From NCBI GenBank assembly GCA_045544855.1, contig JAZPZV010000010.1:8410-72409 (forward strand): a stretch of DNA of 64,000 nucleotides, read 5' to 3'. Source of the stretch: Eubacteriales bacterium (GTDB taxonomy: Bacteria; Bacillota; Clostridia; Oscillospirales; CAG-382). The position numbers and the translations under genes are program-made. The notes beneath the pieces are model-generated. The model was not told the origin of the DNA and searched no databases. It worked only from the letters and a program-made list of their open reading frames with translations. Position 1 is the stretch's first letter. The number at the start of each line of letters is the position of its first letter. This document shows, piece after piece, positions 1-64,000 of the stretch.

Positions 1-41
1 AGATGTTTTATGAACTTTTGAGGGGATACCGCATTTTTTCA

Positions 42-70
42 TTGAAAAACGGGAAAGAGTATGATATAAT
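42..70 (+). promoter_or_regulatory. sigma-A-type promoter of PHP gene
   Basis: TTGAAA (42-47), 17-nt spacer, TATAAT (65-70), about 35 nt before the ATG at 105. Confidence 0.55.
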
Positions 71-104
71 GCGGGGTGAAATTTGAAGAAGGCAGGAAAA
101 CACC

Positions 105-773
105 ATGTTCCGATTCGATACCCACGTTCACACCGACGAGACCTCCCATTGCGGCAAGGTGCCTGCAAGGGAGATGGTGAAGCTGTACGCAGAGGCGGGC
201 TATTCCGGCTTTGTGATGACGGATCACTTCAACCGCTACTCCATGAAGGTTCACGGTTGCGAGACCCCCGAGGAAGAGGTGGAGACCTTTTTGAAGGGCT
301 ACCGCGCCGCCAAGGCCTACGGAGACGAGATCGGCTTTGACGTGCTGTTCGGCATGGAGCTTCAGCCCGACGGTGCCTATAACGAGTATCTGCTGTACGG
401 TCTTACCGAGGAATTTTTCTGCGCTCATCCCCATATTTATGAAGAGGATCTCCTGACGCTCCGCCGCTTGGCAAACGAAAACGGTATCCTCATCTTCCAG
501 GCCCATCCCTACCGCCCGGGGCTCACCCGTGCCATGCCCGGCTTTCTGGACGGGGTGGAGGTGTTCAACGGCAACCCCCGCCACAACTCCCAAAACCACC
601 TGGCGTTGATGTACGCCACTCAGCATAAGCTGTTGCAGTGCAGCGGCTCGGATGCCCATCAGGTGGAGGATATCGGCAGGGGCGGATTGCTCACCCGGGA
701 AAGGATCACCGATCTTGCTACTTTGAAGAAGATCCTGAAGGAGGGGAGCGCGGAGCTGATCCGCAACAATTAA
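105..773 (+). CDS. PHP-domain metal-dependent phosphoesterase
   Basis: 222-aa ORF. N-terminal FDTHVHT..SHCG motif, later HPYRP and GSDAH motifs typical of the PHP fold. Confidence 0.85.
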   Translation: MFRFDTHVHTDETSHCGKVPAREMVKLYAEAGYSGFVMTDHFNRYSMKVHGCETPEEEVETFLKGYRAAKAYGDEIGFDVLFGMELQPDGAYNEYLLYGLTEEFFCAHPHIYEEDLLTLRRLANENGILIFQAHPYRPGLTRAMPGFLDGVEVFNGNPRHNSQNHLALMYATQHKLLQCSGSDAHQVEDIGRGGLLTRERITDLATLKKILKEGSAELIRNN

Positions 774-797
774 TTTTACGAAAGGAATGGAAAACCC

Positions 798-1004
798 ATG
801 GGAAAATTTCTGCGCCGATTGCTTTTGGCGTTTCTGCTGGTCGTCCCCTACCGCCTGGACCGTAAGGTAAAAGGCGGGTTCGTCCTGCGGGCGGTGCTCT
901 ACGAGGTGGATTGCACCAAGGACGGGGAGGAGAACCACTACGAGATCTCCATTCTGAAGATCCTTTCACGGCAGATCAAGCTGCTGAAAAAACTGTTCGC
1001 ATAA
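798..1004 (+). CDS. small hypothetical protein (68 aa), hydrophobic N-terminus
   Basis: AAAGGAA RBS-like element 8 nt before the ATG. Followed directly by a strong terminator. No recognisable family. Confidence 0.45.
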   Translation: MGKFLRRLLLAFLLVVPYRLDRKVKGGFVLRAVLYEVDCTKDGEENHYEISILKILSRQIKLLKKLFA

Positions 1005-1007
1005 CCG

Positions 1008-1058
1008 AAAAAACCACTCTGCGGTACGAAACGTACTTTGCAGAGTGGTTGTTTTTTT
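1008..1058. terminator. bidirectional intrinsic terminator
   Basis: 11-bp stem AACCACTCTGC / GCAGAGTGGTT flanked by an A-tract and a T-tract, between convergent genes. Confidence 0.75.
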
Positions 1059-1064
1059 GCTGTC

Positions 1065-3425
1065 TCAAGCGGGGAAGGCATAAGTGCCCAGCACTACACG
1101 CTTGATCTTGATGTAATCCATGGCGGAGATATTGACGCCGTTGGTGATGGCGGCTGCGCGGACGGCTATGGCGGAGGGGGTGTAGGTCTTCAGCACGGAG
1201 CGCTTGGCCATCATGTAGTCCAGAGCGGTTACGGCACCGTCTCCGTTCATATCTCCCTTCACCACCGCAAGGCGGGTATAGATCACCGTCTGCCCGATGT
1301 AGAAGCGGATCTCATCCCCCGTATGAAGAACGTCCGTTGCCGTCAGCTCCGTACCGTCGGTGCGGAAGATCCGCACGTGACGCTCAAAGCCCTGCAAGAA
1401 GGTCTCCAGGGTGGTGCCCGCAGGGATGTCCACCACGTAAAGCTCCTCCACGGGGTAAAGATCGGAGGTGGGAGGAGGGGGATCTACGGGAACGTCCACA
1501 GAGCCGATGAGCAGAATGTATTCCGCAGAGACGTAGCCTTCCATTTCTTCATCCTGATAGGTGAAGCGGATGTGATACCAATCGGTATAGACCTCCTCGC
1601 TTTCCACGTGGATCGGGCCTTCCAGGATCAGCACTCGGGTACCGTTGCCCAGCTTGGCGATCTTTTCGCCGGTGGTGCCAGGGGTCTCGCGGACGTTCAG
1701 AGAATCCTCCACTTCCACCTGCCCCAGGGGATAGGTGATCACGTCGCCGCTTTCCTCGCTTGAGGTATCCTGCGATGGATCGTCGGAAGGCTCTTCCGAA
1801 GGATCGTCGGAGGGTTCGGGTTCATCCTCGGAGCTATCCTGCGAGGGATCGGAAGTATCGTCGGGAGGGGAGTCGGGGTTGGTGAAGTTGGTGGAATAGC
1901 AGTATCCCTCCATGGGAACGCCTTCGATCACCGCAAGGATCTGATACCAGCCCGTGCCGTTATCCAAAATCAGCTTCACTTCCTCCCCTTTGCGGATCAG
2001 CCCCAGCTTGTCCGCCCCCGAAACGGGTTCGGCGCGGAGATATACGTTTTGGGAGGCGACCAGGGTGGTATAGGCCGCAGAGCCTACGTATACGGTAACG
2101 TTCAAAGCAACCGTACCGTCAAAGGCCAGAGAGATCATGGCCAAGCCCTCACTGATGGCGGCAACGTTGCCGTTGGCGTCCACCGAGGCTACGGAGCTGT
2201 TGGAGGAGCGCCAGGTCATGGTCTTGGCCTTCAGCTCGTCCGCATAGATCTCCACGGGAAGATGGAAGGCCTCGCCGGGATCAACGTGGAACACGGTGGT
2301 AGGAGTCCCCACCGAAAGGCGGGCCGCTTCGCTGATATGGATATTGGCGGCGGAAGCGTAGCCGCTGATAGGCGTTTTTTTGCTGCCCACGCGGGCAGAA
2401 ATAGCGTAATAGGTAATGCCGTCCGCGTCGGTGTAAACCGTTTCGCTGTTCACCTTCACAGGCTGTCCGCGTACCAGCTTCCCCAGGGTGTTGGAATCCG
2501 AAGAGGGCTCACTGAAGATGGCCAGGCTCTGGTTCATTACCTGGGCGTTGGTGTCCACGCAAACGATGGAGCAGGCTTCCTTGCCGTTGTAAACGGCGGT
2601 GATCAGGGTGTAGCCCTGTCCCACGGCCTTGATATTGCCCTGATGATCCACCGTTGCCACGGTGGGGTCGGAGCTGGTCCACACCACGTCCAGAGAAGCC
2701 TCCGTGGGGGGATAGGCGGTGGCGGTCAGGGTGTCCGTTTCTCCCAGGGCAAGATCCACGCGGGAACGGTCCATGATCATGCCGAAGACTCCGTTTTTGT
2801 CCTTTTTCACTTCGTCCAATTGGTCAAACCCGTAGGAGGTGATGAACTTGATCAGATTGATGGCGTATTCCTCTCCGGAACAGTAGCCGGAGGTTACCAA
2901 GGCGTAGGCGGCTTCCTCGTAATTCTTGGCGTCCAGCACGATGTCGTAACGGTCGTAGCGCAGCAGCAGATCGGAGTGGTCTGCAATAGATTCCTCCAAA
3001 GAGTCGTAAGCCCGCCACAGGCTGGCTTTTTTTGCGTAGGCTTCCCCTTTGATGTTCACAAGGTCGGCGTAGCTGTTGTACACGATATCGTCCTTGTGGT
3101 CAAAGACCTTTCCGCTCCAGGTGTGCATTTTGATGCCAAAATGGTTCTGGGCGATGATGGAGATGGGGTAGCCTCCCGCACCCCCTTCGTAGAAGAACTG
3201 CCCTGCGGTAATGGAGGGAAGAACGCCCGTGTCAAAATAATCCTTTAAGGAAACCGACATCACCGTGCGGCAGAGGTAATACTGCCAGGTGTTCAGCTTG
3301 GTTTCGATCAAGGAGTAATCCAGGGCGCTCACCGTCTCCCCACGGGAAAAGGCGGGAACGGAAAGCAGGATACATATGGAAAGAAGTATGGCGGCGAATC
3401 GGGTCGCCATTCTTTTGATAGGCAA
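1065..3425 (-). CDS. secreted GH73 N-acetylglucosaminidase-type cell-wall hydrolase with Big_2, SH3-like and C-terminal dockerin modules
   Basis: 786 aa with a signal peptide (AAILLSICILLSVPAFS). GH73-like region YEGGAGGYP...EEAAYALVTSGYCSGEEY. Two TLTATAYP/ITAVYNG Ig-like Big_2 units and several SH3b-like units (GWYQILAV, DWYHIRFTY). Acidic PS/DE linker. C-terminal GDMNGDGAVTALD dockerin Ca-loop. TTG start with GAGGAA RBS. Confidence 0.85.
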   Translation of the reverse strand: MPIKRMATRFAAILLSICILLSVPAFSRGETVSALDYSLIETKLNTWQYYLCRTVMSVSLKDYFDTGVLPSITAGQFFYEGGAGGYPISIIAQNHFGIKMHTWSGKVFDHKDDIVYNSYADLVNIKGEAYAKKASLWRAYDSLEESIADHSDLLLRYDRYDIVLDAKNYEEAAYALVTSGYCSGEEYAINLIKFITSYGFDQLDEVKKDKNGVFGMIMDRSRVDLALGETDTLTATAYPPTEASLDVVWTSSDPTVATVDHQGNIKAVGQGYTLITAVYNGKEACSIVCVDTNAQVMNQSLAIFSEPSSDSNTLGKLVRGQPVKVNSETVYTDADGITYYAISARVGSKKTPISGYASAANIHISEAARLSVGTPTTVFHVDPGEAFHLPVEIYADELKAKTMTWRSSNSSVASVDANGNVAAISEGLAMISLAFDGTVALNVTVYVGSAAYTTLVASQNVYLRAEPVSGADKLGLIRKGEEVKLILDNGTGWYQILAVIEGVPMEGYCYSTNFTNPDSPPDDTSDPSQDSSEDEPEPSDDPSEEPSDDPSQDTSSEESGDVITYPLGQVEVEDSLNVRETPGTTGEKIAKLGNGTRVLILEGPIHVESEEVYTDWYHIRFTYQDEEMEGYVSAEYILLIGSVDVPVDPPPPTSDLYPVEELYVVDIPAGTTLETFLQGFERHVRIFRTDGTELTATDVLHTGDEIRFYIGQTVIYTRLAVVKGDMNGDGAVTALDYMMAKRSVLKTYTPSAIAVRAAAITNGVNISAMDYIKIKRVVLGTYAFPA

Positions 3426-3456
3426 GATGATTCCTCATTTCTGGTTTTACAAAGCC

Positions 3457-3486
3457 ATTATACCATAGGGAAGGGAAGCTTGTCAA
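3457..3486 (-). promoter_or_regulatory. sigma-A-type promoter of the GH73 hydrolase gene
   Basis: On the minus strand: TTGACA (3486-3481), 18-nt spacer, TATAAT (3462-3457). Confidence 0.55.
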
Positions 3487-3551
3487 CACGTGACAGAAAA
3501 TATATTTTATTGGCAAAAAGCGGAAGTTTTGTGGCTTGGGTGGATTTTCGT

Positions 3552-3595
3552 GGGATTTTCTTCGGAAAAAAGCGGGATTTTCTTCGGAAAAAGAC
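3552..3595 (+). repeat. tandem 22-bp direct repeat GGGATTTTCTTCGGAAAAA(agc) x2, plus a partial third copy at 3541
   Basis: Identical 19-mers at 3552-3570 and 3574-3592, ending 4 nt before the -35 of the terS promoter. Confidence 0.85.
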
Positions 3596-3598
3596 GAG

Positions 3599-3627
3599 AT
3601 GACAAACGAAAAAATGCATGGTAAGAT
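3599..3627 (+). promoter_or_regulatory. sigma-A-type promoter of the phage-like module
   Basis: ATGACA (3599-3604), 17-nt spacer, TAAGAT (3622-3627). AAAGGAGG RBS lies before the ATG at 3679. Confidence 0.5.
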
Positions 3628-3678
3628 GTTTCACGTCGAAGGCAGAAAGCCGGGGAAAAACAGCAAAGGAGGAAGCCT

Positions 3679-4089
3679 ATGAACAACACCTATTCCACGA
3701 ACAAGGATCCCACCCGCACAAGGACAGCGCGGGCGGTATTCTCCTCGGGAGAGGACTGCAAGGCCAAGCTGGAGCGGTATTTTGAAGAATACCTGCCTGC
3801 CAGCGGAGAGGTGGCTGATATTGAAGGGCTGGCGGATTTCCTGGGGATCACACGCAAGGATCTCATCGCCCTGACGGAGCATAAGACCTACGGGGTCTTA
3901 CTGCGACGGGCATGGAACCGCATTGCCAAGATCAAAAAACAGCTGGCCTTTCGGGGGAAGCTCCCCGCCGCAGTGCTTTCCTTTGATCTGAAGAACAACC
4001 ACGGGTACAGAGACCGACCGGAGGAGCAACAAGATGGCTCTGTTCCCGCAGTGATCTTTCAAGGTCGGGCGGGGGAGTGGGCGAAGTGA
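3679..4089 (+). CDS. phage terminase small subunit
   Basis: 136 aa. Has the LADFLGITRKDL HTH-like segment and the KNNHGYRD C-terminal region typical of terS. Sits immediately upstream of terL. Confidence 0.8.
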   Translation: MNNTYSTNKDPTRTRTARAVFSSGEDCKAKLERYFEEYLPASGEVADIEGLADFLGITRKDLIALTEHKTYGVLLRRAWNRIAKIKKQLAFRGKLPAAVLSFDLKNNHGYRDRPEEQQDGSVPAVIFQGRAGEWAK

Positions 4090-5441
4090 TGGGCAGCGCC
4101 AAGGAGATCCTCATCACTCCCAACCCAAAACAGCAAAGCTTCTTTGAATCCACAGCCCGCTACACCGCTTACGGAGGAGCGCGAGGCGGCGGAAAAAGCT
4201 GGGCCATGCGCATGAAGCTGGTGCTGTTGGCGCTGGGCTACGAAGGGATCCAGATCCTTTTGTTGCGCAGAACCTTGGGAGAATTGAGAGAAAACCACCT
4301 GTTTCCCTTGCTTTCCCTGTTGGACGGCGTGGCCAGGTATGCCTCCACCGAGAAGGAATTTCGATTCCCCAACGGTTCTCGCATACGGCTGGGCTATTGC
4401 GACACGGAAAACGACGTGTTGCAGTTTCAGGGGCAGGCCTACGAGGTCATCGGGCTGGAGGAAGCCACCCATTTCACCGAAGGGCAGTTTTCCGCTCTCA
4501 CCGAGAGCAACCGCTATTCGGGGATGATGAAGGTACCCTTCCGCCCAAGAATGTATTTCACCTGCAATCCCGGAGGTGTGGGGCATGACTGGGTCAAACG
4601 GTTATTTGTGGACAGATGCTACCGCACCGGGGAAAAGGCAGAGGATTACGTGATGATCAAAAGCCTTGTCTTCGACAACACCTTTCTCATGGAACGGGAT
4701 CCGGAATACGTACAGACCTTGATGGCGTTGCCGGAAGCCCGACGGAAGGCCATGCTGTACGGGGATTGGAACGCCTTTGAGGGGGCGTTCTTCCCGGAAT
4801 TCGACCCGGAGATCCATACCTGTATGGACTTTTCGGTGCCCAAGGAGTGGATCCGTTTCCGTGGGTTGGATTACGGGCTGGACATGACCGCCTGTCTTTG
4901 GTTTGCGGTGTCAAGCGACGGGACGGTGTACGTCTACCGTGAGCTTTACGAAAAGGATCTCATCCTTTCGGAGGCGGGAAAGCGGATCGCACAGGCAAGC
5001 CCCGAGGAGGGGAGCATCCGCTACACCGCCGCCTCCCCCGACCTTTGGAACCGCAGGCAGGACAGCGGAAAAAGCGGATTCGATCTTTTGCACGGAGCGG
5101 GAGTGAGCCGATTGATCAAGGCCAACAACGCCCGCATCCCGGGCTGGCGGGTCATACGGGAGTATCTCCGCCGACGGGAGGACGGAACGCCGAGATTGGT
5201 GATCTTCCGCTCTTGCAAAAATCTTATCCGCACCCTGCCTCTGCTGAGGTTCGACACCAACGTCATCGAGGATGCGGCGGACACCCCTCACGAGATCACC
5301 CACGCCCCCGAGGCGTTGCGCTACGGGCTCATGTCCCGTATGCCAAAGCCCGTGCCCAAGGCTGTGCCCTTCCGATCTGGGCTTTACACCTTCGACAAGA
5401 TTCCCAAGGAGGAGGGGTACGGACAATTCATCGCATACTAA
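4089..5441 (+). CDS. phage terminase large subunit
   Basis: Walker A GGARGGGKSW and a nuclease-type C-terminal half. Start taken at the ATG overlapping the terS stop (TGATG); an alternative ATG lies at 4077. Confidence 0.9.
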   Translation: MGSAKEILITPNPKQQSFFESTARYTAYGGARGGGKSWAMRMKLVLLALGYEGIQILLLRRTLGELRENHLFPLLSLLDGVARYASTEKEFRFPNGSRIRLGYCDTENDVLQFQGQAYEVIGLEEATHFTEGQFSALTESNRYSGMMKVPFRPRMYFTCNPGGVGHDWVKRLFVDRCYRTGEKAEDYVMIKSLVFDNTFLMERDPEYVQTLMALPEARRKAMLYGDWNAFEGAFFPEFDPEIHTCMDFSVPKEWIRFRGLDYGLDMTACLWFAVSSDGTVYVYRELYEKDLILSEAGKRIAQASPEEGSIRYTAASPDLWNRRQDSGKSGFDLLHGAGVSRLIKANNARIPGWRVIREYLRRREDGTPRLVIFRSCKNLIRTLPLLRFDTNVIEDAADTPHEITHAPEALRYGLMSRMPKPVPKAVPFRSGLYTFDKIPKEEGYGQFIAY

Positions 5442-5459
5442 TGAAGGAGACCAACAACT

Positions 5460-7025
5460 ATGTTCCGAAAACAAAAGCCCTATACGGAAGAGTGGCAGCT
5501 CTACGAAAAGGGCAAGGAATACCATTATTCCATTGGACTTTACGATAAAGTCAACACCAACGAGCGGTTCTACCGCGGGGATCAGTGGGACGGCATTCAG
5601 GCAGGGGGCTTGCCCACTCCTGTGTTCAACATCTTCCGCCGGATCATCGATTTCTTTACCTCCTCGGTGCTGGCAGGAGCGGTGAAGCTCCGCTTCTCTT
5701 CGGAAATGCCCACCGCTTCAGGGAGCGGCAAGGCGGAGACCGACACCACGGAAAAGCTGAACCGCATTGCGGATTTCCGCTGGGACAAGCAGAAGATGGA
5801 CGCTTTGCTGGCAAACGCCTTGCGGGACGCCGCCATTACGGGGGATGCGGTGTGCTACACCTATTGGGATCCCTCGGTACGCACAGGGCAGGCCTTTACC
5901 GGGGATTTCGTCAGCGTGCTGGTGGATAACACCAACGTGTTCTTCGGCAACCCCAACAGCAAGAACGTGGAGAAACAGCCCTACGTCCTCATCTCCATGC
6001 GGGAAACGGTGGAGGATCTCCGTGCCCAGGCCAGATTAAATGGCAGGGACGAGGAGGAGATCCGCAAGATCCTTCCCGACGACGACACTGCTCACGAAAG
6101 CGGCGATCTTGCCAAGAAGGAGCTGGAGAACACCCGCTGTATCGCCCTCATCAAGCTCTGGAAGGGGGAGGACGGCAGAGTCCGCTTCCGCAAATCCACA
6201 AAGAACGCCGTGATCAAGGAGGAAACGGATCTGGGTCTTTCCCGCTATCCCCTGGCGGTGATGAACTGGACTCCCGTGAAGAATTCCTGGCACGGTCAGG
6301 GGGTGGCCACGGGGCTCATCGAAAACCAGATCTTCATCAACAAGGGCTTTGCCATGGTGATGAAGCACATGATGGATACCGCCTTCTCCAAGGTGGTGTA
6401 CGACTCCACGGTGATCGACCAATGGTCCAACCGTGTGGGGGAGGCGGTGGCGGTCAACGGTCCCGTGGAAAGCGTGGCAAAGGTGTTGTCCTCCGGGCAG
6501 ATGCAGTCCGGGATGCTGGACGTGATCAACCTTGCCATCTCCGCCACCAAGGAGTTTATGGGAGCTACGGATACCGCTTTGGGAGACGTGCTTCCCACCA
6601 ACACCTCCGCCATTCTGGCGTTGCAGAAGAGCTCCTCCGTTCCCCTGGAGGGGGTGAAGAGAGCTCTGTACCAGTTCGTGGAGGATATCGGTCTGGTGTG
6701 GCTGGACTTCCTCTTTGCCTACTACGACGATGCCCGTCTGGTGCCCGTGGGTGCAGAGGGTAAGATCGACTACCTGCCCTTTATGATGTCCTCTCAGAAG
6801 GACAAGCTGTACGGCTGCCGCGTGGACGTGGGCGGCGGCAGTTACTGGTCGGAGGTGTCCACCCTGAACACCTTGGACAACCTTTTGAAGCTGGGTAAGA
6901 TCACCATGTCCCAATACCTTGAGCGTCTTCCCGACGAGCTGATTCCCAAAAAGCGGGAGCTGTTGGAGGAATGCAGAGCAGCGGAAGCGCAACAGACAGA
7001 AATCATCCAAGAAGAAAGGATCTGA
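5460..7025 (+). CDS. phage portal protein
   Basis: 521 aa located directly after terL. N-terminal YxxG..Y..N.RFYRGDQW portal-type motif and an acidic C-terminal tail. Confidence 0.85.
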   Translation: MFRKQKPYTEEWQLYEKGKEYHYSIGLYDKVNTNERFYRGDQWDGIQAGGLPTPVFNIFRRIIDFFTSSVLAGAVKLRFSSEMPTASGSGKAETDTTEKLNRIADFRWDKQKMDALLANALRDAAITGDAVCYTYWDPSVRTGQAFTGDFVSVLVDNTNVFFGNPNSKNVEKQPYVLISMRETVEDLRAQARLNGRDEEEIRKILPDDDTAHESGDLAKKELENTRCIALIKLWKGEDGRVRFRKSTKNAVIKEETDLGLSRYPLAVMNWTPVKNSWHGQGVATGLIENQIFINKGFAMVMKHMMDTAFSKVVYDSTVIDQWSNRVGEAVAVNGPVESVAKVLSSGQMQSGMLDVINLAISATKEFMGATDTALGDVLPTNTSAILALQKSSSVPLEGVKRALYQFVEDIGLVWLDFLFAYYDDARLVPVGAEGKIDYLPFMMSSQKDKLYGCRVDVGGGSYWSEVSTLNTLDNLLKLGKITMSQYLERLPDELIPKKRELLEECRAAEAQQTEIIQEERI

Positions 7026-7027
7026 AT

Positions 7028-7570
7028 ATGAAAACCGTAAATAACGAACAAGTGCTGGACGTGGTATACGATCTGGCCTCCGCCATGGGCTTGCGCATCG
7101 GAGAGTTTCTGGAGCGTTTGCAGGCGGATTACGGCGACCCCGCCATTGACACCGCAGGCTTGCCCGAGGAGGTGGTGGCAGAGCTGGAAAACGCCAAGGC
7201 CTTGCGCAAGGAAAGCAGGGAGGCCAAGCGCAAGCAGGAGATGGCGGACAAGCAGAACAAGGAGATCTCCGCCTTCCGCGCCCAGTTCCCCGATCTGCCC
7301 GCCGCCGAGATCCCCGAGGAGGTTTGGGCAGAGGTTGCCTCCGGCATGGACCTTCTCCACGCCTACGCCTTTTATCTCATGACCAACGGCAAGAAGGGTA
7401 CCCGTGCCGAGGACGTGAACAAGGGCAATCTGGCAAGAAGCGCCCCCGCATTGGGAGAGGGAAGCACCGAGCCCTCCTTCACCCGTGAAGAGGTGGAGAG
7501 AATGTCCCAGAAGGACGTGAAGAAAAACTACAAGAACATCCTGCGCTCTATGGGCAAATGGAAGCTTTGA
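7028..7570 (+). CDS. phage scaffolding protein (putative)
   Basis: 180 aa, highly charged and helical, positioned between portal and capsid. ATG at 7028 lies just after the portal stop. Confidence 0.6.
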   Translation: MKTVNNEQVLDVVYDLASAMGLRIGEFLERLQADYGDPAIDTAGLPEEVVAELENAKALRKESREAKRKQEMADKQNKEISAFRAQFPDLPAAEIPEEVWAEVASGMDLLHAYAFYLMTNGKKGTRAEDVNKGNLARSAPALGEGSTEPSFTREEVERMSQKDVKKNYKNILRSMGKWKL

Positions 7571-7598
7571 TCACTACTTAAAAAGGAGAAATCGAACA

Positions 7599-8420
7599 AT
7601 GGCAAATTACAACAGCATTGAAAAGATCATCAGCGCGGAGATCATCCGCACCAACGAGGACAACCTGCTGGCGAACACCATCTGCAACACCGCCTTCGTG
7701 GGGGACATCAAGAACAAGGGGGATTCCGTCACCTTCATCGGTCTGAACGATCCCGCCGTGTACGACTACGACGGCAGTCTCACCTACGAGGACATCGACG
7801 ACCACGCCACCACCCTGTACGTGGATCAGGACAAGGCTTTTTCCTTTAAGGTGAAGGACATCGAGGAGCTTCGTTCCTCCATCGGTCTTGCGGACAGCCA
7901 GACCAAGAGAGCCAGCTACCTGCTGAGAAACCAGGTGGATACCTACGTCTTCGGCCTCTACGGCGACGCGGGCGTTTCCATGGAGGAGACTGAGGTCACT
8001 CCCGAAAACGTTCTGGCGGTGGTCACCGCCATGAAGCAGAAGCTGGAGGAGGCAAACGTCCCCGACGGCAGAACCTGGATCGTGGTGCCTCCCTTCATCA
8101 AGTCTAAGCTGCTTCTGGCAGGCGTTAAGTTCCAGATCAACAACGGCGTCAACGGCACCGGTGCGGTGGGCTTCACCGACGAGCTGGGCTGTGACGTGTA
8201 CGTGTCCAACCAGCTTGCCACCGAGGACGGCAAGACCATGATGCTGGCAGGCTCCTACTCCGCCATCGCTTATGCGGAGCAGGTGCTGGAGACTCAGGTC
8301 ATCGACCGCATGGAGGGCTCCTTCGACAAGGCTGTGAGAGGCCGTCTGGTCTTCGGTGCCAAGGTCATCAAGCCCGAAGAGCTGGTTTGCTGTCCCGTTA
8401 CCGACGGCGCCAACGTATAA
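7599..8420 (+). CDS. phage major capsid protein (short P22-coat-like/HK97-fold type)
   Basis: 273 aa with a GGAGAAATCG RBS. Position after the scaffold gene. Sequence resembles short coat proteins of Firmicutes phages. Confidence 0.75.
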   Translation: MANYNSIEKIISAEIIRTNEDNLLANTICNTAFVGDIKNKGDSVTFIGLNDPAVYDYDGSLTYEDIDDHATTLYVDQDKAFSFKVKDIEELRSSIGLADSQTKRASYLLRNQVDTYVFGLYGDAGVSMEETEVTPENVLAVVTAMKQKLEEANVPDGRTWIVVPPFIKSKLLLAGVKFQINNGVNGTGAVGFTDELGCDVYVSNQLATEDGKTMMLAGSYSAIAYAEQVLETQVIDRMEGSFDKAVRGRLVFGAKVIKPEELVCCPVTDGANV

Positions 8421-8447
8421 ACATCGTTTTGAAAGGAGAATCAGAGC

Positions 8448-8798
8448 ATGACTTTGAACGCAACCTACATCCACAAGAACTTTGCCCCCTCCCAGGTGGC
8501 ATTTACCCCCATCACCCAGGGCGACTGCACCGTGGATCTCACCGACTGCAAGGAAGAGCCCATTCTGTTGGTGGACACCTCCGCCTGCTCCGGTGACGTT
8601 ACCCTGACCATGGCGGTAGGGGATTACGCCTCTGCAAGGATCATCCCCGCCATCACTCTTCCCGCGGGAGGCGTGGCCATGGTTCCCGTTTCCACCGGCG
8701 AGGTGATGCAGGCAGACGGCTGTCTCCATCTTACCTTCGCCTCCTTCAGCGGTGCTGCCGCCGCCGTGCTGAAGAAGCGCTACGTGACCAATCATTGA
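8448..8798 (+). CDS. hypothetical phage head-associated protein (116 aa, beta-rich)
   Basis: AAAGGAGAA RBS. Lies immediately after the capsid gene and before an internal terminator. Confidence 0.6.
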   Translation: MTLNATYIHKNFAPSQVAFTPITQGDCTVDLTDCKEEPILLVDTSACSGDVTLTMAVGDYASARIIPAITLPAGGVAMVPVSTGEVMQADGCLHLTFASFSGAAAAVLKKRYVTNH

Positions 8799-8805
8799 TG
8801 AAGCG

Positions 8806-8843
8806 AAGGGGCGGGCTTGACAGTCCGCCCCTTGCCCTTTTTT
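8806..8843 (+). terminator. internal intrinsic terminator within the phage-like operon
   Basis: 9-bp GC stem AAGGGGCGG / CCGCCCCTT followed by GCCCTTTTTT. Confidence 0.65.
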
Positions 8844-8860
8844 GAAAGGAGGAAGAAAGG

Positions 8861-9256
8861 TTGAAAGCAAAGGAAATTTTTGAACAGGCCATGGATCTTT
8901 GCGCTCTGCGAGGAAGCAACGGAGACGGCGACCCCTATTTGCCCTCCGACGTGGACGATCTGGGGGTTCGTGCCGTGGGCATTCTGAACGTGCTCATGGG
9001 AGAATTGCACCCGTTGGAAGAGCGTTTGACAGGGAAGGAGCGTCCCTACGCCCGCATCTACGGGCTGGAGGAGACGGTGGATCTCTGCGAGGGCATCTGC
9101 CGTTGCGTATTGCCCTACCGTCTGGCGGCTCTTTTGGTGGCAGAGGAGGACAGGGAGCTTTCCGATCTGCTTCGCCACCACGCCTCGGAGGCGGCCAAGG
9201 GTCTGCTGGCTGACGGTGCCTCCCGGGTACACACCATTCTGGAGGTGTATCAATGA
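8861..9256 (+). CDS. head-tail connector/adaptor-like protein (putative)
   Basis: 131 aa, helical. TTG start 8 nt after the GAAAGGAGG RBS. Its stop overlaps the next start (ATGA). Confidence 0.5.
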   Translation: MKAKEIFEQAMDLCALRGSNGDGDPYLPSDVDDLGVRAVGILNVLMGELHPLEERLTGKERPYARIYGLEETVDLCEGICRCVLPYRLAALLVAEEDRELSDLLRHHASEAAKGLLADGASRVHTILEVYQ

Positions 9257-10959
9257 AGGAACGGATGACGGTGACGGAGTTTTTCGGGCTGGACGAGCGG
9301 CAGGTGTTCTCCCGGGATCTTTCCCGCTCACCGGATATGCGCAACTTCAAGGTGACGGAAAACCGTACCCTGCAAAAGCGGGGAGGCATCGCCGCGGCAT
9401 TCACCGCACCCCAAGAGATCGACGGGTTTTGGTGCGGCTATCTCAACGGGACGGAATATCTGCTTTACCCGGCAGGGGGGACGTTATACGCCGTGACGCG
9501 GGACAGCGAAACTCCCCGGGCGGTGGGGAACGTGGGCGAAGGAAAGCACACCATGTTCTCCTTTGCGGGGAGGGTGTATATGAAAAACGCCGCAGGCTAT
9601 TACCGCTTTGACGGCACGGGAGTGGAGGAGGTGGAGGGATATATCCCTTTGGTGGCCATCGGCTGTGCTCCCGACGGCGGAGGAAGCAATTTCGAGGACG
9701 TGAATATGCTTACCTCCAAGAGAAGAGTCCGCTTTTCCTGCGATGGGGAGGCTAAGACCTTCACCCTGCCGGAGAGAGAGCTTGCGGGAATCGTTTCCAT
9801 CACCATGAACGGGGTGGCCTATCCCTTGCCCTACAACGCCGACCTTGCCGCGGGAACGGTGACCCTGGACACTCCCCCCGTGCAAGGCTTTGATAACCTG
9901 GAGATCATCTACGACAAAGGAAGCGACCGCAGAGAGGTGATCCTGAAGGCCGACGGGGTGATGCTCTTCGGAGGCGATACCGACGGACACGTGTTTTTGT
10001 GGGGAAATCCGGACTATCCCGCCTACCGCTTCCATTCCGAGCTGGCAGACGGTCAGCCCTCGGCGGAATACTTCCCGGAAAACAACTACACCATCATCGG
10101 AAGCTCTCCCATTACGGACATCATCTCCCAGTACGACCGCCAGCTGATCTTTACCAAGGAGCGTGCGTACTATTCCTACTGTCAGCTGTTGACCGGGGTG
10201 GACGGACATCTGTACGCCTCCTTTCCCGTGTATAACCTGAACGGGGAAAAGGGAAGCTTGCTTTCCGGGGCGGGCTGTATCATGAACAACGAGCCTGTGA
10301 CGCTGTGCGCCGATGGGTTGAACTATTGGCAATCCACGGCGGTGGAAAACGAAAAGAACGCAGTTTGCTTCTCCGCCCCGGTGGGGAAGACTTTGCGCAG
10401 GGTGCTGGCCTCGGGGGATCTTGATCACCTGCGGCTGTACAACCACCGTGCAGCAGGGGAGCTGTACCTTATCTGCGGTGAGGTGGCGTTGATCTACAAC
10501 TACAAGCTGGGGGTCTGGTACGCCTACGACAATTTTGAGGCGGAGCATCTCGGGGAGTTCGGAGGCAACTTGTATTTCACCCGAGGGAATCGGGTGCTGT
10601 ATCTGGATCCCGATGCGGCCTACGACGAAGACGGGATCATCAAGGCCTATTGGGAATCTCCCAAAACGCCTCTGCAATCCGACGGCAAGCGGAAGCGCCT
10701 GTCGGAGATGGCCTTGGAGCTTCACACCGCAGGAGAGCCCATTCTGGACGTGATCTACGGCGAGGACATGGAGCACGGGGTGGTCTTGAACCCCAAGCAT
10801 GAAGGGGAAGGCCTTTTGGATCTCCATTTCCGCACGGGGGCTTTGCGGTGCTCCCGTTTGGGGATCCGCTTCCAGGAGCAGGACTATGCTCACAATGAAC
10901 TAATTTCCATGACCTTGGTCTATGGAAGGAAAGGACGATATGAAAGAAACGGAATATAA
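9253..10959 (+). CDS. large phage structural protein of unknown function (568 aa)
   Basis: Beta-rich with repeated aromatic/Gly motifs (YYRFDGTG, LYAVTRD, LYFTRGN). Translationally coupled to its upstream neighbour. Confidence 0.6.
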   Translation: MKERMTVTEFFGLDERQVFSRDLSRSPDMRNFKVTENRTLQKRGGIAAAFTAPQEIDGFWCGYLNGTEYLLYPAGGTLYAVTRDSETPRAVGNVGEGKHTMFSFAGRVYMKNAAGYYRFDGTGVEEVEGYIPLVAIGCAPDGGGSNFEDVNMLTSKRRVRFSCDGEAKTFTLPERELAGIVSITMNGVAYPLPYNADLAAGTVTLDTPPVQGFDNLEIIYDKGSDRREVILKADGVMLFGGDTDGHVFLWGNPDYPAYRFHSELADGQPSAEYFPENNYTIIGSSPITDIISQYDRQLIFTKERAYYSYCQLLTGVDGHLYASFPVYNLNGEKGSLLSGAGCIMNNEPVTLCADGLNYWQSTAVENEKNAVCFSAPVGKTLRRVLASGDLDHLRLYNHRAAGELYLICGEVALIYNYKLGVWYAYDNFEAEHLGEFGGNLYFTRGNRVLYLDPDAAYDEDGIIKAYWESPKTPLQSDGKRKRLSEMALELHTAGEPILDVIYGEDMEHGVVLNPKHEGEGLLDLHFRTGALRCSRLGIRFQEQDYAHNELISMTLVYGRKGRYERNGI

Positions 10960-12073
10960 TTCTTGGCTGGAAGAAGCCAAAACGGCGCTGGATACCTTTT
11001 CCGCAGGGCAGGAGGAGCTGGCAAAGCTGTATCAGCAGGCCATGGCCAACGCCAAAACGGAGCATGAAGCCCAAAAAGAACAGCTTGCAAAGGACACCGT
11101 TGCAAGCAAGAACCAAGCGGTGGTGGACAATGCAAAGACGGAAAGAGATCTGGACCGCACCCTTGCCTCCCGGGGGCTGTCCTTTTCCGGGGAGAACGCC
11201 CAGACGGGGCTGGATCTGGCCTTGGATCTGCGGAGTCGTCTGGCGGAGCTGGATGACAAGGAGGACCGTCTTTCCGCCGAGCTGGACGGTAAGCACAACG
11301 ACACCCAAACCAAACTGGCCATGGAGTATGCCGAAACGCGCTCCGCAGGGGCGGAAAAGCTTGCGGATATGATGCTGGGGATGGCGGCTGTTTCTCCCGA
11401 GGCCCCCTCGGAAAACGGACCCGCTACCCCCGAGACGGCTCCCGAGCCGGACAATCTCTACGGCATTCCCATGCCCGACCTGACGGGGCTGAGCTTCTCC
11501 GCACGGGTCAAGGCCATGGCGGAGTACGCTACGAAGGTGCAGGCGGCAAAGGAGCTGGCGGAGAAATTCACTCCCACCGTTTCCGCCAAGGAGCTGGCAA
11601 AGCAGTTGGTCTCCGTGGCGGGGGAGAACGGGATCGTCGGTAGCATCGCCCAGCAGGAGACCTTGGAGACCATGCTTTCTAAGCTGTTGGAGGCCCACGA
11701 CCTTTCTCCCACGTATCTGGAGGAATTGATGCTGAACCTGCGTTCCCTGGGCTACCGTCCCGATTACCGCGAGGACGTTGCCTACGGTATGGAGGATCTG
11801 CAGAACCGCTCCGTGGAGGCGAGAGACAGCTATTACGAACGCTACTACCGTCTGTACCGCTCCGCAGGCTACGAGCCCGAGGAAAGCGACCGTCTGGCGG
11901 CAGAGCAGGCGCTGTTCCTGCAGTTCGTGTTCCTCTACCGCAACAGCAGATCCAAGGAGATGTTCGAGACCGCCATGAGCGGCCTGGGCTACCGCAAGGA
12001 GCTGGATGACTTTTACGGGGCCATCTCCAAGGACCCCGACAAGTACGGTCTGGGCTCTTCCTTGGAGAAGTAA
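10940..12073 (+). CDS. phage structural protein with N-terminal coiled coil (377 aa)
   Basis: GGAAGGAAAGGA RBS before the ATG at 10940. Heptad-rich N-terminal half, AP/E linker, and a Tyr/Arg-rich C-terminal domain. Confidence 0.55.
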   Translation: MKETEYNSWLEEAKTALDTFSAGQEELAKLYQQAMANAKTEHEAQKEQLAKDTVASKNQAVVDNAKTERDLDRTLASRGLSFSGENAQTGLDLALDLRSRLAELDDKEDRLSAELDGKHNDTQTKLAMEYAETRSAGAEKLADMMLGMAAVSPEAPSENGPATPETAPEPDNLYGIPMPDLTGLSFSARVKAMAEYATKVQAAKELAEKFTPTVSAKELAKQLVSVAGENGIVGSIAQQETLETMLSKLLEAHDLSPTYLEELMLNLRSLGYRPDYREDVAYGMEDLQNRSVEARDSYYERYYRLYRSAGYEPEESDRLAAEQALFLQFVFLYRNSRSKEMFETAMSGLGYRKELDDFYGAISKDPDKYGLGSSLEK

Positions 12074-12080
12074 AGAAAGG

Positions 12081-12386
12081 ATGGACGTTATGGAACTGAT
12101 GGAATTTCTCCGCCCCGAGCTGGCGGTGCTGGTGCCCGTGCTTTACGTTTTGGGCGTGGTGCTCAAAAAGAGTCCCTTGCAGGATTGGCTGATCCCCTTC
12201 GTGCTCTGCGTGGCAGGGTGCGTGCTGTCCTTCCTGTATCTGGTGTCCTTGGGGGTGGATTCTCCCGCAGATTGGCTGTCGCTGACCTTTTCCGCCATCA
12301 CCCAAGGGGTGATCTGCGCCGCCTGCAGTGTGTACGCCAAAAATCTGATCAAGCAGGCAAAGGAGGGGATGGACCGTGAAACGTAG
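12081..12386 (+). CDS. phage holin (three predicted TM helices)
   Basis: 101 aa with AAAGAAAGG RBS. TM segments LAVLVPVLYVLGVVL, LIPFVLCVAGCVLSFLYLV and LTFSAITQGVICAACSVYA, followed by a charged C-terminal tail. Confidence 0.7.
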   Translation: MDVMELMEFLRPELAVLVPVLYVLGVVLKKSPLQDWLIPFVLCVAGCVLSFLYLVSLGVDSPADWLSLTFSAITQGVICAACSVYAKNLIKQAKEGMDRET

Positions 12387-12458
12387 ATGGTTTGACCTGC
12401 CCGTAAAGCTTTACCGTGCTTTGTACGAAGCTTTGTTTTTCTGCCTTTACGGCGCGGA

Positions 12459-12776
12459 ATGACGGGGGAGATCTACGAGCTGTTGGCGGTGTTCTTCTCC
12501 TCGGCAGGGGTGCTGGGCACAGCCGTCTCCGCCGTGCTGGCCCATATGCTCCGCCGTGCCAAAAAGGATGCGGAGCAAAAGCGCAAGGAGCGGATCGCCC
12601 TGGAGCTTTACCGCTTGGAGGGGGAAGAATTGCTTTCCGCATTGGTGCTGGCCTTGGTGCGGGCGGGGGACGCCCAAGACCCCACCTTGGAGACGGCGGC
12701 CAAGGCCTATGAACAGCATTGGGAAAAGCGAAAGCATTTCTGCAACGAGTTTATCACCAAGCACACCGCCGTGTAA
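12459..12776 (+). CDS. small membrane protein (N-terminal TM plus charged helix)
   Basis: 105 aa. TM segment LLAVFFSSAGVLGTAVSAVLA followed by a basic RRAKKDAEQKRKER helix. Last gene before the terminator. Confidence 0.5.
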   Translation: MTGEIYELLAVFFSSAGVLGTAVSAVLAHMLRRAKKDAEQKRKERIALELYRLEGEELLSALVLALVRAGDAQDPTLETAAKAYEQHWEKRKHFCNEFITKHTAV

Positions 12777-12782
12777 CCTATG

Positions 12783-12820
12783 GAAAGAAGGTTCTCCAAA
12801 AGGCCTTCTTTCTTCTTATA
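12783..12820 (+). terminator. intrinsic terminator ending the phage-like module
   Basis: Stem GAAAGAAGG / CCTTCTTTC followed by a T-rich tail. Confidence 0.6.
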
Positions 12821-12836
12821 TACGAAATAGACGGGG

Positions 12837-12865
12837 TTGACATTTTTTGGAGAATCTGGTATAGT
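12837..12865 (+). promoter_or_regulatory. sigma-A-type promoter of the large lipoprotein gene
   Basis: TTGACA (12837-12842), 17-nt spacer, TATAGT (12860-12865). Confidence 0.65.
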
Positions 12866-12908
12866 AGAGTTACCAAGTCGAAATCAAAACAGAAGGGAGT
12901 ATTCTTTT

Positions 12909-15713
12909 ATGAAGAAAACCCTGTTATGCTTGATGATCGCTTGCGCATTCCTTTGCGTATTGGTCTCTTGTACCGCCTCTCCCGAGGAGAGTGCGCCTGC
13001 TTCCTCTTCGGCAGACTCCGTGGCGGAATCTATGCCTCCCGCAGAGGAATCCGTATCCTCCGAGCCGGAAGCAAGTGAACCCGAGGCCAGCGAACCCGAA
13101 GCAAGCGAGCCCGAGATCAGCGAACCCGAGGTCAGTGGACCCGAGGTCAGCGAGCCCGAGGTCAGCGAGCCCGAGGTGAGTGAACCCGAAGTAAGCGAAC
13201 CCGAAGTAAGTGAACCCGAGGTCAGCGAACCCGAAGTAAGTGAACCCGAGGTCAGCGAACCGGAAACGGTATTTGCGGAGAACGTAGAGATCTCCTCTTC
13301 CAAGGAAGAACTGTATCCCGGCGAAACTGCCACCCTCACCGTTACGGTGACCCCCGAGGAAGCCACCGACAAGAGCGTGATTTGGGAAATCGACTCCGGC
13401 AGTGAATACGCTACTCTCTCTGCCGACGGTGTGCTCACCACCAAGGCGGCAGGCACCGTGGTGGTCAAGGTCACCACCAAGGATGGCTCCGACATATCCG
13501 CATTCTATACGATTACTGTGAAGGCTGTTCCCGCTTCCTCTATCACCATCAGCGGTGACAAGGAAGTGACGGCGGGCGGCCGGATCACCCTCACTGCCAC
13601 CGTGAAGCCGGAGGATGCTGACAAGGGCGTGGTTTGGACTGTTGAATCCGGAGAGAAGTTTGCTTCTATCTCTGCAGATGGCGTTCTCACTGCGGTCGCT
13701 CCCGGTGAAGTGGTGGTCAAGGCCACCGCAAAGGATGGCTCCGGTGTGTCCGCCACCTATACCGTTACCGTGAAGCCTGTTTTGGTGACCTCCATCACCA
13801 TCAGCGGCAACACCACCGTGGAGGAGGGTAAGACGGTTACTCTGTCTGCCGCCGTGAAGCCCGACAACGCCACCAATAAGGGCGTGACTTGGTCTATCGA
13901 ATCCGGCAGCAAGTATGCTTCCATCTCTGCCGACGGTGTTCTGACGGCGAAGGCCGCAGGTAAGGTCACCGTAAAAGCCACCGCAAAGGATGGCTCCGGT
14001 GTGTCCGCCACCTATACCGTTACTGTGAAGCCTGTTTTGGTGACCTCCATCACCATCAGCGGCAACACCACCGTGGAGGAGGGTAAGACGGTTACTCTGT
14101 CTGCCGCCGTGAAGCCGAGCAATGCTTCCAACAAGGAAGTCACTTGGTCTATCGATTCCGGCAGCAAGTATGCTTCCATCTCTGCCGACGGTGTTCTGAC
14201 GGCGAAGGCCGCAGGTAAGGTCACCGTAAAAGCCACCGCAAAGGACGGCTCCGGTGTTTCTGCGACTTATACCGTTACCGTAAAGGCGGGTGCTATGTGG
14301 GAAGGGGAAGGCACCAAGGCCAATCCGTTCCTCATTAAGAACCTTACCGATCTGAAAAATCTGCAGAAGGTGGTGGACAAGAAGGGCTATTACTTCCTGC
14401 AGGTTGCGGATATTGACTGTTCTTCCGTGGAGACCTGGATCGTCATCGGTACCGATGAAAATCCCTTCCGCCATCACTACGACGGCGGCGGATACACCAT
14501 CAAGGGTCTGCATTTTGCAGGTGAGACCGGCGGGTTGATCACCGTTGCGGAGGACGCCACTTTCCGTGATATCCATATCGAAAATGTCACCGCAAGGGAC
14601 GTACAAGCATACCTTGGCTCCATAGTAGGCTACGGCATCAACTGCTCCTTCTATGGTTGCAATGCCAAAGTGGATTTCAGCGGGTCGTACCCCAACGTGG
14701 GCGGTATCGTCGGCTACGTGGTGCTGAACGAAAACCAGACGGTATTGATGGAAAACTGCCATGCGGAGGGTACCATCGACGGCGGTGCCTATAGCGGCGG
14801 CTTGATCGGACATATTTACAAGTATTACGAAAATAACGAAACTCCCGAAGAACCCAAGGCGGCGGTGACCGATTGCTACGCCAACGTGGAGATCTCCGTG
14901 CTTGGCGGTGCCGGTGACGGCGCCAATGCGGGCGGGCTCATCGGTTGCTCCAACGGCGTGAAGATCCATCATTGTCATGCCACGGGCAACGTGATTGCTA
15001 AGTTTGAATACTTGGGCGGCTTGGTGGGGCAATCCGGCTACGCTTGCGAGATCGCCTACTGCTACGCCACGGGAGACGTGACCTGCACCTCCGACGATCA
15101 GTACGGCGGCGCCTTTGCAGGGGGCTTGGTAGGGTATATGTTCAGCGATACCCACGTTCACGATTGCTACGCCACGGGAGATATTTCCGCTCCCGACGTG
15201 GGTTGGAGCAACTGTCAGGATAAGCCTTCCATGGACGGCGGTCCTTGGCTGAACTACCGCAATCCCTGCGGCTCCTTGATCGGTTGCATCCACGTGATCG
15301 GTCAAAGCTACAAGATGGAGCTTTACAACTGCTACGCCACGGGCACGGTGTATGCGCCCAAGATCTGCGAGGATGACCGCGTTTACTGCCACGGTGCAGT
15401 GGTAGGGTGTATCTACGACCACGTCACCCGCCGCAACGTCATCGACAAGAGCAAGTACGATCAGACCGATTGGGCAGGCTTCAGCGAACTCCCCTTTACA
15501 CGGTTGGAGAGCTGTTTCAACGTGGAGGCTTTGCGTACCTACTTCCGGCCCATCACCGAGTTTACCAGATCTTCCCAGCGCAAGTACGAAATGCCCATCC
15601 ACGAATACGTTACCATCGTCACCACCACACAACTGAAGGATCAATCCGTCTTTGAGGGCTGGGACTTCCAAAACGTGTGGATCATGGGCGAAAACGGACC
15701 CGAGCTGCGATAA
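12909..15713 (+). CDS. large surface lipoprotein: (SEPEV)n linker, four Big_2 Ig-like domains, C-terminal GLUG-motif repeat region
   Basis: Lipobox LVSC. 14 tandem SEPE[AIV] pentapeptides. Four ~84-aa Big_2 units (TLTxTVxPE..VxWxxx[13 protein letters not shown]). C-terminal repeats of GGLIG/GGLVG with CYATG/CHATG. Confidence 0.85.
13059..13268 (+). repeat. in-frame 15-nt tandem repeat (14 units) encoding SEPE[A/I/V]
   Basis: Units such as GTCAGCGAGCCCGAG repeat head to tail with synonymous variation. Confidence 0.95.
13751..14260 (+). repeat. near-identical 255-nt tandem duplication (two Big_2 domains)
   Basis: CGCCACCTATACCGTTAC...GGTGACCTCCATCACCATCAGCGGCAACACCACCGTGGAGGAGGGTAAGACGGTTACTCTGTCTGCCGCCGTGAAGCC occurs at 13751 and again at 14006. 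Confidence 0.9.
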
Positions 15714-15744
15714 GGAATCAAACGGTTTTACACAGAAATAAACA

Positions 15745-15785
15745 AAGAGCAGAGAGCAGACGGTGTTCTCTGCTCTTTATATTTG
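15745..15785 (+). terminator. intrinsic terminator of the lipoprotein gene
   Basis: 11-bp stem AAGAGCAGAGA / TCTCTGCTCTT followed by a T-rich tail. Confidence 0.75.
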
Positions 15786-15940
15786 GTGAAGTTTTCGCTT
15801 TTTGCGAAAGTGAAGTTACGCAAAGAATCGTTTGCGCAGTGAAGTTCGTCTGAACGTCGAGTGAAGTTCAGTTTGCCCGCTTTGCCGAAGGCAAAACTTC
15901 ACGTTCTGCAGGAACACTTCACTTTCGCAGAAAACTTCAC
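15786..15940. repeat. array of the 8-mer GTGAAGTT (4 direct copies, then 3 inverted) separating short variable hairpins
   Basis: GTGAAGTT at 15786, 15810, 15839 and 15861. AACTTCAC/ACTTCAC at 15895, 15916 and 15933. A 14-bp inverted repeat pairs 15803-15816 with 15916-15929. Confidence 0.85.
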
Positions 15941-16007
15941 TTGCCCCAAGGGGGCAAACTTAGTTTCTTTGCGTCTGAAAAGACGCAAAGCGGCTTCCTT
16001 TTTGCTC

Positions 16008-16036
16008 TTGAAATGTTCATATCTTTGTGGTACAAT
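16008..16036 (+). promoter_or_regulatory. sigma-A-type promoter of the 16063-18113 operon
   Basis: TTGAAA (16008-16013), 17-nt spacer with TGG, TACAAT (16031-16036). Confidence 0.6.
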
Positions 16037-16062
16037 GGGAGCAATTGAAAGGAAGGTACTGT

Positions 16063-16563
16063 ATGAAGAACATCTGGAAGAAATATTGGCCCCTTTGCAG
16101 CTTGGCCGCGATCCTGCTGGCAGTGGGGTTGGCGTTTTTGATCTACGCCATGCGCTCCACCCCCCAAAAGGCTGTGGAGGGATATATCCGCGCCTCTTTG
16201 GAGTATGACGTGGATGGGCTTTTGGAGCACGCCTCGGAATACCAGCTCACCTCCCTTGCGGGGAACGTGGAGATGGATCTTGAGACCTTGCGGGAAATGC
16301 TGACGGTAGCCTATCAGCAGGCGGCGGAATACAGCGAGACGGGGAAGATCAAGTTCTACTCCGAAGAGCCTGTTTACGTTGTTCACGGCTCCGATCAATA
16401 CAACGAGTTTTTGGATCGCTACGGGGTGCGTGCCACTCCCGAGGACGTGGACGAGATGGCCATCGTATCGGGGACGTATTACGTGGACGGCAAATTGAAG
16501 GATAAATACCGCGTAGTGGCGGTGAACTGCGGCGGCACTTGGTATTACGGCTTTATTGAGTGA
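16063..16563 (+). CDS. membrane-anchored hypothetical protein (166 aa)
   Basis: GAAAGGAAGG RBS. N-terminal TM segment WPLCSLAAILLAVGLAFLIYA followed by a small alpha/beta domain. Confidence 0.7.
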   Translation: MKNIWKKYWPLCSLAAILLAVGLAFLIYAMRSTPQKAVEGYIRASLEYDVDGLLEHASEYQLTSLAGNVEMDLETLREMLTVAYQQAAEYSETGKIKFYSEEPVYVVHGSDQYNEFLDRYGVRATPEDVDEMAIVSGTYYVDGKLKDKYRVVAVNCGGTWYYGFIE

Positions 16564-16574
16564 GGAAAAAGGAT

Positions 16575-18113
16575 ATGAAGATCGAAAGAAAAGACGGCAA
16601 GCTTTTGGTGACGGTGGAGACCCAAGGCAACGTAGACGACCAAAGAGATCTCCGCCAGCCCTTCCGCAATCGCTTTGCGGGTGGTACTTATACCGCCACC
16701 CTTTCCGAGGCGGAGGATCTGACTCCCCCTGCGGCCATCCGCTACACCAAGCGTGGCGGCGGTGTGTACGTTTACAGCAACAACCCCGAGATGCTGGCAC
16801 CCCCGGACGTGGGGCAGGCCATTCTGAAAAACCAGGGGCTGACAGGGGAAATCTTCTTCACCTACGAGCATTCCAACCATACCGGTGCGCCCTTCTTCCT
16901 GGGGTATCAGCTTCGTAACGAGGAGGAGCACCCCGTGGAGGTAACGGTGCTGAACATCGGCAACCAGGTGCGGGGCGAATGGCTGGGTCAAAGAGAATGG
17001 AGCGATTTTTACAGCCTGAAGTTTGACCTGCCTGCCGATTACTTCCTGGAAGACGGCAAGACGGTGAACCCCATCTACGTGGGGTGCGATTATATTGACT
17101 ACACCCCTCAGCTCTATACCCCCGAGGTGTTTACCATCCCCGCAGGGGGCTATCTCTGGGTGCTGGGCGGTACCTCCGGGGATCTGGCCTACGGCTCCCT
17201 TTCGGGAAAGACGGCGGATCAGGCCGTTCTGAACGGCAAGTGTGCCAACGGCGCGGTGCGCTTTATCGTCAGCGGCGGCAAGGTGACGGGTACCTTCTGG
17301 TGCTACACCGAGCCCGCTCAGTGCGACCCCGCAAAGCCCCAGCAGGGCTACGTGGTCAACCGTGACGGCAGAAACTACGCCGCCCAGTACAAGGGCATTG
17401 ACGACACCACCGTCGGCCTTGCGGAGACGGAGGCGATGTGGATCTTCGGCGACGCCACCAAAGCGGGCAGACTCCCCGTGGAGTACACCGTCCGCCGTGA
17501 CCCGGAGCATCTTTCCGTGACGGAGCCATATACACGGCTGAACCTGCGGGACTACAAGGTGGAAAGCGATTGCTGGCTCACCTCCCTGAATCCCAACGAC
17601 AATCCCACCGCCGTGGGCACGGATATGATCGTCTTCAAGTGCGTTACCGAGGATGGCAGAGAGGTGTGCATAGACACCGAGACCACCGACGGGGAAGGGA
17701 AGAAATCCAACATCGGCAACTGGATGATGCAGAACCAGGTGAACTACACCTTCGCCAACGCAGGCAAACGGGACAGACGTTTGAAGATCTATTCCCGTGG
17801 CACCGGCGTTCTTGCGGTGATGGTGCGGGAGGAAAGCGGCAGACTTCTGGAAAAGAAGCTGCTGTTGCAGCCCTACAACTTCGACAAAAAGGAAAACGCC
17901 TTTGCAGGGGTGGACAGAGACCTGCTGGTGGAAAAGAACGGCCGCTGGTGGTTCCCCGTTTCCGACGGCAGACCCTTCTGCGACGTGTGGGACCAGCGTT
18001 CTCTGGCATACCAGCTTACCGTCCCTGCCGAAACGGTGTGCAGGATCTCCATTGACGACCTGATCTTGGCCAATTCCTGCGGCGGCGTGAACCATTGGGT
18101 AGAGATCGACTAA
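16575..18113 (+). CDS. hypothetical protein (512 aa), no recognisable family, no signal peptide
   Basis: GGAAAAAGG RBS. Long ORF with host-like codon usage, 12 nt after the upstream gene. Confidence 0.75.
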   Translation: MKIERKDGKLLVTVETQGNVDDQRDLRQPFRNRFAGGTYTATLSEAEDLTPPAAIRYTKRGGGVYVYSNNPEMLAPPDVGQAILKNQGLTGEIFFTYEHSNHTGAPFFLGYQLRNEEEHPVEVTVLNIGNQVRGEWLGQREWSDFYSLKFDLPADYFLEDGKTVNPIYVGCDYIDYTPQLYTPEVFTIPAGGYLWVLGGTSGDLAYGSLSGKTADQAVLNGKCANGAVRFIVSGGKVTGTFWCYTEPAQCDPAKPQQGYVVNRDGRNYAAQYKGIDDTTVGLAETEAMWIFGDATKAGRLPVEYTVRRDPEHLSVTEPYTRLNLRDYKVESDCWLTSLNPNDNPTAVGTDMIVFKCVTEDGREVCIDTETTDGEGKKSNIGNWMMQNQVNYTFANAGKRDRRLKIYSRGTGVLAVMVREESGRLLEKKLLLQPYNFDKKENAFAGVDRDLLVEKNGRWWFPVSDGRPFCDVWDQRSLAYQLTVPAETVCRISIDDLILANSCGGVNHWVEID

Positions 18114-18123
18114 ACGAATCAAG

Positions 18124-18155
18124 AAGGACGATGGCTTTGTTCCATCGTCCTTTTT
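18124..18155. terminator. intrinsic terminator between convergent genes
   Basis: 11-bp stem AAGGACGATGG / CCATCGTCCTT followed by TTTTT. Confidence 0.75.
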
Positions 18156-18175
18156 GCGTAGTGCTGTTGAAAAGG

Positions 18176-19267
18176 CTATTCCATTGCGCTTTCCATTGCC
18201 AGACATTCCAAAAACGCGGGATCTGCGGCAATGGGGGAATCCTCCCCGGGGAGACAGCTTTTCAGGTAGAAGTCGAAATTGCTTTTCAGCTCTGCCACCT
18301 GCTTGCGGTTGCCTTGCTCTTTGCAGATGCGGTGATCGGAGAGCAGATCCTCGGCAAGCGCACGAATGGTCGCCAAGGCTTTTTGAGGCTGTGAACAGGC
18401 GAGATACTCCTTGGCCAGGTGGTTGTACCCGCTGTAAAGCCATTTGGTGTGGATCCCATAGTCCCATGTCAGAGTGTCACTGAATTTGACCGCGGACAAA
18501 AGCGCCTGCCATGCGGCAACCGCCTCCGTATCGTGGGCAATGGAAAGGCGGCTTGCCTTCACCGCCAAAGCCCGCAGATATTGGTGGGTGGCTTCCAGGC
18601 ATTCCCGGGAGGCGATTTGGATGCAGGCTTGGTGGTCGCCCTTGGCGGAAGCGATCTCGATCTCCATGGCGGAACGGATGCCCCCTCTTTGGGGCAGGCT
18701 CTCCGCCAGCTCCTCTGCGGGAGAAAACTCACGGTTGTACAGATAGAGAACGATCAGGGTCTGCTTGGCGTCGGTGACGCGGGTGACGTCCCGGTCGTAG
18801 CGGATCACCCCGCGGAGAAGGCTCACCGCCTCCCGATACAGCTTGTCCTTTTCCTCTTTGGGGTTGCTTCCGTAGTACAGTACCCGTGTGAGGCTGTCCG
18901 CGCACAAAAGCTTCACCTCGTGATCCAGGGGATATTTCTTGAGATGCGCCTTGTAAAGCTTGTAGCAGGCGTAGTAGGCGTCGTCGGTACGGCCGTACAC
19001 CTTCCCGATGCCTCCCGTGATGGCCTCCGCCTCCGCCAGCAGGGCGGTTTTGTCTGCCTGTTCGTCTCCGCCCACCCCCAAAAGGCAATCGGTGGTGACC
19101 TCCAGGATGGCGGCCAGGGGGACGATCTGGGAGATATCCGGCATGGTGCTGTCGCATTCCCATTTGGAAAGGGCCTGGACGGAAACGCCCAGCTGCTCCG
19201 CCAGCTCCGATTGGGTGAGCTGTGCTTCCTTCCGCAAGGTCTTTAAGCGTTGACCGAAGGTAAACAT
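18176..19267 (-). CDS. XRE-family HTH transcriptional regulator with TPR-like C-terminal domain (RNPP-like architecture)
   Basis: N-terminal FGQRLKTLRKEAQLTQSELAEQLGVSVQALSKWE HTH, then a ~290-aa helical repeat domain. AGGAGCAAAAACC RBS before the ATG at 19267. Confidence 0.85.
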   Translation of the reverse strand: MFTFGQRLKTLRKEAQLTQSELAEQLGVSVQALSKWECDSTMPDISQIVPLAAILEVTTDCLLGVGGDEQADKTALLAEAEAITGGIGKVYGRTDDAYYACYKLYKAHLKKYPLDHEVKLLCADSLTRVLYYGSNPKEEKDKLYREAVSLLRGVIRYDRDVTRVTDAKQTLIVLYLYNREFSPAEELAESLPQRGGIRSAMEIEIASAKGDHQACIQIASRECLEATHQYLRALAVKASRLSIAHDTEAVAAWQALLSAVKFSDTLTWDYGIHTKWLYSGYNHLAKEYLACSQPQKALATIRALAEDLLSDHRICKEQGNRKQVAELKSNFDFYLKSCLPGEDSPIAADPAFLECLAMESAME

Positions 19268-19297
19268 GGTTTTTGCTCCTTTTTTCTTGATGGAGAT

Positions 19298-19326
19298 AGT
19301 ATAGCACACTTTGGAGCGCCTGTAAA
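19298..19326 (-). promoter_or_regulatory. sigma-A-type promoter of the XRE-TPR regulator
   Basis: On the minus strand: TTTACA, 17-nt spacer, TATACT. Confidence 0.55.
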
Positions 19327-19383
19327 GAAAAAGATAGGAGAGCTTTCGCTCTCCTATGGGTTGATTTGATTCTTGGGTATATC

Positions 19384-19740
19384 TTATTCATCGGTTTCTT
19401 TTTTGACGGTGGTACAAGAAGAAATCAGCATTCTGCGCAAATTGCCGCACATGCGGTTCACGCGGCGAAAGGTCTGGTCATCAAGACGGCCGGTGGCGTT
19501 CATCAGCTTTAACCAGTAATGGGTTTCGTTGGCCTCTTTTAACGCGATCCCCATTTTAGACGCAAAATCCTTTCTGCTTTGTGCGTACTGTGCTTCGTGG
19601 ACGTTTGCACCGATGGATGTACCCGATCTTGCGAATTGGTCAAGCATGTAGGTGCTTTTGGGGACTTTGATGCTGTCGGCGATCGTGACTACCTCTACGG
19701 CAAATTCAAAAGAGAGATCAAGGATCTTATTGTCGGACAT
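19384..19740 (-). CDS. four-helix-bundle protein (23S rRNA intervening-sequence protein / Avd-like family)
   Basis: 118 aa with the SIGANVHEAQ...KEANETHYWL signature of this family. AGGAGGTATCGT RBS. Confidence 0.85.
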   Translation of the reverse strand: MSDNKILDLSFEFAVEVVTIADSIKVPKSTYMLDQFARSGTSIGANVHEAQYAQSRKDFASKMGIALKEANETHYWLKLMNATGRLDDQTFRRVNRMCGNLRRMLISSCTTVKKETDE

Positions 19741-19758
19741 ACGATACCTCCTGCAAAA

Positions 19759-19931
19759 ATGAAATACCCGCCTGCGCGGGTGTGAAATACTTGCTGTCGC
19801 AAGTATGAAAACGGCTGGCGCCGTATGAAATGATATCCGTTCCTTATATGGCGACGCCATATATCACACGCGAAGCGTATATCATTGTGACGCAGTCGCT
19901 TTCACCCGTTCCGTAGGAACGGATATCATTA
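19759..19931. repeat. array of short GC-rich palindromes/hairpins separated by constant AT-rich linkers (TGAAAT / ATATCA)
   Basis: Palindromes ACCCGCCTGCGCGGGT, CTTGCTGTCGCAAG, CGGCTGGCGCCG, GGCGACGCC and GTTCCGTAGGAAC. Linkers aTGAAATa at 19759, 19782, 19804 and 19824, then ATATCA at about 19861, 19879 and 19923. Confidence 0.8.
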
Positions 19932-19932
19932 C

Positions 19933-19960
19933 AAAAAGCACTTCCGAAGAAGTGCTTTTT
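19933..19960 (-). terminator. bidirectional terminator ending the tRNA operon
   Basis: AAAAA-AGCACTTC-cgaa-GAAGTGCT-TTTTT, 4 nt beyond the tRNA-Gly 3' end. Confidence 0.8.
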
Positions 19961-19963
19961 GTC

Positions 19964-20039
19964 TGGAGCGGATTACGGGGGTCGAACCCGCTACCTCAAC
20001 CTTGGCAAGGTTGCGCTCTACCAAATGAGCTAAATCCGC
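19964..20039 (-). tRNA. tRNA-Gly(GCC)
   Basis: Reverse complement GCGGATTTAGCTCA...; anticodon loop TTGCCAA; encoded CCA. Confidence 0.93.
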
Positions 20040-20063
20040 ATAACAGTTCTCTTGCGAGAACTG

Positions 20064-20140
20064 TGGCGATTCGAAGGGGACTCGAACCCCTGACCTCCGC
20101 CGTGACAGGGCGGCGTTCTAACCAACTGAACTACCGAACC
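20064..20140 (-). tRNA. tRNA-Asp(GTC)
   Basis: Reverse complement GGTTCGGTAGTTCAGTTGGTTAGAAC...; anticodon loop CTGTCAC; encoded CCA. Confidence 0.93.
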
Positions 20141-20144
20141 AAAC

Positions 20145-20220
20145 TGGAGCTGATGGCGGGATTCGGACCCGCGACCTCATCCTTACCAAGGATGTGCGCT
20201 ACCACCTGTGCCACATCAGC
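20145..20220 (-). tRNA. tRNA-Thr(GGT)
   Basis: Acceptor stem GCTGATG/CATCAGC; anticodon loop TTGGTAA; encoded CCA. Confidence 0.9.
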
Positions 20221-20248
20221 ATCTTGTTTTTGAATAGGGGAGAAATTT

Positions 20249-20322
20249 TGGAGGCGCCACCCAGAATCGAACTGGGGATAAAGGTGTTGCAGACCTCTGC
20301 CTTACCGCTTGGCTATGGCGCC
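20249..20322 (-). tRNA. tRNA-Cys(GCA)
   Basis: Acceptor stem GGCGCCA/TGGCGCC; anticodon loop CTGCAAC; encoded CCA. Confidence 0.9.
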
Positions 20323-20360
20323 ATTTTCCAAACTTCTGACAGGGCCAATAGGTAAGCCCT

Positions 20361-20436
20361 TGGAGCGGATTACGGGGGTCGAACCCGCTACCTCAACCTT
20401 GGCAAGGTTGCGCTCTACCAAATGAGCTAAATCCGC
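20361..20436 (-). tRNA. tRNA-Gly(GCC), identical second copy
   Basis: Same 76-nt sequence as 19964-20039. Confidence 0.93.
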
Positions 20437-20497
20437 ATTTTGACGTTCAATCGCAAACGCAACGCAGGAATTCCTGCATTGCGTTCGCTCTTGACTC

Positions 20498-20573
<76 letters not shown>

Positions 20574-20606
20574 GTATAGTCAGCATTGAAGATCGCCGCT
20601 GACCAA

Positions 20607-20683
20607 TGGCGATTCGAAGGGGACTCGAACCCCTGACCTCCGCCGTGACAGGGCGGCGTTCTAACCAACTGAACTACCGAACC
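20607..20683 (-). tRNA. tRNA-Asp(GTC), identical second copy
   Basis: Same 77-nt sequence as 20064-20140. Confidence 0.93.
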
Positions 20684-20720
20684 GTGTGCATCCGAGGGTG
20701 TTCCCTCAGCGCGCTTTAAA

Positions 20721-20749
20721 ATAATACCACATCTTTTCCCATTTTGCAA
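20721..20749 (-). promoter_or_regulatory. sigma-A-type promoter of the tRNA operon
   Basis: On the minus strand: TTGCAA, 17-nt spacer, TATTAT, about 35 nt before the first tRNA. Confidence 0.6.
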
Positions 20750-20816
20750 GTGTTTTTTAAGAAAAAAGTGACCAAATTTGCATTTTTATTTTGTGCGTTT
20801 TTTACAATTGCTCCTG

Positions 20817-21302
20817 TTACATGGTAAGATCGGCAAATTCTGCCCCCAAAAAGGCGCACAATTCCACGGGATCAAGGCAAAATTGCTTTCCCCGCTGCCC
20901 TGCGCTGAGGTAGATACGGTCAAACAGGGTAGCGGTCTCGTCGAAGTAAGTAGGGAAGGGCTTTTTCATCCCCACGGGGGAACAGCCGCCCCGCAGGTAG
21001 CCTGTCAAGGGCAACAGATCCTTCATGGGGATCATCTCCACCCGCTTATCCTTTGCCGCCAGGGCGCATTTCTTCAGATCCAGTTCCTCCGCCACGGGGA
21101 TGACGAACACCAGGTAGCCGTTTTTACTTCCCTTGGCCACCAGGGTCTTGAACACCTGCTCGGGCGGAAGGTTCAGCTCCTTTGCGATGTGTACCCCGGA
21201 AAGGTCGTTTTCGTCCACGGGATAGGAAAGGGTGTCAAAGGCGATCCCCGCCGTCTCCAAAATCCGCATGGCGTTGGTTTTTTCTTCCTTCTGTTTTCCC
21301 AC
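20817..21302 (-). CDS. ybaK: Cys-tRNA(Pro)/Cys-tRNA(Cys) deacylase, YbaK/EbsC family
   Basis: KTNAMRILETAGI...YLRGGCSPVGMKK motifs. GTG start at 21302 preceded by GGAGGGGAAC. The ATG at 21335 lies inside the divergent promoter. Confidence 0.85.
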   Translation of the reverse strand: MGKQKEEKTNAMRILETAGIAFDTLSYPVDENDLSGVHIAKELNLPPEQVFKTLVAKGSKNGYLVFVIPVAEELDLKKCALAAKDKRVEMIPMKDLLPLTGYLRGGCSPVGMKKPFPTYFDETATLFDRIYLSAGQRGKQFCLDPVELCAFLGAEFADLTM

Positions 21303-21329
21303 GTTCCCCTCCGAAATCCGAGAAAAGCC

Positions 21330-21358
21330 TTGCAAAGCCCAAATCGTTGTGCTATCAT
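21330..21358 (+). promoter_or_regulatory. sigma-A-type promoter of the GH31 gene
   Basis: TTGCAA, 17-nt spacer, TATCAT. Confidence 0.55.
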
Positions 21359-21385
21359 TATATCCGTAAAGACTGCATTTTGCAA
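21357..21385 (-). promoter_or_regulatory. sigma-A-type promoter of ybaK (face to face with the GH31 promoter)
   Basis: On the minus strand: TTGCAA, 17-nt spacer, TATAAT. Confidence 0.55.
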
Positions 21386-21416
21386 GAGGTATTTTCCCTT
21401 TTCACGGAGGTTTTTT

Positions 21417-23345
21417 ATGAGCGTTTATAAGATCCGTCTCGGCACCCCCGAATCCTTCGTCCCCACCCGTTTTGCACCCCCTTCCCGCTTGCCCGTGGAG
21501 GAGCGGGGGCCGGAGGCGTTGCCCCCTTGCCTTGCGGGGCTGACCTATTCCGCAGGTACCCGCGGGGTGAAGATCACTCTGCCCGTGGACAACAGCGTTT
21601 CCCTGTACGGCTTCGGCCTGCAGCTGAAGAGCTTCCGTCAGAACGGCAAAAAGAAGACCATTCGTCCCAACGCCGACCCAAAAAGCGACAGCGGTGATTC
21701 CCACGCCCCCGTGCCCTTTTTGGTGACCACGGCGGGGTTCGGTCTTTTCGTGGACACGGCGCGGTACTGCGATTTTTACTGTAATCTTTCCCCAAAGCCT
21801 GTTTCCAAGCCCCAAAACGCCGCGGAGCGCATGGATATGAACGATATGATCGGCGGCAACGCAGGGGGAGACTTGGTGGTGGAGGTCCCCGTGGCCCGGG
21901 GCGTAGATCTGTACTGCTTCACCGGGGACACGGTTTTGGAGATCGTTTCTCAGTACAATCTGTTCTCCGGCGGGGGTTGTATGCCGCCTCTTTGGGGGCT
22001 TGGCAACTTCTACCGTTGCGACATGACCTTCCGTGACGAGCAGATTTTGGAATTGGCCAAGCGGTTCAGAGAATTGGACATCCCCTGCGACGTCATCGGT
22101 CTTGAGCCGGGCTGGCAGACCCACGCCTATTCCTGCTCCTACCGTTGGGACTCCCAGCGCTTTCCCAACCCCGCAAAGACGGTGGCGGAATTGAAAAAAG
22201 ACGGCTTCCACGTGAATCTGTGGGAGCACGCCTTCACCCACCCCACGGCGGAAAAGTACGAAGAATTGCTTCCCTATGCGGGGGATTCCCTGGTCTGGAA
22301 CGGGCTGGTTCCTGATTTCTCTCTGGAAGAGGCGGGAAAGCTGTTTACGGAGATGCAAAAGCCCTTGATGGATATGGGCATTGACGGCTTCAAGCTGGAC
22401 GAATGCGACGGCAGTGACTTCACAGGGGGCTGGACCTTCCCCAACTGCGCCTCCTTCCCCTCGGGAATGGACGGAGAGCAGTATCACAGCCTGTTCGGAC
22501 TTTTGTACGCAAAGACCATGGAGAAGGCCTTGGGGAACACCCGTACCCTTTCCCAGGTGCGGAATATGGGCGCCTTGGCGGCTTCCTATCCCTTCGTGCT
22601 GTATTCCGACCTGTACGGCCACAGAGAGTTTTTGACAGGGCTGGTGAACGCAGGCTTTGCGGGACTTTTGTGGTCCCCCGAGGTGCGCCATGCGGAAAAT
22701 GCAGAGGATCTGTTGCGCCGCATTCAAAGCGTGATCTTCAGTCCCCAATCCTTGGTGAACGCCTTCTATCTGCCCGATCACCCCTGGGTACAGCATGATT
22801 GCGTGGAGGGGGCAAGGGCGCTGTTCCGCCTGCGGATGTCCCTGCTTCCTTATCTGTACACCGCCTTCTACGATTACAAGACTACGGGCAAGCCTCCCGT
22901 GCGTGCCTTGGTGTGCGATTATCAGAACGAGAAGGAAGCCCACGATTGCTCCACCCAATGGCTGTTTGGGGACAGTATCATCGTGGCGCCCCTCGTCTAC
23001 CCGGAAAAGGAACGGGACGTCTGGCTTCCCACGGGGGAGTGGTACGACTTCTTCACCGGGGAAAGGCTGGAAGGGGGCACTCGCCACGTGGTCACCGACG
23101 GTATTCCCGTGTACGTCAAGGGAGGAACCCTCCTGCCCTTTGCACAGCCCGTGGAGCATATTGCCCCCGACACCCGGTTCGAGATCACCTTGCGTGCCTA
23201 CGGCGATTGTAAAGCCGCTGTATGCCGTTTGGTGGAGGACGACGGGGAGACGCATTCCGCATCCTACCGCCTGCTGGAGGTCACCACAGAGCGTTACGAA
23301 ACGGATAGCTTCCGCTACCGTGTCGCGGGTGTAGAGCAGTATTAA
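21417..23345 (+). CDS. glycoside hydrolase family 31 (alpha-glucosidase/alpha-xylosidase type)
   Basis: 642 aa from the ATG at 21417 (ACGGAGG RBS). GIDGFKLDECDG catalytic-nucleophile region. The 5' part of the 20778 ORF has no RBS and overlaps ybaK. Confidence 0.9.
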   Translation: MSVYKIRLGTPESFVPTRFAPPSRLPVEERGPEALPPCLAGLTYSAGTRGVKITLPVDNSVSLYGFGLQLKSFRQNGKKKTIRPNADPKSDSGDSHAPVPFLVTTAGFGLFVDTARYCDFYCNLSPKPVSKPQNAAERMDMNDMIGGNAGGDLVVEVPVARGVDLYCFTGDTVLEIVSQYNLFSGGGCMPPLWGLGNFYRCDMTFRDEQILELAKRFRELDIPCDVIGLEPGWQTHAYSCSYRWDSQRFPNPAKTVAELKKDGFHVNLWEHAFTHPTAEKYEELLPYAGDSLVWNGLVPDFSLEEAGKLFTEMQKPLMDMGIDGFKLDECDGSDFTGGWTFPNCASFPSGMDGEQYHSLFGLLYAKTMEKALGNTRTLSQVRNMGALAASYPFVLYSDLYGHREFLTGLVNAGFAGLLWSPEVRHAENAEDLLRRIQSVIFSPQSLVNAFYLPDHPWVQHDCVEGARALFRLRMSLLPYLYTAFYDYKTTGKPPVRALVCDYQNEKEAHDCSTQWLFGDSIIVAPLVYPEKERDVWLPTGEWYDFFTGERLEGGTRHVVTDGIPVYVKGGTLLPFAQPVEHIAPDTRFEITLRAYGDCKAAVCRLVEDDGETHSASYRLLEVTTERYETDSFRYRVAGVEQY

Positions 23346-23356
23346 AGAAATACAAA

Positions 23357-23396
23357 AGGAGCATGGACAGCGTGTTCATGCTCCTTTGCTGTTTTG
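23357..23396. terminator. intrinsic terminator between convergent genes
   Basis: Stem AGGAGCATG / CATGCTCCT followed by TTGCTGTTTT. Confidence 0.7.
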
Positions 23397-23410
23397 GGAA
23401 GACAATCCAA

Positions 23411-23713
23411 TCAAAATTCGCTCACGGTGAGCTTTTTGATCACGGTGCTTTTCGTGTATTTGCCCATGATCTCCATGGCGGTCTTCATGTGGGGTTGGGT
23501 CATGTGAATCTTCTGGTGCTCGGCGCTTTCCCATTCTTCATAAAGCACCATGGTCTTGCCGTCCTCCACGGAAGAATAGTAGTCGTAGGTGAGACAGCCG
23601 TTTTCGCTTCTGATAGCGGCAAGGACGCCGCTTTCTGTCATTTCTTTCACGGCTTTTTCTCTGTCCCCTTGGTTTTCGAAGGTGTAGATCACGGAAATAA
23701 TAAAGTCTGCCAT
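23411..23713 (-). CDS. antibiotic-biosynthesis-monooxygenase (ABM) domain protein
   Basis: 100 aa from MADFIISVIYTF. The YEEWESAEHQKIH motif is typical of the ABM ferredoxin-like fold. AAAGGAGAAAAATT RBS. Confidence 0.8.
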   Translation of the reverse strand: MADFIISVIYTFENQGDREKAVKEMTESGVLAAIRSENGCLTYDYYSSVEDGKTMVLYEEWESAEHQKIHMTQPHMKTAMEIMGKYTKSTVIKKLTVSEF

Positions 23714-23743
23714 AATTTTTCTCCTTTTGATGGTCATGCTTTC

Positions 23744-23825
23744 GTAGCCCGCAAAGCGGGCGGATGGGAAGGATTTTGTGAGCGAAGCCACAAAATCCCG
23801 GTTGAAAAAGGATCCCTTTTTCAAC
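23744..23825 (+). repeat. intergenic module: GTAG-headed palindrome (GTAGCCCGCAAAGCGGGCGG) plus two hairpins, including the BamHI-centred palindrome GTTGAAAAAGGATCCCTTTTTCAAC
   Basis: Second copy of the module at 24479-24534. Confidence 0.85.
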
Positions 23826-24459
23826 CCTTCCCTGCAAACAGGGTCTTTTTCAGTTCGTCCAACTCGTCTTCGGAAAGCTCTGCCCGTTCGTCGTAGCGGG
23901 CGGAAACGTAGAGGTCAAAGAGCTGTTCCTCGGGCGGGGCGTTTTCCCGCCTGTGCTGCAGCTCCAAGGGGGTGTCGGCGCTTTTTGCGGGCATCCCCTC
24001 CTTGAGACGGCGGGTGATCAGGTGGTAATAGAGGTAGCCCAGCTTTTGGCGGGCGGTCTCCATTTGCTTCCATTTGGGAGCTTTGGGAGGCTTTTTCTTT
24101 TTCTCCGGGGCGGAAAAATCGAAGGAATAGGTGGTCTTGCCCCCCATCACGGTGCGGTTTCTGCGGAACAGCCGAAGCACCCCGTCAAATTTCTCCATCA
24201 GCTTCATGAGAAGCATGGAGGCACGGGCAAACAGCTTTTTCGCCCGCTCTGCCAAAGCGTCTTTCCATTTCTTTTTCAGCCTGCGGTACAGCTTCCACAC
24301 AAGGAATCCGTCTGCCAGGCAGACCAACGCAAGCACTCCCTGCACAGGGTAGGAAAGGGTCTTGTAATGCCCCATCCAATATCCCAACAGGGCCACGAAA
24401 AAGAGGAAGGTAACAAACAGGGTGAAGGATTCCCAGTGCTTTTTTACAAAGTTCTTCAT
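23821..24459 (-). CDS. membrane protein, DUF4129-like C-terminal region (putative)
   Basis: 212 aa from MKNFVKKHW. Two N-terminal TM helices and a charged helical C-terminal half. Third gene of the MoxR-DUF58 operon. Confidence 0.6.
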   Translation of the reverse strand: MKNFVKKHWESFTLFVTFLFFVALLGYWMGHYKTLSYPVQGVLALVCLADGFLVWKLYRRLKKKWKDALAERAKKLFARASMLLMKLMEKFDGVLRLFRRNRTVMGGKTTYSFDFSAPEKKKKPPKAPKWKQMETARQKLGYLYYHLITRRLKEGMPAKSADTPLELQHRRENAPPEEQLFDLYVSARYDERAELSEDELDELKKTLFAGKG

Positions 24460-24478
24460 GCTTATGACCATTCCTTTC

Positions 24479-24534
24479 GTAGCCCGCTGGGGCGGGCGGT
24501 TCAAGTTTGAAAAAGGATCCCTTTTTCAAACTTG
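24479..24534 (+). repeat. second copy of the intergenic module: GTAGCCCGCTGGGGCGGGCGG plus the 33-nt palindrome CAAGTTTGAAAAAGGATCCCTTTTTCAAACTTG
   Basis: Shares TTTCGTAGCCCGC and TTGAAAAAGGATCCCTTTTTCAA with 23744-23825. Confidence 0.85.
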
Positions 24535-25620
24535 CCCCTCCACTAAGATCACCTGCACGTTCCGTCCCGAACGCTTCAGGGCGTACAGCAGGTCGTTCAT
24601 CTTCTCGTCGGTGCCGGTGGTGATGAGGTAGATATCCACGTCGGTGGGAGTATCCTGCCCGTAGCGGGAAAGGATTACGGGCATGGAATAATCCCGTTTG
24701 GCGTAAACGTCAAGTTCCGCCATGGTGCGCAACACCTTGAGGCTATGCTCCTCCCCTCTGCCGCAGGGGATGTAGACGTAGGGGTTGTCTCCCGGGGAGC
24801 AGTTGGCGCAAAAGCCCACCTTCCCCTCGTTGTTGGCGCCCCGACAGAACAGATAGCAGGCGTAGGCAAGCCCCGTTTCCAGAAGGGCCTTGTCGTCCAC
24901 GGAAGCCCCGGGGTACTCGTTGAGATCCAGAAAGATCATGGAATCCACGGTACGGGAGCTGTCGTATTCGTTGCACATCAGTTGGGCCATGCCCCCGTGA
25001 AAGGAACGGGCGGAGGCCTTGAAGTTGATGGAGCGCATAGGGTCGCCCGGGCGGTATTCACGGATCCCTACGGGGAAGAAGGGATCCTCGATGTATTTGC
25101 GGGAGGCCAGCAGATTCCCCGCACGGTAAATGGGCAGATCCCCACCCGAAGCAAGGCCTTTGGCGGCGGGATAGGCGTAAAACACGGGGGACTGCTCAAA
25201 TTCAAACTCACAGCCGAAGTAATGAATGGAAGCACTTCCCAGCACGAAGCGACCCCGCTTATCCGCCCGCAGTAAATGCCGCTTGGTCACCACCCCAAAG
25301 GGCGGGATGTTGAACAGGCTGGTCATTTCGGTGTATTCTTTTAAGGGCTTGTCGTCCACGGTGATCCCTGCGGGGAGGTAGAAGGTGAGCTTCACCCGAA
25401 ACAGGGGCAGCCACCCGGGGTTGCGGATGGTCTCCACCATTTCCATGGTCTCGCCCACGAACAGCCCTTCCTCCGAGAAGGTGCGGTTGTAGGACACATT
25501 CTCCAAGGCGGACAGCTTGATTTTGCGGTAGCCGTGGTACAATAGGAGCAATCCTACCACCCCAAGTCCCAAAAGTAGCCAGAAGGTGGAGTTCTGCAGC
25601 AATGCGTAAAGCTTTTCCAT
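24526..25620 (-). CDS. DUF58 (vWA-like) domain protein
   Basis: 364 aa with an N-terminal TM pair. The EYRPGDPMRSINFKASAR motif is characteristic of DUF58. Lies 3 nt after moxR. Confidence 0.85.
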   Translation of the reverse strand: MEKLYALLQNSTFWLLLGLGVVGLLLLYHGYRKIKLSALENVSYNRTFSEEGLFVGETMEMVETIRNPGWLPLFRVKLTFYLPAGITVDDKPLKEYTEMTSLFNIPPFGVVTKRHLLRADKRGRFVLGSASIHYFGCEFEFEQSPVFYAYPAAKGLASGGDLPIYRAGNLLASRKYIEDPFFPVGIREYRPGDPMRSINFKASARSFHGGMAQLMCNEYDSSRTVDSMIFLDLNEYPGASVDDKALLETGLAYACYLFCRGANNEGKVGFCANCSPGDNPYVYIPCGRGEEHSLKVLRTMAELDVYAKRDYSMPVILSRYGQDTPTDVDIYLITTGTDEKMNDLLYALKRSGRNVQVILVEGQV

Positions 25621-25623
25621 GGC

Positions 25624-26589
25624 TTATTTACGCAAGGAGAAGTTGATGTGCTCGCTGGGAACGGGAAGTGCCTCCAGAATGCGCTTCACAAGGCTCTTGC
25701 CCTGATCCCCACGGTGGGTAAAGCTGTCACGGAAGATGATACGGTGGGCCAAAACGGGCACGGCGGCCAGCTTCAGATCGTCGGGGAGGAGATGATCTCT
25801 CCCTGCCAGGGCGGCAAAGCCCATGGACACCTTCACCAAGGCGATCATGGCACGGGGAGACGCCCCCAACAGCACGGTCTTGTCCACGCGGGTGGCCTCG
25901 CAGATGGCGGCGGCGTAGCTCAAAAGATCCGGGTGGACGTACACCGTGGCAAGCTCTTCCTTGGCACGTTGGATGTCCTCGGCGGAAACGTTCCCCGAAG
26001 CGGCAACCGGCGGGGAGGACAGCTTGCGGGAGAGAATTTCCACACTTTCCTCGTGGGTGGGGTAGCCCATGGAGGTCTTCACCAGGAATCTGTCCAGCTG
26101 TGCCTCGGGAAGCTCAAAGGTACCCTTGGTCTCCACGGGGTTCTGGGTGGCGATGACCATAAAGGGCTCTGCCAAGGGGTAGGTTTCCCCCTCCACGGTG
26201 ACCTGATGCTCCTCCATACACTCCAAAAGTCCCGATTGGGTCTTGGGCATGGCGCGGTTGATCTCGTCCGCCAGCAAAATGTTGGTGAACACGGGACCTC
26301 TGATGAAGCGGAACTCCGAGTGCTTCATGTCAAAGTAATTTACCCCCATCAAATCGGAGGGGAGCATATCGGGAACGCACTGCACCCGCTTGAAGTCCAA
26401 GGAAAGGGCAGAGGCGAAGGTTTTGGCCAGCATGGTCTTGCCCGTACCGGGGACGTCGTCCAACAGCATATGCCCGCCGCAAAGGAGGGTGATCACGGCA
26501 AGGTCGGTGACTTGAGCTTTGCCCACGATGACCTTCTCCACCCGAGAGCTGACGGTGCGATGGATCTTTTGGATAGCGGTGTATTCCAT
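25624..26589 (-). CDS. MoxR-family AAA+ ATPase
   Basis: Walker A GTGKT, Walker B LLADEINR, and a sensor region. Start at the ATG with the AAGGAAG RBS; the upstream ATG at 26613 would sit at the predicted TSS. Confidence 0.9.
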   Translation of the reverse strand: MEYTAIQKIHRTVSSRVEKVIVGKAQVTDLAVITLLCGGHMLLDDVPGTGKTMLAKTFASALSLDFKRVQCVPDMLPSDLMGVNYFDMKHSEFRFIRGPVFTNILLADEINRAMPKTQSGLLECMEEHQVTVEGETYPLAEPFMVIATQNPVETKGTFELPEAQLDRFLVKTSMGYPTHEESVEILSRKLSSPPVAASGNVSAEDIQRAKEELATVYVHPDLLSYAAAICEATRVDKTVLLGASPRAMIALVKVSMGFAALAGRDHLLPDDLKLAAVPVLAHRIIFRDSFTHRGDQGKSLVKRILEALPVPSEHINFSLRK

Positions 26590-26620
26590 AAAAAGCACTT
26601 CCTTTTGGTTCATTTGTTAC

Positions 26621-26649
26621 AGTATACCATAGCGGCGGCAGAATTGCAA
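26621..26649 (-). promoter_or_regulatory. sigma-A-type promoter of the MoxR operon
   Basis: On the minus strand: TTGCAA, 17-nt spacer, TATACT. Confidence 0.6.
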
Positions 26650-26666
26650 GAAAAATCTTTCGGTGC

Positions 26667-26704
26667 GGAGAAAGCCAAACTGTCGATAAAAAAGGCTCCC
26701 CTTA
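26667..26704. repeat. 38-nt direct repeat, copy 1 (GGAGAAAGCCAAACTGTCGATAAAAAAGGCTCCCCTTA)
   Basis: Identical 38-mer at 26944-26981. Confidence 0.9.
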
Positions 26705-26943
26705 GCATAGGGGAAGGCGGGGATTGTCCCACGGGCCAAACTAACTTTTCGAAGCGGGCAACAAGCAACACGTTCCCCGGAGGCAACGCCGGCGGCACGA
26801 ATCAACCGGCGGCTTATACCTACGTCTATTTTCCCGCTACCGAAAGAATCTTTCCGCATGGCTCAACCCCCTCAGTCGGCTGACGCCGCCAGCTCCCCCT
26901 TCCGGGGGCAGCCGATGTACTTTTTCAAAACGATGAGCTACAT

Positions 26944-26981
26944 GGAGAAAGCCAAACTGTCGATAAAAAAGGCTCCCCTTA
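26944..26981. repeat. 38-nt direct repeat, copy 2
   Basis: Identical to 26667-26704. Overlaps the hemW terminator. Confidence 0.9.
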
Positions 26982-26992
26982 GTAAGGGGAGC
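26963..26992 (-). terminator. intrinsic terminator of lepA-hemW
   Basis: On the minus strand: 9-bp stem GCTCCCCTT / AAGGGGAGC followed by TTTTTTAT. Confidence 0.7.
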
Positions 26993-27045
26993 TGTCGCGC
27001 CGTTTGCGGCGTGACTGAGGGGATTGACCCTCTCAAAGTCCGTAT

Positions 27046-28134
27046 TCACAAAAGCAACTGCCCGATAACGGCGTTGGAAACGCGGAAGCCTTTTTCCGTC
27101 AGCGCCACGTTGTCCCCGCGGCGTACCATCAGCCCCAAGGCGATCATCCGCTCCACGGGTTGCGCAGGCACCAGATGTGCGGGAATCCCGAAGGAGGTGC
27201 GAAGCCCCAACAGCACGTCTTCCTCCCACATCTCCGTTTCGTCAATGCGTTCTGCCTTTTTGTAGTCGTTGCAACCCAAGGGGTCTGCCAGGTAGCCCTC
27301 CAGGTCGGGAAGGTTGGCGAACCGTTTCCCGTTCCAATGGGAGTGGGCGGCAGGGCCAAAGCCCAAGTATTCTCCTCTCTGCCAATAGTGGAGGTTGTGG
27401 CGGGAATACCGCCCCTCCGCCGCAAAGGAAGAGATCTCGTAATGCTCAAAGCCTGCCTCTCTTGCCTTTTGGCAGAGAAGGTCGTACTGCCCTTCTTCCT
27501 CCTCTTCCGTGGGGAAGGTGAGGGTGGCTCTGCTTTCAAAGAAGGGGGTGCCCTCCTCCAATTGCAGAGAATAGACGGAAAGATGGTTGGGTTTCAAAGC
27601 AAAGGCGGCATCTAAGGAAGCTGCGAAGCTCTCCTTGCTCTGCCCGGGGAGCGCGAAGATCAGATCCAGGCTGATATTGTCAAACCCCGCTTCCCGTGCG
27701 TTTTCCACGCAGGTCTTTACCATGTCTGCGGTGTGGATCCTGCCCAGAAAAGCAAGCTCCTTGTCGCACCCGGATTGCATCCCCACGGAAAGGCGGTTGA
27801 AGCCCGCTTGGCGTACCTTCTGCAGAAAGGGCAGATCCACCGTGCCGGGGTTTACCTCCAAGGTGATCTCTGCGTCCTCACGGATGAAAAAGCGGGAGCG
27901 TAAGAAGTCCAGCATGGTCACCAGCCGTTCTGCTCCGAACAGGGAGGGGGTGCCTCCTCCGAAATACACGGAGGACACCTGCCGATGCTCGGGGAAGGAA
28001 TCGGCCTGCTTCTGCAAGGCTTCCAGATAAGCGTCCTTGACGTTCTCTCCCACTGCGGGGAGGGAATAGAAGGCGCAGTAATTGCATTTTTTGACGCAGA
28101 AGGGGATATGGACGTACAGGGCGATCGTGCTCAT
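27046..28134 (-). CDS. hemW: radical SAM heme chaperone HemW (HemN-like, oxygen-independent coproporphyrinogen oxidase family)
   Basis: [16 protein letters not shown] CxxxCxxC motif. 362 aa. Overlaps the lepA stop by 4 nt. Confidence 0.9.
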
Positions 28135-29951
28135 GATTCGTCGTCCATCTTCAGCACCGCCATGAAGGCCTCGGAGGGCACCTGCACGGAGCCGAAGGAG
28201 CGCATACGCTTCTTGCCTTCCTTCTGTTTTTCCAAAAGCTTCTTCTTACGGGTGATGTCACCGCCGTAGCATTTGGCAAGCACGTCCTTACGCATGGCTC
28301 TCACCGTCTCACGGGCGATGACCTTGCCGCCGATGGCCGCCTGGACGGGCAATTCAAAGAGCTGGCGGGGGATGTTGTCACGAAGCTTTTCCACGATCTT
28401 TCTGCCGCGGGTGTAGGCACGGTCTGCGTGGACGATGAAGGAAAGGGCGTCGATCAGCTCCCCGTTTAAGAGGATATCCAGCTTCACCAGGTCGGACTTG
28501 CGGTAGCCGATGGGCTCGTAGTCCAAAGAAGCGTAGCCCTTGGTCTTGGATTTTAAGGTGTCGAAGAAGTCGTAGACGATCTCGTTGAGGGGCATCTCGT
28601 AGATCAGCTCCGCACGGGTGGTGTCCAGATACTTCATGTCGATATAGGTGCCGCGGCGGTCCAGGCAGAACTGCATCACGCTTCCCACGTATTCCGTGGG
28701 GGTGATGATGGAAGCCTTCACGATGGGCTCGCGAGCCTCGGCAATCCTTTGGGGATCGGGATAGTTGGAGGGGTTGTCCACGTGAATGGTCTCGCCGTCG
28801 GTAAGCACCAGCTCGTAGATAACGCTGGGGGCGGTGGTGATGAGATCCAGGTTGAACTCTCTTTCCAACCGCTCGTCAATGATCTCCATGTGCAAAAGGC
28901 CCAAGAAGCCCGCACGGAAGCCAAAGCCCAAAGCGATGGAGGTCTCCGGCTCAAACACCAGGGAGGCATCGTTGAGCTGAAGCTTTTCCAAAGCATCCTT
29001 CAGATCGCCGTACTTACTGCCGTCTGCGGGGTAAATGCCGGAGAATACCATGGGCTGAGCCTTCTTAAAGCCGGGCAGAGGCGCGGGAGTGGGATTTTCC
29101 ACCAAAGTAACGGTATCGCCCACGGTGGTGTCTCCGATGTTTTTGATGCTGGCGGTGAAGTAGCCTACCTCTCCCGCCCGGAGACAGGGCGTCTTGTCCA
29201 AGGTGAAAGCGCCCAGGGTGCCTACCTCCACCACGTCGAACTTGGCGCCGGTGTGCATCATCTGCACCGTGTCCCCCACGGACAGGGTACCGTCCATGAC
29301 GCGGATGTACACCACCACGCCCTTGTAGGAGTCGTAATAGCTGTCGAAGATCAGCGCCTTCAGGGGCTTATTGGGGTCGCCCTTGGGGGCGGGAACGTCG
29401 GTGACGATCTTTTCCAGAACGTCCTTGATGTTCAACCCCATCTTTGCGGAAATGCAGGGGGCGTCCTCTGCGGGAATGCCGATGATATCCTCCACTGCAC
29501 GCTTTGCCATGGCAGGGTCGGCGGAAGGCAGGTCGATCTTGTTGATGACGGGCAGGATCTCCAGGTCGTTATCCACCGCCATGTAAGCGTTGGCAAGGGT
29601 CTGGGCCTGCACGCCCTGGGTAGCGTCCACGATGAGCACGGCACCCTCGCAGGCGGTGAGGGAACGGGACACCTCGTAGCCGAAGTCCACGTGGCCGGGG
29701 GTGTCGATCAGGTTCAGACGGTAGGTCTCTCCGTCCTCGGCCTTGTAGTCAAAGCGCACGGCACGGGCCTTGATGGTAATGCCACGCTCACGCTCCAAGT
29801 CCATGTTGTCCAAAAGCTGTTCTTCAATATCACGCTTTTCCACGGCGCCGGTATATTCCAGCAGACGGTCCGCCAGGGTGCTCTTTCCGTGGTCGATGTG
29901 GGCGATGATGGAGAAGTTGCGGATCTTTTTGATGTCGTACATAGTGTTCAA
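28131..29951 (-). CDS. lepA: translation elongation factor 4
   Basis: [17 protein letters not shown]1 motif, [13 protein letters not shown], and the LepA-specific C-terminal domain. Confidence 0.97.
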
Positions 29952-29971
29952 ATCCTTGAAATTGAGAAAAT

Positions 29972-30008
29972 AAGCGGGGCGGTTCGAATGTTCGAATCCG
30001 TCCCGCTT
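29972..30008 (-). terminator. hairpin downstream of secF (possible terminator)
   Basis: 11-bp imperfect stem AAGCGGGGCGG / CCGTCCCGCTT, followed on the minus strand by ATTTTCT. Confidence 0.4.
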
Positions 30009-30034
30009 GAAAATACGTGGGAATGAATTGGGTT

Positions 30035-30964
30035 TTACTTCGCCTTCTTACCCAGCTTGATACCGGAAAGTGCGTTCCAGATCATACCGGACAGGAACAC
30101 GGAGGAGAACAGACCTGCAAAGATACCCACGATCAGAGTACCTGCAAAGTCACGCAGGGAGTCCAGGTTGGAGGTGGGGAAGAGGATCACGGCAACCGCA
30201 CAAGCCACGAATACTGCGCCGATGGTCAGCAGAGTGGTGATGGTGGTGTTGACGGATCTGCCCATGGTCTCGTGGATACTGGTGTTGACCACCTCTGCAA
30301 AGGAGTCCTTATCGTTCTTCTTTTTGTTCTCACGGATACGGTCAAACACCACGATGGTGGCGTTGATGGAGTAACCCAGGATGGTCAGGAAGGCCGCGAT
30401 CACGGAAGAGGACAGAGGGATCTGGAACAGGGAGTAGACCACCAGCATCACGAACAGGTCGTGGAGCAAGCAGGCAACGGATGCCACGCCGGAAGCAAAC
30501 TGGAAGCGGAATGCGATGTAGACCAGCATTGCCACGACGGCGATCGCAACGGTGATCAGCGCGGTGTACAGGGTTCTGGTACCGATGACGGGGGAGATGT
30601 TGTTCATCTGCACCTCGGTGCTGGCGTTCTGATACTTCTCGCAGATGATCTCCAGCAGATGGTTCTGCTGTTCGGTGGACATTGCGTTCTTGCTCTCGAT
30701 CTTTACGGAGTTTTCGCTGTAGGTGACGGAAGTAACGTAATCCTTACCCAGCTCTTTGTCGTTCTCGATAAGAGCTTTCACGTCGGAAGCGATCTGGTTA
30801 GAGGTAGCCTCGCCCAGGTCAATGGTCAGCTCGTAACCGCCGGTGAAGTCGATATCCAGATTGAACCCGCGGATCACGAAGGACAGGATGCCCACCAGGA
30901 GCACCACGCCCACGATGATCAGGGTGATCTTCTTGTTGTTGATAAAGTGGAAATTCTTAAGCAT
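30035..30964 (-). CDS. secF: protein translocase subunit SecF
   Basis: Six-TM SecF profile (GIDFTGG-like DIDFTGG). GGAGG RBS before the ATG at 30964. Overlaps the secD stop. Confidence 0.92.
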
Positions 30965-32270
30965 CTTTCTTACCTCCGCCAATGGGCATATAAGCCTTTA
31001 CGTTGATGAGGCCCATACCGACACCGAGGTTCAGAAGTGCACGGGACACAAGGAGTGCGGTAAACAGGGAGATGATAACACCGATGCCAAGCGTAGTAGC
31101 AAAGCCCTTGATGGTACCGGAGCCGAAGATATACAGTACCACGCAAGCGATCAAGGTGGTCACGTTGGAGTCCAGAATTGCCCACAGAGCACGCTTGTAG
31201 CCGCTCTTGATGGAAAGCTTCACGCTCTTGCCTGCGCCCAGCTCTTCCTTCATACGCTCGAAGATGACCACGTTTGCGTCAACTGCCATACCGATGGAAA
31301 GGATGATACCTGCGATACCGGTCAAAGTCAGGTTGAACTGACCGATGGCCAGTACCAGGAAGAAGATGGCGGTGTAGGCAACCAGAGAGATGGAAGCCCA
31401 TACGCCGGGGAGACGGTAGTAAACTGCCATGAAGATCATGACCAACAGCAGACCTACGGCACCTGCCAGCAGAGAGATCTGCAGAGCATCCTCACCCAAA
31501 GAAGCCTTAACGGACTCCAGGCTTACCTGCTCCAAATCGTACTGCAGAGCACCTGCGTCGATGTTGTTTGCCAATGCCTCGGCCTCTTCCAGCGTGGTGA
31601 AGCCGCCGCTGATGGTAGCCTTGCCGCCGGTGATACCGGTGGTGGCGTACTGGGAAGAAACGGTGGGAGCGGAGATGACCTGATCGTCAACGTAGATGTC
31701 CAGAGTCTTGTTGCTTGCCGCGCATTTCTTGGTGGCTTCCGCAAACTTCTTTTCGCCTTCTGCGGTGAACTGCAGGAATACTACGATCTCAGCCTCGCCG
31801 GTGGTCTGGTTGGTGTCGTAGCCTGCGGTTGCGCTGGCGACGTCGTCACCGGTGAGGGCGGCATCCTTCTCGCCGTTTACCTTGAACTGCAGCTTTGCGG
31901 TCTGCATAAAGTTCATAGCTTCCTGAGTGGGATCCTCCACGCTGGGGAGCTCCACAACGATCATATCGCCGCCGTAGAGATATACCAACGCTTCGGTAAA
32001 GCCTGCGTTATCCAGACGGTTTCTCATGACCTCCAGCACGCTGTTCATGCCGGAAGAGGTGATGTCTCCGCCTTCGTTCTTAGCCTGATAGGTGATGGAA
32101 GCACCGCCTGCCAGGTCAAGACCCAAGCGGATGGTCCCTTCATCAAAGATGCCGTGCAACTGTGCATCGTCGTTTATATAAACGCCGCAGATGGAAAATG
32201 CAAGCAGCGTCGCAATAACGAGAAGCAACAGGATGAAACGGGCAACACTTGTCGCTTTCGTAAAGTTCAT
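30957..32270 (-). CDS. secD: protein translocase subunit SecD
   Basis: 437 aa. LGLDLAGG motif and an RND-like C-terminal six-TM bundle. Confidence 0.92.
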   Translation of the reverse strand: MNFTKATSVARFILLLLVIATLLAFSICGVYINDDAQLHGIFDEGTIRLGLDLAGGASITYQAKNEGGDITSSGMNSVLEVMRNRLDNAGFTEALVYLYGGDMIVVELPSVEDPTQEAMNFMQTAKLQFKVNGEKDAALTGDDVASATAGYDTNQTTGEAEIVVFLQFTAEGEKKFAEATKKCAASNKTLDIYVDDQVISAPTVSSQYATTGITGGKATISGGFTTLEEAEALANNIDAGALQYDLEQVSLESVKASLGEDALQISLLAGAVGLLLVMIFMAVYYRLPGVWASISLVAYTAIFFLVLAIGQFNLTLTGIAGIILSIGMAVDANVVIFERMKEELGAGKSVKLSIKSGYKRALWAILDSNVTTLIACVVLYIFGSGTIKGFATTLGIGVIISLFTALLVSRALLNLGVGMGLINVKAYMPIGGGKKDA

Positions 32271-32308
32271 CGTATTACTTACCTCCGAGAGATTACTTTA
32301 ACATTCCT

Positions 32309-32337
32309 ATTATACACGCAAAAACCCTTTCCGTCAA
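32309..32337 (-). promoter_or_regulatory. sigma-A-type promoter of secDF
   Basis: On the minus strand: TTGACG, 17-nt spacer, TATAAT. Confidence 0.65.
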
Positions 32338-32348
32338 GTGTTTTTTGC

Positions 32349-33242
32349 TTATTTCAAAATATCGATGGCACTTTTTTCCACGGAAATGGTGGAATTTTTG
32401 CTTTTTCCGCCATCTTCTCCGTCCAAAGACCAGCCAACCGGCTCTGCGGAAAGGATACGACAGCACTTTACCTGACGAATGCTGATGTTGGGGTCGTCGA
32501 TACCGCCCCCCAAAAGCTTGGTGGCGATCCTGCCCGCTTCCACCAAGTCCTGAGGGAAGCGGATGAGCAACAGCTCGAAAAGGCCGTCGTTGAAGTTCAC
32601 GGACTTGGCCCCCAGCTTCACCGTGCCCGCCATGACGGTTGTGTTTCCGATCCCGCAGAAGATGTACTTGCCCTCAATGGTCTCGCCGTCGGCGTTGATG
32701 GTAAGGTTCAAGGGACGGATGGTGGCCAGGGCGGGAATGGCACTGAGCACGTAGGCCGCGTGCCCCATCAGGTTCTTCATGGATTGGCTGGTGTTGTAGG
32801 AGGTATCCGCAAAAGCACCGCAGCAGGCCACGTAGGTAAACCGCCGTCCGTTGAAAGTGCCCAGGTCGTGGGGAACGGGGGTGCTTTTCAGAATATTTTC
32901 CACGGCGGTGGGGATGTCGGAAGAGATTCCCAAGGAAGTGGCAAAATCGTTGGTGGAGCCAAAGGGGATATACCCCACGGGGATCTTTTTGCCGCTGCGG
33001 GAAATGCCCTCCACGGTCATGTTCAACGTTCCGTCGCCGCCACAGGCCACCACCATGTCAAAGGCTTTTTCACGGGACACCATAGAAGCGATCTGCTCCA
33101 CGGTGGTATTGCCCTTTTGAGTGGGAAGCACCGTTACGGTACAGCCGCCCTGGGAAAACAGGGTGACGATATCCAGCAGATGCTTTTTGGCTGCGCCCTT
33201 TCCGGCGATGGGGTTGATGACAAGCAAGGTTTTTCCGATCAC
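32349..33242 (-). CDS. diacylglycerol/lipid kinase, YegS/DagK family
   Basis: LVINPIAGKG and VACGGDGT motifs. GTG start with AGGGGGAG RBS. Confidence 0.85.
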   Translation of the reverse strand: MIGKTLLVINPIAGKGAAKKHLLDIVTLFSQGGCTVTVLPTQKGNTTVEQIASMVSREKAFDMVVACGGDGTLNMTVEGISRSGKKIPVGYIPFGSTNDFATSLGISSDIPTAVENILKSTPVPHDLGTFNGRRFTYVACCGAFADTSYNTSQSMKNLMGHAAYVLSAIPALATIRPLNLTINADGETIEGKYIFCGIGNTTVMAGTVKLGAKSVNFNDGLFELLLIRFPQDLVEAGRIATKLLGGGIDDPNISIRQVKCCRILSAEPVGWSLDGEDGGKSKNSTISVEKSAIDILK

Positions 33243-33268
33243 GAAATACTCCCCCTTTCATACCTGCC

Positions 33269-33297
33269 ATTCTATCAAATTTGCCCTCGCTTGTCAA
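33269..33297 (-). promoter_or_regulatory. sigma-A-type promoter of the lipid kinase gene
   Basis: On the minus strand: TTGACA, 17-nt spacer, TAGAAT. Confidence 0.6.
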
Positions 33298-33341
33298 TGG
33301 GGAAATTTCTTTTAAATTGTGAACGGAGCGCAACTTTTCTC

Positions 33342-33370
33342 TTGCAATGGGAGGGAAATTGTGGTAAGAT
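33342..33370 (+). promoter_or_regulatory. sigma-A-type promoter of the SGNH hydrolase gene
   Basis: TTGCAA, 17-nt spacer, TAAGAT. Confidence 0.55.
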
Positions 33371-33411
33371 GAAACCAAAGCATAACGATTTTGAAAGGAA
33401 TTCTTTGCTAT

Positions 33412-34530
33412 ATGATGTACAGTACGCCTTTTGCACCTCCCAAGCCCTCTATGGAGTCTTTGGAGGACCGTGTTTTTGTTCCCGCAGAGGAGCTTTGCGA
33501 GGCCGCCGAGGACGGTCGCTTCTACGTGGAAGCGGGGGACAGCGCCGTGGTGGCTCTGGGCGGGATCACCCCTCCTAAGGAAAACGGCGGGGAATACTAC
33601 CGCTTCGACGTGACCAAAAAGGACAAGCTTTCCGGTCCCAACATGGGGCTTTCCATGTGCACCGCAGGGGCTTCTGCCCGTTTCATTACCGACGCAGAGA
33701 CGGTGACCATCGACGCCAAGCTTCGCGGGGTGATCTACGGCATGAGCCATTTCTGCAACCGCGGGGTCTACGGCTTTGATATGCTGGTGGGCAGCGGTAC
33801 GGATCGTAAGTACTCCGGCAACGTGATGCAGATGTTCGTGGGCGTCAACGACGCTCTGAAGGACACCATGTATCTCCCCAAGGGGCTCAAGGAAGTGCAG
33901 GTGAACTTCCCCCTGTATGGCGGTGTGGAATCCGTGAAGTTCGGCTTCCCCGCAGGGAGCAAGGTGGCGTACCCCACAGGGCGCGCCTACAAGCCCATCG
34001 CTTTCTACGGCTCCTCCATCACCCAGGGCGGGTGCGTGGGCAGACCCGGCAACTCCTACTGCAACATCGTCTGCCGGGCTTTGGATGCGGATTGCCGCAA
34101 CTTAGGCTTCTCCGGCTCTGCCATGGGCGAACAGGTGGTGGCGGAATACATCGGCTCTTTGGAGCTTTCCGCCTTCGTCATGGATTACGACTACAACTCT
34201 CCTTCCGAAGAGCATCTCCGCTCTACCCACCGTCCCTTCTTCGAGACGGTGCGTAAGATGCAGCCCGACCTGCCCATTGTTCTCATGACCCATGTGTGGT
34301 CTTTTGAGGACAGAGAAACGGACTTCAACCGTGTGAAGATCGTCAAGGAGACCTACGACGCCGCCATCGCCGCAGGGGACAAGAACGTGTACTTCATCGA
34401 CGGCACCAACTTCTTCCGTGGGCAGATGCGTGACCTCTGCACCGTGGACGCCCTCCATCCCAACGATCTTGGGCAGTTCATCATGGCCGAGGAGGTCTAC
34501 AAGACCCTTGCCATGGCGTTGAAGAGATAA
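33412..34530 (+). CDS. SGNH/GDSL-family hydrolase with N-terminal beta-sandwich domain
   Basis: Block I FYGSSITQGG and block V DALHPND. ATG at 33412 lies 11 nt after GAAAGGAA. Confidence 0.8.
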   Translation: MMYSTPFAPPKPSMESLEDRVFVPAEELCEAAEDGRFYVEAGDSAVVALGGITPPKENGGEYYRFDVTKKDKLSGPNMGLSMCTAGASARFITDAETVTIDAKLRGVIYGMSHFCNRGVYGFDMLVGSGTDRKYSGNVMQMFVGVNDALKDTMYLPKGLKEVQVNFPLYGGVESVKFGFPAGSKVAYPTGRAYKPIAFYGSSITQGGCVGRPGNSYCNIVCRALDADCRNLGFSGSAMGEQVVAEYIGSLELSAFVMDYDYNSPSEEHLRSTHRPFFETVRKMQPDLPIVLMTHVWSFEDRETDFNRVKIVKETYDAAIAAGDKNVYFIDGTNFFRGQMRDLCTVDALHPNDLGQFIMAEEVYKTLAMALKR

Positions 34531-34543
34531 GATACAGAGAACG

Positions 34544-34621
34544 AAAAAGAACCTTTCTTTCGAAAAGAAAGGTTCTTTTGCTTTCCAAAGAAACGTATTG
34601 CCGAAAACTGTCGTTTTCGGG
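34544..34621. repeat. composite two-hairpin element, copy 1 (hairpin A also acts as a bidirectional terminator)
   Basis: 14-bp stem AAGAACCTTTCTTT / AAAGAAAGGTTCTT with flanking A- and T-tracts, then GCCGAAAACTGTCGTTTTCGG 48 nt later. Copy 2 at 42949-43025. Confidence 0.85.
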
Positions 34622-34628
34622 AGAGGGG

Positions 34629-35387
34629 TTATTCGGTGATCTCCGGGAGGGTGACGGCGGTTTTGTTCAGATCGTAGATACCGATGGTCAGCCGTGCGCC
34701 GGAATCTTCTCTCACGTCCTTGGCGTAGATGGTGTAGGTTCCGTTCGTGCATTCCAGACTGCCCCCGCCGAAAAGGATAAACTGAATATCCACGGAGAAG
34801 GAGTCCACCATTTGCATGGTTTCAAGGTCGTAGTTCTCGTTTTTGAACAAGGGGGCAAGAGAGCCGTCGATGCCCACCACGTCCTCGGGGAACTCGGTTT
34901 CTTCTTTGATCCAATTGCCGTTTTCATCTTGGGAATACATATAAGCGGTATCCCCGTCCTTTTGGAAGTAGGATTCCCTTTTGGTGTAAGTACCTGCTTC
35001 CATGACGGAAACGATGTGGTAGACCCCGTTTTGGTAGTACACCATGGCGGTAGCCACCCGTTCTCCCGGGATCTCGATCTCCATAACGAAGCTGCTGCTT
35101 TCCGCTTGGGTATAGAGGGTATAAAGCTCCTCGGGAGTGATTTGAGTCAGCTCTTCGCCACCGCCACTTTCCGTGGGCTCACTTACTGCAGGGTCACTCT
35201 CTGCGGGGGTACTTTCTGCGGCGGAGGGGTCTTCGGAAGAAGCTTCTTCGGGAAGGGATTCCGCTTGGGAGGACACGGCCGCGGAGGGAGCCTCACTGTC
35301 GGAAGTGGTGGCAGTTTCTTCCGCACAGGCGGCCAGACACAGCGCCAGAATCAAAAGGGGAAAGAGGTACTTGTATATCTTTTTCAT
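34629..35387 (-). CDS. hypothetical lipoprotein
   Basis: Lipobox LAAC after MKKIYKYLFPLLILALC. Acidic S/E/P linker followed by a beta-rich domain. Confidence 0.75.
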   Translation of the reverse strand: MKKIYKYLFPLLILALCLAACAEETATTSDSEAPSAAVSSQAESLPEEASSEDPSAAESTPAESDPAVSEPTESGGGEELTQITPEELYTLYTQAESSSFVMEIEIPGERVATAMVYYQNGVYHIVSVMEAGTYTKRESYFQKDGDTAYMYSQDENGNWIKEETEFPEDVVGIDGSLAPLFKNENYDLETMQMVDSFSVDIQFILFGGGSLECTNGTYTIYAKDVREDSGARLTIGIYDLNKTAVTLPEITE

Positions 35388-35415
35388 TAAAAACTCCTTT
35401 TCATTTGTTGCTTTT

Positions 35416-35445
35416 ATTGTAGCACAGAACCGAAAGATTTGTCAA
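35416..35445 (-). promoter_or_regulatory. sigma-A-type promoter of the lipoprotein gene
   Basis: On the minus strand: TTGACA, 18-nt spacer, TACAAT. Confidence 0.55.
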
Positions 35446-35451
35446 GAGACG

Positions 35452-35481
35452 AAAAAACACCCCGAGGTTACCCTCGGGGTG
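35452..35481 (-). terminator. intrinsic terminator of rplJL
   Basis: On the minus strand: 10-bp stem CACCCCGAGG / CCTCGGGGTG followed by TTTTTT. Confidence 0.85.
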
Positions 35482-35503
35482 AATTTCTGCATGAATGCAA
35501 AAC

Positions 35504-35878
35504 TTACTTAATGGTGATGGTAGCGCCAACTTCTTCAAGCTGCTTCTTGAGAGCTTCTGCCTCTTCCTTGGAGATACCGGTCTTGACCATCTTGGGGCAG
35601 CTGGTAACCAGCTCCTTAGCTTCGCCAAGGGACAGGCCTGCGATGTCCTTAACTTCCTTGATGACCTTCAGCTTCTTAGCTTCGTCATAAGAGGTGAGCT
35701 CTACGTCGAACTCGGTCTTCTCCTCAACTGCGGGAGCTGCTGCTGCGCCGGGAGCTGCTGCAACTGCTACGGGAGCTGCGGAAACGCCGTACTTCTCTTC
35801 CAGAGCCTTAACCAGGTCGGAGAGTTCAAGAATAGTAAGAGTATCGATGATATCGAGAATCTGCTGGATCTTTTCCAT
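35504..35878 (-). CDS. rplL: 50S ribosomal protein L7/L12
   Basis: [32 protein letters not shown]...KEAKELV. Unmistakable family sequence. Confidence 0.97.
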
Positions 35879-35920
35879 TTTAATATTCCTCCAATGTAAT
35901 GAAATTTTTTTAGAAATTGA

Positions 35921-36487
35921 TTATTCCGCCGCGGGAGCGGTATCAGCAGGCGCTTCCTCGGCGGGAGCTGCTTCTGCTGCGGGGGCTTCTTCGCCCTCGT
36001 TTGCCTTGTCGATGATGGCCTGAATTGCATAAGCGAAGCCGTACAGAGAAGACTGCAGGGAGCCCATGAGTCGTCCGATAAGGACTTCCTTGGAAGGAAT
36101 CTCTGCCAGAGCCTTAACCTCAGCAGCGGTCAGGATCTTACCATCAACAAAACCTGCCTTGATCACGAAGTTTTCGTGACCCTTAGCGTACTCGTTCAGG
36201 ATCTTTGCGGGAGCGATCTGGTCCTCAGAGAGTGCCAGGGCGGTGTTGCCCTCCAGAACGCTCTTCAGCTCGGTGTAACCCAACTCGTCGCAAGCACGGG
36301 AGCACAGTGCATTCTTAACGACTGCATACTGAACACCTGCTTTTCTCAGGTCGGCACGGAGCTTGGTATCGTCCTCAACGGTGATGCCCTTGTAGTCTAC
36401 AAGAACGCCGCTGTTTGCATTTCTCATCTGTTCTGCCAGTGCGGCAACGATCTGTTGCTTTTGCTCGATGATTTTTGCGTTTGCCAA
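35921..36487 (-). CDS. rplJ: 50S ribosomal protein L10
   Basis: ANAKIIEQKQQIVAALAEQM...VDYKGITVEDDTKLR. TTG start 6 nt after GGAGGTG; an in-frame ATG at 36502 is the alternative. Confidence 0.92.
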   Translation of the reverse strand: MANAKIIEQKQQIVAALAEQMRNANSGVLVDYKGITVEDDTKLRADLRKAGVQYAVVKNALCSRACDELGYTELKSVLEGNTALALSEDQIAPAKILNEYAKGHENFVIKAGFVDGKILTAAEVKALAEIPSKEVLIGRLMGSLQSSLYGFAYAIQAIIDKANEGEEAPAAEAAPAEEAPADTAPAAE

Positions 36488-36509
36488 AACTTTCACCTCC
36501 ATTAAGTTA

Positions 36510-36662
36510 TAAGAAAGAATGCTCCTCCGCAGAGCGAAGGAGCATAAAGACGTACGAAAATGTGTCTTGCTTCTCCTCGGCGGGCGGGAAAACACTAACG
36601 TGTCCATGCATTTACACCATAAAGGCGCCTGCTGTCTGCGGATTTGCTTGAAAACCTCAAGT
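36510..36662 (-). promoter_or_regulatory. rplJ 5' leader with attenuator hairpin (L10-leader-type autoregulatory RNA, putative)
   Basis: About 150-nt leader between the promoter and rplJ. Ends in the 8-bp stem AUGCUCCU / AGGAGCAU followed by UCUUUCUUAU. Confidence 0.5.
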
Positions 36663-36691
36663 ACTATAGCACAATCCATGCCCTTTGTCAA
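36663..36691 (-). promoter_or_regulatory. sigma-A-type promoter of rplJL
   Basis: On the minus strand: TTGACA, 17-nt spacer, TATAGT. Confidence 0.65.
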
Positions 36692-36720
36692 GAGGTTTTC
36701 CGCTTTTTTTCAAAAAATGT

Positions 36721-37416
36721 TTAGCCGGAGATCTTTGCGGTGTTGATCTTCACGCCGGGGCCCATGGTGGAGCTGACTGCGCAGGACTTGATATACTGAC
36801 CCTTTGCAGCAGCGGGACGAGCCTTGACGATTGCGCCCATGAGAGCGTCGAAGTTCTCAGCCAGCTTCTCCTTGCCGAAGCTTACCTTACCGATGGGGCA
36901 GTGGATGATGTTGGTCTTGTCCAGACGGTACTCGATCTTACCTGCCTTGGCCTCGGTAACTGCTCTTGCGATATCCATGGTTACGGTACCTGCCTTGGGG
37001 GAGGGCATCAAACCCTTGGGACCCAGGACCTTACCGAGACGACCGATCACACCCATCATGTCGGGAGTTGCGATCACCACGTCGAAATCGAACCAGTTCT
37101 CGCCGGTGATCTTCTGAACCATGTCTTCTGCACCAACGTAATCTGCGCCTGCAGCCTGTGCAGCGGCAGCCTTGTCGCCCTTAGCGAAAACCAGAGTACG
37201 AACGGTCTTACCGGTACCGTTGGGGAGGACAACTGCGCCTCTGACCTGCTGGTCAGCGTGACGGGAGTCAACACCCAGACGAACGTGAAGCTCAACGGTC
37301 TCGTCGAACTTAGCCTTGGCGATCTCGCAGATCAGACCCAGAGCCTCGTTGCTTTCGTAAAGTTTTGCCTTGTCGATAGCGGCAACGGCAGCGTTATAAT
37401 TCTTGCCTCTCTTCAT
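36721..37416 (-). CDS. rplA: 50S ribosomal protein L1
   Basis: MKRGKNY...[10 protein letters not shown]...[19 protein letters not shown]. Confidence 0.97.
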
Positions 37417-37430
37417 CTTAAGAGCCCTCC

Positions 37431-37856
37431 TTAGTCTTCAACCACAACGCCCATGCTGCGTGCGGTACCTGCGATCATGCTCATTGCACTCTCGATGGTA
37501 GCTGCGTTCAGGTCGGGCATCTTGGTCTCTGCGATCTTGCGAACCTGCTCGGTGGTGATCTTACCAACCTTCTGAGACTGGGGAACACCGGAGCCGCTCT
37601 CAATGCCAGCAGCCTTCTTGATCAGAACTGCTGCGGGAGGAGTCTTGGTGATGAACGTAAAGGTACGGTCAGCGTAAACGGTGATGACAACGGGGATGAT
37701 CAGACCGATGTCGTTCTTGGTGCGCTCATTGAATTCCTTGGTGAACATAGGAATAGCCACACCGTACTGACCCAGTGCCGGACCGATAGGGGGCTGGGGA
37801 GTAGCCTTGCCGGCGGGGATCTGAAGCTTAATATAGCCTACAATTTTCTTTGCCAT
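37431..37856 (-). CDS. rplK: 50S ribosomal protein L11
   Basis: [30 protein letters not shown]. Confidence 0.97.
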
Positions 37857-37989
37857 GAGAAATACACCTCCAAATGTGGTAAAAATAGTTTTTCGGGATC
37901 AATGTCCCTCCCACCAGATCGCGGTCTTCTTCACCGAGATCCATACTGTCGCTGTGCGTGGCAACCGCACAGAAACGGGTTTTCTTGTT

Positions 37990-38532
37990 TTACTGCTCGT
38001 CCTCCAGAGAACGAACCTCCATGGAGCCAAGCTCCACCTTGGTCTCTCTGCCGAACATGGAAGCAGTGACTTTGACGGACTTCATGTCCGCCGAGATCTC
38101 ATCCACGATACCGATAAAGCCGGAAAGGGGACCTGCGCAGATACGCACACTGTCGCCCACTGCATAACGGACCTCAATGACTCTGGGTTCAACGCCCAGC
38201 TGCTCCACTTCCGCATCGGAAAGGGGAACGGGGCGGGATCCGGGGCCTACGAAGCCGGTAACGCCGGTGGTGTTGCGGATGATGTGCCACATCTCGTCGT
38301 TCATAACCATCTTGACGAAAACGTAGCTGGGGAATAATTTTCTTTCGATTTCCTTTTCGCCCTTGTCGGTCATCTCCACCACGATCTCCGTGGGGATCTT
38401 GACCGCTTGGATCAGATCGCCGATTCCTCGGTTCTCAATGATCTTTTCCAGGCTCTGCAGAACTTTGTTTTCGTACCCCGTGTAGGTATGTACCACATAC
38501 CAAAGGGGCTTGCTCTCCTGCGGTAAACTCAT
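37990..38532 (-). CDS. nusG: transcription termination/antitermination factor NusG
   Basis: WYVVHTYTGYENKV NGN domain and a C-terminal KOW (GDSVRICAGPLSGFIGIV). Confidence 0.95.
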   Translation of the reverse strand: MSLPQESKPLWYVVHTYTGYENKVLQSLEKIIENRGIGDLIQAVKIPTEIVVEMTDKGEKEIERKLFPSYVFVKMVMNDEMWHIIRNTTGVTGFVGPGSRPVPLSDAEVEQLGVEPRVIEVRYAVGDSVRICAGPLSGFIGIVDEISADMKSVKVTASMFGRETKVELGSMEVRSLEDEQ

Positions 38533-38551
38533 TTCGATCTCACCCAGCCTA

Positions 38552-39103
38552 TCAGCCGATGGAGGAAATAAGGCTCAACAGCCCGGAGAACGCAAAGTCC
38601 AAAAGACCGATGAGGATGCATGCTGCAACCAGAACCAAAAGTACGATACCCGTGCTCTTGATCAGGTCATTCTTGGGCATCCAAACGACCTTTTTCAGCT
38701 CGCTCTTGTTGTTCTTGAAGAAGTTCGCGATCTTCTGACCGATCTTGGTATCGGTGTGTGCAAGGATGACAAGCACTGCAACCAGAACTACCAGAACGGC
38801 ACCGGTGATGATCAGCTGCCAGGTCAGGGTCGTGAGACCGCCGGCAGAAGCAGAACCGTGATTGTGACCTGCGTGAGGATCGGAAGTAGTCCCGGAAGTC
38901 TCGCCGGAATGGTCGTGGTCATGCTCATCATCTGCGGAAGCCTCGGTAGACGTTTCGGTGGAAGCCTCTGCGGAAGCCTCGGTGGAAACCTCTGCGGAAG
39001 CCTCGGTGGAAGCTTCATCTGCGAACACTGCAAAAACGGACAGGGAACAAACCAAAACGAACGCCAACAGGATGGGAAGAAGTTTCAAAAGTCTGTTAGA
39101 CAT
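38552..39103 (-). CDS. secE: preprotein translocase subunit SecE with ~120-aa N-terminal extension
   Basis: The C-terminal 60 aa (FFKNNKSELKKVVWMPKNDLIKSTGIVLLVLV...) is canonical SecE. The N-terminal part adds two TM helices and a STEASAE-repeat / DEHDHDH..HAGHNHG loop. AAGGGGG RBS lies 11 nt after the rpmG stop. Confidence 0.8.
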   Translation of the reverse strand: MSNRLLKLLPILLAFVLVCSLSVFAVFADEASTEASAEVSTEASAEASTETSTEASADDEHDHDHSGETSGTTSDPHAGHNHGSASAGGLTTLTWQLIITGAVLVVLVAVLVILAHTDTKIGQKIANFFKNNKSELKKVVWMPKNDLIKSTGIVLLVLVAACILIGLLDFAFSGLLSLISSIG

Positions 39104-39114
39104 GAGCTGCCCCC

Positions 39115-39264
39115 TTACTTGCTCTCTTTGTGAAGAGTGTGCTTGCGGCAGAATCTGCAGTACTTTTTCATTTCGAGTCTGTCAGGATCGTTCTTCTTGT
39201 TCTTGACCGTGTCGTAGTTTCTTTGTTTGCATTCAGTGCAAACCAGAGTGATCTTAACTCTCAT
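39115..39264 (-). CDS. rpmG: 50S ribosomal protein L33 (49 aa, below the ORF-track cutoff)
   Basis: Hand translation gives [59 protein letters not shown]. Conserved rpmG-secE-nusG order. Confidence 0.9.
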
Positions 39265-39395
39265 GTTATCGGCACCTCCAAATAAAATGTTACCTCCCTC
39301 TGCTTGCTTGGGGACTCTTTGGTGAGGGTGGAAAGCGGAAATCGAAAAGGCTTCTCACGCCACAACAAAAAGACCTCTCGCGCAGAGGTAGGGTC

Positions 39396-39424
39396 AGTAT
39401 AACACCTTTCTGCGGAAAAGTCAA
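39396..39424 (-). promoter_or_regulatory. sigma-A-type promoter of rpmG-secE-nusG
   Basis: On the minus strand: TTGACT, 17-nt spacer, TATACT. Confidence 0.6.
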
Positions 39425-39444
39425 TAGGTTTTGGCAAGAAAACC

Positions 39445-39484
39445 AAAAAAAAATGGGGCGCGACCCGGTTGCGGCGTGCCCCAT
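39445..39484 (-). terminator. intrinsic terminator of the fhs-tsaE-tsaB-rpiB operon
   Basis: On the minus strand: 10-bp stem ATGGGGCACG / CGCGCCCCAT followed by TTTTTTTTT. Confidence 0.8.
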
Positions 39485-39501
39485 CTTGAAGTAATTGCAC
39501 A

Positions 39502-39585
39502 GTGATATACGCCTACGGCGCGTGATATGCACCTGCGGTGCGTGATATACGTGCTTCGCACGTGTTGAGCGCTTGGTGCGCTCAC
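39502..39585 (-). repeat. array of four mini-hairpins joined by the constant linker ATATCAC (GTGATAT on plus), exact 20-nt period
   Basis: GTGATAT at 39502, 39522 and 39542. Hairpins GCACC-tgc-GGTGC, ACGTGC-ttc-GCACGT and GAGCGC-ttggt-GCGCTC. Lies in the 3' UTR of rpiB. Confidence 0.85.
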
Positions 39586-40007
39586 TCCATCATGGCGATG
39601 CGCTTGTCGTGTCTGCCGCCCTCGTAGGGAGTATTCAGGAAGATGTTTGCCAGCTCCACCGCCTTTGCGCTGTCGATGACTCTGCCGCCCAGGCACAGCA
39701 CGTTGGCGTTGTTGTGGCGGCGGGTCATTTCTGCGGAGAAGGCGTCGGAAAGCACCGCGGCGCGGATGCCTTTCTGCTTGTTTGCGGTCATGGACATACC
39801 GATGCCGGTGCCGCAGCAGAGAATGCCCAGCACGCACTCACCGCTTTGCACGGCGGCGCAAACCTTCTTGGCGTAAACGGGATAATCAACGGAATCGGTG
39901 GTGGTGGTACCGAAGTCGATACACTCCACCCCCTTGTTCTTCAGATCTTCGATGATGGCGTTCTTGATCTCCAAGCCGCCGTGGTCACAGCCCAATGCGA
40001 TTTTCAT
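39582..40007 (-). CDS. rpiB: ribose-5-phosphate isomerase B
   Basis: MKIALGCDHGG...CGTGIGMSMTANK...GGRHDKR. Its start overlaps the tsaB stop (ATGA). Confidence 0.93.
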   Translation of the reverse strand: MKIALGCDHGGLEIKNAIIEDLKNKGVECIDFGTTTTDSVDYPVYAKKVCAAVQSGECVLGILCCGTGIGMSMTANKQKGIRAAVLSDAFSAEMTRRHNNANVLCLGGRVIDSAKAVELANIFLNTPYEGGRHDKRIAMME

Positions 40008-40693
40008 ACAGTTTTTAACCTTTCTAAACGTTCTCTTTCTGCCTGGGGTACGCGGAGGTAAACAGGACGCAGCTCCTTGCCGGAAACCGCCTTCCCTTCC
40101 ATATACATACGGTAGCCGCACAGGGCTACGGACAGGGCGTTTTGCTCACGGATCACGGGGTTGGCAACGGCGTAGCCTCCGTGGCAGTGGGAAGCGAACA
40201 CCAAGGCACCGTCTCCGCAAAGGGTGACGTTCTTTCCTGCCAGCTGTTCTGCGATCTCTTCCGCACTCCCGCAGGAATCGGGGATGAGGCGGACGCCGTT
40301 TTCAAAGATGGCATAGTAGAATTGGTTCCGGCGTGCGTCCATCAAGGCGCACACCGTACCGGGAACACCCTCTAAGTTTTGCGCCAAGGAATCCAGGGTG
40401 GAGACCGGAGCGCAGGGAAGGCTCTTGGGGAAGGCCAGCCCTTTCACGGTGGCAACGCCGATGCGCACCCCTGTGAAGGAGCCGGGGCCTGCGTTCACTG
40501 CGAGAAGCTCCAGATCGGAGACCTGTGCCCCGTAGACCTGCAAAGCGTGGTCGATCATGGGCATCAGGTTCTCGCTGTGGGTCATTTTGTTTTTTACGGT
40601 GAACAGGCTGTGGGAGATCAGCTCTCCCTCCCTCACCTCCGCAATGGCTACGGAGGCGGTCACCGCGGTGGAATCTACGCCTAAGATCAGCAT
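40004..40693 (-). CDS. tsaB: tRNA t6A37 biosynthesis protein TsaB
   Basis: MLILGVDSTA...VNAGPGSFTGVRIGV (YeaZ family). Confidence 0.9.
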   Translation of the reverse strand: MLILGVDSTAVTASVAIAEVREGELISHSLFTVKNKMTHSENLMPMIDHALQVYGAQVSDLELLAVNAGPGSFTGVRIGVATVKGLAFPKSLPCAPVSTLDSLAQNLEGVPGTVCALMDARRNQFYYAIFENGVRLIPDSCGSAEEIAEQLAGKNVTLCGDGALVFASHCHGGYAVANPVIREQNALSVALCGYRMYMEGKAVSGKELRPVYLRVPQAERERLERLKTV

Positions 40694-41106
40694 AACGTAA
40701 ACTTCCTTTCCGTTTCTCCTGCCTTTTCAATGCGTAAGCGGTGGGCATCGGCGGGAATTGCTCCGTCGATCAGCTCGCTCCACTCCGTTACCACGATGCC
40801 ATCGCCCCCCAGACGGTCAAAGTAGCCCGTGGAGTACAGGTCGTCCTCGTCCGCAATGCGGTAAAGGTCGTAGTGGTACACCGTGATCTCGTTGCCCTCG
40901 TACTCGTTGACGATGGCGAAGGTGGGAGAATGCACCAAAGGCAGGCACTCCGGGCAGAGGGCTTTTACCAGCCCCCGCACGAAGGCGGTTTTACCCGCAC
41001 CCATTTCGCCGTACAGGGCAAGAACGTCCCCCTTCTTCAAAAGGGAAGCGATCTCCGCCGCAACGGCGTCGGTGTCGGATAGATTTTTGGAATAAAATTC
41101 TTTCAT
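40687..41106 (-). CDS. tsaE: tRNA t6A37 biosynthesis ATPase TsaE
   Basis: LYGEMGAGKTAFVRG P-loop and SPTFAIVNEY motif. Confidence 0.9.
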   Translation of the reverse strand: MKEFYSKNLSDTDAVAAEIASLLKKGDVLALYGEMGAGKTAFVRGLVKALCPECLPLVHSPTFAIVNEYEGNEITVYHYDLYRIADEDDLYSTGYFDRLGGDGIVVTEWSELIDGAIPADAHRLRIEKAGETERKFTLC

Positions 41107-42771
41107 TTAGAAGAGTCCTACGATCTTGCCCTCCACCAGGTCGATCTTCTCGGCGGCGGGGTGCAGGGGGAGACCGGGCATGGTCATCACTTCACCGGTG
41201 AGCACCACCACGAAGCCTGCGCCTGCGGAAACACGGACCTCACGGACGGTGAGGCGGTAGCCGGAGGGTGCGCCCAGCTTCTTGGGATCGTCGGAGAGGG
41301 AGTACTGAGTTTTTGCCACGCAGATGGGAAGGTTGCCGTAGCCCAGCGCTTCAATGTCGGCAATGGCCTTCTTGGCGGCGGGGAGAATGTCAACACCTTC
41401 TGCGTGGTAGATCTTGGTAGCCACGGCTTCGATCTTTTCGGTGATGGAAGCTTCGGCGGGATAGGTGAACTTAAAGTCGGTGGGCTGTTCGCAGAGACGA
41501 ACGACCTCCTCTGCCAGAGCAAGGCTGCCTGCGCCGCCTTCCGCAAAGGCCTTGGAAACGATGGCCTTCACGCCCTTTTCGGCACAGTAAGAGCGGATCA
41601 GCTCCAGCTCTGCCTCGGTGTCTGCGTAGAAGTGGTTGATCACCACCACCAACGGGATGCCGAAGCCCTTCAGGTTGTCGATATGAGCCCCCAGGTTAGC
41701 AATACCTGCCTTCAGAGCCTCAAGATTTTCCTTGCCGGTCTCTGCCTTGGGCACGCCGCCGTTGTACTTCAGCGCACGGGCGGTGGCAACCAGCACGATG
41801 GCGTTGGGATGGAAGCCTGCGGCACGGCACTTGATGTCCAAGAACTTTTCTGCACCCAGGTCGGCGCCGAAGCCCGCCTCGGTGACGGTGTAGTCTGCGA
41901 TCTTCAATGCGGTGCGGGTGGCGATGATGGAGTTACACCCATGGGCGATGTTGGCGAAGGGGCCGCCGTGTACCAGAGTGGGGGTGTTTTCCAGGGTCTG
42001 CACCAGGTTGGGCTTGATGGCGTCCTTCAAAAGAACGGTCATAGCACCTGCGGCGTTCAGCTGGCGGCAATATACGGGGTTGCCGTCGTAGTCGTAGGCC
42101 ACCAGCATATTGCCCAGTCTCTCCTTCAGATCCTCGGGAGAGGTAGCAAGGCACAGAATGGCCATGATCTCGGTGGCAACGGTGATCATAAACTTGTCCT
42201 GACGGGTAACGCCGTTTTTCTTTTCGCCCAAGCCAACGGTGATCTCGCGAAGCACACGGTCGTTGATGTCCACACATCTTGCGTGGATGATCCGCTTGGG
42301 GTCGATGCGGAGGGCGTTGCCCTGCTGGAGGTGGTTATCCAGCATAGCGGCCAGCAGGTTGTTTGCCGCGGTGATGGCGTGGAAGTCACCGGTGAAGTGG
42401 AGGTTGATGTCCTCCATGGGGACTACCTGGGCGTAACCGCCGCCTGCGGCACCGCCCTTGATGCCGAACACGGGGCCCAGAGAGGGCTCACGGAGGGCGA
42501 TCATAACGTTTTTGCCCATGCGGTGGAGCGCGTCGCCCAGACCGATGGTCATGGTGGTCTTACCCTCGCCTGCAGGGGTGGGGGAGATGGCGGTGACAAG
42601 GATCAGCTTGCCGTTTTCCTTGTCCGCAAAGCGGGCTTCCGCCTCGGGAAGCAGCTTGGCCTTGTATTTGCCGTAGGGGTCGATATCGTCTTCGCAAATG
42701 CCGAGGCTCTTCGCCACGGCGGTGATGGGAAGCATTTTCGCTTCTTGGGCAATTTCTACGTCCGGTTTCAT
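41107..42771 (-). CDS. fhs: formate--tetrahydrofolate ligase
   Basis: [14 protein letters not shown]...TPAGEGKTT...family-typical throughout. Start at 42771 (GAAGGAG RBS); the ATG at 42792 abuts the riboswitch terminator T-tract. Confidence 0.96.
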
Positions 42772-42794
42772 TGGATACGCTCCTTCGTTCATAA

Positions 42795-42908
42795 AAAATA
42801 AAAGGACAATCCCTTGTGTTCAAAAGGATTGCCCAGACGGTCGGCTTGCAATAACGCGGTTTCGGCACACTGTGTTGATTCACATATCCGTCAGCACCGA
42901 TCCTACGT
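42795..42908 (-). promoter_or_regulatory. ZTP riboswitch (pfl motif) with terminator expression platform
   Basis: The RNA reads UCGGUG-CUGACGG-AUA-UGUG-AAUCAA-CACA-GUG-UGCCGA..linker..GCCGACCGUCUGGGCA. This gives P1 and P2, a GACGG/CCGUC pseudoknot and the conserved CCGUCUGGGC 3' element. The 3' end overlaps a hairpin followed by UUUUAUUUUUU. Confidence 0.8.
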
Positions 42909-42910
42909 GT

Positions 42911-42940
42911 ATCATATCACATTCCGTATGTTTTTGTCAA
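42911..42940 (-). promoter_or_regulatory. sigma-A-type promoter of the riboswitch-fhs operon
   Basis: On the minus strand: TTGACA, 18-nt spacer, TATGAT. Confidence 0.55.
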
Positions 42941-42948
42941 GGGATACG

Positions 42949-43025
42949 CTTAAGAAACTTTCTTTGAAAAGAAAGTTTCTTAAGAATCTTCAAAGAAACT
43001 CGAAGCCGAAAACTGTCGTTTTCGG
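42949..43025. repeat. composite two-hairpin element, copy 2
   Basis: 17-bp palindrome CTTAAGAAACTTTCTTT / AAAGAAAGTTTCTTAAG, then GCCGAAAACTGTCGTTTTCGG 49 nt later. Matches 34544-34621. Confidence 0.85.
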
Positions 43026-43061
43026 AAAGGAAAAAGATGGTTTTTTCTTGTTTCATGATTT

Positions 43062-43378
43062 GCGGGACGCCGAAGGGCGTCGTCCCCTACGAACCCGCGC
43101 CGGGGAATGGCGAACAAAACGTGTACGCAACTGCCCATGACCGTAGGGTGCGGCTTTAGGTTGTCGCCGCAACGTATCGAACGTTCCGTCTCTGCGGGTC
43201 GCCGAAGGGCGTCGACCCCTACGAACCCGAAAAGAGAAAAGATGAAAAATACAGCGTTCTCTCCCGCAGATAGAACGGTTCGAAATCCGGTTTGCACTTT
43301 CCTCGTTGCGTGAAATCGAAGTAAGTCTTTAATCCATGCATCATGCGTTTTCGTAGGGGTCGACGTCCACGGCGACCC
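43062..43378. repeat. cluster of GTAG-headed REP palindromes (BIME-like)
   Basis: GTAGGGG[A/T]CGACGCCCTTCGGCG[T/A]CCCGC on the minus strand at 43062-43090 and 43194-43222. GTAGGGGTCGACGTCCACGGCGACCC on the plus strand at 43353-43378. A weaker GTAGGGTGCGGC...GCCGCA copy at 43143-43171. Confidence 0.8.
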
Positions 43379-43515
43379 TTTGGAGCAATTGCCGTTTTCG
43401 ATAGAAACCGGACACAGATTCCATTTTTTCTTCTTTCAAAGGAAAAGTTTTTGGGGAGAGAGTTTGAGAGAGGGGCTTTTTTCAAAAAGCCCCTCTCTCA
43501 TAAAACCGTATTCTA

Positions 43516-44595
43516 TTATCCCAAATATCCCTGCTTATACAGCAGCTCTGCGCCCAGAACGGCGCCGCCTGCGGCACCGCGGAGGGTGTTGTGGGAGAGG
43601 CAGACGAACTTGTAGTCGAAGATGGTATCCTCTCTCAGTCTGCCGATGGAGATGCCCATGCCGCCGTAGAGATCTCTGTCCAAACGGGTCTGAGGGCGGT
43701 TGTCCTCTTCAAAATAGGTCAAGAACTTCTCGGGTGCGTGGGGAAGGGAGAGGCGCTGTGCTTCGCCCTCAAAGGCCGCCCAATCCGCCTTGATCTGCTG
43801 GATGGAGGGCTTGTTCTCAAAGCTGACGGAAACCGCCGCCAAATGTCCGTCGGAGGCGGGCACGCGGATGCACTGTGCGGAGATCACGGGGGTGGTGGCG
43901 TTGACGATGACACCGTTTTCCACAATACCCCAAACCTTCAAAGGTTCCTTCTCGCTCTTTTCTTCCTCGCCGCCGATGTAGGGGATCACGTTGTCCACCA
44001 TTTCGGGCCAGGTGTCGAAATTCTTGCCTGCGCCGGAGATGGCCTGGAAGGTGGTGACGTTCACGGCCTTGATGCCGTACTTACGCAGAGGCTCAAGAGC
44101 GGGAACGTAGCTCTGAATGGAGCAGTTGGGCTTTACGGAAATGAAGCCCTTCTTGGTGCCCAAACGCTCTCTCTGCGCCTTGATCACCTCGGTATGAGCG
44201 TAGTTGATCTCGGGGATGAGCATGGGAACGTCGGGCGTGCCGCGGTGTGCGGAGTTGTTGGAGACCACGGGGATCTCCGCCTTGGCGTAGGCCTCTTCCA
44301 GTGCGGCAACGTATTTTTTGTCCATGTTGATGGCACAGAAAACGAAATCCACGTGGGGCTTGACGCTTTCGATGTCTTCGGCGTTGAGAACCACCATGTC
44401 GGCAATTCCTGCGGGAATGGGAGTGGACATCATCCATCTGCCCTTCACCGCCTCGCCGTAGGTCTTGCCTGCGGAGGAGGGGCTTGCCACCAATGCGGTG
44501 ATCTCAAAATAGGGATGATCGGCGATCAGCGTGATAAAGCGCTGACCAACCATACCGGTAGCGCCGACGATACCGGCTCTCAGTTTGTTTGCCAT
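43516..44595 (-). CDS. asd: aspartate-semialdehyde dehydrogenase
   Basis: GIVGATGMVGQRF Rossmann start, active-site PNCSIQ, and RVPASDGH. Confidence 0.95.
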   Translation of the reverse strand: MANKLRAGIVGATGMVGQRFITLIADHPYFEITALVASPSSAGKTYGEAVKGRWMMSTPIPAGIADMVVLNAEDIESVKPHVDFVFCAINMDKKYVAALEEAYAKAEIPVVSNNSAHRGTPDVPMLIPEINYAHTEVIKAQRERLGTKKGFISVKPNCSIQSYVPALEPLRKYGIKAVNVTTFQAISGAGKNFDTWPEMVDNVIPYIGGEEEKSEKEPLKVWGIVENGVIVNATTPVISAQCIRVPASDGHLAAVSVSFENKPSIQQIKADWAAFEGEAQRLSLPHAPEKFLTYFEEDNRPQTRLDRDLYGGMGISIGRLREDTIFDYKFVCLSHNTLRGAAGGAVLGAELLYKQGYLG

Positions 44596-44617
44596 GGTAA
44601 ATGCTTCCTTTCGGGGG

Positions 44618-45091
44618 TCAGATCAGATCTTTGTAAATGCCGGGAACGGAGCCTTCAATGACTTCCGCACCGCAGACTTTTTTGTAATATTCAACGGGGC
44701 CTGCACTGCCGATGATGGCGTAGCCGTAGCCTTCCTCGCGAAGGGCTTCCATGCAAGCCATCAGAAGTGCACCGCCGATGCCGCCCTTGCGAGCTTCTTC
44801 CGCTACGCCGGTGGGACCGAAGAAGTCGGGTGCGGTGCAATCGTAGCCCGCAAAGCCTAAGATCTCCTTCTTCTCGGTGTCGTAGGCGATGAAGCAGGAA
44901 ACGGGGGACTTGGTGAAGGCGGCGGCGATCTCGTTGGACCAGCCAATGCCGAACTTCTCCTCGATCCAGTTCAGGACCTTATCGCGGTTGGGGGTCATGG
45001 GACGGATGATGCGTACGTTTCTGGCGGCGACTCTGTCGTAGAAGGGCTTGGAGTCGGGCAGGTTGTAAAGCTTGACGAGCATATCGGGCAT
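44618..45091 (-). CDS. GNAT-family N-acetyltransferase
   Basis: 157 aa with the RKGGIGGALLMACMEAL acetyl-CoA-binding motif. Confidence 0.85.
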   Translation of the reverse strand: MPDMLVKLYNLPDSKPFYDRVAARNVRIIRPMTPNRDKVLNWIEEKFGIGWSNEIAAAFTKSPVSCFIAYDTEKKEILGFAGYDCTAPDFFGPTGVAEEARKGGIGGALLMACMEALREEGYGYAIIGSAGPVEYYKKVCGAEVIEGSVPGIYKDLI

Positions 45092-45114
45092 GGGGAAATC
45101 CTCCTTAAAATCTT

Positions 45115-45155
45115 ATGCAAAACACCGCCGTATCGCTTCTGCAAAACGGCGGTGT
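45115..45155 (-). terminator. intrinsic terminator of the LRR protein gene
   Basis: 10-bp stem ACACCGCCGT / ACGGCGGTGT, followed on the minus strand by TTTTG. Confidence 0.65.
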
Positions 45156-45176
45156 CTCTGTTCCTTAGAAACGGAA

Positions 45177-47384
45177 TTACTTATCGGAAACCTTGTCGTA
45201 GGTTGCCTTCATGTTGCCATACTCGGAGAAGATGGAGAAGTCGGTGATCTTCTTGCAGCCCTTCAGAGTGATGTTCAGCTTGGACTTGGCGTCGAAGATC
45301 AGCTCAGCCTTCTTGTCGCCGTTCTTGGGAGTACCGAAGGCATCCTTGATGGAGGTGTCGTCCAGAGCGGTACAATCGGTGAAGTTCACGGTGGTCAGCT
45401 TCTTCAGAGTTACCAGATCCTTGATGTCCTTCAGCTTTTCGCAGTCGGTCATGGTCAGGGTGGTCACAGACTCGTTGCCCTTCAGACCGCTCAGGCTTTC
45501 CAGGTCGGTGTCGGACAGGTTCACGGTGGTGAGGTTCTTCAGCGCCTTCAGATCGGGGATCTCGGTGAGGCCGGTCTTGTTGGCGGTGAGGGTCTTCAAA
45601 GACAGGAGAGACTCAATGCCCTTCAAAGAGGTCAGGGTCTTGTTATCGGTGAGGGTCAGGGTCTCCAGCTTAGCGCAATCGTTGAACTTCAGTGCGCCCT
45701 CTTCCCCTGCGGTGAGCTTGTTGTCGGACAGATCCAGGGAGCTCAGCTTCTTAGCGGAGAGGGTGATGTTCTTGATGTAGTTATCGGAAAGGTTGATGGT
45801 AACGGTGTTCTTGTTTGCAGCCTTGTCATCTTCCTTTTCTACCTTCTTGTCTGCCTCGATATCGTCGTCGCTCATACCGGGGTAGGTGGGGTTGAAGGAA
45901 GCCAGACCGGAAGCGTCTTCCAGAGCGTTGTCGGAAAGATCCAGACTGCCCAGACGATCCAGACCCTTCAGGTCGGGGATGGCGGTGATGTTGTTATCGG
46001 ACAGCGCCAGAGTGATCAGCTTGGTCATGCCGGTGACGGCGGACATATCGGTGATCTTGTTGTCGGAAGCGTCCAGATAGGTGACTTCGGTAGCAGAGGA
46101 CAGTGCGGAGATATCGGTAATGCTGTTACCGGACAGGTAAACGCTTTCCAGCTTGGAGAAGCCCTTCACTGCGCTGATGTCGGTAAGGGAGCAATCCAGA
46201 GCGTGGAGCAGCTTCATCTCGGTCAGACCCTCAACGCCTGCCAGAGACTCAACGGGGTTGGTGGCGATGGAGAGGTACTTGATGTTCTTCAGAGAAGACA
46301 GAGCGGAGAGGCTGGTCACGTTGTTGTTGGAGATGTCCAGATACTTCAGGTTGGGAAGCTTGGAGAGTACGGTCAGATCCTCGTTGGTAAGGCCGGTGGT
46401 GTTGTATTCAACTTCGGTCTCCTTGGATTCTTCTCTCTCTTCCTCTTCCTCGGGAGTCTCTTCCTTCTCTTCCTCGGAGGAAGTATCGGAGGATGCGTCG
46501 GAAGAAGTGTCTGCGGAGGTATCGGCAGAGGTGTCGCCGGAGGTCTCGTGGTCGTGGTCGTGATCGTGATCCTCATCTTCCTCGGGGATCTCCACGTTCA
46601 GGCTGTTCATGCTCAGATAAGTCAGACCGGGCACCTTCTCCAGAGCGGAGATATCGGTGAGTGCGGTGTTGGCCACGTCCAGCTTGTTCAGGTTGGGGAA
46701 GTTCTCAATGCCGTTCAGACTGGTGATGCCGGTGTAGCAGAGAGAAAGCTGCTCCAGCTTGGTCAGGGAAGAGATCTGGCTCAGATCGGTGAGCGCGGAA
46801 AGCTTGGTAGCCTCTACGATGGTGTCCAGAGTGTAAGGGATGTTGCCCAGACCGTACATGCTGTACAGCTGGGTCTGATAACAGCCCTCGGACATGGTGG
46901 ACAGCTCGGAAACGTCGTATGCACGGAGCATACGCAGGTTACGGAACAGGTTCAGGTCCGCAGGATCGGTGAGGATGTAACCCACCTGCACGATGTTCTT
47001 GGAATAATCCACGTTCTCTTCGCTCTCGCCCTCGTAATCGGGGTCGGTCTGCTCCATGAGAGCGTCGGTATAGGTCTTGTCGCACAGCATGACCACGGGG
47101 GTTGCGTAGGACTGATAGGTGGTGGTGTCCACGCCTACGCTGCAGAAGTAGATCAGACCCTCAAAACGGTCCAGATCCTCCTGGGTGAGGTCATACTGGG
47201 AAGAGAGACCCAGTGCGGTTGCGATGGCAGAAGCAAAGTTCTTATCGCTGAAGTCCTGATAGAAGGACATTTTGTGAGAGATACTGATCACGATGGTGCT
47301 TGCCAGCATGATAAACACCAGCGCACAACAGATAATAGCAGTCCAAAACTGCTTTTTCTGTTTTGTCTTGTAAATAGATGCCAT
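45177..47384 (-). CDS. membrane-anchored leucine-rich-repeat (internalin-like) surface protein
   Basis: N-terminal TM segment WTAIICCALVFIMLASTIVISI. More than 20 units of ~22 aa, LxxLxxLxLSxNxItDIsxL. Central EDEDHDHDHDHETSG...acidic insert. GGAGG RBS before the ATG at 47384. Confidence 0.85.
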   Translation of the reverse strand: MASIYKTKQKKQFWTAIICCALVFIMLASTIVISISHKMSFYQDFSDKNFASAIATALGLSSQYDLTQEDLDRFEGLIYFCSVGVDTTTYQSYATPVVMLCDKTYTDALMEQTDPDYEGESEENVDYSKNIVQVGYILTDPADLNLFRNLRMLRAYDVSELSTMSEGCYQTQLYSMYGLGNIPYTLDTIVEATKLSALTDLSQISSLTKLEQLSLCYTGITSLNGIENFPNLNKLDVANTALTDISALEKVPGLTYLSMNSLNVEIPEEDEDHDHDHDHETSGDTSADTSADTSSDASSDTSSEEEKEETPEEEEEREESKETEVEYNTTGLTNEDLTVLSKLPNLKYLDISNNNVTSLSALSSLKNIKYLSIATNPVESLAGVEGLTEMKLLHALDCSLTDISAVKGFSKLESVYLSGNSITDISALSSATEVTYLDASDNKITDMSAVTGMTKLITLALSDNNITAIPDLKGLDRLGSLDLSDNALEDASGLASFNPTYPGMSDDDIEADKKVEKEDDKAANKNTVTINLSDNYIKNITLSAKKLSSLDLSDNKLTAGEEGALKFNDCAKLETLTLTDNKTLTSLKGIESLLSLKTLTANKTGLTEIPDLKALKNLTTVNLSDTDLESLSGLKGNESVTTLTMTDCEKLKDIKDLVTLKKLTTVNFTDCTALDDTSIKDAFGTPKNGDKKAELIFDAKSKLNITLKGCKKITDFSIFSEYGNMKATYDKVSDK

Positions 47385-47426
47385 GTTGTTTCCTCCGAAA
47401 CTTGAGAATTCTTTATTCAATGGGTT

Positions 47427-47455
47427 ATTGTACCACAAAAAGTTGACAATTGCAA
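47427..47455 (-). promoter_or_regulatory. sigma-A-type promoter of the LRR protein gene
   Basis: On the minus strand: TTGCAA, 17-nt spacer, TACAAT. Confidence 0.6.
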
Positions 47456-47479
47456 GAGGTATTTGATTTTTCTATGAAA

Positions 47480-48775
47480 TTATCCTTCATACTCCGCCAA
47501 AGCGGTGAACATCTTCAAGGCGATCTCGAAATCCGCCTCGGTCCTGCCGTAGGGTTCTTCTCCTTCCTCGGGGGCTTTCCGCATACACAGATAGGATACG
47601 GCGCCCAGCTCGTGATACCCTTCGGTATTATATAAAGGAAGGGTGTTGAGCTTCAACGCCACGCCGTCCACGGCGCCCGCCATCTCGGCAAGGGCCTTTG
47701 GCAGGGGAGCCAGGAGACCTTGCTCCTTGGCGTAGTCGTAGGATTTTTGGTCCAGCAGGAAGAGACATTCTCCCCCGGTGACCAAGCGGGTGCGGATGGC
47801 CTTTGCGATGATCTCCGCCGTCAGACCGTTGCCGCTGCGGGTGACGTCTCCCAAAACGCCCCGCTTTGCGCCGTCGCCGTTTTCATCGGCCACCAGCTTG
47901 CCCAGCAGAGCCTCCACGGGCAAACGGACGCTTTTGTAGATAGGCTCTTCTCCCACGTAAAGCAGGGTGAAGTCGGGCGGGGTCACCGTGTCGATCACAC
48001 GGTTTTCGTTTTTGTAGGATGCCATGGCAACGAACAGATCTCTGTGGTAGCCCCATTCCTCCATGGTCCTGCCGTAAGAGATGGCGTCGTTCTCCGGGCT
48101 TCTCCGCAGACAGACCACCGCCTCGGGGGGCATTTTGGAAAAACCGGGAAGCTCGTAGCAATCCAGGTTGCCGATGGGAATGCCGTAGCCGTCCAGACTG
48201 AGAGAGGGATCGATGCCCAATTCCGCCAGAGGGGTGAGGATGCCCTCGGAAAGCACCTGACGGTAGAAGTAGGGCTCTAAGAAATACAAAAGCGTATCTC
48301 CCGCCCGCAATTCCGTCTGGAAACGGGTGTAGGTGGTGTTCTGATCGTCGTAGGTGTATTCCACGCCCTCGGAATCCTGGATGTGGGACACGGTGAGATC
48401 CAAAAAGTCAAAACGGAAGTGGCCGTCCTTGTTGTAATCTCCCGCTGCTTCCCCGGAGAGGGAGGCGATGCTGTTCCCCAAATTGTCCTTTTCCGCAGGA
48501 TTCATATAAAAAGGTCCTACGTACATCATGGAAAGATCCGGATTGGAGGTGGAGGACATCTGGGAGATGCTGATGACGATCCCCACCACGATGATCCCCA
48601 CGATGAGAATGGGCCATTTGTAATACTCCCCAATGTATTCCATCCAGCCCTTGAAGCCGGGTCCTCGCTTTTGGTATTTTTCCTGTTCGTCCCGGGTATC
48701 CTCGGGGGAGGAACCCTCCGCTTCCGCCTGCTTACGGAGCTTCTGGACTTCTTGCATTTGTTTGTAGTCGCGCAT
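47480..48775 (-). CDS. hypothetical single-pass membrane protein with internally duplicated extracytoplasmic domain
   Basis: 431 aa. Charged N-terminal ~55 aa, TM segment WPILIVGIIVVGIVISI, then two homologous ~170-aa halves. Confidence 0.7.
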   Translation of the reverse strand: MRDYKQMQEVQKLRKQAEAEGSSPEDTRDEQEKYQKRGPGFKGWMEYIGEYYKWPILIVGIIVVGIVISISQMSSTSNPDLSMMYVGPFYMNPAEKDNLGNSIASLSGEAAGDYNKDGHFRFDFLDLTVSHIQDSEGVEYTYDDQNTTYTRFQTELRAGDTLLYFLEPYFYRQVLSEGILTPLAELGIDPSLSLDGYGIPIGNLDCYELPGFSKMPPEAVVCLRRSPENDAISYGRTMEEWGYHRDLFVAMASYKNENRVIDTVTPPDFTLLYVGEEPIYKSVRLPVEALLGKLVADENGDGAKRGVLGDVTRSGNGLTAEIIAKAIRTRLVTGGECLFLLDQKSYDYAKEQGLLAPLPKALAEMAGAVDGVALKLNTLPLYNTEGYHELGAVSYLCMRKAPEEGEEPYGRTEADFEIALKMFTALAEYEG

Positions 48776-48804
48776 AAAAATTGCCTCCGTGTCGAAGTCT
48801 ATCC

Positions 48805-48833
48805 ATTATACCACAGAATTCTCTGCTTGGCAA
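48805..48833 (-). promoter_or_regulatory. sigma-A-type promoter (extended -10) of the 47480-48775 gene
   Basis: On the minus strand: TTGCCA, 17-nt spacer ending in TGG, TATAAT. Confidence 0.65.
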
Positions 48834-48867
48834 TAGGGGAAATTGTTAAATAATTTTTCCCAAACCA

Positions 48868-48899
48868 TGAAAAAAGAACCCTGCGGGTGCAGGGTTCTT
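48868..48899 (-). terminator. intrinsic terminator of SBP paralogue 1
   Basis: 11-bp stem AAGAACCCTGC / GCAGGGTTCTT followed on the minus strand by TTTTTT. Confidence 0.8.
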
Positions 48900-48913
48900 G
48901 GGGTACAAGGGGA

Positions 48914-50437
48914 TTATTGCGGGTCTTCGTACTGCGCTATATCGTCGATAAAGTCCTCGATGGCGATCTTTGCACCGTCGGAGAGGGAGTCGAAGCGGGA
49001 GGCGTAGTTGGTGTCGATGGTGTAGTAGCAGTTCATGATGTTGCCCCAGTTGTAGATGGGACCCAGGTCAAAGGAACGGCTTGCGAAGATGATGTCCAGC
49101 ATATCGGCAGACTCGTCGTCGCGGGCATCTCTGCCCTTCAGCTGCATCTCGTAGAACTCGGGAGTAACCGATTCCTGAGACTTCATTGCCAAGGCCTCGA
49201 TCACCAGACCCAGATCCTCCGCCTCGGGAACACCGTAGGGGAGCATCAGGTAAGAGGAGTTGGCGGGAGAAACGGTGTGGTAATACTGATCCTGATCTTC
49301 AAAGGTCATGGGCATGGGGAGAATACCGAACTCGTCGTCCATATTGCGGAAGCCGGCAACGTTGATCAGACCGCAGATGTAGAACAGCTCTCTGCCCTCC
49401 ACGAAGGCCTTATGTACGGTGGCTTCCCAAACGTTGGAATAGCCCTTGCCGTCGTACTTGCCGCCGTCGGCAACCATGACCTCGTCGCTGAGGTAGAAGT
49501 TGACGATCTTGTCCAGCGCCGCGTAGGTACGCTCGGTGGCGTTGTCCACGGTGAGGTAGGGCATGTCGGAATCGTCCTTGGAGATGGCGTGGACGCCGCC
49601 GCCCACCACCTGTGCGAATACGTTGAACTTCTCGGTGCCGCAGGCCCAGATATCGAATTCGTCAATGCCGCCCTTGCCGTCGAACTCCTGGGTCACGCCC
49701 TTGCAGGTCTGCATGAAGTAATCCAAGGTCCATTCCTTGTCCTTGGCCTTTTGATAGAAGTCGTCGGCAATGCCCAGGTCTTCCTTCAGATTCTTGTTGA
49801 ACAGCACACACCAGGTGCCCAGGTTATCGTAGGTGTTGATATCGCCGCAGACCCAGAACAGTCTGTTGTCCACGGAAACGTCCGCCACACAGTTCTGATC
49901 CCACCAGGAGTTTTCCAGATGGATGGTCTCCACCGTTTTCAGGTCGGTGAGGGCATTGCTGAGGGTGAGGTTCTGTGCATAGTGGGCGCTGGCGAAGACG
50001 ATGTCGTAATCGTAGGTGCCTACGGTGACCATGTTCTTTACGTCGTCTAAGAAGGAGGTCTTGTTGGTGACTACGCCCTGAATGGTGACGTTGTACTCGT
50101 CCTCCACGGCGTCCACCACTGCCGCCTTGGCCACGTCAACGCGGCTGGGATCCCCCTCGGCGTTGGAAATGATCTCGCCGGTGTAGCCCAGAATGGAAGC
50201 AGAGCCTGCACTCCAGTCCCAGCAGAGGACGTTGATGACTCTGTCGTCCAGATCTCGGATCTCGGGGGCGATATCGTCGTTTTCTTCGGAGGATTCCCCG
50301 GGTTGGGAGGTTTCGCCGCCGGCTTGAGAAGAGGTAGCCTCGGAAACGGTACCCGCAGTCTCATTACAAGAGGCCAGCAAGGGCAGAGCCAGTGCAAGCA
50401 CCATGAAGAGGATCAAAAGCTTGCTCAGATGTTTCAT
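48914..50437 (-). CDS. ABC-type extracellular solute-binding lipoprotein, paralogue 1
   Basis: Lipobox LASC and an acidic linker. About 500 aa with sugar-SBP-like organisation. Shares long identical stretches with paralogue 2. Confidence 0.8.
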   Translation of the reverse strand: MKHLSKLLILFMVLALALPLLASCNETAGTVSEATSSQAGGETSQPGESSEENDDIAPEIRDLDDRVINVLCWDWSAGSASILGYTGEIISNAEGDPSRVDVAKAAVVDAVEDEYNVTIQGVVTNKTSFLDDVKNMVTVGTYDYDIVFASAHYAQNLTLSNALTDLKTVETIHLENSWWDQNCVADVSVDNRLFWVCGDINTYDNLGTWCVLFNKNLKEDLGIADDFYQKAKDKEWTLDYFMQTCKGVTQEFDGKGGIDEFDIWACGTEKFNVFAQVVGGGVHAISKDDSDMPYLTVDNATERTYAALDKIVNFYLSDEVMVADGGKYDGKGYSNVWEATVHKAFVEGRELFYICGLINVAGFRNMDDEFGILPMPMTFEDQDQYYHTVSPANSSYLMLPYGVPEAEDLGLVIEALAMKSQESVTPEFYEMQLKGRDARDDESADMLDIIFASRSFDLGPIYNWGNIMNCYYTIDTNYASRFDSLSDGAKIAIEDFIDDIAQYEDPQ

Positions 50438-50470
50438 ATGTTTCTCCTTTTTAAAATACTCTTTCGGGAC

Positions 50471-50499
50471 ATTTTAGCACATTTTTTGGAATTTGTCAA
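50471..50499 (-). promoter_or_regulatory. sigma-A-type promoter of SBP paralogue 1
   Basis: On the minus strand: TTGACA, 17-nt spacer, TAAAAT. Confidence 0.65.
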
Positions 50500-50511
50500 C
50501 TTGCCGCCTGT

Positions 50512-50547
50512 ATAAAAAAGAAGAGCTCCGCAAAAAACGGAGCTCTT
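50512..50547 (-). terminator. intrinsic terminator of SBP paralogue 2
   Basis: 10-bp stem AAGAGCTCCG / CGGAGCTCTT followed on the minus strand by CTTTTTTAT. Confidence 0.8.
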
Positions 50548-50565
50548 GGTAGGTTTGGGGGAATT

Positions 50566-52071
50566 TTATTGGGGATCTTCGTAGGACTCGATGATCTCCA
50601 CGCAGCCCTCGATGGCCAGCTTTGCGCCTTCGGAGAGGGAGTCGAAGCGGGAGGCGTAGTTGGTGTCCAGGGTGTAGAAGCAATCCATGATGGAGCCCCA
50701 GTTGAATACGGGGGCAAGGTCAAAGGAACGGGTGGCAAAGATGATATCCAGCATTTCTGCGGATTCGCTGTCACGGGCATCTCTGCCCTTCAGCTGCATT
50801 TCGTAGAATTCGGGGGTGACCAATTCCTGAGATCTCATAGCCAGCGCCTCCACCACCAGACCCAGATCCTCCACACCGGGAATGCCGTAGGGGATCATCA
50901 TGTAAGAGGAGTTGCCTGCGGAAACGGTATGGTAGTAGGTGTCCTGCTCCTTAAAGGTCTTGGGCATGGGCAGGATGCCGAACTCGTACGCCATACTGCG
51001 GAAGCCCGCTACGTTGATCAGACCGCAGATGTAGAACAGCTCTCTGCCTTCGATAAAGGCCTTGTGAACGGTGGCTTCCCAAACGTTGGAGTAGCCCTTG
51101 CCGTCGTACTTGCCGCCGTTGGCTACCATGACCTCATCGCTGAGGTAGAAGTTGATGATCTTATCCAAAGCCGCATAGGTGCGCTCGGTCTGGTTCTCGA
51201 TGGTGAGGTAGGGAATGTCGTTTTCGTCCTTGGAGATGGTGTGGATGCCGCCGCCTATTACCTGTGCGAACACGTTGAACTTCTCGGTGCCGCAGGCCCA
51301 CCGGTCGAATTCGTCCTGACCGTCGCCGTTCAGGTCGGTGGTGACCCCTTGACAGATCTCCATGAAGTAGTCCAGATTCCAAGTGCCGTCCTTGGCCATC
51401 TGGTAGAAGTCGTCTGCAATGCCCAGATCTTCCTTCAGATCCTTGTTGAACAGCACGCACCAAGTACCCAGGTTATCGTAGGTGTTGATATCGCCGCACA
51501 CCCAGAACAGGCGGTTGCTGATGGAAACGTCCGACACGCAGTTCTGGTCCCACCAGGAGTTTTCCAGATGGATAGTCTTAATGGTCTTCAGATCGGTGAG
51601 GGCGCCGTTGACCGCATAGTCCTGTGCGCCGCCTGCACCGGTGAACACGATGTCGTAATCGTAGGTGCCGCCGGTGATCATGTTCTTGACGTCTGCGGAG
51701 AAGGAGCTTTTGTTGGTGACTTCACCGCTGATGGTAACGTTGTAATCTTCTTCAACGGCGTCGATCACCGCTTTCTTTGCCACGTCTACGCGGCTGGGTT
51801 CTTCCTCGGCGTTGGAGATGATCTCACCGGTGTAGCCCAGAATGGAAGCAGAGCCTGCACTCCAGTCCCAGCAGAGGACGTTGATGACTCTGCCGTCCAG
51901 ATCCTTGACCTCGGGGGCTACGTCCTCGTGGACGCTTTCTTCGGGATGGGAGACCTCGCTACTGTCCGGGGTGGAGGTGCCTTGGGAAACGGCAGGCTCG
52001 GTATTCCCGCAGGCCACCAGCAAGGGCAATGCCAGGGCAAGCACCATGAGGATGGCGAAAAGCTGTTTCAT
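50566..52071 (-). CDS. ABC-type extracellular solute-binding lipoprotein, paralogue 2
   Basis: Lipobox LVAC. Shares RVINVLCWDWSAGSASILGYTGEIISNAE and RLFWVCGDINTYDNLGTWCVLFNK with paralogue 1. Confidence 0.8.
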   Translation of the reverse strand: MKQLFAILMVLALALPLLVACGNTEPAVSQGTSTPDSSEVSHPEESVHEDVAPEVKDLDGRVINVLCWDWSAGSASILGYTGEIISNAEEEPSRVDVAKKAVIDAVEEDYNVTISGEVTNKSSFSADVKNMITGGTYDYDIVFTGAGGAQDYAVNGALTDLKTIKTIHLENSWWDQNCVSDVSISNRLFWVCGDINTYDNLGTWCVLFNKDLKEDLGIADDFYQMAKDGTWNLDYFMEICQGVTTDLNGDGQDEFDRWACGTEKFNVFAQVIGGGIHTISKDENDIPYLTIENQTERTYAALDKIINFYLSDEVMVANGGKYDGKGYSNVWEATVHKAFIEGRELFYICGLINVAGFRSMAYEFGILPMPKTFKEQDTYYHTVSAGNSSYMMIPYGIPGVEDLGLVVEALAMRSQELVTPEFYEMQLKGRDARDSESAEMLDIIFATRSFDLAPVFNWGSIMDCFYTLDTNYASRFDSLSEGAKLAIEGCVEIIESYEDPQ

Positions 52072-52103
52072 AAACTGTCTCCTTGTTCGTTCTTTATATT
52101 CTT

Positions 52104-52132
52104 ATTGTAGCACGGCTTTCCCCTTTTGTCAA
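52104..52132 (-). promoter_or_regulatory. sigma-A-type promoter of SBP paralogue 2
   Basis: On the minus strand: TTGACA, 17-nt spacer, TACAAT. Confidence 0.65.
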
Positions 52133-52159
52133 GGAAAAACGCCATTCTGCCCGGGGGAT

Positions 52160-52189
52160 GAAAAAAGAGCCGGGGTTGACTCGGCTCTT
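52160..52189 (-). terminator. intrinsic terminator of SBP paralogue 3
   Basis: 8-bp stem AAGAGCCG / CGGCTCTT followed on the minus strand by TTTTTC. Confidence 0.7.
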
Positions 52190-52201
52190 TTGTGGGAAAA
52201 C

Positions 52202-53725
52202 TCAGTTGAGAACGGGATCGTAGCCTTCCAGATCCTCGATGGTGTCCTCGATGGCAAGATTTGCATTGTCGATGACGGCGTCGAAGCGGGAAGCAACGTT
52301 GTCGGGGCTGATGTCGTAGTAGCAGCTCATGATGGAGCCCCAGTTGTAGCTGATGCCCAGGTCGAAGCAACGGGAACCGAAGATGATGTCCAGCATTTCC
52401 TCGGATTCATCGTCACGGGCGTCTCTGCCCTTCAGCTGTACTTCGTAGAACTCGGGGGTAACGATCTCCTGAGACTTCATTGCCATGGCCTCGATCACGG
52501 TACCCAGCTCTTCGATGTTGGGAATGCCGTAGGGGATGAGCATGTAGGAGGAGTTGTCGGGAGATACGGTGTGGTAGTATCTGTCCTGCTCGGGGAACAG
52601 CTTGGGCATGGGCAGGATCCCCAAAGGATCGTCCATGTTACGGAAGCCCGCAAGGCTGATCAGACCGCAAACGTAGAACAGCTCTCTGCCTTCCTCGAAG
52701 GCCTTGATGATGGTGGATTCCCAGGGGTTGGGGTAGTTGTTGTACTTACCGCCGTTGGCAACCATGACCTCGCCGCCGTTGTAGAAGTCAAGAACCTTCT
52801 GCAGTGCGTTGTAGGTACGCTCGGTGTCCAGAGAAACGGTGAGATAGGGAAGGTCGGTGGTGGGATCCTTCTCCGCAACGCGGATACCGCCGCCTACCAG
52901 ATGTGCGTAGATGTTGAAGGTCTCGGTACCGCAGGCCCACTGGTCGAACTCGTTCAGACCGTCGCCCTCAAGATCCTGGGTAACGCCCTTGCAAACTTCC
53001 ATGAAGTAATCCAGGTTCCACTCGCCGTCTCTTGCCTTCTGGTAGAAGTCGTCGGTGATGCCCAGGTCGTCCTTCATCTTCTTGTTGAACAGAACGCACC
53101 AGGTACCCAGGTTATCGTAGGTGTTGATGTCGCCGCAGACACGGAACAGACGGCCGCCGATGGAAAGATCCTCCACAGCGTTTTGATCCCACCAGGAGTT
53201 CTCGAAATGGAGGGTGGGAACGGTGTTCAGGTCGGTCAACAGATCGTTTGCCAGCATATTCAGAGTTTGGTTGGAGCTGGCGAAAATGATGTCGTATGCA
53301 TAAGTACCGGAGGAGACCATCTGCTGGACCTCTTCCATGATGTTGCCGGAGGTCATACGGTAGCCTTCGCCGATGGTGCAGTTGTAGTTAGCCTCGATAT
53401 AGTCCACGACTTCCTTCTTGGCCTTGTCCACGCGGGAATAGTTGGGCTCGGATTCATCGCTGTAAACGATCTCGCCGGTGTAGCCCTTGATGGAAGCGGA
53501 GTCTATGCCCCAGCCCCACTGAAGGACGTTGATCTCTCTGCCGTCTAAGTCGATGACCTCGGGGTAGATATTGGTATCCTCGGAAACTTCCTCGGAGACC
53601 TCGCCGCCCACGGAGGTGCTGCCCTGAGAGGGAGTAGAGGTGGTGGAGGTATCCTCACCGCAAGCCACCAGCAAAGGAAGTGCCATTACGCAGACCAGCA
53701 AGAGCGCAAAAAGTCTTTTTGCCAT
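52202..53725 (-). CDS. ABC-type extracellular solute-binding lipoprotein, paralogue 3 (more divergent)
   Basis: Lipobox LVAC. REINVLQWGWGIDSASIKGYTGEIV and RLFRVCGDINTYDNLGTWCVLFNK are homologous to paralogues 1 and 2. Confidence 0.8.
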   Translation of the reverse strand: MAKRLFALLLVCVMALPLLVACGEDTSTTSTPSQGSTSVGGEVSEEVSEDTNIYPEVIDLDGREINVLQWGWGIDSASIKGYTGEIVYSDESEPNYSRVDKAKKEVVDYIEANYNCTIGEGYRMTSGNIMEEVQQMVSSGTYAYDIIFASSNQTLNMLANDLLTDLNTVPTLHFENSWWDQNAVEDLSIGGRLFRVCGDINTYDNLGTWCVLFNKKMKDDLGITDDFYQKARDGEWNLDYFMEVCKGVTQDLEGDGLNEFDQWACGTETFNIYAHLVGGGIRVAEKDPTTDLPYLTVSLDTERTYNALQKVLDFYNGGEVMVANGGKYNNYPNPWESTIIKAFEEGRELFYVCGLISLAGFRNMDDPLGILPMPKLFPEQDRYYHTVSPDNSSYMLIPYGIPNIEELGTVIEAMAMKSQEIVTPEFYEVQLKGRDARDDESEEMLDIIFGSRCFDLGISYNWGSIMSCYYDISPDNVASRFDAVIDNANLAIEDTIEDLEGYDPVLN

Positions 53726-53783
53726 GTGTGTACTTCTCCTGTAAATTCGATAATATTTTGCAAGGGTTTCTTACATTGTTCAC

Positions 53784-53812
53784 ATTATAATACATTTTGC
53801 GTGACTTGTCAA
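53784..53812 (-). promoter_or_regulatory. sigma-A-type promoter of SBP paralogue 3
   Basis: On the minus strand: TTGACA, 17-nt spacer, TATAAT. Confidence 0.65.
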
Positions 53813-53824
53813 GGGTGAAACCGA

Positions 53825-53853
53825 TTGACAAAACGGAAAAAACGGTGTATAAT
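53825..53853 (+). promoter_or_regulatory. sigma-A-type promoter of the 53887 gene
   Basis: TTGACA, 17-nt spacer, TATAAT. Confidence 0.65.
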
Positions 53854-53886
53854 AAGCAGACGAGTTCTAATATCAGTTTTGAAAGG

Positions 53887-54837
53887 ATGGACGCTGTGGC
53901 TGTCTCTCTCAGAAATTTTTTCCTGACCTTCGTGCTGGCGCTTGCCTTGTTCGGTTGGTTGGGCATAGAATACTACGATGAATTGGAAGCTCTTTTGCCT
54001 ACCGGGGACGGGGAGGTTTCCGAGGAGTCTTCCCGGGAGGAATCCTCTACCGAGGAGCAGTCCGGTCCCGGGAGCATCCTGCTTCCCGGCGGGGGGGACG
54101 ACTTGGGCAAGCTCAACGGCCTGGTGGTGACCAAGAACGAAAAGGGCGAGGTCACCAAGGCGGAGTTCGTGCGGTTGAATTCCGACCGCAGGATCGTGCT
54201 TTCCTGTGAACTGCCCCTCAGTGCCACCTTGTACAACGAGGTGGGCGTGATGGTGCCGCTCAGAGATTTTCTCCGGATCTACGATAAAGAGGTTTCTTCC
54301 GTGGCCATCGCTTCCTTGACCGGCTTCCACGGGGATTTTTACCTGGAGCTTTCCGTGGATGCGCTGGATGCGCTGGTGGCTCATATGGATTCCCCCCATT
54401 TCATGATCCCTCAGGAGATCAGCTACGTCAATCCCGCCTATGCGGGTGTAACGGAGTTCCCCGGGGGCAAGGTGCCTGCGGATTATTGGAAGCACGTGGA
54501 CGCGGGCAATATCACCATGACGGAGGATATTCTGGCCATCCTGCGGGAGCACTACAGCTTGTGTGACGGCTCCGACGGCCACGGCAGCTACGCCGCCTTG
54601 GCAAACTCCATGCTGAATTCCTTCGTGGAGCAGCTGCGGACGGAGCAGAAGGATCTGATGCTTTCCGACCCTCAGCGCTTTGCCGCGGCTTTGTCCGGGA
54701 TGAACACCAATATGGACGGTGCTTTCTTAGAGCAGTGGGGAGAGCTTCTTTCCAAATTTGAGTCCTACAAGAAGGTGGAGATCACCTACACCACCAGAGA
54801 CGCCACCCTGAAGGCCTTTAAGGAAGCGGATCAATAA
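53887..54837 (+). CDS. hypothetical membrane-anchored protein (possibly LCP-like; weak)
   Basis: 316 aa from MDAVAVSLRNFF. TM segment LTFVLALALFGWL, an acidic S/E linker, and a globular extracytoplasmic domain. Confidence 0.65.
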   Translation: MDAVAVSLRNFFLTFVLALALFGWLGIEYYDELEALLPTGDGEVSEESSREESSTEEQSGPGSILLPGGGDDLGKLNGLVVTKNEKGEVTKAEFVRLNSDRRIVLSCELPLSATLYNEVGVMVPLRDFLRIYDKEVSSVAIASLTGFHGDFYLELSVDALDALVAHMDSPHFMIPQEISYVNPAYAGVTEFPGGKVPADYWKHVDAGNITMTEDILAILREHYSLCDGSDGHGSYAALANSMLNSFVEQLRTEQKDLMLSDPQRFAAALSGMNTNMDGAFLEQWGELLSKFESYKKVEITYTTRDATLKAFKEADQ

Positions 54838-54883
54838 GGTAGCTTTTCCCGCAAAAAGGGTCGAAAAAAAGTGGGAATCCCTC

Positions 54884-54912
54884 TTGCAAAATGAAAATCT
54901 TTGTGATATAGT
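54884..54912 (+). promoter_or_regulatory. sigma-A-type promoter of the ferredoxin gene
   Basis: TTGCAA, 17-nt spacer, TATAGT. Confidence 0.6.
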
Positions 54913-54943
54913 ATAGGTACACTAATTTTTGGAGGTATTCGCA

Positions 54944-55117
54944 ATGGCTTTCTCTATTGATAAGGACGCTTGCCTGGGTTGTGGCGCATGCGAGGGTGAG
55001 TGCCCCGTAGGTGCTATCCATGCTGATGCTGACGGCAAGTACGAGATCGATGCAGACGCTTGTCTGGATTGCGGCGCTTGTGAAGGCGTTTGCCCCGTTG
55101 GCGCTGCTAAGGCGTAA
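54944..55117 (+). CDS. 2x[4Fe-4S] clostridial-type ferredoxin (57 aa)
   Basis: Two CxxCxxCxxxCP motifs (CLGCGACEGECP, CLDCGACEGVCP). GGAGG RBS. Confidence 0.9.
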   Translation: MAFSIDKDACLGCGACEGECPVGAIHADADGKYEIDADACLDCGACEGVCPVGAAKA

Positions 55118-55144
55118 GGCTTATTAAAACCGAACGGCGAAATG

Positions 55145-55181
55145 CGCTCCCTGAGTTCTCCTCCGGGAGCGTCTTTTGTTT
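55145..55181 (+). terminator. intrinsic terminator after the ferredoxin gene
   Basis: Stem CGCTCCC / GGGAGCG followed by TCTTTTGTTT. Confidence 0.6.
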
Positions 55182-55202
55182 GGGCGGGAAGGAGGATGGA
55201 TC

Positions 55203-55952
55203 ATGGAATACGGCTTGGTGGAGACAGCCGTCAACGGCGGGCTGACGATCAAGGAATTCAAAGAGGGCATCCGCTTTGGAACGGATGCGTTGCTCCTTTC
55301 CTATTTTGCCAAGGACCGTTTGGGGAGCGGTGTCTGTGCCGATTTCGGTACGGGAAGTGGGGTGCTGCCCCTGCTCCTTGCCGCCGCGGGTTGCAAATGC
55401 GACTTTCTGGCGGTGGAATTACAGGAAAAATACGCTTCCCTTGCAAGAGAAAACGCCGTTTCCAACGGTTTTGGGGAAAAGATCTCCGTTTTACGGGGGG
55501 ATCTGCGGGAATACCGCCACCTGTTCCCTGCGGGGAGCTTGCAGGCGGTGATCAGCAACCCGCCCTACCTGCCTGCGGGAAGCGGCAAGCAAAACCTGAC
55601 TTTGGAAAAACGCACGGCGTGGCATGACGATACTCTGCCTGCGGAAAGCTTGGCAAAGGCCGCCTCCTGGGGTCTTTCCACGGGTGGTAAATTCTTCTGC
55701 GTGTACCTGCCCTCCCGCATGGTAGGGCTGATGGACGCCTTGAAGAGAAACCGCCTTGAGCCCAAGCGGATGCGGCTGGTGGTGCCTGCCCATGGGGAAG
55801 CGCCCTCTCTGCTTTTGCTGGAGGCGCGGAAGGACGGGGCCGAGGGTCTGGAGATCCTGCCGGAATTGCCCCTGTACACCGACGTTTCCCGCAAGGAGGA
55901 ATCCCCGCAGCTTTTGCAGATCAAGAATTTCTATAAACTGTTTGAGGAATGA
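55203..55952 (+). CDS. SAM-dependent methyltransferase, tRNA1(Val) m6A37 (TrmN6/YfiC)-like
   Basis: DFGTGSGVLPLLLA motif I and NPPY motif (VISNPPYLPAG). GGAAGGAGG RBS. Confidence 0.8.
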   Translation: MEYGLVETAVNGGLTIKEFKEGIRFGTDALLLSYFAKDRLGSGVCADFGTGSGVLPLLLAAAGCKCDFLAVELQEKYASLARENAVSNGFGEKISVLRGDLREYRHLFPAGSLQAVISNPPYLPAGSGKQNLTLEKRTAWHDDTLPAESLAKAASWGLSTGGKFFCVYLPSRMVGLMDALKRNRLEPKRMRLVVPAHGEAPSLLLLEARKDGAEGLEILPELPLYTDVSRKEESPQLLQIKNFYKLFEE

Positions 55953-55955
55953 AGT

Positions 55956-56558
55956 ATGAACGTATACGATTGGGTCAAGGACCTTGCATCCCCTTCTCCC
56001 GCACCCGGCGGAGGAGGCGCCTCCGCTTTGGCGGGGGCTTTGGCGGCGGCTTTGGGCTCTATGGTGGCAAATCTCACCACGGGGAAGAAGAAATACGCCG
56101 CTTATCAGCAGGATATTGAGAGGATTCTGGAAGAGACCGCTTTTTTGACGGACAGACTTTACGGTTTGATCAAAAAGGACGAGGAGGCGTTTCTGCCTCT
56201 TTCCAAGGCTTACGGAATCCCCAAGGAGGATCCCGCACGGGGCGAGGTTCTGGAAGCCGCTTTGCGCATCGCCGCAGAGCCGCCTATGGAGATGCTTGCC
56301 GCTCTTGCTCAGCTGCCGCCCATTTTAGAGGAGCTTTTGGAAAAAGGAAGCCGTCTTGCCGTCAGCGACGTGGGCTGTGCCGCTACCTTCTGTGCTTCCG
56401 CGGCACAGGGGGCGTTGCTGAATCTGTTTGTGAATACCCGCCTGATGGCGGATCAAGAATACGCTTTGGAGCAAAACGGAAGGGCTGTTCTGTTGGAGCA
56501 GGAGATCCGTACCCGTTGCGAGAACGTTTACAGGGCGGTGAAGGAGGGATTGGAATGA
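55956..56558 (+). CDS. fchA: cyclodeaminase/cyclohydrolase-family protein (methenyl-THF cyclohydrolase FchA-like)
   Basis: SPSPAPGGGGASALAGALAAALGSMVANLT, the signature of the FTCD C-terminal family. Confidence 0.85.
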   Translation: MNVYDWVKDLASPSPAPGGGGASALAGALAAALGSMVANLTTGKKKYAAYQQDIERILEETAFLTDRLYGLIKKDEEAFLPLSKAYGIPKEDPARGEVLEAALRIAAEPPMEMLAALAQLPPILEELLEKGSRLAVSDVGCAATFCASAAQGALLNLFVNTRLMADQEYALEQNGRAVLLEQEIRTRCENVYRAVKEGLE

Positions 56559-57406
56559 CGCTTTGGAAGGGCGCTCCCGTGGCGAAAGCCATTGTGGAGG
56601 AAATGATCCCCCGGGTGGAGGAGCTGAAGGCCAAGGGGGTCACCCCCCGCTTGGCGGTGATCCGCGTTGGGGAAAGAGAGGACGACCTCTCTTACGAACG
56701 GGGGTTGACCAAGCGATTCGCTTCCGCAGGAGCAGAGGTGGAGACGGCGGCTTTGCCCGCAGACGTGACCCAGGAGGAATTGGAACGCTGTATTCTGGAA
56801 TTGAACGGACGAAAAGACGTTCACGGGATCTTGATGTTTTCCCCCTTGCCCAAATCCTTGAACGAAGCCCGTGCCAGGGCGTTGCTTTCCCCTGCCAAGG
56901 ACGTGGATTGTCTCACCGACGCCAACGCTTACTGCGTGTATGCGGGGAAGACCACCGAAGGTGTTCCCGGGTATCCGCCTTGTACCCCGAAAGCGGTTTT
57001 GGAGCTGTTGGATTTTTACGGATACGACCTTGCGGGGAAGAACGTCACCGTGGTGGGAAGAAGCGCCGTTGTGGGCAAGCCCCTTGCCATGCTGCTTTTG
57101 CAACGCAACGCCACCGTCACCATCTGCCATACCAAGACCCGTGATCTTGCCGCCGCTTGCAAACAGGCGGATCTGGTGGTGGTCTGCGCAGGGAAGGCGG
57201 GGTTGATCGGCAAAGAGCATATCACCCCCGGGCAATCCGTGGTGGACGTGGGCATCCACGTGGTAGACGGCAACCTCTGCGGCGACGTTGACCCCGCCGT
57301 GGGGGAGATCGCGGAAGGATATACCCCCGTCCCCGGCGGCGTGGGCGCGGTGACCACCTCGGTGTTGTTGAAGCACACCGTGGATGCGGCAAAGAGAAGC
57401 ATATAA
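56555..57406 (+). CDS. folD: bifunctional methylene-THF dehydrogenase / methenyl-THF cyclohydrolase
   Basis: GKPVAKAI-like N-terminus, DVHGILMFSPLP, VVGRSAVVGKPLAMLL, PVPGGVGAVT. Its start overlaps the fchA stop (ATGA). Confidence 0.95.
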   Translation: MTLWKGAPVAKAIVEEMIPRVEELKAKGVTPRLAVIRVGEREDDLSYERGLTKRFASAGAEVETAALPADVTQEELERCILELNGRKDVHGILMFSPLPKSLNEARARALLSPAKDVDCLTDANAYCVYAGKTTEGVPGYPPCTPKAVLELLDFYGYDLAGKNVTVVGRSAVVGKPLAMLLLQRNATVTICHTKTRDLAAACKQADLVVVCAGKAGLIGKEHITPGQSVVDVGIHVVDGNLCGDVDPAVGEIAEGYTPVPGGVGAVTTSVLLKHTVDAAKRSI

Positions 57407-57411
57407 CGAAA

Positions 57412-57447
57412 GACCCCGACGGTTTTGCATCCGTCGGGGTTTTGTGT
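57412..57447 (+). terminator. intrinsic terminator of folD
   Basis: Stem GACCCCGACGG / CCGTCGGGGT followed by TTTGTGTTG. Confidence 0.8.
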
Positions 57448-57467
57448 TGTATGTCGGAAATCCGTAC

Positions 57468-57493
57468 GCGGGCGATTCATGAATCGCCCCTAC
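57468..57493 (-). repeat. REP element (GTAGGGGCGATTCATGAATCGCCCGC on the minus strand)
   Basis: GTAG head plus a 9-bp palindrome, 62 nt beyond the RAYT stop codon. Confidence 0.85.
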
Positions 57494-57554
57494 AGACACG
57501 CAGGGGGGGAAAGGCAAAGCATGAACGTATTCCCCCGCAGGAAGAACGTGCGGG

Positions 57555-58112
57555 TTACAGACCTTCCTTGCAGAAGCAGTCAAACTGCCATTTCTGGGGA
57601 TTGGTAAGGATATAGTGTGTGATCGCTTCGTGGTCTTGAGGGTTTCGGATGATATGGTCGTGAAAGTTCCGTTGCCAGACACGTTGGTAGCCGAATCGGG
57701 TGCGGAGCTCCTTGGAGGCGTTCATTTTGAGGTAGCCCATGGCTTTCGATAGCGTTGACCTCTTTTTTTGTAGGGGCGATTCACGAATCGCCCGCATCAG
57801 CTCCGGGATGATCACGATCATGTGGATATGGTTGGGCATAATGACGTACTGCTCTATCTCTACGCCCAACCGGGAGGGAAGGTTGCGGATGATCCTGTCA
57901 ACGATCTGCCCTTGCTCCGTCAGAACGACAGAGGGCATTTCTTCCATAGAGCCAAAGGTATCGTGATCGGGCAGGCCTCCCACCACTTTGGAGAGAAATT
58001 GCCGCCTTTGATGGGTACAAATGGTAATAAACCGTGTGCCGGGCGTGTTGTAATCAAACCCTTCCAGCCGCGGATTTTTTCGTTTTGGAAGATTGTTCAT
58101 ATCTTTTTCCAT
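57555..58112 (-). CDS. REP-associated tyrosine transposase (RAYT; IS200/IS605 Y1 HUH family)
   Basis: EGFDYNTPGTRFITICT and the HUH motif MPNHIHMIV. C-terminal region with YQRVWQRNFHDHIIR. Its ATG overlaps the U32 stop codon (TAATG). Confidence 0.85.
   Translation of the reverse strand: MEKDMNNLPKRKNPRLEGFDYNTPGTRFITICTHQRRQFLSKVVGGLPDHDTFGSMEEMPSVVLTEQGQIVDRIIRNLPSRLGVEIEQYVIMPNHIHMIVIIPELMRAIRESPLQKKRSTLSKAMGYLKMNASKELRTRFGYQRVWQRNFHDHIIRNPQDHEAITHYILTNPQKWQFDCFCKEGL
57770..57795 (+). repeat. REP element, inverted copy, inside the RAYT coding sequence
   Basis: GTAGGGGCGATTCACGAATCGCCCGC on the plus strand. Encodes RAIRESPLQ of the RAYT protein. Confidence 0.85.
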
Positions 58113-59869
58113 TACCGTCTCGTATAATTCCCCTTCGGCAAGGCGGAATTGCGGTAGGCTTCAACGATAGAACCCATTTCCGTTTCCGTTTCGGTGGTGA
58201 ACAGCAAGGTCAGAAGTCCCACGCCGCTTTTTTTCAGTTCCTTGCGCTTATCCAAGCGGTAGGTGGGCAGGGAATTGTAGATCAGATTTCTGTGTCCGTT
58301 TCCCCGCAGGATAGGGAAGGATGCCCCCGTTCTGTCCACCAAGGAAGCGTGGCATTGCCCGCGGCTGTGGGTGCAATCCCCCTTCACGTTGCGGATGATA
58401 CAGGTCTCGGTGTGCATGAGAGGCAGTCTGCCGTAGCCCAAGGCCTCGTAGGCCAAAGGGGAGAAGCCGAACTCCTTGGGGTCGCTTTCCGGAGAAAGGA
58501 ACAGGGAGGAGAAGGAATAGCCCGTGAGCAGCTTTGCCGTCTCCTTGTTGAACACGTTGAGAGGATAATCCCCGTGGAGGTAGAACTCCTTCACCAAATG
58601 CAATCCCGAGAGGTTGGGGACGGTGGCGTGGCGGACGCCTTTTGCGTAAGCTTTTTCCAAAAGCTTTTTGATCTGCCCTTCCTCACGGTCGAAGGTGACC
58701 CTGGGCAGAATCACGCTGATCTTGCTTTCAAGCCCCTTGATATCGGCTTCCTCCAGCCGCCAAAGGGGGATGTCGATACGGGCGGCGTCGGCAAAGGGGG
58801 AGAGATCCCTCGGGATCCTGCCTTCAAACCGTGCCACGTAGCCCAACTGCTCCTTGGGGGAGAACAGGCGGGAGGGGTCCTTTTCCGGCAATACCATGGG
58901 CAGGGGTACTTCCTCCGTTTTCTGCCTTACGTAGGGCAGGGGCAGGCGGGGAGTGTTCTGCACCTTGGCGGTGTTTTTCTTGTCCTCTTCTCTGCGGATA
59001 CCGAACATACGGGGATCCACCTGCTTGTTGTAGTACCCTGCGGTGAACCCACTGCGGGAGAAGGCGTTTTCCAGCCGCTTCAGCTCCGCCTCCGTGGGAA
59101 CGCGACCTTCGTCCAGCAGACGGCGGTACACGCTTGTCACGGCGTAGACGTAATCGGGGGCTTTCATCCGCCCCTCGATCTTCAAGGCGGTGACTCCCAT
59201 TTCGTTCAGTTCGGTCAAATAAGGCGCCAGACAGTTGTCCTTCAAAGACAGGGGATAGGGATTCTTCCCCTTGTAGGGCAGACGGCAGGGCTGAGCGCAT
59301 TCTCCACGGTTGCCGCTTCTCCTGCCGATCATGGAGGACATAAGACAGCCCCCGCTTTCGCAAACGCAAAGAGCCCCATGGACGAAGACCTCGCTTTCCA
59401 CCCCGCTGTTTTTTACGAAGGAGGCGATGTCTTCTTTTGCCATCTCGCGAGCCAGCACCACCCGGGAAAAGCCCAGATCCTGCAAAAGCTTGCCCCCCCG
59501 GGAGGCGTGCTGGCGAAGCTGAGTGCTGGCGTGGAGGACTGCCTCGGGGAAGCGTTCCTTCAACGCCTTTGCAAGCCCCAGATCCTGAACGATGTAGGCG
59601 TGGGGGCGAACTTCCTTTTGCAGAAAGTCCACGTACTGCAAAACGTCTGTAAACTCCTTGTCACGGATCAACGTGTTCAAGGTGATGAGGAGATGGACGT
59701 TGTGTTCTCTGCAGAGCTTGCCCGCTTGCTGTAATTGCTTTTCGTCAAAATTCTTCGCCCCTGCGCGGGCGTTGAACTGCATACCCCCCAGGTACACCTC
59801 GTCCGCACCGCCGTCAATGGCGGCACGCAGGGCGTCAAAGCTTCCCGCAGGGGAGAGCAGCAGTGCCAT
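58112..59869 (-). CDS. peptidase U32 family protein
   Basis: LLSPAGSFDALRAAIDGGADEVYLGG N-terminus and a conserved Cys-rich ECAQPCRLPY region. 585 aa. Confidence 0.9.
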   Translation of the reverse strand: MALLLSPAGSFDALRAAIDGGADEVYLGGMQFNARAGAKNFDEKQLQQAGKLCREHNVHLLITLNTLIRDKEFTDVLQYVDFLQKEVRPHAYIVQDLGLAKALKERFPEAVLHASTQLRQHASRGGKLLQDLGFSRVVLAREMAKEDIASFVKNSGVESEVFVHGALCVCESGGCLMSSMIGRRSGNRGECAQPCRLPYKGKNPYPLSLKDNCLAPYLTELNEMGVTALKIEGRMKAPDYVYAVTSVYRRLLDEGRVPTEAELKRLENAFSRSGFTAGYYNKQVDPRMFGIRREEDKKNTAKVQNTPRLPLPYVRQKTEEVPLPMVLPEKDPSRLFSPKEQLGYVARFEGRIPRDLSPFADAARIDIPLWRLEEADIKGLESKISVILPRVTFDREEGQIKKLLEKAYAKGVRHATVPNLSGLHLVKEFYLHGDYPLNVFNKETAKLLTGYSFSSLFLSPESDPKEFGFSPLAYEALGYGRLPLMHTETCIIRNVKGDCTHSRGQCHASLVDRTGASFPILRGNGHRNLIYNSLPTYRLDKRKELKKSGVGLLTLLFTTETETEMGSIVEAYRNSALPKGNYTRR

Positions 59870-61245
59870 TATTTGTATGCGATCTCACGAACGCGGAGAT
59901 CGCCGTAGTTTGCGGAAATACGCAGGGCATCCTTTTCAAAGGAGAACACCTGGGTATGAGGGGTGTCGGGGTGCTTGCAGATCACCTTCACCACGTCTCC
60001 GCACGTCTCGTAGGCACAGCGAAGATGCAATTCCTCGATCCACCCGTAGTGGGGGTCCAGGGTGTTGATGGAGGGGTTGCAGTATCTCAGCATGGGGGCG
60101 CAATCCACCCACTTGCCGTTCCCCGCCAGAATGGTCTGGACACCGTATTGGGTCTCCAACCGCACACGGAGGATCTCTCCCTCCGTATCCAGCTTGGCAG
60201 AACGGAGCTCTACGTCGTTGGGAACAAAGTCGCAGGCTTTGCGGATCTCTCCCTCGGCGGGCAGGGTGTCGTAATGATGCTCCACCTGGGAGAGCAGCTC
60301 TCCCTCTGCGGAAAGATCCTCTTCCTCAATGGCGTCCAGCAGAGCGTAGATCCGCTCCACCTCGATCTGCATATTTCCCGCCTCCGCCTGGAGGGCAAAC
60401 ACCGTGTCCTCCTCGGGGAGGACGATACAAAGCTGACCGTAAGCCCCGTCCCCACGGAAGCCGCCCCGGTGGTTCACCCAGAATTGATAGCCGTAGCCTG
60501 CTACCCAGTCGGGAGTGCCGTTGCTGCTGTTGTCGGCAATGGGTCGGACCGCCATGTCGCACCATTCCTCGCTGACCACGCGGACACCGTTATAGACGCC
60601 CTTGTTCTTCATCAGCATACCCATGCGGAACAGGTGATCGATGGGCAGGAAGATGCCGATGCCTCCCGTATGGGTGCCGTCGGCAAGGGTGAGGACCTGG
60701 GGCTTGGGAATGCCCAGCTTGGAGAAGAGATGCTTCTCCATAAAATCGTTGAGCTTCATACCGCTTCTCTTTTCCACCGCCGCACCGCAAACGCAGGTGC
60801 CCCCTGTGGAATACACGAAGGTGGTGCCGGGCTGATACACCACGGGCATGGCAAGGAAGGTCTTTACCGCATTGGCAGAGAACCGCATTTTATCCAGATG
60901 GCAGACGGCATGCCCCGACTGCATGGAAAGCACGTCCCCAAGGGTCATAGCGGCGAGATTTTCGGAGATCTCCTCGGGGGCACACTCCGGGAAAATGTCG
61001 ATCATTCTTTCCGTCACGTCCAGAAGTCCCATGTCGCGAGCGATGCCCACGGCCAGGGAGGTGAAGGACTTGGAGAGGGAATAGAGGTGCATGGTATCCT
61101 CTGCCTTGTAGGGAGGGAATACGGCAGAAACTTCAAGCCCCTTGCGGTACAGCTTGAAGGCGCGCAAATTCGCCCCGTCGGCGGTATTTTCCTTGACGTA
61201 TTGCAAAAGTGCCTTGGTATTACAGCTTTTGTTCCAAGTGATCAT
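59869..61245 (-). CDS. serine hydrolase, beta-lactamase/transpeptidase-like (class C/esterase type)
   Basis: SxxK motif LYSLSKSF. 458 aa from the ATG at 61245 (GAGGAAG RBS). Its stop overlaps the U32 start. Confidence 0.85.
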   Translation of the reverse strand: MITWNKSCNTKALLQYVKENTADGANLRAFKLYRKGLEVSAVFPPYKAEDTMHLYSLSKSFTSLAVGIARDMGLLDVTERMIDIFPECAPEEISENLAAMTLGDVLSMQSGHAVCHLDKMRFSANAVKTFLAMPVVYQPGTTFVYSTGGTCVCGAAVEKRSGMKLNDFMEKHLFSKLGIPKPQVLTLADGTHTGGIGIFLPIDHLFRMGMLMKNKGVYNGVRVVSEEWCDMAVRPIADNSSNGTPDWVAGYGYQFWVNHRGGFRGDGAYGQLCIVLPEEDTVFALQAEAGNMQIEVERIYALLDAIEEEDLSAEGELLSQVEHHYDTLPAEGEIRKACDFVPNDVELRSAKLDTEGEILRVRLETQYGVQTILAGNGKWVDCAPMLRYCNPSINTLDPHYGWIEELHLRCAYETCGDVVKVICKHPDTPHTQVFSFEKDALRISANYGDLRVREIAYK

Positions 61246-61318
61246 AGGGATTCTTCCTCGCTTTTTCACGTTTTCTTTCTTGATTTTAACACAAAGGAAA
61301 AGATTCCGCAAGATGAAC

Positions 61319-61347
61319 TTGACATTTTTCCGCAAAAAAGGTATAAT
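61319..61347 (+). promoter_or_regulatory. sigma-A-type promoter of the BioY-like gene
   Basis: TTGACA, 17-nt spacer, TATAAT. Confidence 0.65.
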
Positions 61348-61382
61348 CGTCCTCATAAGAAAGGGACAGGAGGATGTTTCCC

Positions 61383-61895
61383 ATGAAAAGTAAATTCTGG
61401 AAAGCGGTTTTTTCCGTGTTGCTCTTTTCCTACGCCATGGCCATCGTAGGGCCTTACGAGTATGCGGGTCTTTCTGCGGCAGTGCTGGTGATGCTGTTGG
61501 CGGGGGTGTCTATGGGGCCGTTGTGCTCTATTCTTTCCGTGGCGGTGTATCTCCTTGCGGGACTTTGGTTCCCTGTGTATATAAACGGCGGTTGCGGAGC
61601 GGGAGCCTTGTTCGGCGCTCACGGCGGATTCTTGTTGGTGCTGTTGCCCTGCGTTTTGGTGATCTCCGCATTGATCAAAGGATTGAAAAAGCATCCTCTT
61701 CTTGCGTTGCTGTTGGGCTTGGCCATTGCCTTCCTTTTGTATTTTGCCTTCGGGATCTTGTGGTACGTGATCAGCACAGGCAGCTCCTTGGTGGGCGTGC
61801 TGTCCAAGGGTTGGGGCGGCATCAGCTTGCTGTTCCTCCTGAATTGCGTGCTGGCATTCTTCGTTTCCGGTCCGCTGAAGCGTGCCATGAAGTAA
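61383..61895 (+). CDS. BioY-like ECF-transporter S component (putative)
   Basis: 170 aa, 5-6 TM helices. GGCGAGALFGAHGGFLL resembles the BioY GG..G...GP.GGY motif. ATG at 61383 lies 7 nt after GGAGG. Confidence 0.5.
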   Translation: MKSKFWKAVFSVLLFSYAMAIVGPYEYAGLSAAVLVMLLAGVSMGPLCSILSVAVYLLAGLWFPVYINGGCGAGALFGAHGGFLLVLLPCVLVISALIKGLKKHPLLALLLGLAIAFLLYFAFGILWYVISTGSSLVGVLSKGWGGISLLFLLNCVLAFFVSGPLKRAMK

Positions 61896-62178
61896 ATGTT
61901 TCCAAAGGAAGAGGCTGAGTCATTCAGAGGCAGAAGCCGTGATTTGGTTCTCGTCGGCGTATAAACATACGTCAGAGAGCCAAATCACGGCTAAAAAACT
62001 CTCAAAATTGGCAAAACTTTCTACCGAAAAACCGATTTCTCCATCGCATGCGATATCGTACGAGATGAAAAAACGATCTTTTCTTTATTTATTTGATCTT
62101 GCGTTTTTGTTCTGCGCTAAATGAATCAGTCCCTTTGATATCCTTTTACAAATGAAGTGCTTATCAAGAAAATAAGGT

Positions 62179-62886
62179 TTAGTCGAAATCAGAGCCTTCC
62201 AGCTCCATGTTGAACTCGATCCTGCTAACCTTGGGATGTTCCGCAAGGGCATGGATCTCCTCTACGGTCATGTTCATAGAGATGCAATCGAAGGATTTCA
62301 GTAAGACCACTTCCCGGTCTGCGGGCACCTCTTCCAAAGAATCGTACCCCAAAACCTCCAAAACCATATCCCTGTTGATCTCCCACTGCAAAGTTTGGAA
62401 TATCTTTCTCCGGCGATCGGTGGAGCTCTTTTGTTCTGCTTCCGTAAGATCAAAACGCTCTATCATTTCTTCGTCGGAAGCATCTCTTTCCATCCAAGCA
62501 TTTGTCTCCTCGTACGCACTGCTACTATCAAAGATAATCAGGATCCATTCGCCTTCCTCGGCGTTTTCCATCTGCTCAATCAAAGACTTGCTGATCTTAT
62601 CGGAATACTCCACGGGTACAATTTCCGAAGGCTCCGACCTCTCCTCGGAAGGTTCAACAGAAGATTCAACGGAAGGCTCTTCCGTGATTTCTTCCACAGC
62701 CTCGGAAGAAACATTTTCCGGCACGGACTCTTGTACAGAAGTTTGGCTGTTGTCCTCCGACGGCACCATAGATTCAACGTGGGAAGTCTCTGCCGACGAA
62801 GCGTCGGATGGCTCTACCGCGGCAGTCCCGCAGGAAGCTAAAAGCAAAAGTGCCACAAATAATGTTATGCAACGCATTTTACGCAT
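62179..62886 (-). CDS. hypothetical lipoprotein downstream of the S8 protease
   Basis: Lipobox LASC and a long acidic S/E/V linker. C-terminal ~90 aa ends ...VEEIHALAEHPKVSRIEFN, reminiscent of subtilase propeptide/I9 inhibitor ends. AAAGGAG RBS. Confidence 0.7.
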   Translation of the reverse strand: MRKMRCITLFVALLLLASCGTAAVEPSDASSAETSHVESMVPSEDNSQTSVQESVPENVSSEAVEEITEEPSVESSVEPSEERSEPSEIVPVEYSDKISKSLIEQMENAEEGEWILIIFDSSSAYEETNAWMERDASDEEMIERFDLTEAEQKSSTDRRRKIFQTLQWEINRDMVLEVLGYDSLEEVPADREVVLLKSFDCISMNMTVEEIHALAEHPKVSRIEFNMELEGSDFD

Positions 62887-62904
62887 ATACAAAACTCCTT
62901 TCTG

Positions 62905-64000
62905 CTATTCTATTGCAGACCATGCAACGGCAAAATTGCACTTCTGTGATGATGAAACGCGCAACACAACCTTGATCAGGTATTCGCCCGTCACCGTTGG
63001 CTGAAATTCAGTTATCAACAAATTCCCTCCCGAATCAGTTGCGCTTGTCACAACGCTACCGGAAGGATCGCACACCACAAGCATCAAATCCGCCAGAGGA
63101 CCCAAAGCAGCTCCCTCAATTTCAAGATGCTTTAGCCACGCAAGAGAAACACGAACAGTATTCTCTGTTGAATCTACGGAGAAAGGATACGTCTTAATTG
63201 TCCCCGCTTCTTCCATAGCAGGGAACGATCTTACTTCATAATTGCCATCCCTCAACACACAGTAGGCGTTGTAAGCGTTGACCAATCCTGCTCCGGCTCT
63301 ATCGCTCATTTCAGAAGAGGTTTGATACCGCAACACATCATCATTAATTGCAGCCGTCAAAATCGCTTTCATTCCGTTTTGCCAATAAGCAACATTCGGC
63401 GCATAATCAATCAACTGCGCGATGATTCCGGTCACAATCGGTGCGGCAAAACTATTGCCAGAGCAGCCGGTAGGGGTTGCGGCTGTTTCCACTAACGTTC
63501 CGGGCGCTAATACGTCGGGTTTGTTTGCGCCGGTTGCAAAATCCACATACCATGAACTTGCACTAGGAGCAGTCAACGACCCGTTGGCAGCACCTACGGC
63601 GATTGCATTGTATGCACAAGCCGGGTGAGCCACCACATACGAGGTTGCATAATAGTCGTTTCCTGCGGCTGCAACAAAGTGCACGCTATAATCAATCGCT
63701 ATCGTATCCACAAAACGATCAATCTCAAGATAACCTTCATAGGGAAGAGCATATCCTGAACTCATATTGATAACCTGCACTTTTTGATCGAGAAGCCATT
63801 CAATCCTTTGTATGGTGTATGTCCGGTTGGTGGTTCTAATTGTGCAATACAATTCGGCCTCCGGTACGATTCCCGGATATTCATCCGATTGAGAAACTAA
63901 TATACTAGCGACATTATTAGCATGCGTTGTTATATGCTGTTCCCATGCAATTTCCGGATCGTAAGTGATATCGGCCCCTTCAAAATACGGTTGTTCCTTA
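62905..64000 (-). CDS. S8 (subtilisin-like) serine peptidase, 5'-truncated by the window edge
   Basis: VINMSSG, AAAGND and Ser motif SGNSFAAPIVTG. C-terminal beta-sandwich (P-domain-like). The frame stays open to position 64000 by hand translation (...EQHITTHANNVASILVSQ...). Confidence 0.85.
   Translation of the reverse strand, partial: KEQPYFEGADITYDPEIAWEQHITTHANNVASILVSQSDEYPGIVPEAELYCTIRTTNRTYTIQRIEWLLDQKVQVINMSSGYALPYEGYLEIDRFVDTIAIDYSVHFVAAAGNDYYATSYVVAHPACAYNAIAVGAANGSLTAPSASSWYVDFATGANKPDVLAPGTLVETAATPTGCSGNSFAAPIVTGIIAQLIDYAPNVAYWQNGMKAILTAAINDDVLRYQTSSEMSDRAGAGLVNAYNAYCVLRDGNYEVRSFPAMEEAGTIKTYPFSVDSTENTVRVSLAWLKHLEIEGAALGPLADLMLVVCDPSGSVVTSATDSGGNLLITEFQPTVTGEYLIKVVLRVSSSQKCNFAVAWSAIE

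Follow-up and report, generated by a model that had tools for sequence, protein, structure and literature searches.

The closest described counterpart of the locus analysed here is FpGTA, a podovirus-like gene transfer agent (GTA) of Faecalibacterium prausnitzii (Nat Commun 2026), which is encoded by an operon I and an unlinked operon II (PMC12946183). Operon I, whose gene order was deduced from the annotations of the consecutively numbered accessions RCH50852 to RCH50844, reads terS-terL-portal-X-MCP (major capsid protein)-two ORFs-nozzle (PDB 8eap)-ORF-'TolA' (PMC12946183). The particles measure 40 nm and contain 8.4–8.9 kb of host DNA, and GTA-like packaging was also reported for other Ruminococcaceae, Oscillospiraceae and Christensenellaceae, with no locus identified (PMC12946183). 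The window studied here is the whole stretch of 64,000 nucleotides that was analysed, from a bacterium of the Oscillospirales. A previous sequence-only reading had singled out a phage-derived block in it and regarded a domesticated particle or a satellite as undescribed for this lineage; this no longer stands, since this kind of GTA, with the same operon layout, is already known from Faecalibacterium (PMC12946183). We consider it likely that the block descends from a P22/Page-like podovirus of ~40 kb, of which domestication has left a single operon under host control, and by analogy this operon would most likely make GTA-like particles resembling FpGTA.

Gene content and control regions

The ORF check confirmed eleven ORFs at positions 3679–12776, all on the forward strand and where the sequence-only reading had placed them, in the order terS, terL, portal, scaffold, 273-aa MCP, 116-aa protein, 131-aa protein, nozzle, 377-aa protein, holin and 105-aa protein. 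Profile matches agree with the roles which that reading had given to five of them. The small terminase subunit TerS (136 aa, 3679–4089; 43–92% identity among species loci) is of the P22 gp3 type (PF16677 GP3_package, E 7e-9; phrog_606), and it is followed by the large subunit TerL (450–454 aa, 4077–5441; phrog_979, E 3e-49; Terminase_3, Terminase_6N) and by a portal of the P22/SU10 podovirus type (521 aa, 5460–7025; PF16510 (P22_portal), PF23899 (SU10_portal)). The MCP (273 aa, 7599–8420; phrog_267, E 1e-38; PF25209; Phage_capsid_4 in Pfam) is the best-conserved protein of the module, with 67–99% identity within the main clade, and the holin (98 aa, 12090–12386; PF16079 (Phage_holin_5_2), E 3e-21; phrog_1129) belongs to the Hol44 family. 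For the scaffolding protein (180 aa, 7028–7570) the agreement is weaker, as the assignment is inferred from its place between portal and MCP and from a weak match to phrog_14606 (E 7e-5), a family also found in the scaffold position of a true 40-kb podophage. The 116-aa protein (8448–8798), which had no match in profile searches (Pfam, PHROG, NCBIfam), occupies the slot directly after the MCP; this slot varies among species, being filled by small proteins of cluster c17, c22, c46 or c65, and the protein may serve in head decoration or head completion. The 105-aa protein (p105, 12459–12776), likewise without a match in profile searches, has an N-terminal transmembrane helix, adjoins the holin and is kept beside it in most loci, a co-occurrence from which it may be a lysis accessory.

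The codon usage of the module is host-like (RSCU correlation r = 0.94 between module and host, 0.96 within the host), and so are its GC content (0.581 against 0.573) and GC3 (0.759 against 0.736), in line with the host-matching GC counted previously. As also noted before, no integrase, repressor or replication gene occurs within the block, and a search for att-like flanking repeats found none. Profile searches revealed no endolysin and no recognisable fibre or receptor-binding protein (RBP) inside the operon, and no fibre/RBP gene was recognised elsewhere in the 64-kb window either. Where annotated, the remaining window is ordinary chromosome (PHP, dagK, secDF, lepA, hemW, rplA, FTHFS, asd and a tRNA cluster), and similarity to related phages in a tblastx comparison of the window is restricted to positions 4047–10746. 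By gene content, the locus is what is expected of a GTA: a chromosomal, phage-derived structural and packaging cluster without replication, integration and excision genes.

The host-type sigma-A promoter proposed for the operon does exist (3599–3627, forward strand), but it is weak: the sigma-A-like site ATGACA-17-TAAGAT, with an extended -10 TG, has 9/12 consensus matches and a weak -35. Just upstream of the -35 lies a tandem repeat on the forward strand (3552–3592), consisting of two copies of GGGATTTTCTTCGGAAAAA (3552–3570 and 3574–3592) with a 22-bp period, each holding a TTTTC-N4-GAAAA palindrome. The window contains exactly two matches to GGGATTTTCTTCGGAAAAA, where 0.02 would be expected by chance, and the repeats are found upstream of terS only. 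In seven related species they differ by 0–2 substitutions per copy despite dS values of 0.2–1.0, and the same seven-species alignment shows conservation of the -10 (TGGTAAGAT) and of the -35 region. The tandem palindromes are thereby a candidate operator or activator site, and the conserved promoter with the conserved repeats upstream is the feature seen here that bears on host regulation, which is expected of a GTA. A strong intrinsic terminator or attenuator, absent from the sequence-only reading, is located inside the operon (8806–8833, forward strand; 12-bp stem with 8 GC pairs, then a T run) and separates the head genes from the tail genes. The terminator proposed for the operon end is found as a terminator-like hairpin (12782–12813, forward strand) directly after the last gene, followed by an independent strong promoter of the next gene (12837–12865, 11/12 matches).

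Divergent from the operon, on the reverse strand, is a gene for a secreted peptidoglycan hydrolase (786 aa, 1065–3425; Pfam and PHROG endolysin matches) with glucosaminidase, Big_2, SH3_3 and dockerin domains and a perfect 12/12 promoter. It adjoins the module in relatives L003–L013 and L068 and is not beside it in more distant species; given this observed association, it might, within this clade alone, act with the holin in lysis.

Tail proteins and phage ancestry

The module had been described as tail-less and devoid of tail genes, which is contradicted by the structural model of its 568-aa protein (p568, 9253–10959, forward strand). The AF2 model (pLDDT 88.6, pTM 0.85) identifies it as a podovirus tail nozzle of the P22 gp10 / T7 gp12 class: the top Foldseek matches in the PDB are all podovirus nozzles (Pa223, with E 1e-19, cyanophage A4, VP1, Sf6, P22 gp10, SU10 and T7), and the comparison with P22 gp10 (8eap_D) gives E 6e-16 and TM 0.56/0.66. 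Directly upstream of the nozzle gene, both in module loci and in true phages, is always the gene for the 131-aa protein (8861–9256, forward strand), which corresponds in position to P22 gp4 and is on this ground probably the portal-nozzle adaptor; among solved structures it had no significant sequence match, and designed coiled coils alone came up. Since one protein models as a nozzle and another lies in the adaptor position, the predicted particle is short-tailed rather than tail-less.

Structure prediction was less telling for the 377-aa protein (10940–12073, forward strand), for which structural and sequence searches gave no significant match. The AF2 model is all-helical, with a long N-terminal helical hairpin that a disordered linker joins to a helical domain at the C-terminus, and the alignment shows an invariant LASRGLxFSGExAQ loop in the hairpin. 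The protein evolves fastest in the module (21–71% identity), and its gene takes the position of P22 gp26 (needle/plug) or of an ejection protein.

The closest deposited phage is the Bacillus megaterium podophage Page (Pagevirus), with a ~30% identical portal and a homologous nozzle (gp15, ~26% identity). Viral contigs of ~40 kb in IMG/VR (e.g. L100) encode a DnaB helicase, TerL, a ~40% identical portal, a scaffold, a nozzle and an endolysin. Page and these podophages resemble the module in their portals (30–42% identity), homologous terL, scaffolds of the same PHROG and the order terS-terL-portal-scaffold-MCP-small proteins-tail genes. Unlike the module and its relatives, Page and L100 are ~40 kb long and carry contiguous tail spikes or fibres, an endolysin, DnaB/DnaC/DnaD-type replication genes, recombination and lysogeny genes, and regulators. 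Free ~40-kb podophages with ~40% identical portals are, from these similarities, the likely ancestors. Short contigs bearing the module are likewise entered in IMG/VR as 'viral'.

Distribution, selection and origin

A genome search by portal resulted in 124 species-level matches, 80 of which were retrieved for comparison (portal identity 52–98%). Most of these gut and environmental Clostridia genomes have the same ~9.1-kb module in the same order, with a median span of 9,088 bp from terS to p105. All nine core genes were detected by tblastn in 38 of the 55 fully covered loci, and most of the others are without only small or fast-evolving genes. Split genes occur in a few relatives (p568 in L057 and L069, the portal in L036), which may reflect decay or assembly error. 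In 26 of the 45 informative loci, hemW and lepA are within 3.5 kb upstream of terS, and secDF, dagK and mtnA/B-like genes are found farther upstream at relatives' loci, which fits an ancestral site just downstream of secDF-lepA-hemW. The conserved order and neighbourhood are the outcome that favours domestication. In the window, dagK-secDF-lepA-hemW is located at 27–33 kb and the module does not adjoin hemW; the locus has been rearranged here, as the block lies in inverted orientation and ~9 kb of other genes intervene between it and hemW. In the 7-kb flanks of the relatives, each integrase or recombinase family matched at most one of the 146 cluster representatives surveyed.

The distances for portal and TerL follow those for LepA (Mantel r = 0.93, p = 1e-4, 22 taxa, LepA identity down to 66%), and the mean identities of TerL (70%), portal (66%) and MCP (75%) exceed that of the housekeeping neighbour HemW (50%). 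The dN/dS values, taken from the six comparisons left once near-identical and saturated pairs are set aside (L005–L008, L010 and L012), are 0.02–0.35 for every module gene, in agreement with purifying selection, including 0.03–0.10 for terL and 0.02–0.12 for the MCP gene. Vertical inheritance of the operon under purifying selection, as is also expected of the structural genes of a GTA, fits these data for a large clade of Oscillospirales-type MAGs. The co-divergence and the shared site could in principle also stem from an element with a specific insertion site and only rare transfer among close relatives.

The sequence-only reading had left three scenarios, a domesticated GTA-like particle, a satellite borrowing tails and a podovirus stump, as inseparable by sequence alone, but comparative genomics does separate them. 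Gene order, chromosomal neighbourhood, co-divergence with LepA, dN/dS and host-like codon usage strongly favour the first, and point to an old domestication rather than to a satellite or a decaying prophage. The third was correct about ancestry, given the nozzle, and incorrect about state. That the block is an ordinary defective prophage remnant in neutral decay is the least probable explanation: the clear descent from a ~40-kb podovirus lineage with most of the genome lost, and the split genes in a few orthologues, would agree with it, whereas eleven intact genes in constant order across dozens of species would be unexpected for neutral remnants, the capsid and portal are better conserved than the housekeeping neighbour, the promoter and putative operator are conserved, and the codon usage is fully host-like. 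Neutral decay is effectively refuted by the selection and synteny data.

A capsid-forming satellite or mobile island, similar to the cf-PICIs, which would build its own small heads and depend on a helper phage for induction and the remaining tail parts, is also very improbable. As in cf-PICIs, the module has its own terS, terL, portal, scaffold and capsid genes, with connector-like proteins and no long tail, a resemblance that is superficial; a recent preprint reads a similar 12.7-kb cluster from Butyricicoccaceae as possibly satellite-like, and the 'viral' label of the short IMG/VR contigs points the same way. However, the attributes of a satellite are an integrase, att sites, a pri-rep module and no tail genes of its own, and cf-PICIs combine an integrase and att sites with modules for regulation and replication. 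In and beside the module there is neither an integrase or excisionase nor a repressor/antirepressor pair, a primase or a replication origin region, and no such mobility genes recur in the relatives' flanks. The module possesses its own nozzle and holin, whereas cf-PICIs are without tail-tip genes, and its syntenic housekeeping neighbourhood and co-divergence with the host contrast with the patchy, mobile distribution of satellites.

Possible function and comparison with known systems

The domesticated operon would supply the full motor for packaging (TerS with TerL), a small head made of portal, scaffold, the 273-aa capsid protein and one accessory protein, a minimal short tail (the adaptor-like 131-aa protein, the gp10-type nozzle and the helical 377-aa plug or ejection-type protein) and a lysis part (the holin with its small membrane partner). 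In the mechanism that we propose, a regulator acting at the tandem palindromes upstream of the weak -35 would switch the operon on in a subpopulation of cells, and the internal terminator after the head genes would hold the tail proteins below the head proteins. Procapsids would assemble on the portal, TerS and TerL would randomly package short pieces of chromosomal DNA by a headful mechanism (~8–9 kb by analogy with FpGTA, too little for a self-sufficient element), and the portal would then be closed by the adaptor, the nozzle and the 377-aa protein. Finally, the holin and a cell-wall hydrolase, either secreted or unlinked (the adjacent 786-aa glucosaminidase is a candidate), would lyse the producer and free the particles. 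DNA delivery is unsupported, because the operon has no recognisable fibre/RBP gene and no endolysin; the window covers 64 kb, and such genes may lie elsewhere, as in operon II of FpGTA.

A domesticated particle operon kept for a purpose other than gene transfer, such as killing or a bacteriocin-like action by the particle (a role proposed for PBSX), programmed lysis that sets free public goods or eDNA, or the diversion of related phages by decoy particles, is an unlikely explanation but clearly a more plausible one than a satellite. All of the evidence for domestication fits it equally well, as does the missing fibre gene, and the authors of the FpGTA study do not decide between DNA delivery and a PBSX-like action for their particles (PMC12946183). 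On the other hand, TerS, TerL and portal are among the most constrained genes (dN/dS 0.03–0.2), which speaks for selection on DNA packaging itself; a contractile killing apparatus is absent from podovirus-type particles, and FpGTA, the nearest analogue that has been characterised, does package host DNA.

Should these operons be active, a generalised DNA-packaging device would be built into a large proportion of the abundant gut Clostridia, most of them uncultured, and capsid-mediated gene flow without phage infection would be routine in gut and rumen communities. The portal, the 273-aa MCP and the gp10-like nozzle beside lepA-hemW provide a compact sequence marker for MAG searches for such elements, which are now labelled 'hypothetical' or mis-called viral contigs; virome studies should be aware that chromosomal operons are the source of such ~9-kb 'viral' contigs. 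The module also gives a minimal parts list for a short-tailed DNA-packaging particle and a second, deeply diverged case of podovirus domestication beside FpGTA. More tentatively, and with the balance tipping slightly against us, we suggest an ancient domestication at family or order level, which would have left a minimal ~9-kb GTA operon at lepA-hemW in more than 100 Oscillospirales-type species, distinct from or ancestral to FpGTA, and which would be the missing locus for the GTA-like packaging in Ruminococcaceae, Oscillospiraceae and Christensenellaceae.

The RcGTA-type GTAs of Alphaproteobacteria are likewise domesticated head-tail-packaging clusters without replication and integration genes, and vertical inheritance and purifying selection are common to both, as host regulation and lysis-dependent release would be. 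They differ in their unrelated ancestry, siphovirus-like long tail, HK97-type protease/capsid module and host phylum. PBSX and PBSX-like defective prophages of Bacillus are also chromosomally fixed, phage-derived particle operons of Gram-positive bacteria with their own holin, and packaging of host DNA may be a further shared trait, but PBSX, at ~28 kb, is myovirus-like, has a contractile tail, encodes a repressor and a sigma factor of its own, and shows no sequence relationship to the module beyond a distant terminase similarity (TIGR01547, below cut-off). The function of RcGTA has been demonstrated experimentally, and particles and packaged DNA have been seen for FpGTA, whereas the module is known here from its genes.

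The resemblance is greatest with FpGTA, which is also hosted by a Gram-positive gut Clostridium of the Oscillospirales and also has a podovirus-like architecture without replication and integration genes. Both operons are of ~10 kb and near-identical in order, save that in FpGTA an additional ORF precedes the helical protein; PDB 8eap (P22 gp10 type) is matched by either nozzle, and an Ala/Glu/Lys-rich helical protein is encoded after the nozzle ('TolA' there, the 377-aa protein here). The MCP of FpGTA, in contrast, belongs to the N4-gp56 family and its portal-MCP spacer is Prp-like (NCBI annotation, ATCC 27766), while the MCP and the 180-aa protein of the module had no match at E<=0.05 in NCBIfam, including N4-gp56 and Prp. 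FpGTA has its holin and endolysin together with fibre genes in a second locus, whereas the holin of the module is in the main operon and no fibre/RBP locus is visible in its window. Homologues of FpGTA are reported within Faecalibacterium only, while the module family is present in at least 124 species with a conserved lepA-hemW site. The module appears to be a distinct and much more widespread relative of FpGTA.

Gene content, signals and tail proteins of the operon

ORF listing and profile searches place eleven tightly packed genes, all in one direction, within 3679-12776 (+), in agreement with the sequence-only reading of this DNA. They start with terS (3679-4089; P22 gp3-type, PF16677) and terL (4077-5441; phrog_979, E 3e-49), followed by the portal gene (5460-7025; P22_portal / SU10_portal), a scaffold candidate of 180 aa with a weak phrog_14606 match (7028-7570) and the gene for a major capsid protein (MCP) of 273 aa (7599-8420; phrog_267, E 1e-38; PF25209). 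Two genes whose 116-aa (8448-8798) and 131-aa (8861-9256) products have no family match precede those of a 568-aa protein (9253-10959), to which a nozzle fold is assigned by AlphaFold2 model and Foldseek, and of a 377-aa protein with an all-helical model (10940-12073), placed by position and model. The last two genes code for a Hol44-family holin (12090-12386; PF16079) and for a 105-aa protein (p105) with a single N-terminal TM helix and no family match (12459-12776).

The promoter previously proposed at 3599-3627 does exist as a promoter-like site with an extended -10, but it is weak (9/12 matches). The tandem site upstream of terS (3552-3592) consists of two GGGATTTTCTTCGGAAAAA copies, 22 bp apart, each containing the palindrome TTTTC-N4-GAAAA. 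Across seven species with well-diverged synonymous sites each copy carries 0-2 substitutions, and the motif is restricted to the close clade (9/62 loci). The operon ends in a hairpin at 12782-12813, and a much stronger intrinsic terminator (8806-8833) lies inside it, after the MCP and 116-aa genes and before the remaining ones. The Bacillus megaterium podovirus Page likewise has annotated terminators, one behind the major head gene (6513-6536) and one behind the next three small ORFs (7742-7758). The match in GC to the host noted from spot counts extends to GC3 and relative synonymous codon usage, all three being indistinguishable from the values for the housekeeping genes around the module (RSCU r 0.94 for module against host, 0.96 for host against host).

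Structure prediction, suggested as a check by the sequence-only reading, gave different outcomes for the two candidate tail proteins. With 40 homologues as input, AlphaFold2 gave the 568-aa protein a podovirus nozzle fold (pLDDT 88.6, pTM 0.85): the top 27 Foldseek matches of the model in the PDB are all podovirus tail nozzle or tail-tube proteins, including those of Pseudomonas phage Pa223 (E 1e-19), P22 gp10 (8eap_D, E 6e-16), cyanophage A4, VP1, Sf6, SU10, T7 gp12 and others. It is also about 26% identical to gp15 of Page, a "virion structural protein". The earlier description of the block as tail-less is thereby refuted. Both in this module and in true phages, the nozzle gene is always directly preceded by that of the 131-aa protein. 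In P22, the genes run in the order 3-2-1-8-5-4-10-26, with the adaptor gp4 preceding gp10, and by this parallel the 131-aa protein may be the portal-nozzle adaptor. Searched by sequence against the PDB, the 131-aa family matched designed coiled coils only. The 377-aa protein occupies the position of the P22 needle, and its model shows a long N-terminal hairpin, whose loop is the invariant motif LASRGLxFSGExAQ, a disordered Ala/Glu/Lys-rich linker and a helical C-terminal domain. Structure and PDB/sequence searches with this protein returned no significant match; plug, needle and ejection protein are all candidate roles. No fibre, receptor-binding protein or endolysin was recognisable within the operon.

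Chromosomal surroundings of the operon

The annotated flanks are ordinary chromosome, and include a PHP-domain gene, the gene of a secreted 786-aa peptidoglycan hydrolase (glucosaminidase) divergent from the module, an HTH_3 regulator, and GH31, MoxR/DUF58, hemW, lepA, secDF, dagK, rplA, FTHFS and asd. As had been observed from the sequence, neither the module nor these flanks contain an integrase, a repressor/antirepressor pair or a replication gene, and no att-like direct repeats were found. Outside 4047-10746, tblastx against related phages revealed no further phage similarity in the window. A cluster of seven tRNA genes with exact duplicates (19964-20683, minus strand; Gly-GCC and Asp-GTC twice each, Thr, Cys and Phe) adjoins a 23S rRNA intervening-sequence-protein gene (19384-19860), and a 753-aa LRR protein (LRR_4/LRR_8; 45177-47438, minus strand), unrelated to the module, is encoded among housekeeping genes.

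Directly after the operon lies the gene of a secreted 958-aa Big_2/GLUG surface protein (12837-15713, +), which has a strong, near-consensus promoter of its own and a signal peptide. It contains four Big_2 domains, GLUG motifs and 15-nt (5-aa) tandem repeats at 13016-13294. A role as tail fibre was rejected, as its PHROG "tail" matches are to Ig domains only, it has the aforementioned promoter and signal peptide, and it is present in the closest relatives only; in other species the slot holds large surface proteins or esterases of other kinds. It is followed by a pair of genes (protein clusters c13/c19) with a promoter at 16008-16036, coding for a membrane-anchored 178-aa protein (16027-16563, +) and a highly conserved protein of about 517 aa (16560-18113, +; mean column identity 63%, with numerous invariant residues), neither of which has a Pfam, PHROG or PDB match. 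The pair comes after the module in a single large sub-clade and, being confined to this sub-clade, is not counted as part of the module. Two minus-strand ORFs (15937-16800 and 16545-18467) appeared conserved by tblastn, but are antisense shadows of these two genes.

On the upstream side, some relatives carry, between the PHP and 786-aa hydrolase genes, a quorum-sensing-like cassette of 5.1 kb that encodes two ABC transporters and a histidine kinase with a LytTR response regulator. It is present in L003 (1-4533), L005, L006 and L008 (about 470-5600) and absent from L007 and from the window (1058-1065), and even near-identical strains differ in its presence. The LytTR two-component system was rejected as regulator of the operon, given the absence of the cassette here and the operator units being palindromes rather than LytTR-type direct repeats; it stays no more than a weak lead.

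Distribution, position and selection among relatives

When one genome was scanned for each GTDB species, a portal relative was found in 124 species. The best 80 of these 124, retrieved for comparison (52-98% identity), are all MAGs of Clostridia, Eubacteriales or Oscillospiraceae; most come from the guts of animals and humans, a few from groundwater or sediment. Gene content and order are the same in almost all of the 80 (tblastn, ORF clustering), with a median terS-to-p105 span of 9,088 bp. All nine core genes were found by tblastn in 38 of the 55 loci whose contigs span the whole region; 14 of the remaining 17 lack nothing but the small lysis genes or the 377-aa protein, which evolves fast, and the other three (L080, L081 and L084) belong to a terminase-less variant. 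The synteny comparison proposed earlier thus shows order and position to be conserved. Of the 45 loci with enough upstream sequence, 26 have hemW and lepA at most 3.5 kb upstream of terS, with secDF, the gene of a DagK-type kinase and mtnA/B-like genes before them. The window has the dagK-secDF-lepA-hemW string at 27-33 kb, but the module block is in the opposite orientation and other genes take up about 9 kb between the two; the ancestral arrangement has therefore been rearranged in this lineage.

The pairwise divergence of portal and terL tracks that of LepA (Mantel r 0.93, p=1e-4, 22 taxa, LepA identity from 66% to 99.5%), and the mean identities of terL (70%), portal (66%) and MCP (75%) exceed the 50% of the neighbouring housekeeping protein HemW. 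Nei-Gojobori dN/dS, calculated against L005-L008, L010 and L012 with near-identical and saturated relatives left out, was 0.02-0.35 for all module genes in the six comparisons, except for one holin value of 0.46, and 0.02-0.11 for MCP, portal and terL. No integrase/recombinase family matched more than one of the 146 representatives of proteins within 7 kb of the relatives' modules, the families listed among them being metabolic and housekeeping. Taken together, order, site, co-divergence, selection and flanks fit an old acquisition, vertical inheritance and maintenance by selection.

A few species have split genes (nozzle in L057, 10151-10927, and L069, 14696-15769; portal in L036, about 10001-11566), which may reflect local decay or assembly error. 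The deeper-branching loci L079-L084 keep the portal, scaffold, MCP, small ORF, adaptor-like, nozzle and helical protein genes (e.g. L084, 9932-16321; L081, 9244-16284), with no terS/terL adjoining, and their immediate neighbours on the chromosome are host genes (ClpB-like ATPase, acyl-CoA synthetase, SpoU methylase, YitT, LysR, LigA). The variant may thus be split over several loci or make a particle without packaging, the terminase-less layout recalling the multi-locus layout of other gene transfer agents (GTAs).

Origin, interpretation and comparison with known particles

The nearest deposited phage is Page (40 kb; portal 30% and nozzle 26% identical), with the order terS-terL-(ORF)-portal-scaffold-MCP-small ORFs-tail genes. 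Its genome further includes spikes and fibres, an endolysin and all of a replication module. The IMG/VR relatives form two groups. Short contigs with portals 58-71% identical have the same compact module, one of them (IMGVR_UViG_3300025154_002811, 9,150 bp) spanning exactly terS to p105, and are probably chromosomal operons called viral. A more distant version (portal 31% identical) makes up MT836592.1 (9588 bp), another public "viral" contig, from a human faecal sample; it and the 9,150-bp contig may be chromosomal operons called viruses, or packaged copies. The second group has contigs of 25-55 kb and portals about 40% identical. Its member L100 is a genuine podophage: it encodes a DnaB-type helicase, terL and portal, shares the scaffold PHROG with the module and has an MCP of another family. 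It also carries an adaptor-like gene, a fusion of nozzle and amidase, additional structural proteins and an endolysin. Considering Page and these phage contigs, the module therefore descends, in reduced form, from the same phage lineage.

Neither a mobile satellite nor a decaying remnant fits the distribution, site, co-divergence, selection and flank results. The observation made from the sequence is real, "tail-less" excepted, and the module as a whole is probably best read as a podovirus-type particle operon of the GTA kind, domesticated and maintained by the host. Our confidence is higher for its domestication and lower for actual gene transfer by its particles. In such an operon, a regulator acting at the tandem GGGATTTTCTTCGGAAAAA site and at the weak-(-35) promoter would switch on expression in some cells, and the internal terminator would keep the tail genes below the head genes. 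Procapsids would be built P22-style with scaffold and filled by TerS/TerL headful packaging, the portal then being sealed by adaptor, nozzle and 377-aa protein. The holin would permeabilise the membrane, and a secreted or unlinked hydrolase, in the window's clade perhaps the divergent 786-aa glucosaminidase, which adjoins the module in 11-12 relatives, would finish lysis.

Particles of this kind, held to be undescribed for this lineage by the sequence-only reading, have been known since 2026. Intact VLP DNA from human faeces, sequenced by Nanopore, revealed GTA-like packaging of short chromosomal fragments, of 8.4-8.9 kb in Faecalibacterium and Gemmiger and 4.6 kb in Ruminococcus callidus, and also in CAG-115, Onthomonas and Christensenellaceae (PMC12946183). 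The Faecalibacterium prausnitzii agent (FpGTA) has capsids of about 40 nm with about 9 kb of DNA, operon proteins were found in its particles, and homologues were reported within Faecalibacterium only (PMC12946183). Beside operon I (10.5 kb, ten ORFs) it has an operon II, unlinked to the first, where the genes for fibre, RBP, holin and endolysin are located (PMC12946183). According to the supplementary proteomics table, operon I encodes, in this order, TerL (RCH50852), portal (RCH50851), "Prp" (RCH50850) and an MCP of the "N4-gp56 family" (RCH50849); two ORFs separate the MCP gene from that of the "tail nozzle (PDB 8eap)" (RCH50846), and after one more ORF comes the gene of an abundant "TolA" (RCH50844) (PMC12946183). 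A similar 12.7-kb cluster from Butyricicoccaceae was presented in a July 2026 preprint, whose authors waver between a GTA and a capsid-forming satellite. A full-text literature search gave no description of a conserved lepA-hemW site, host co-divergence or a distribution over >100 species, and neither NCBIfam names, a search of the representative library nor cluster look-ups led to a Faecalibacterium sequence. Compared by order and annotation, the layout of operon I is essentially that of the module, including the PDB 8eap nozzle match. They differ in that the module's MCP and portal-MCP spacer protein match no NCBIfam model, and in that its holin lies inside the main operon, whereas that of FpGTA is in operon II. 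The module thus appears to be a variant of this kind that is distinct from FpGTA and much more widely distributed.
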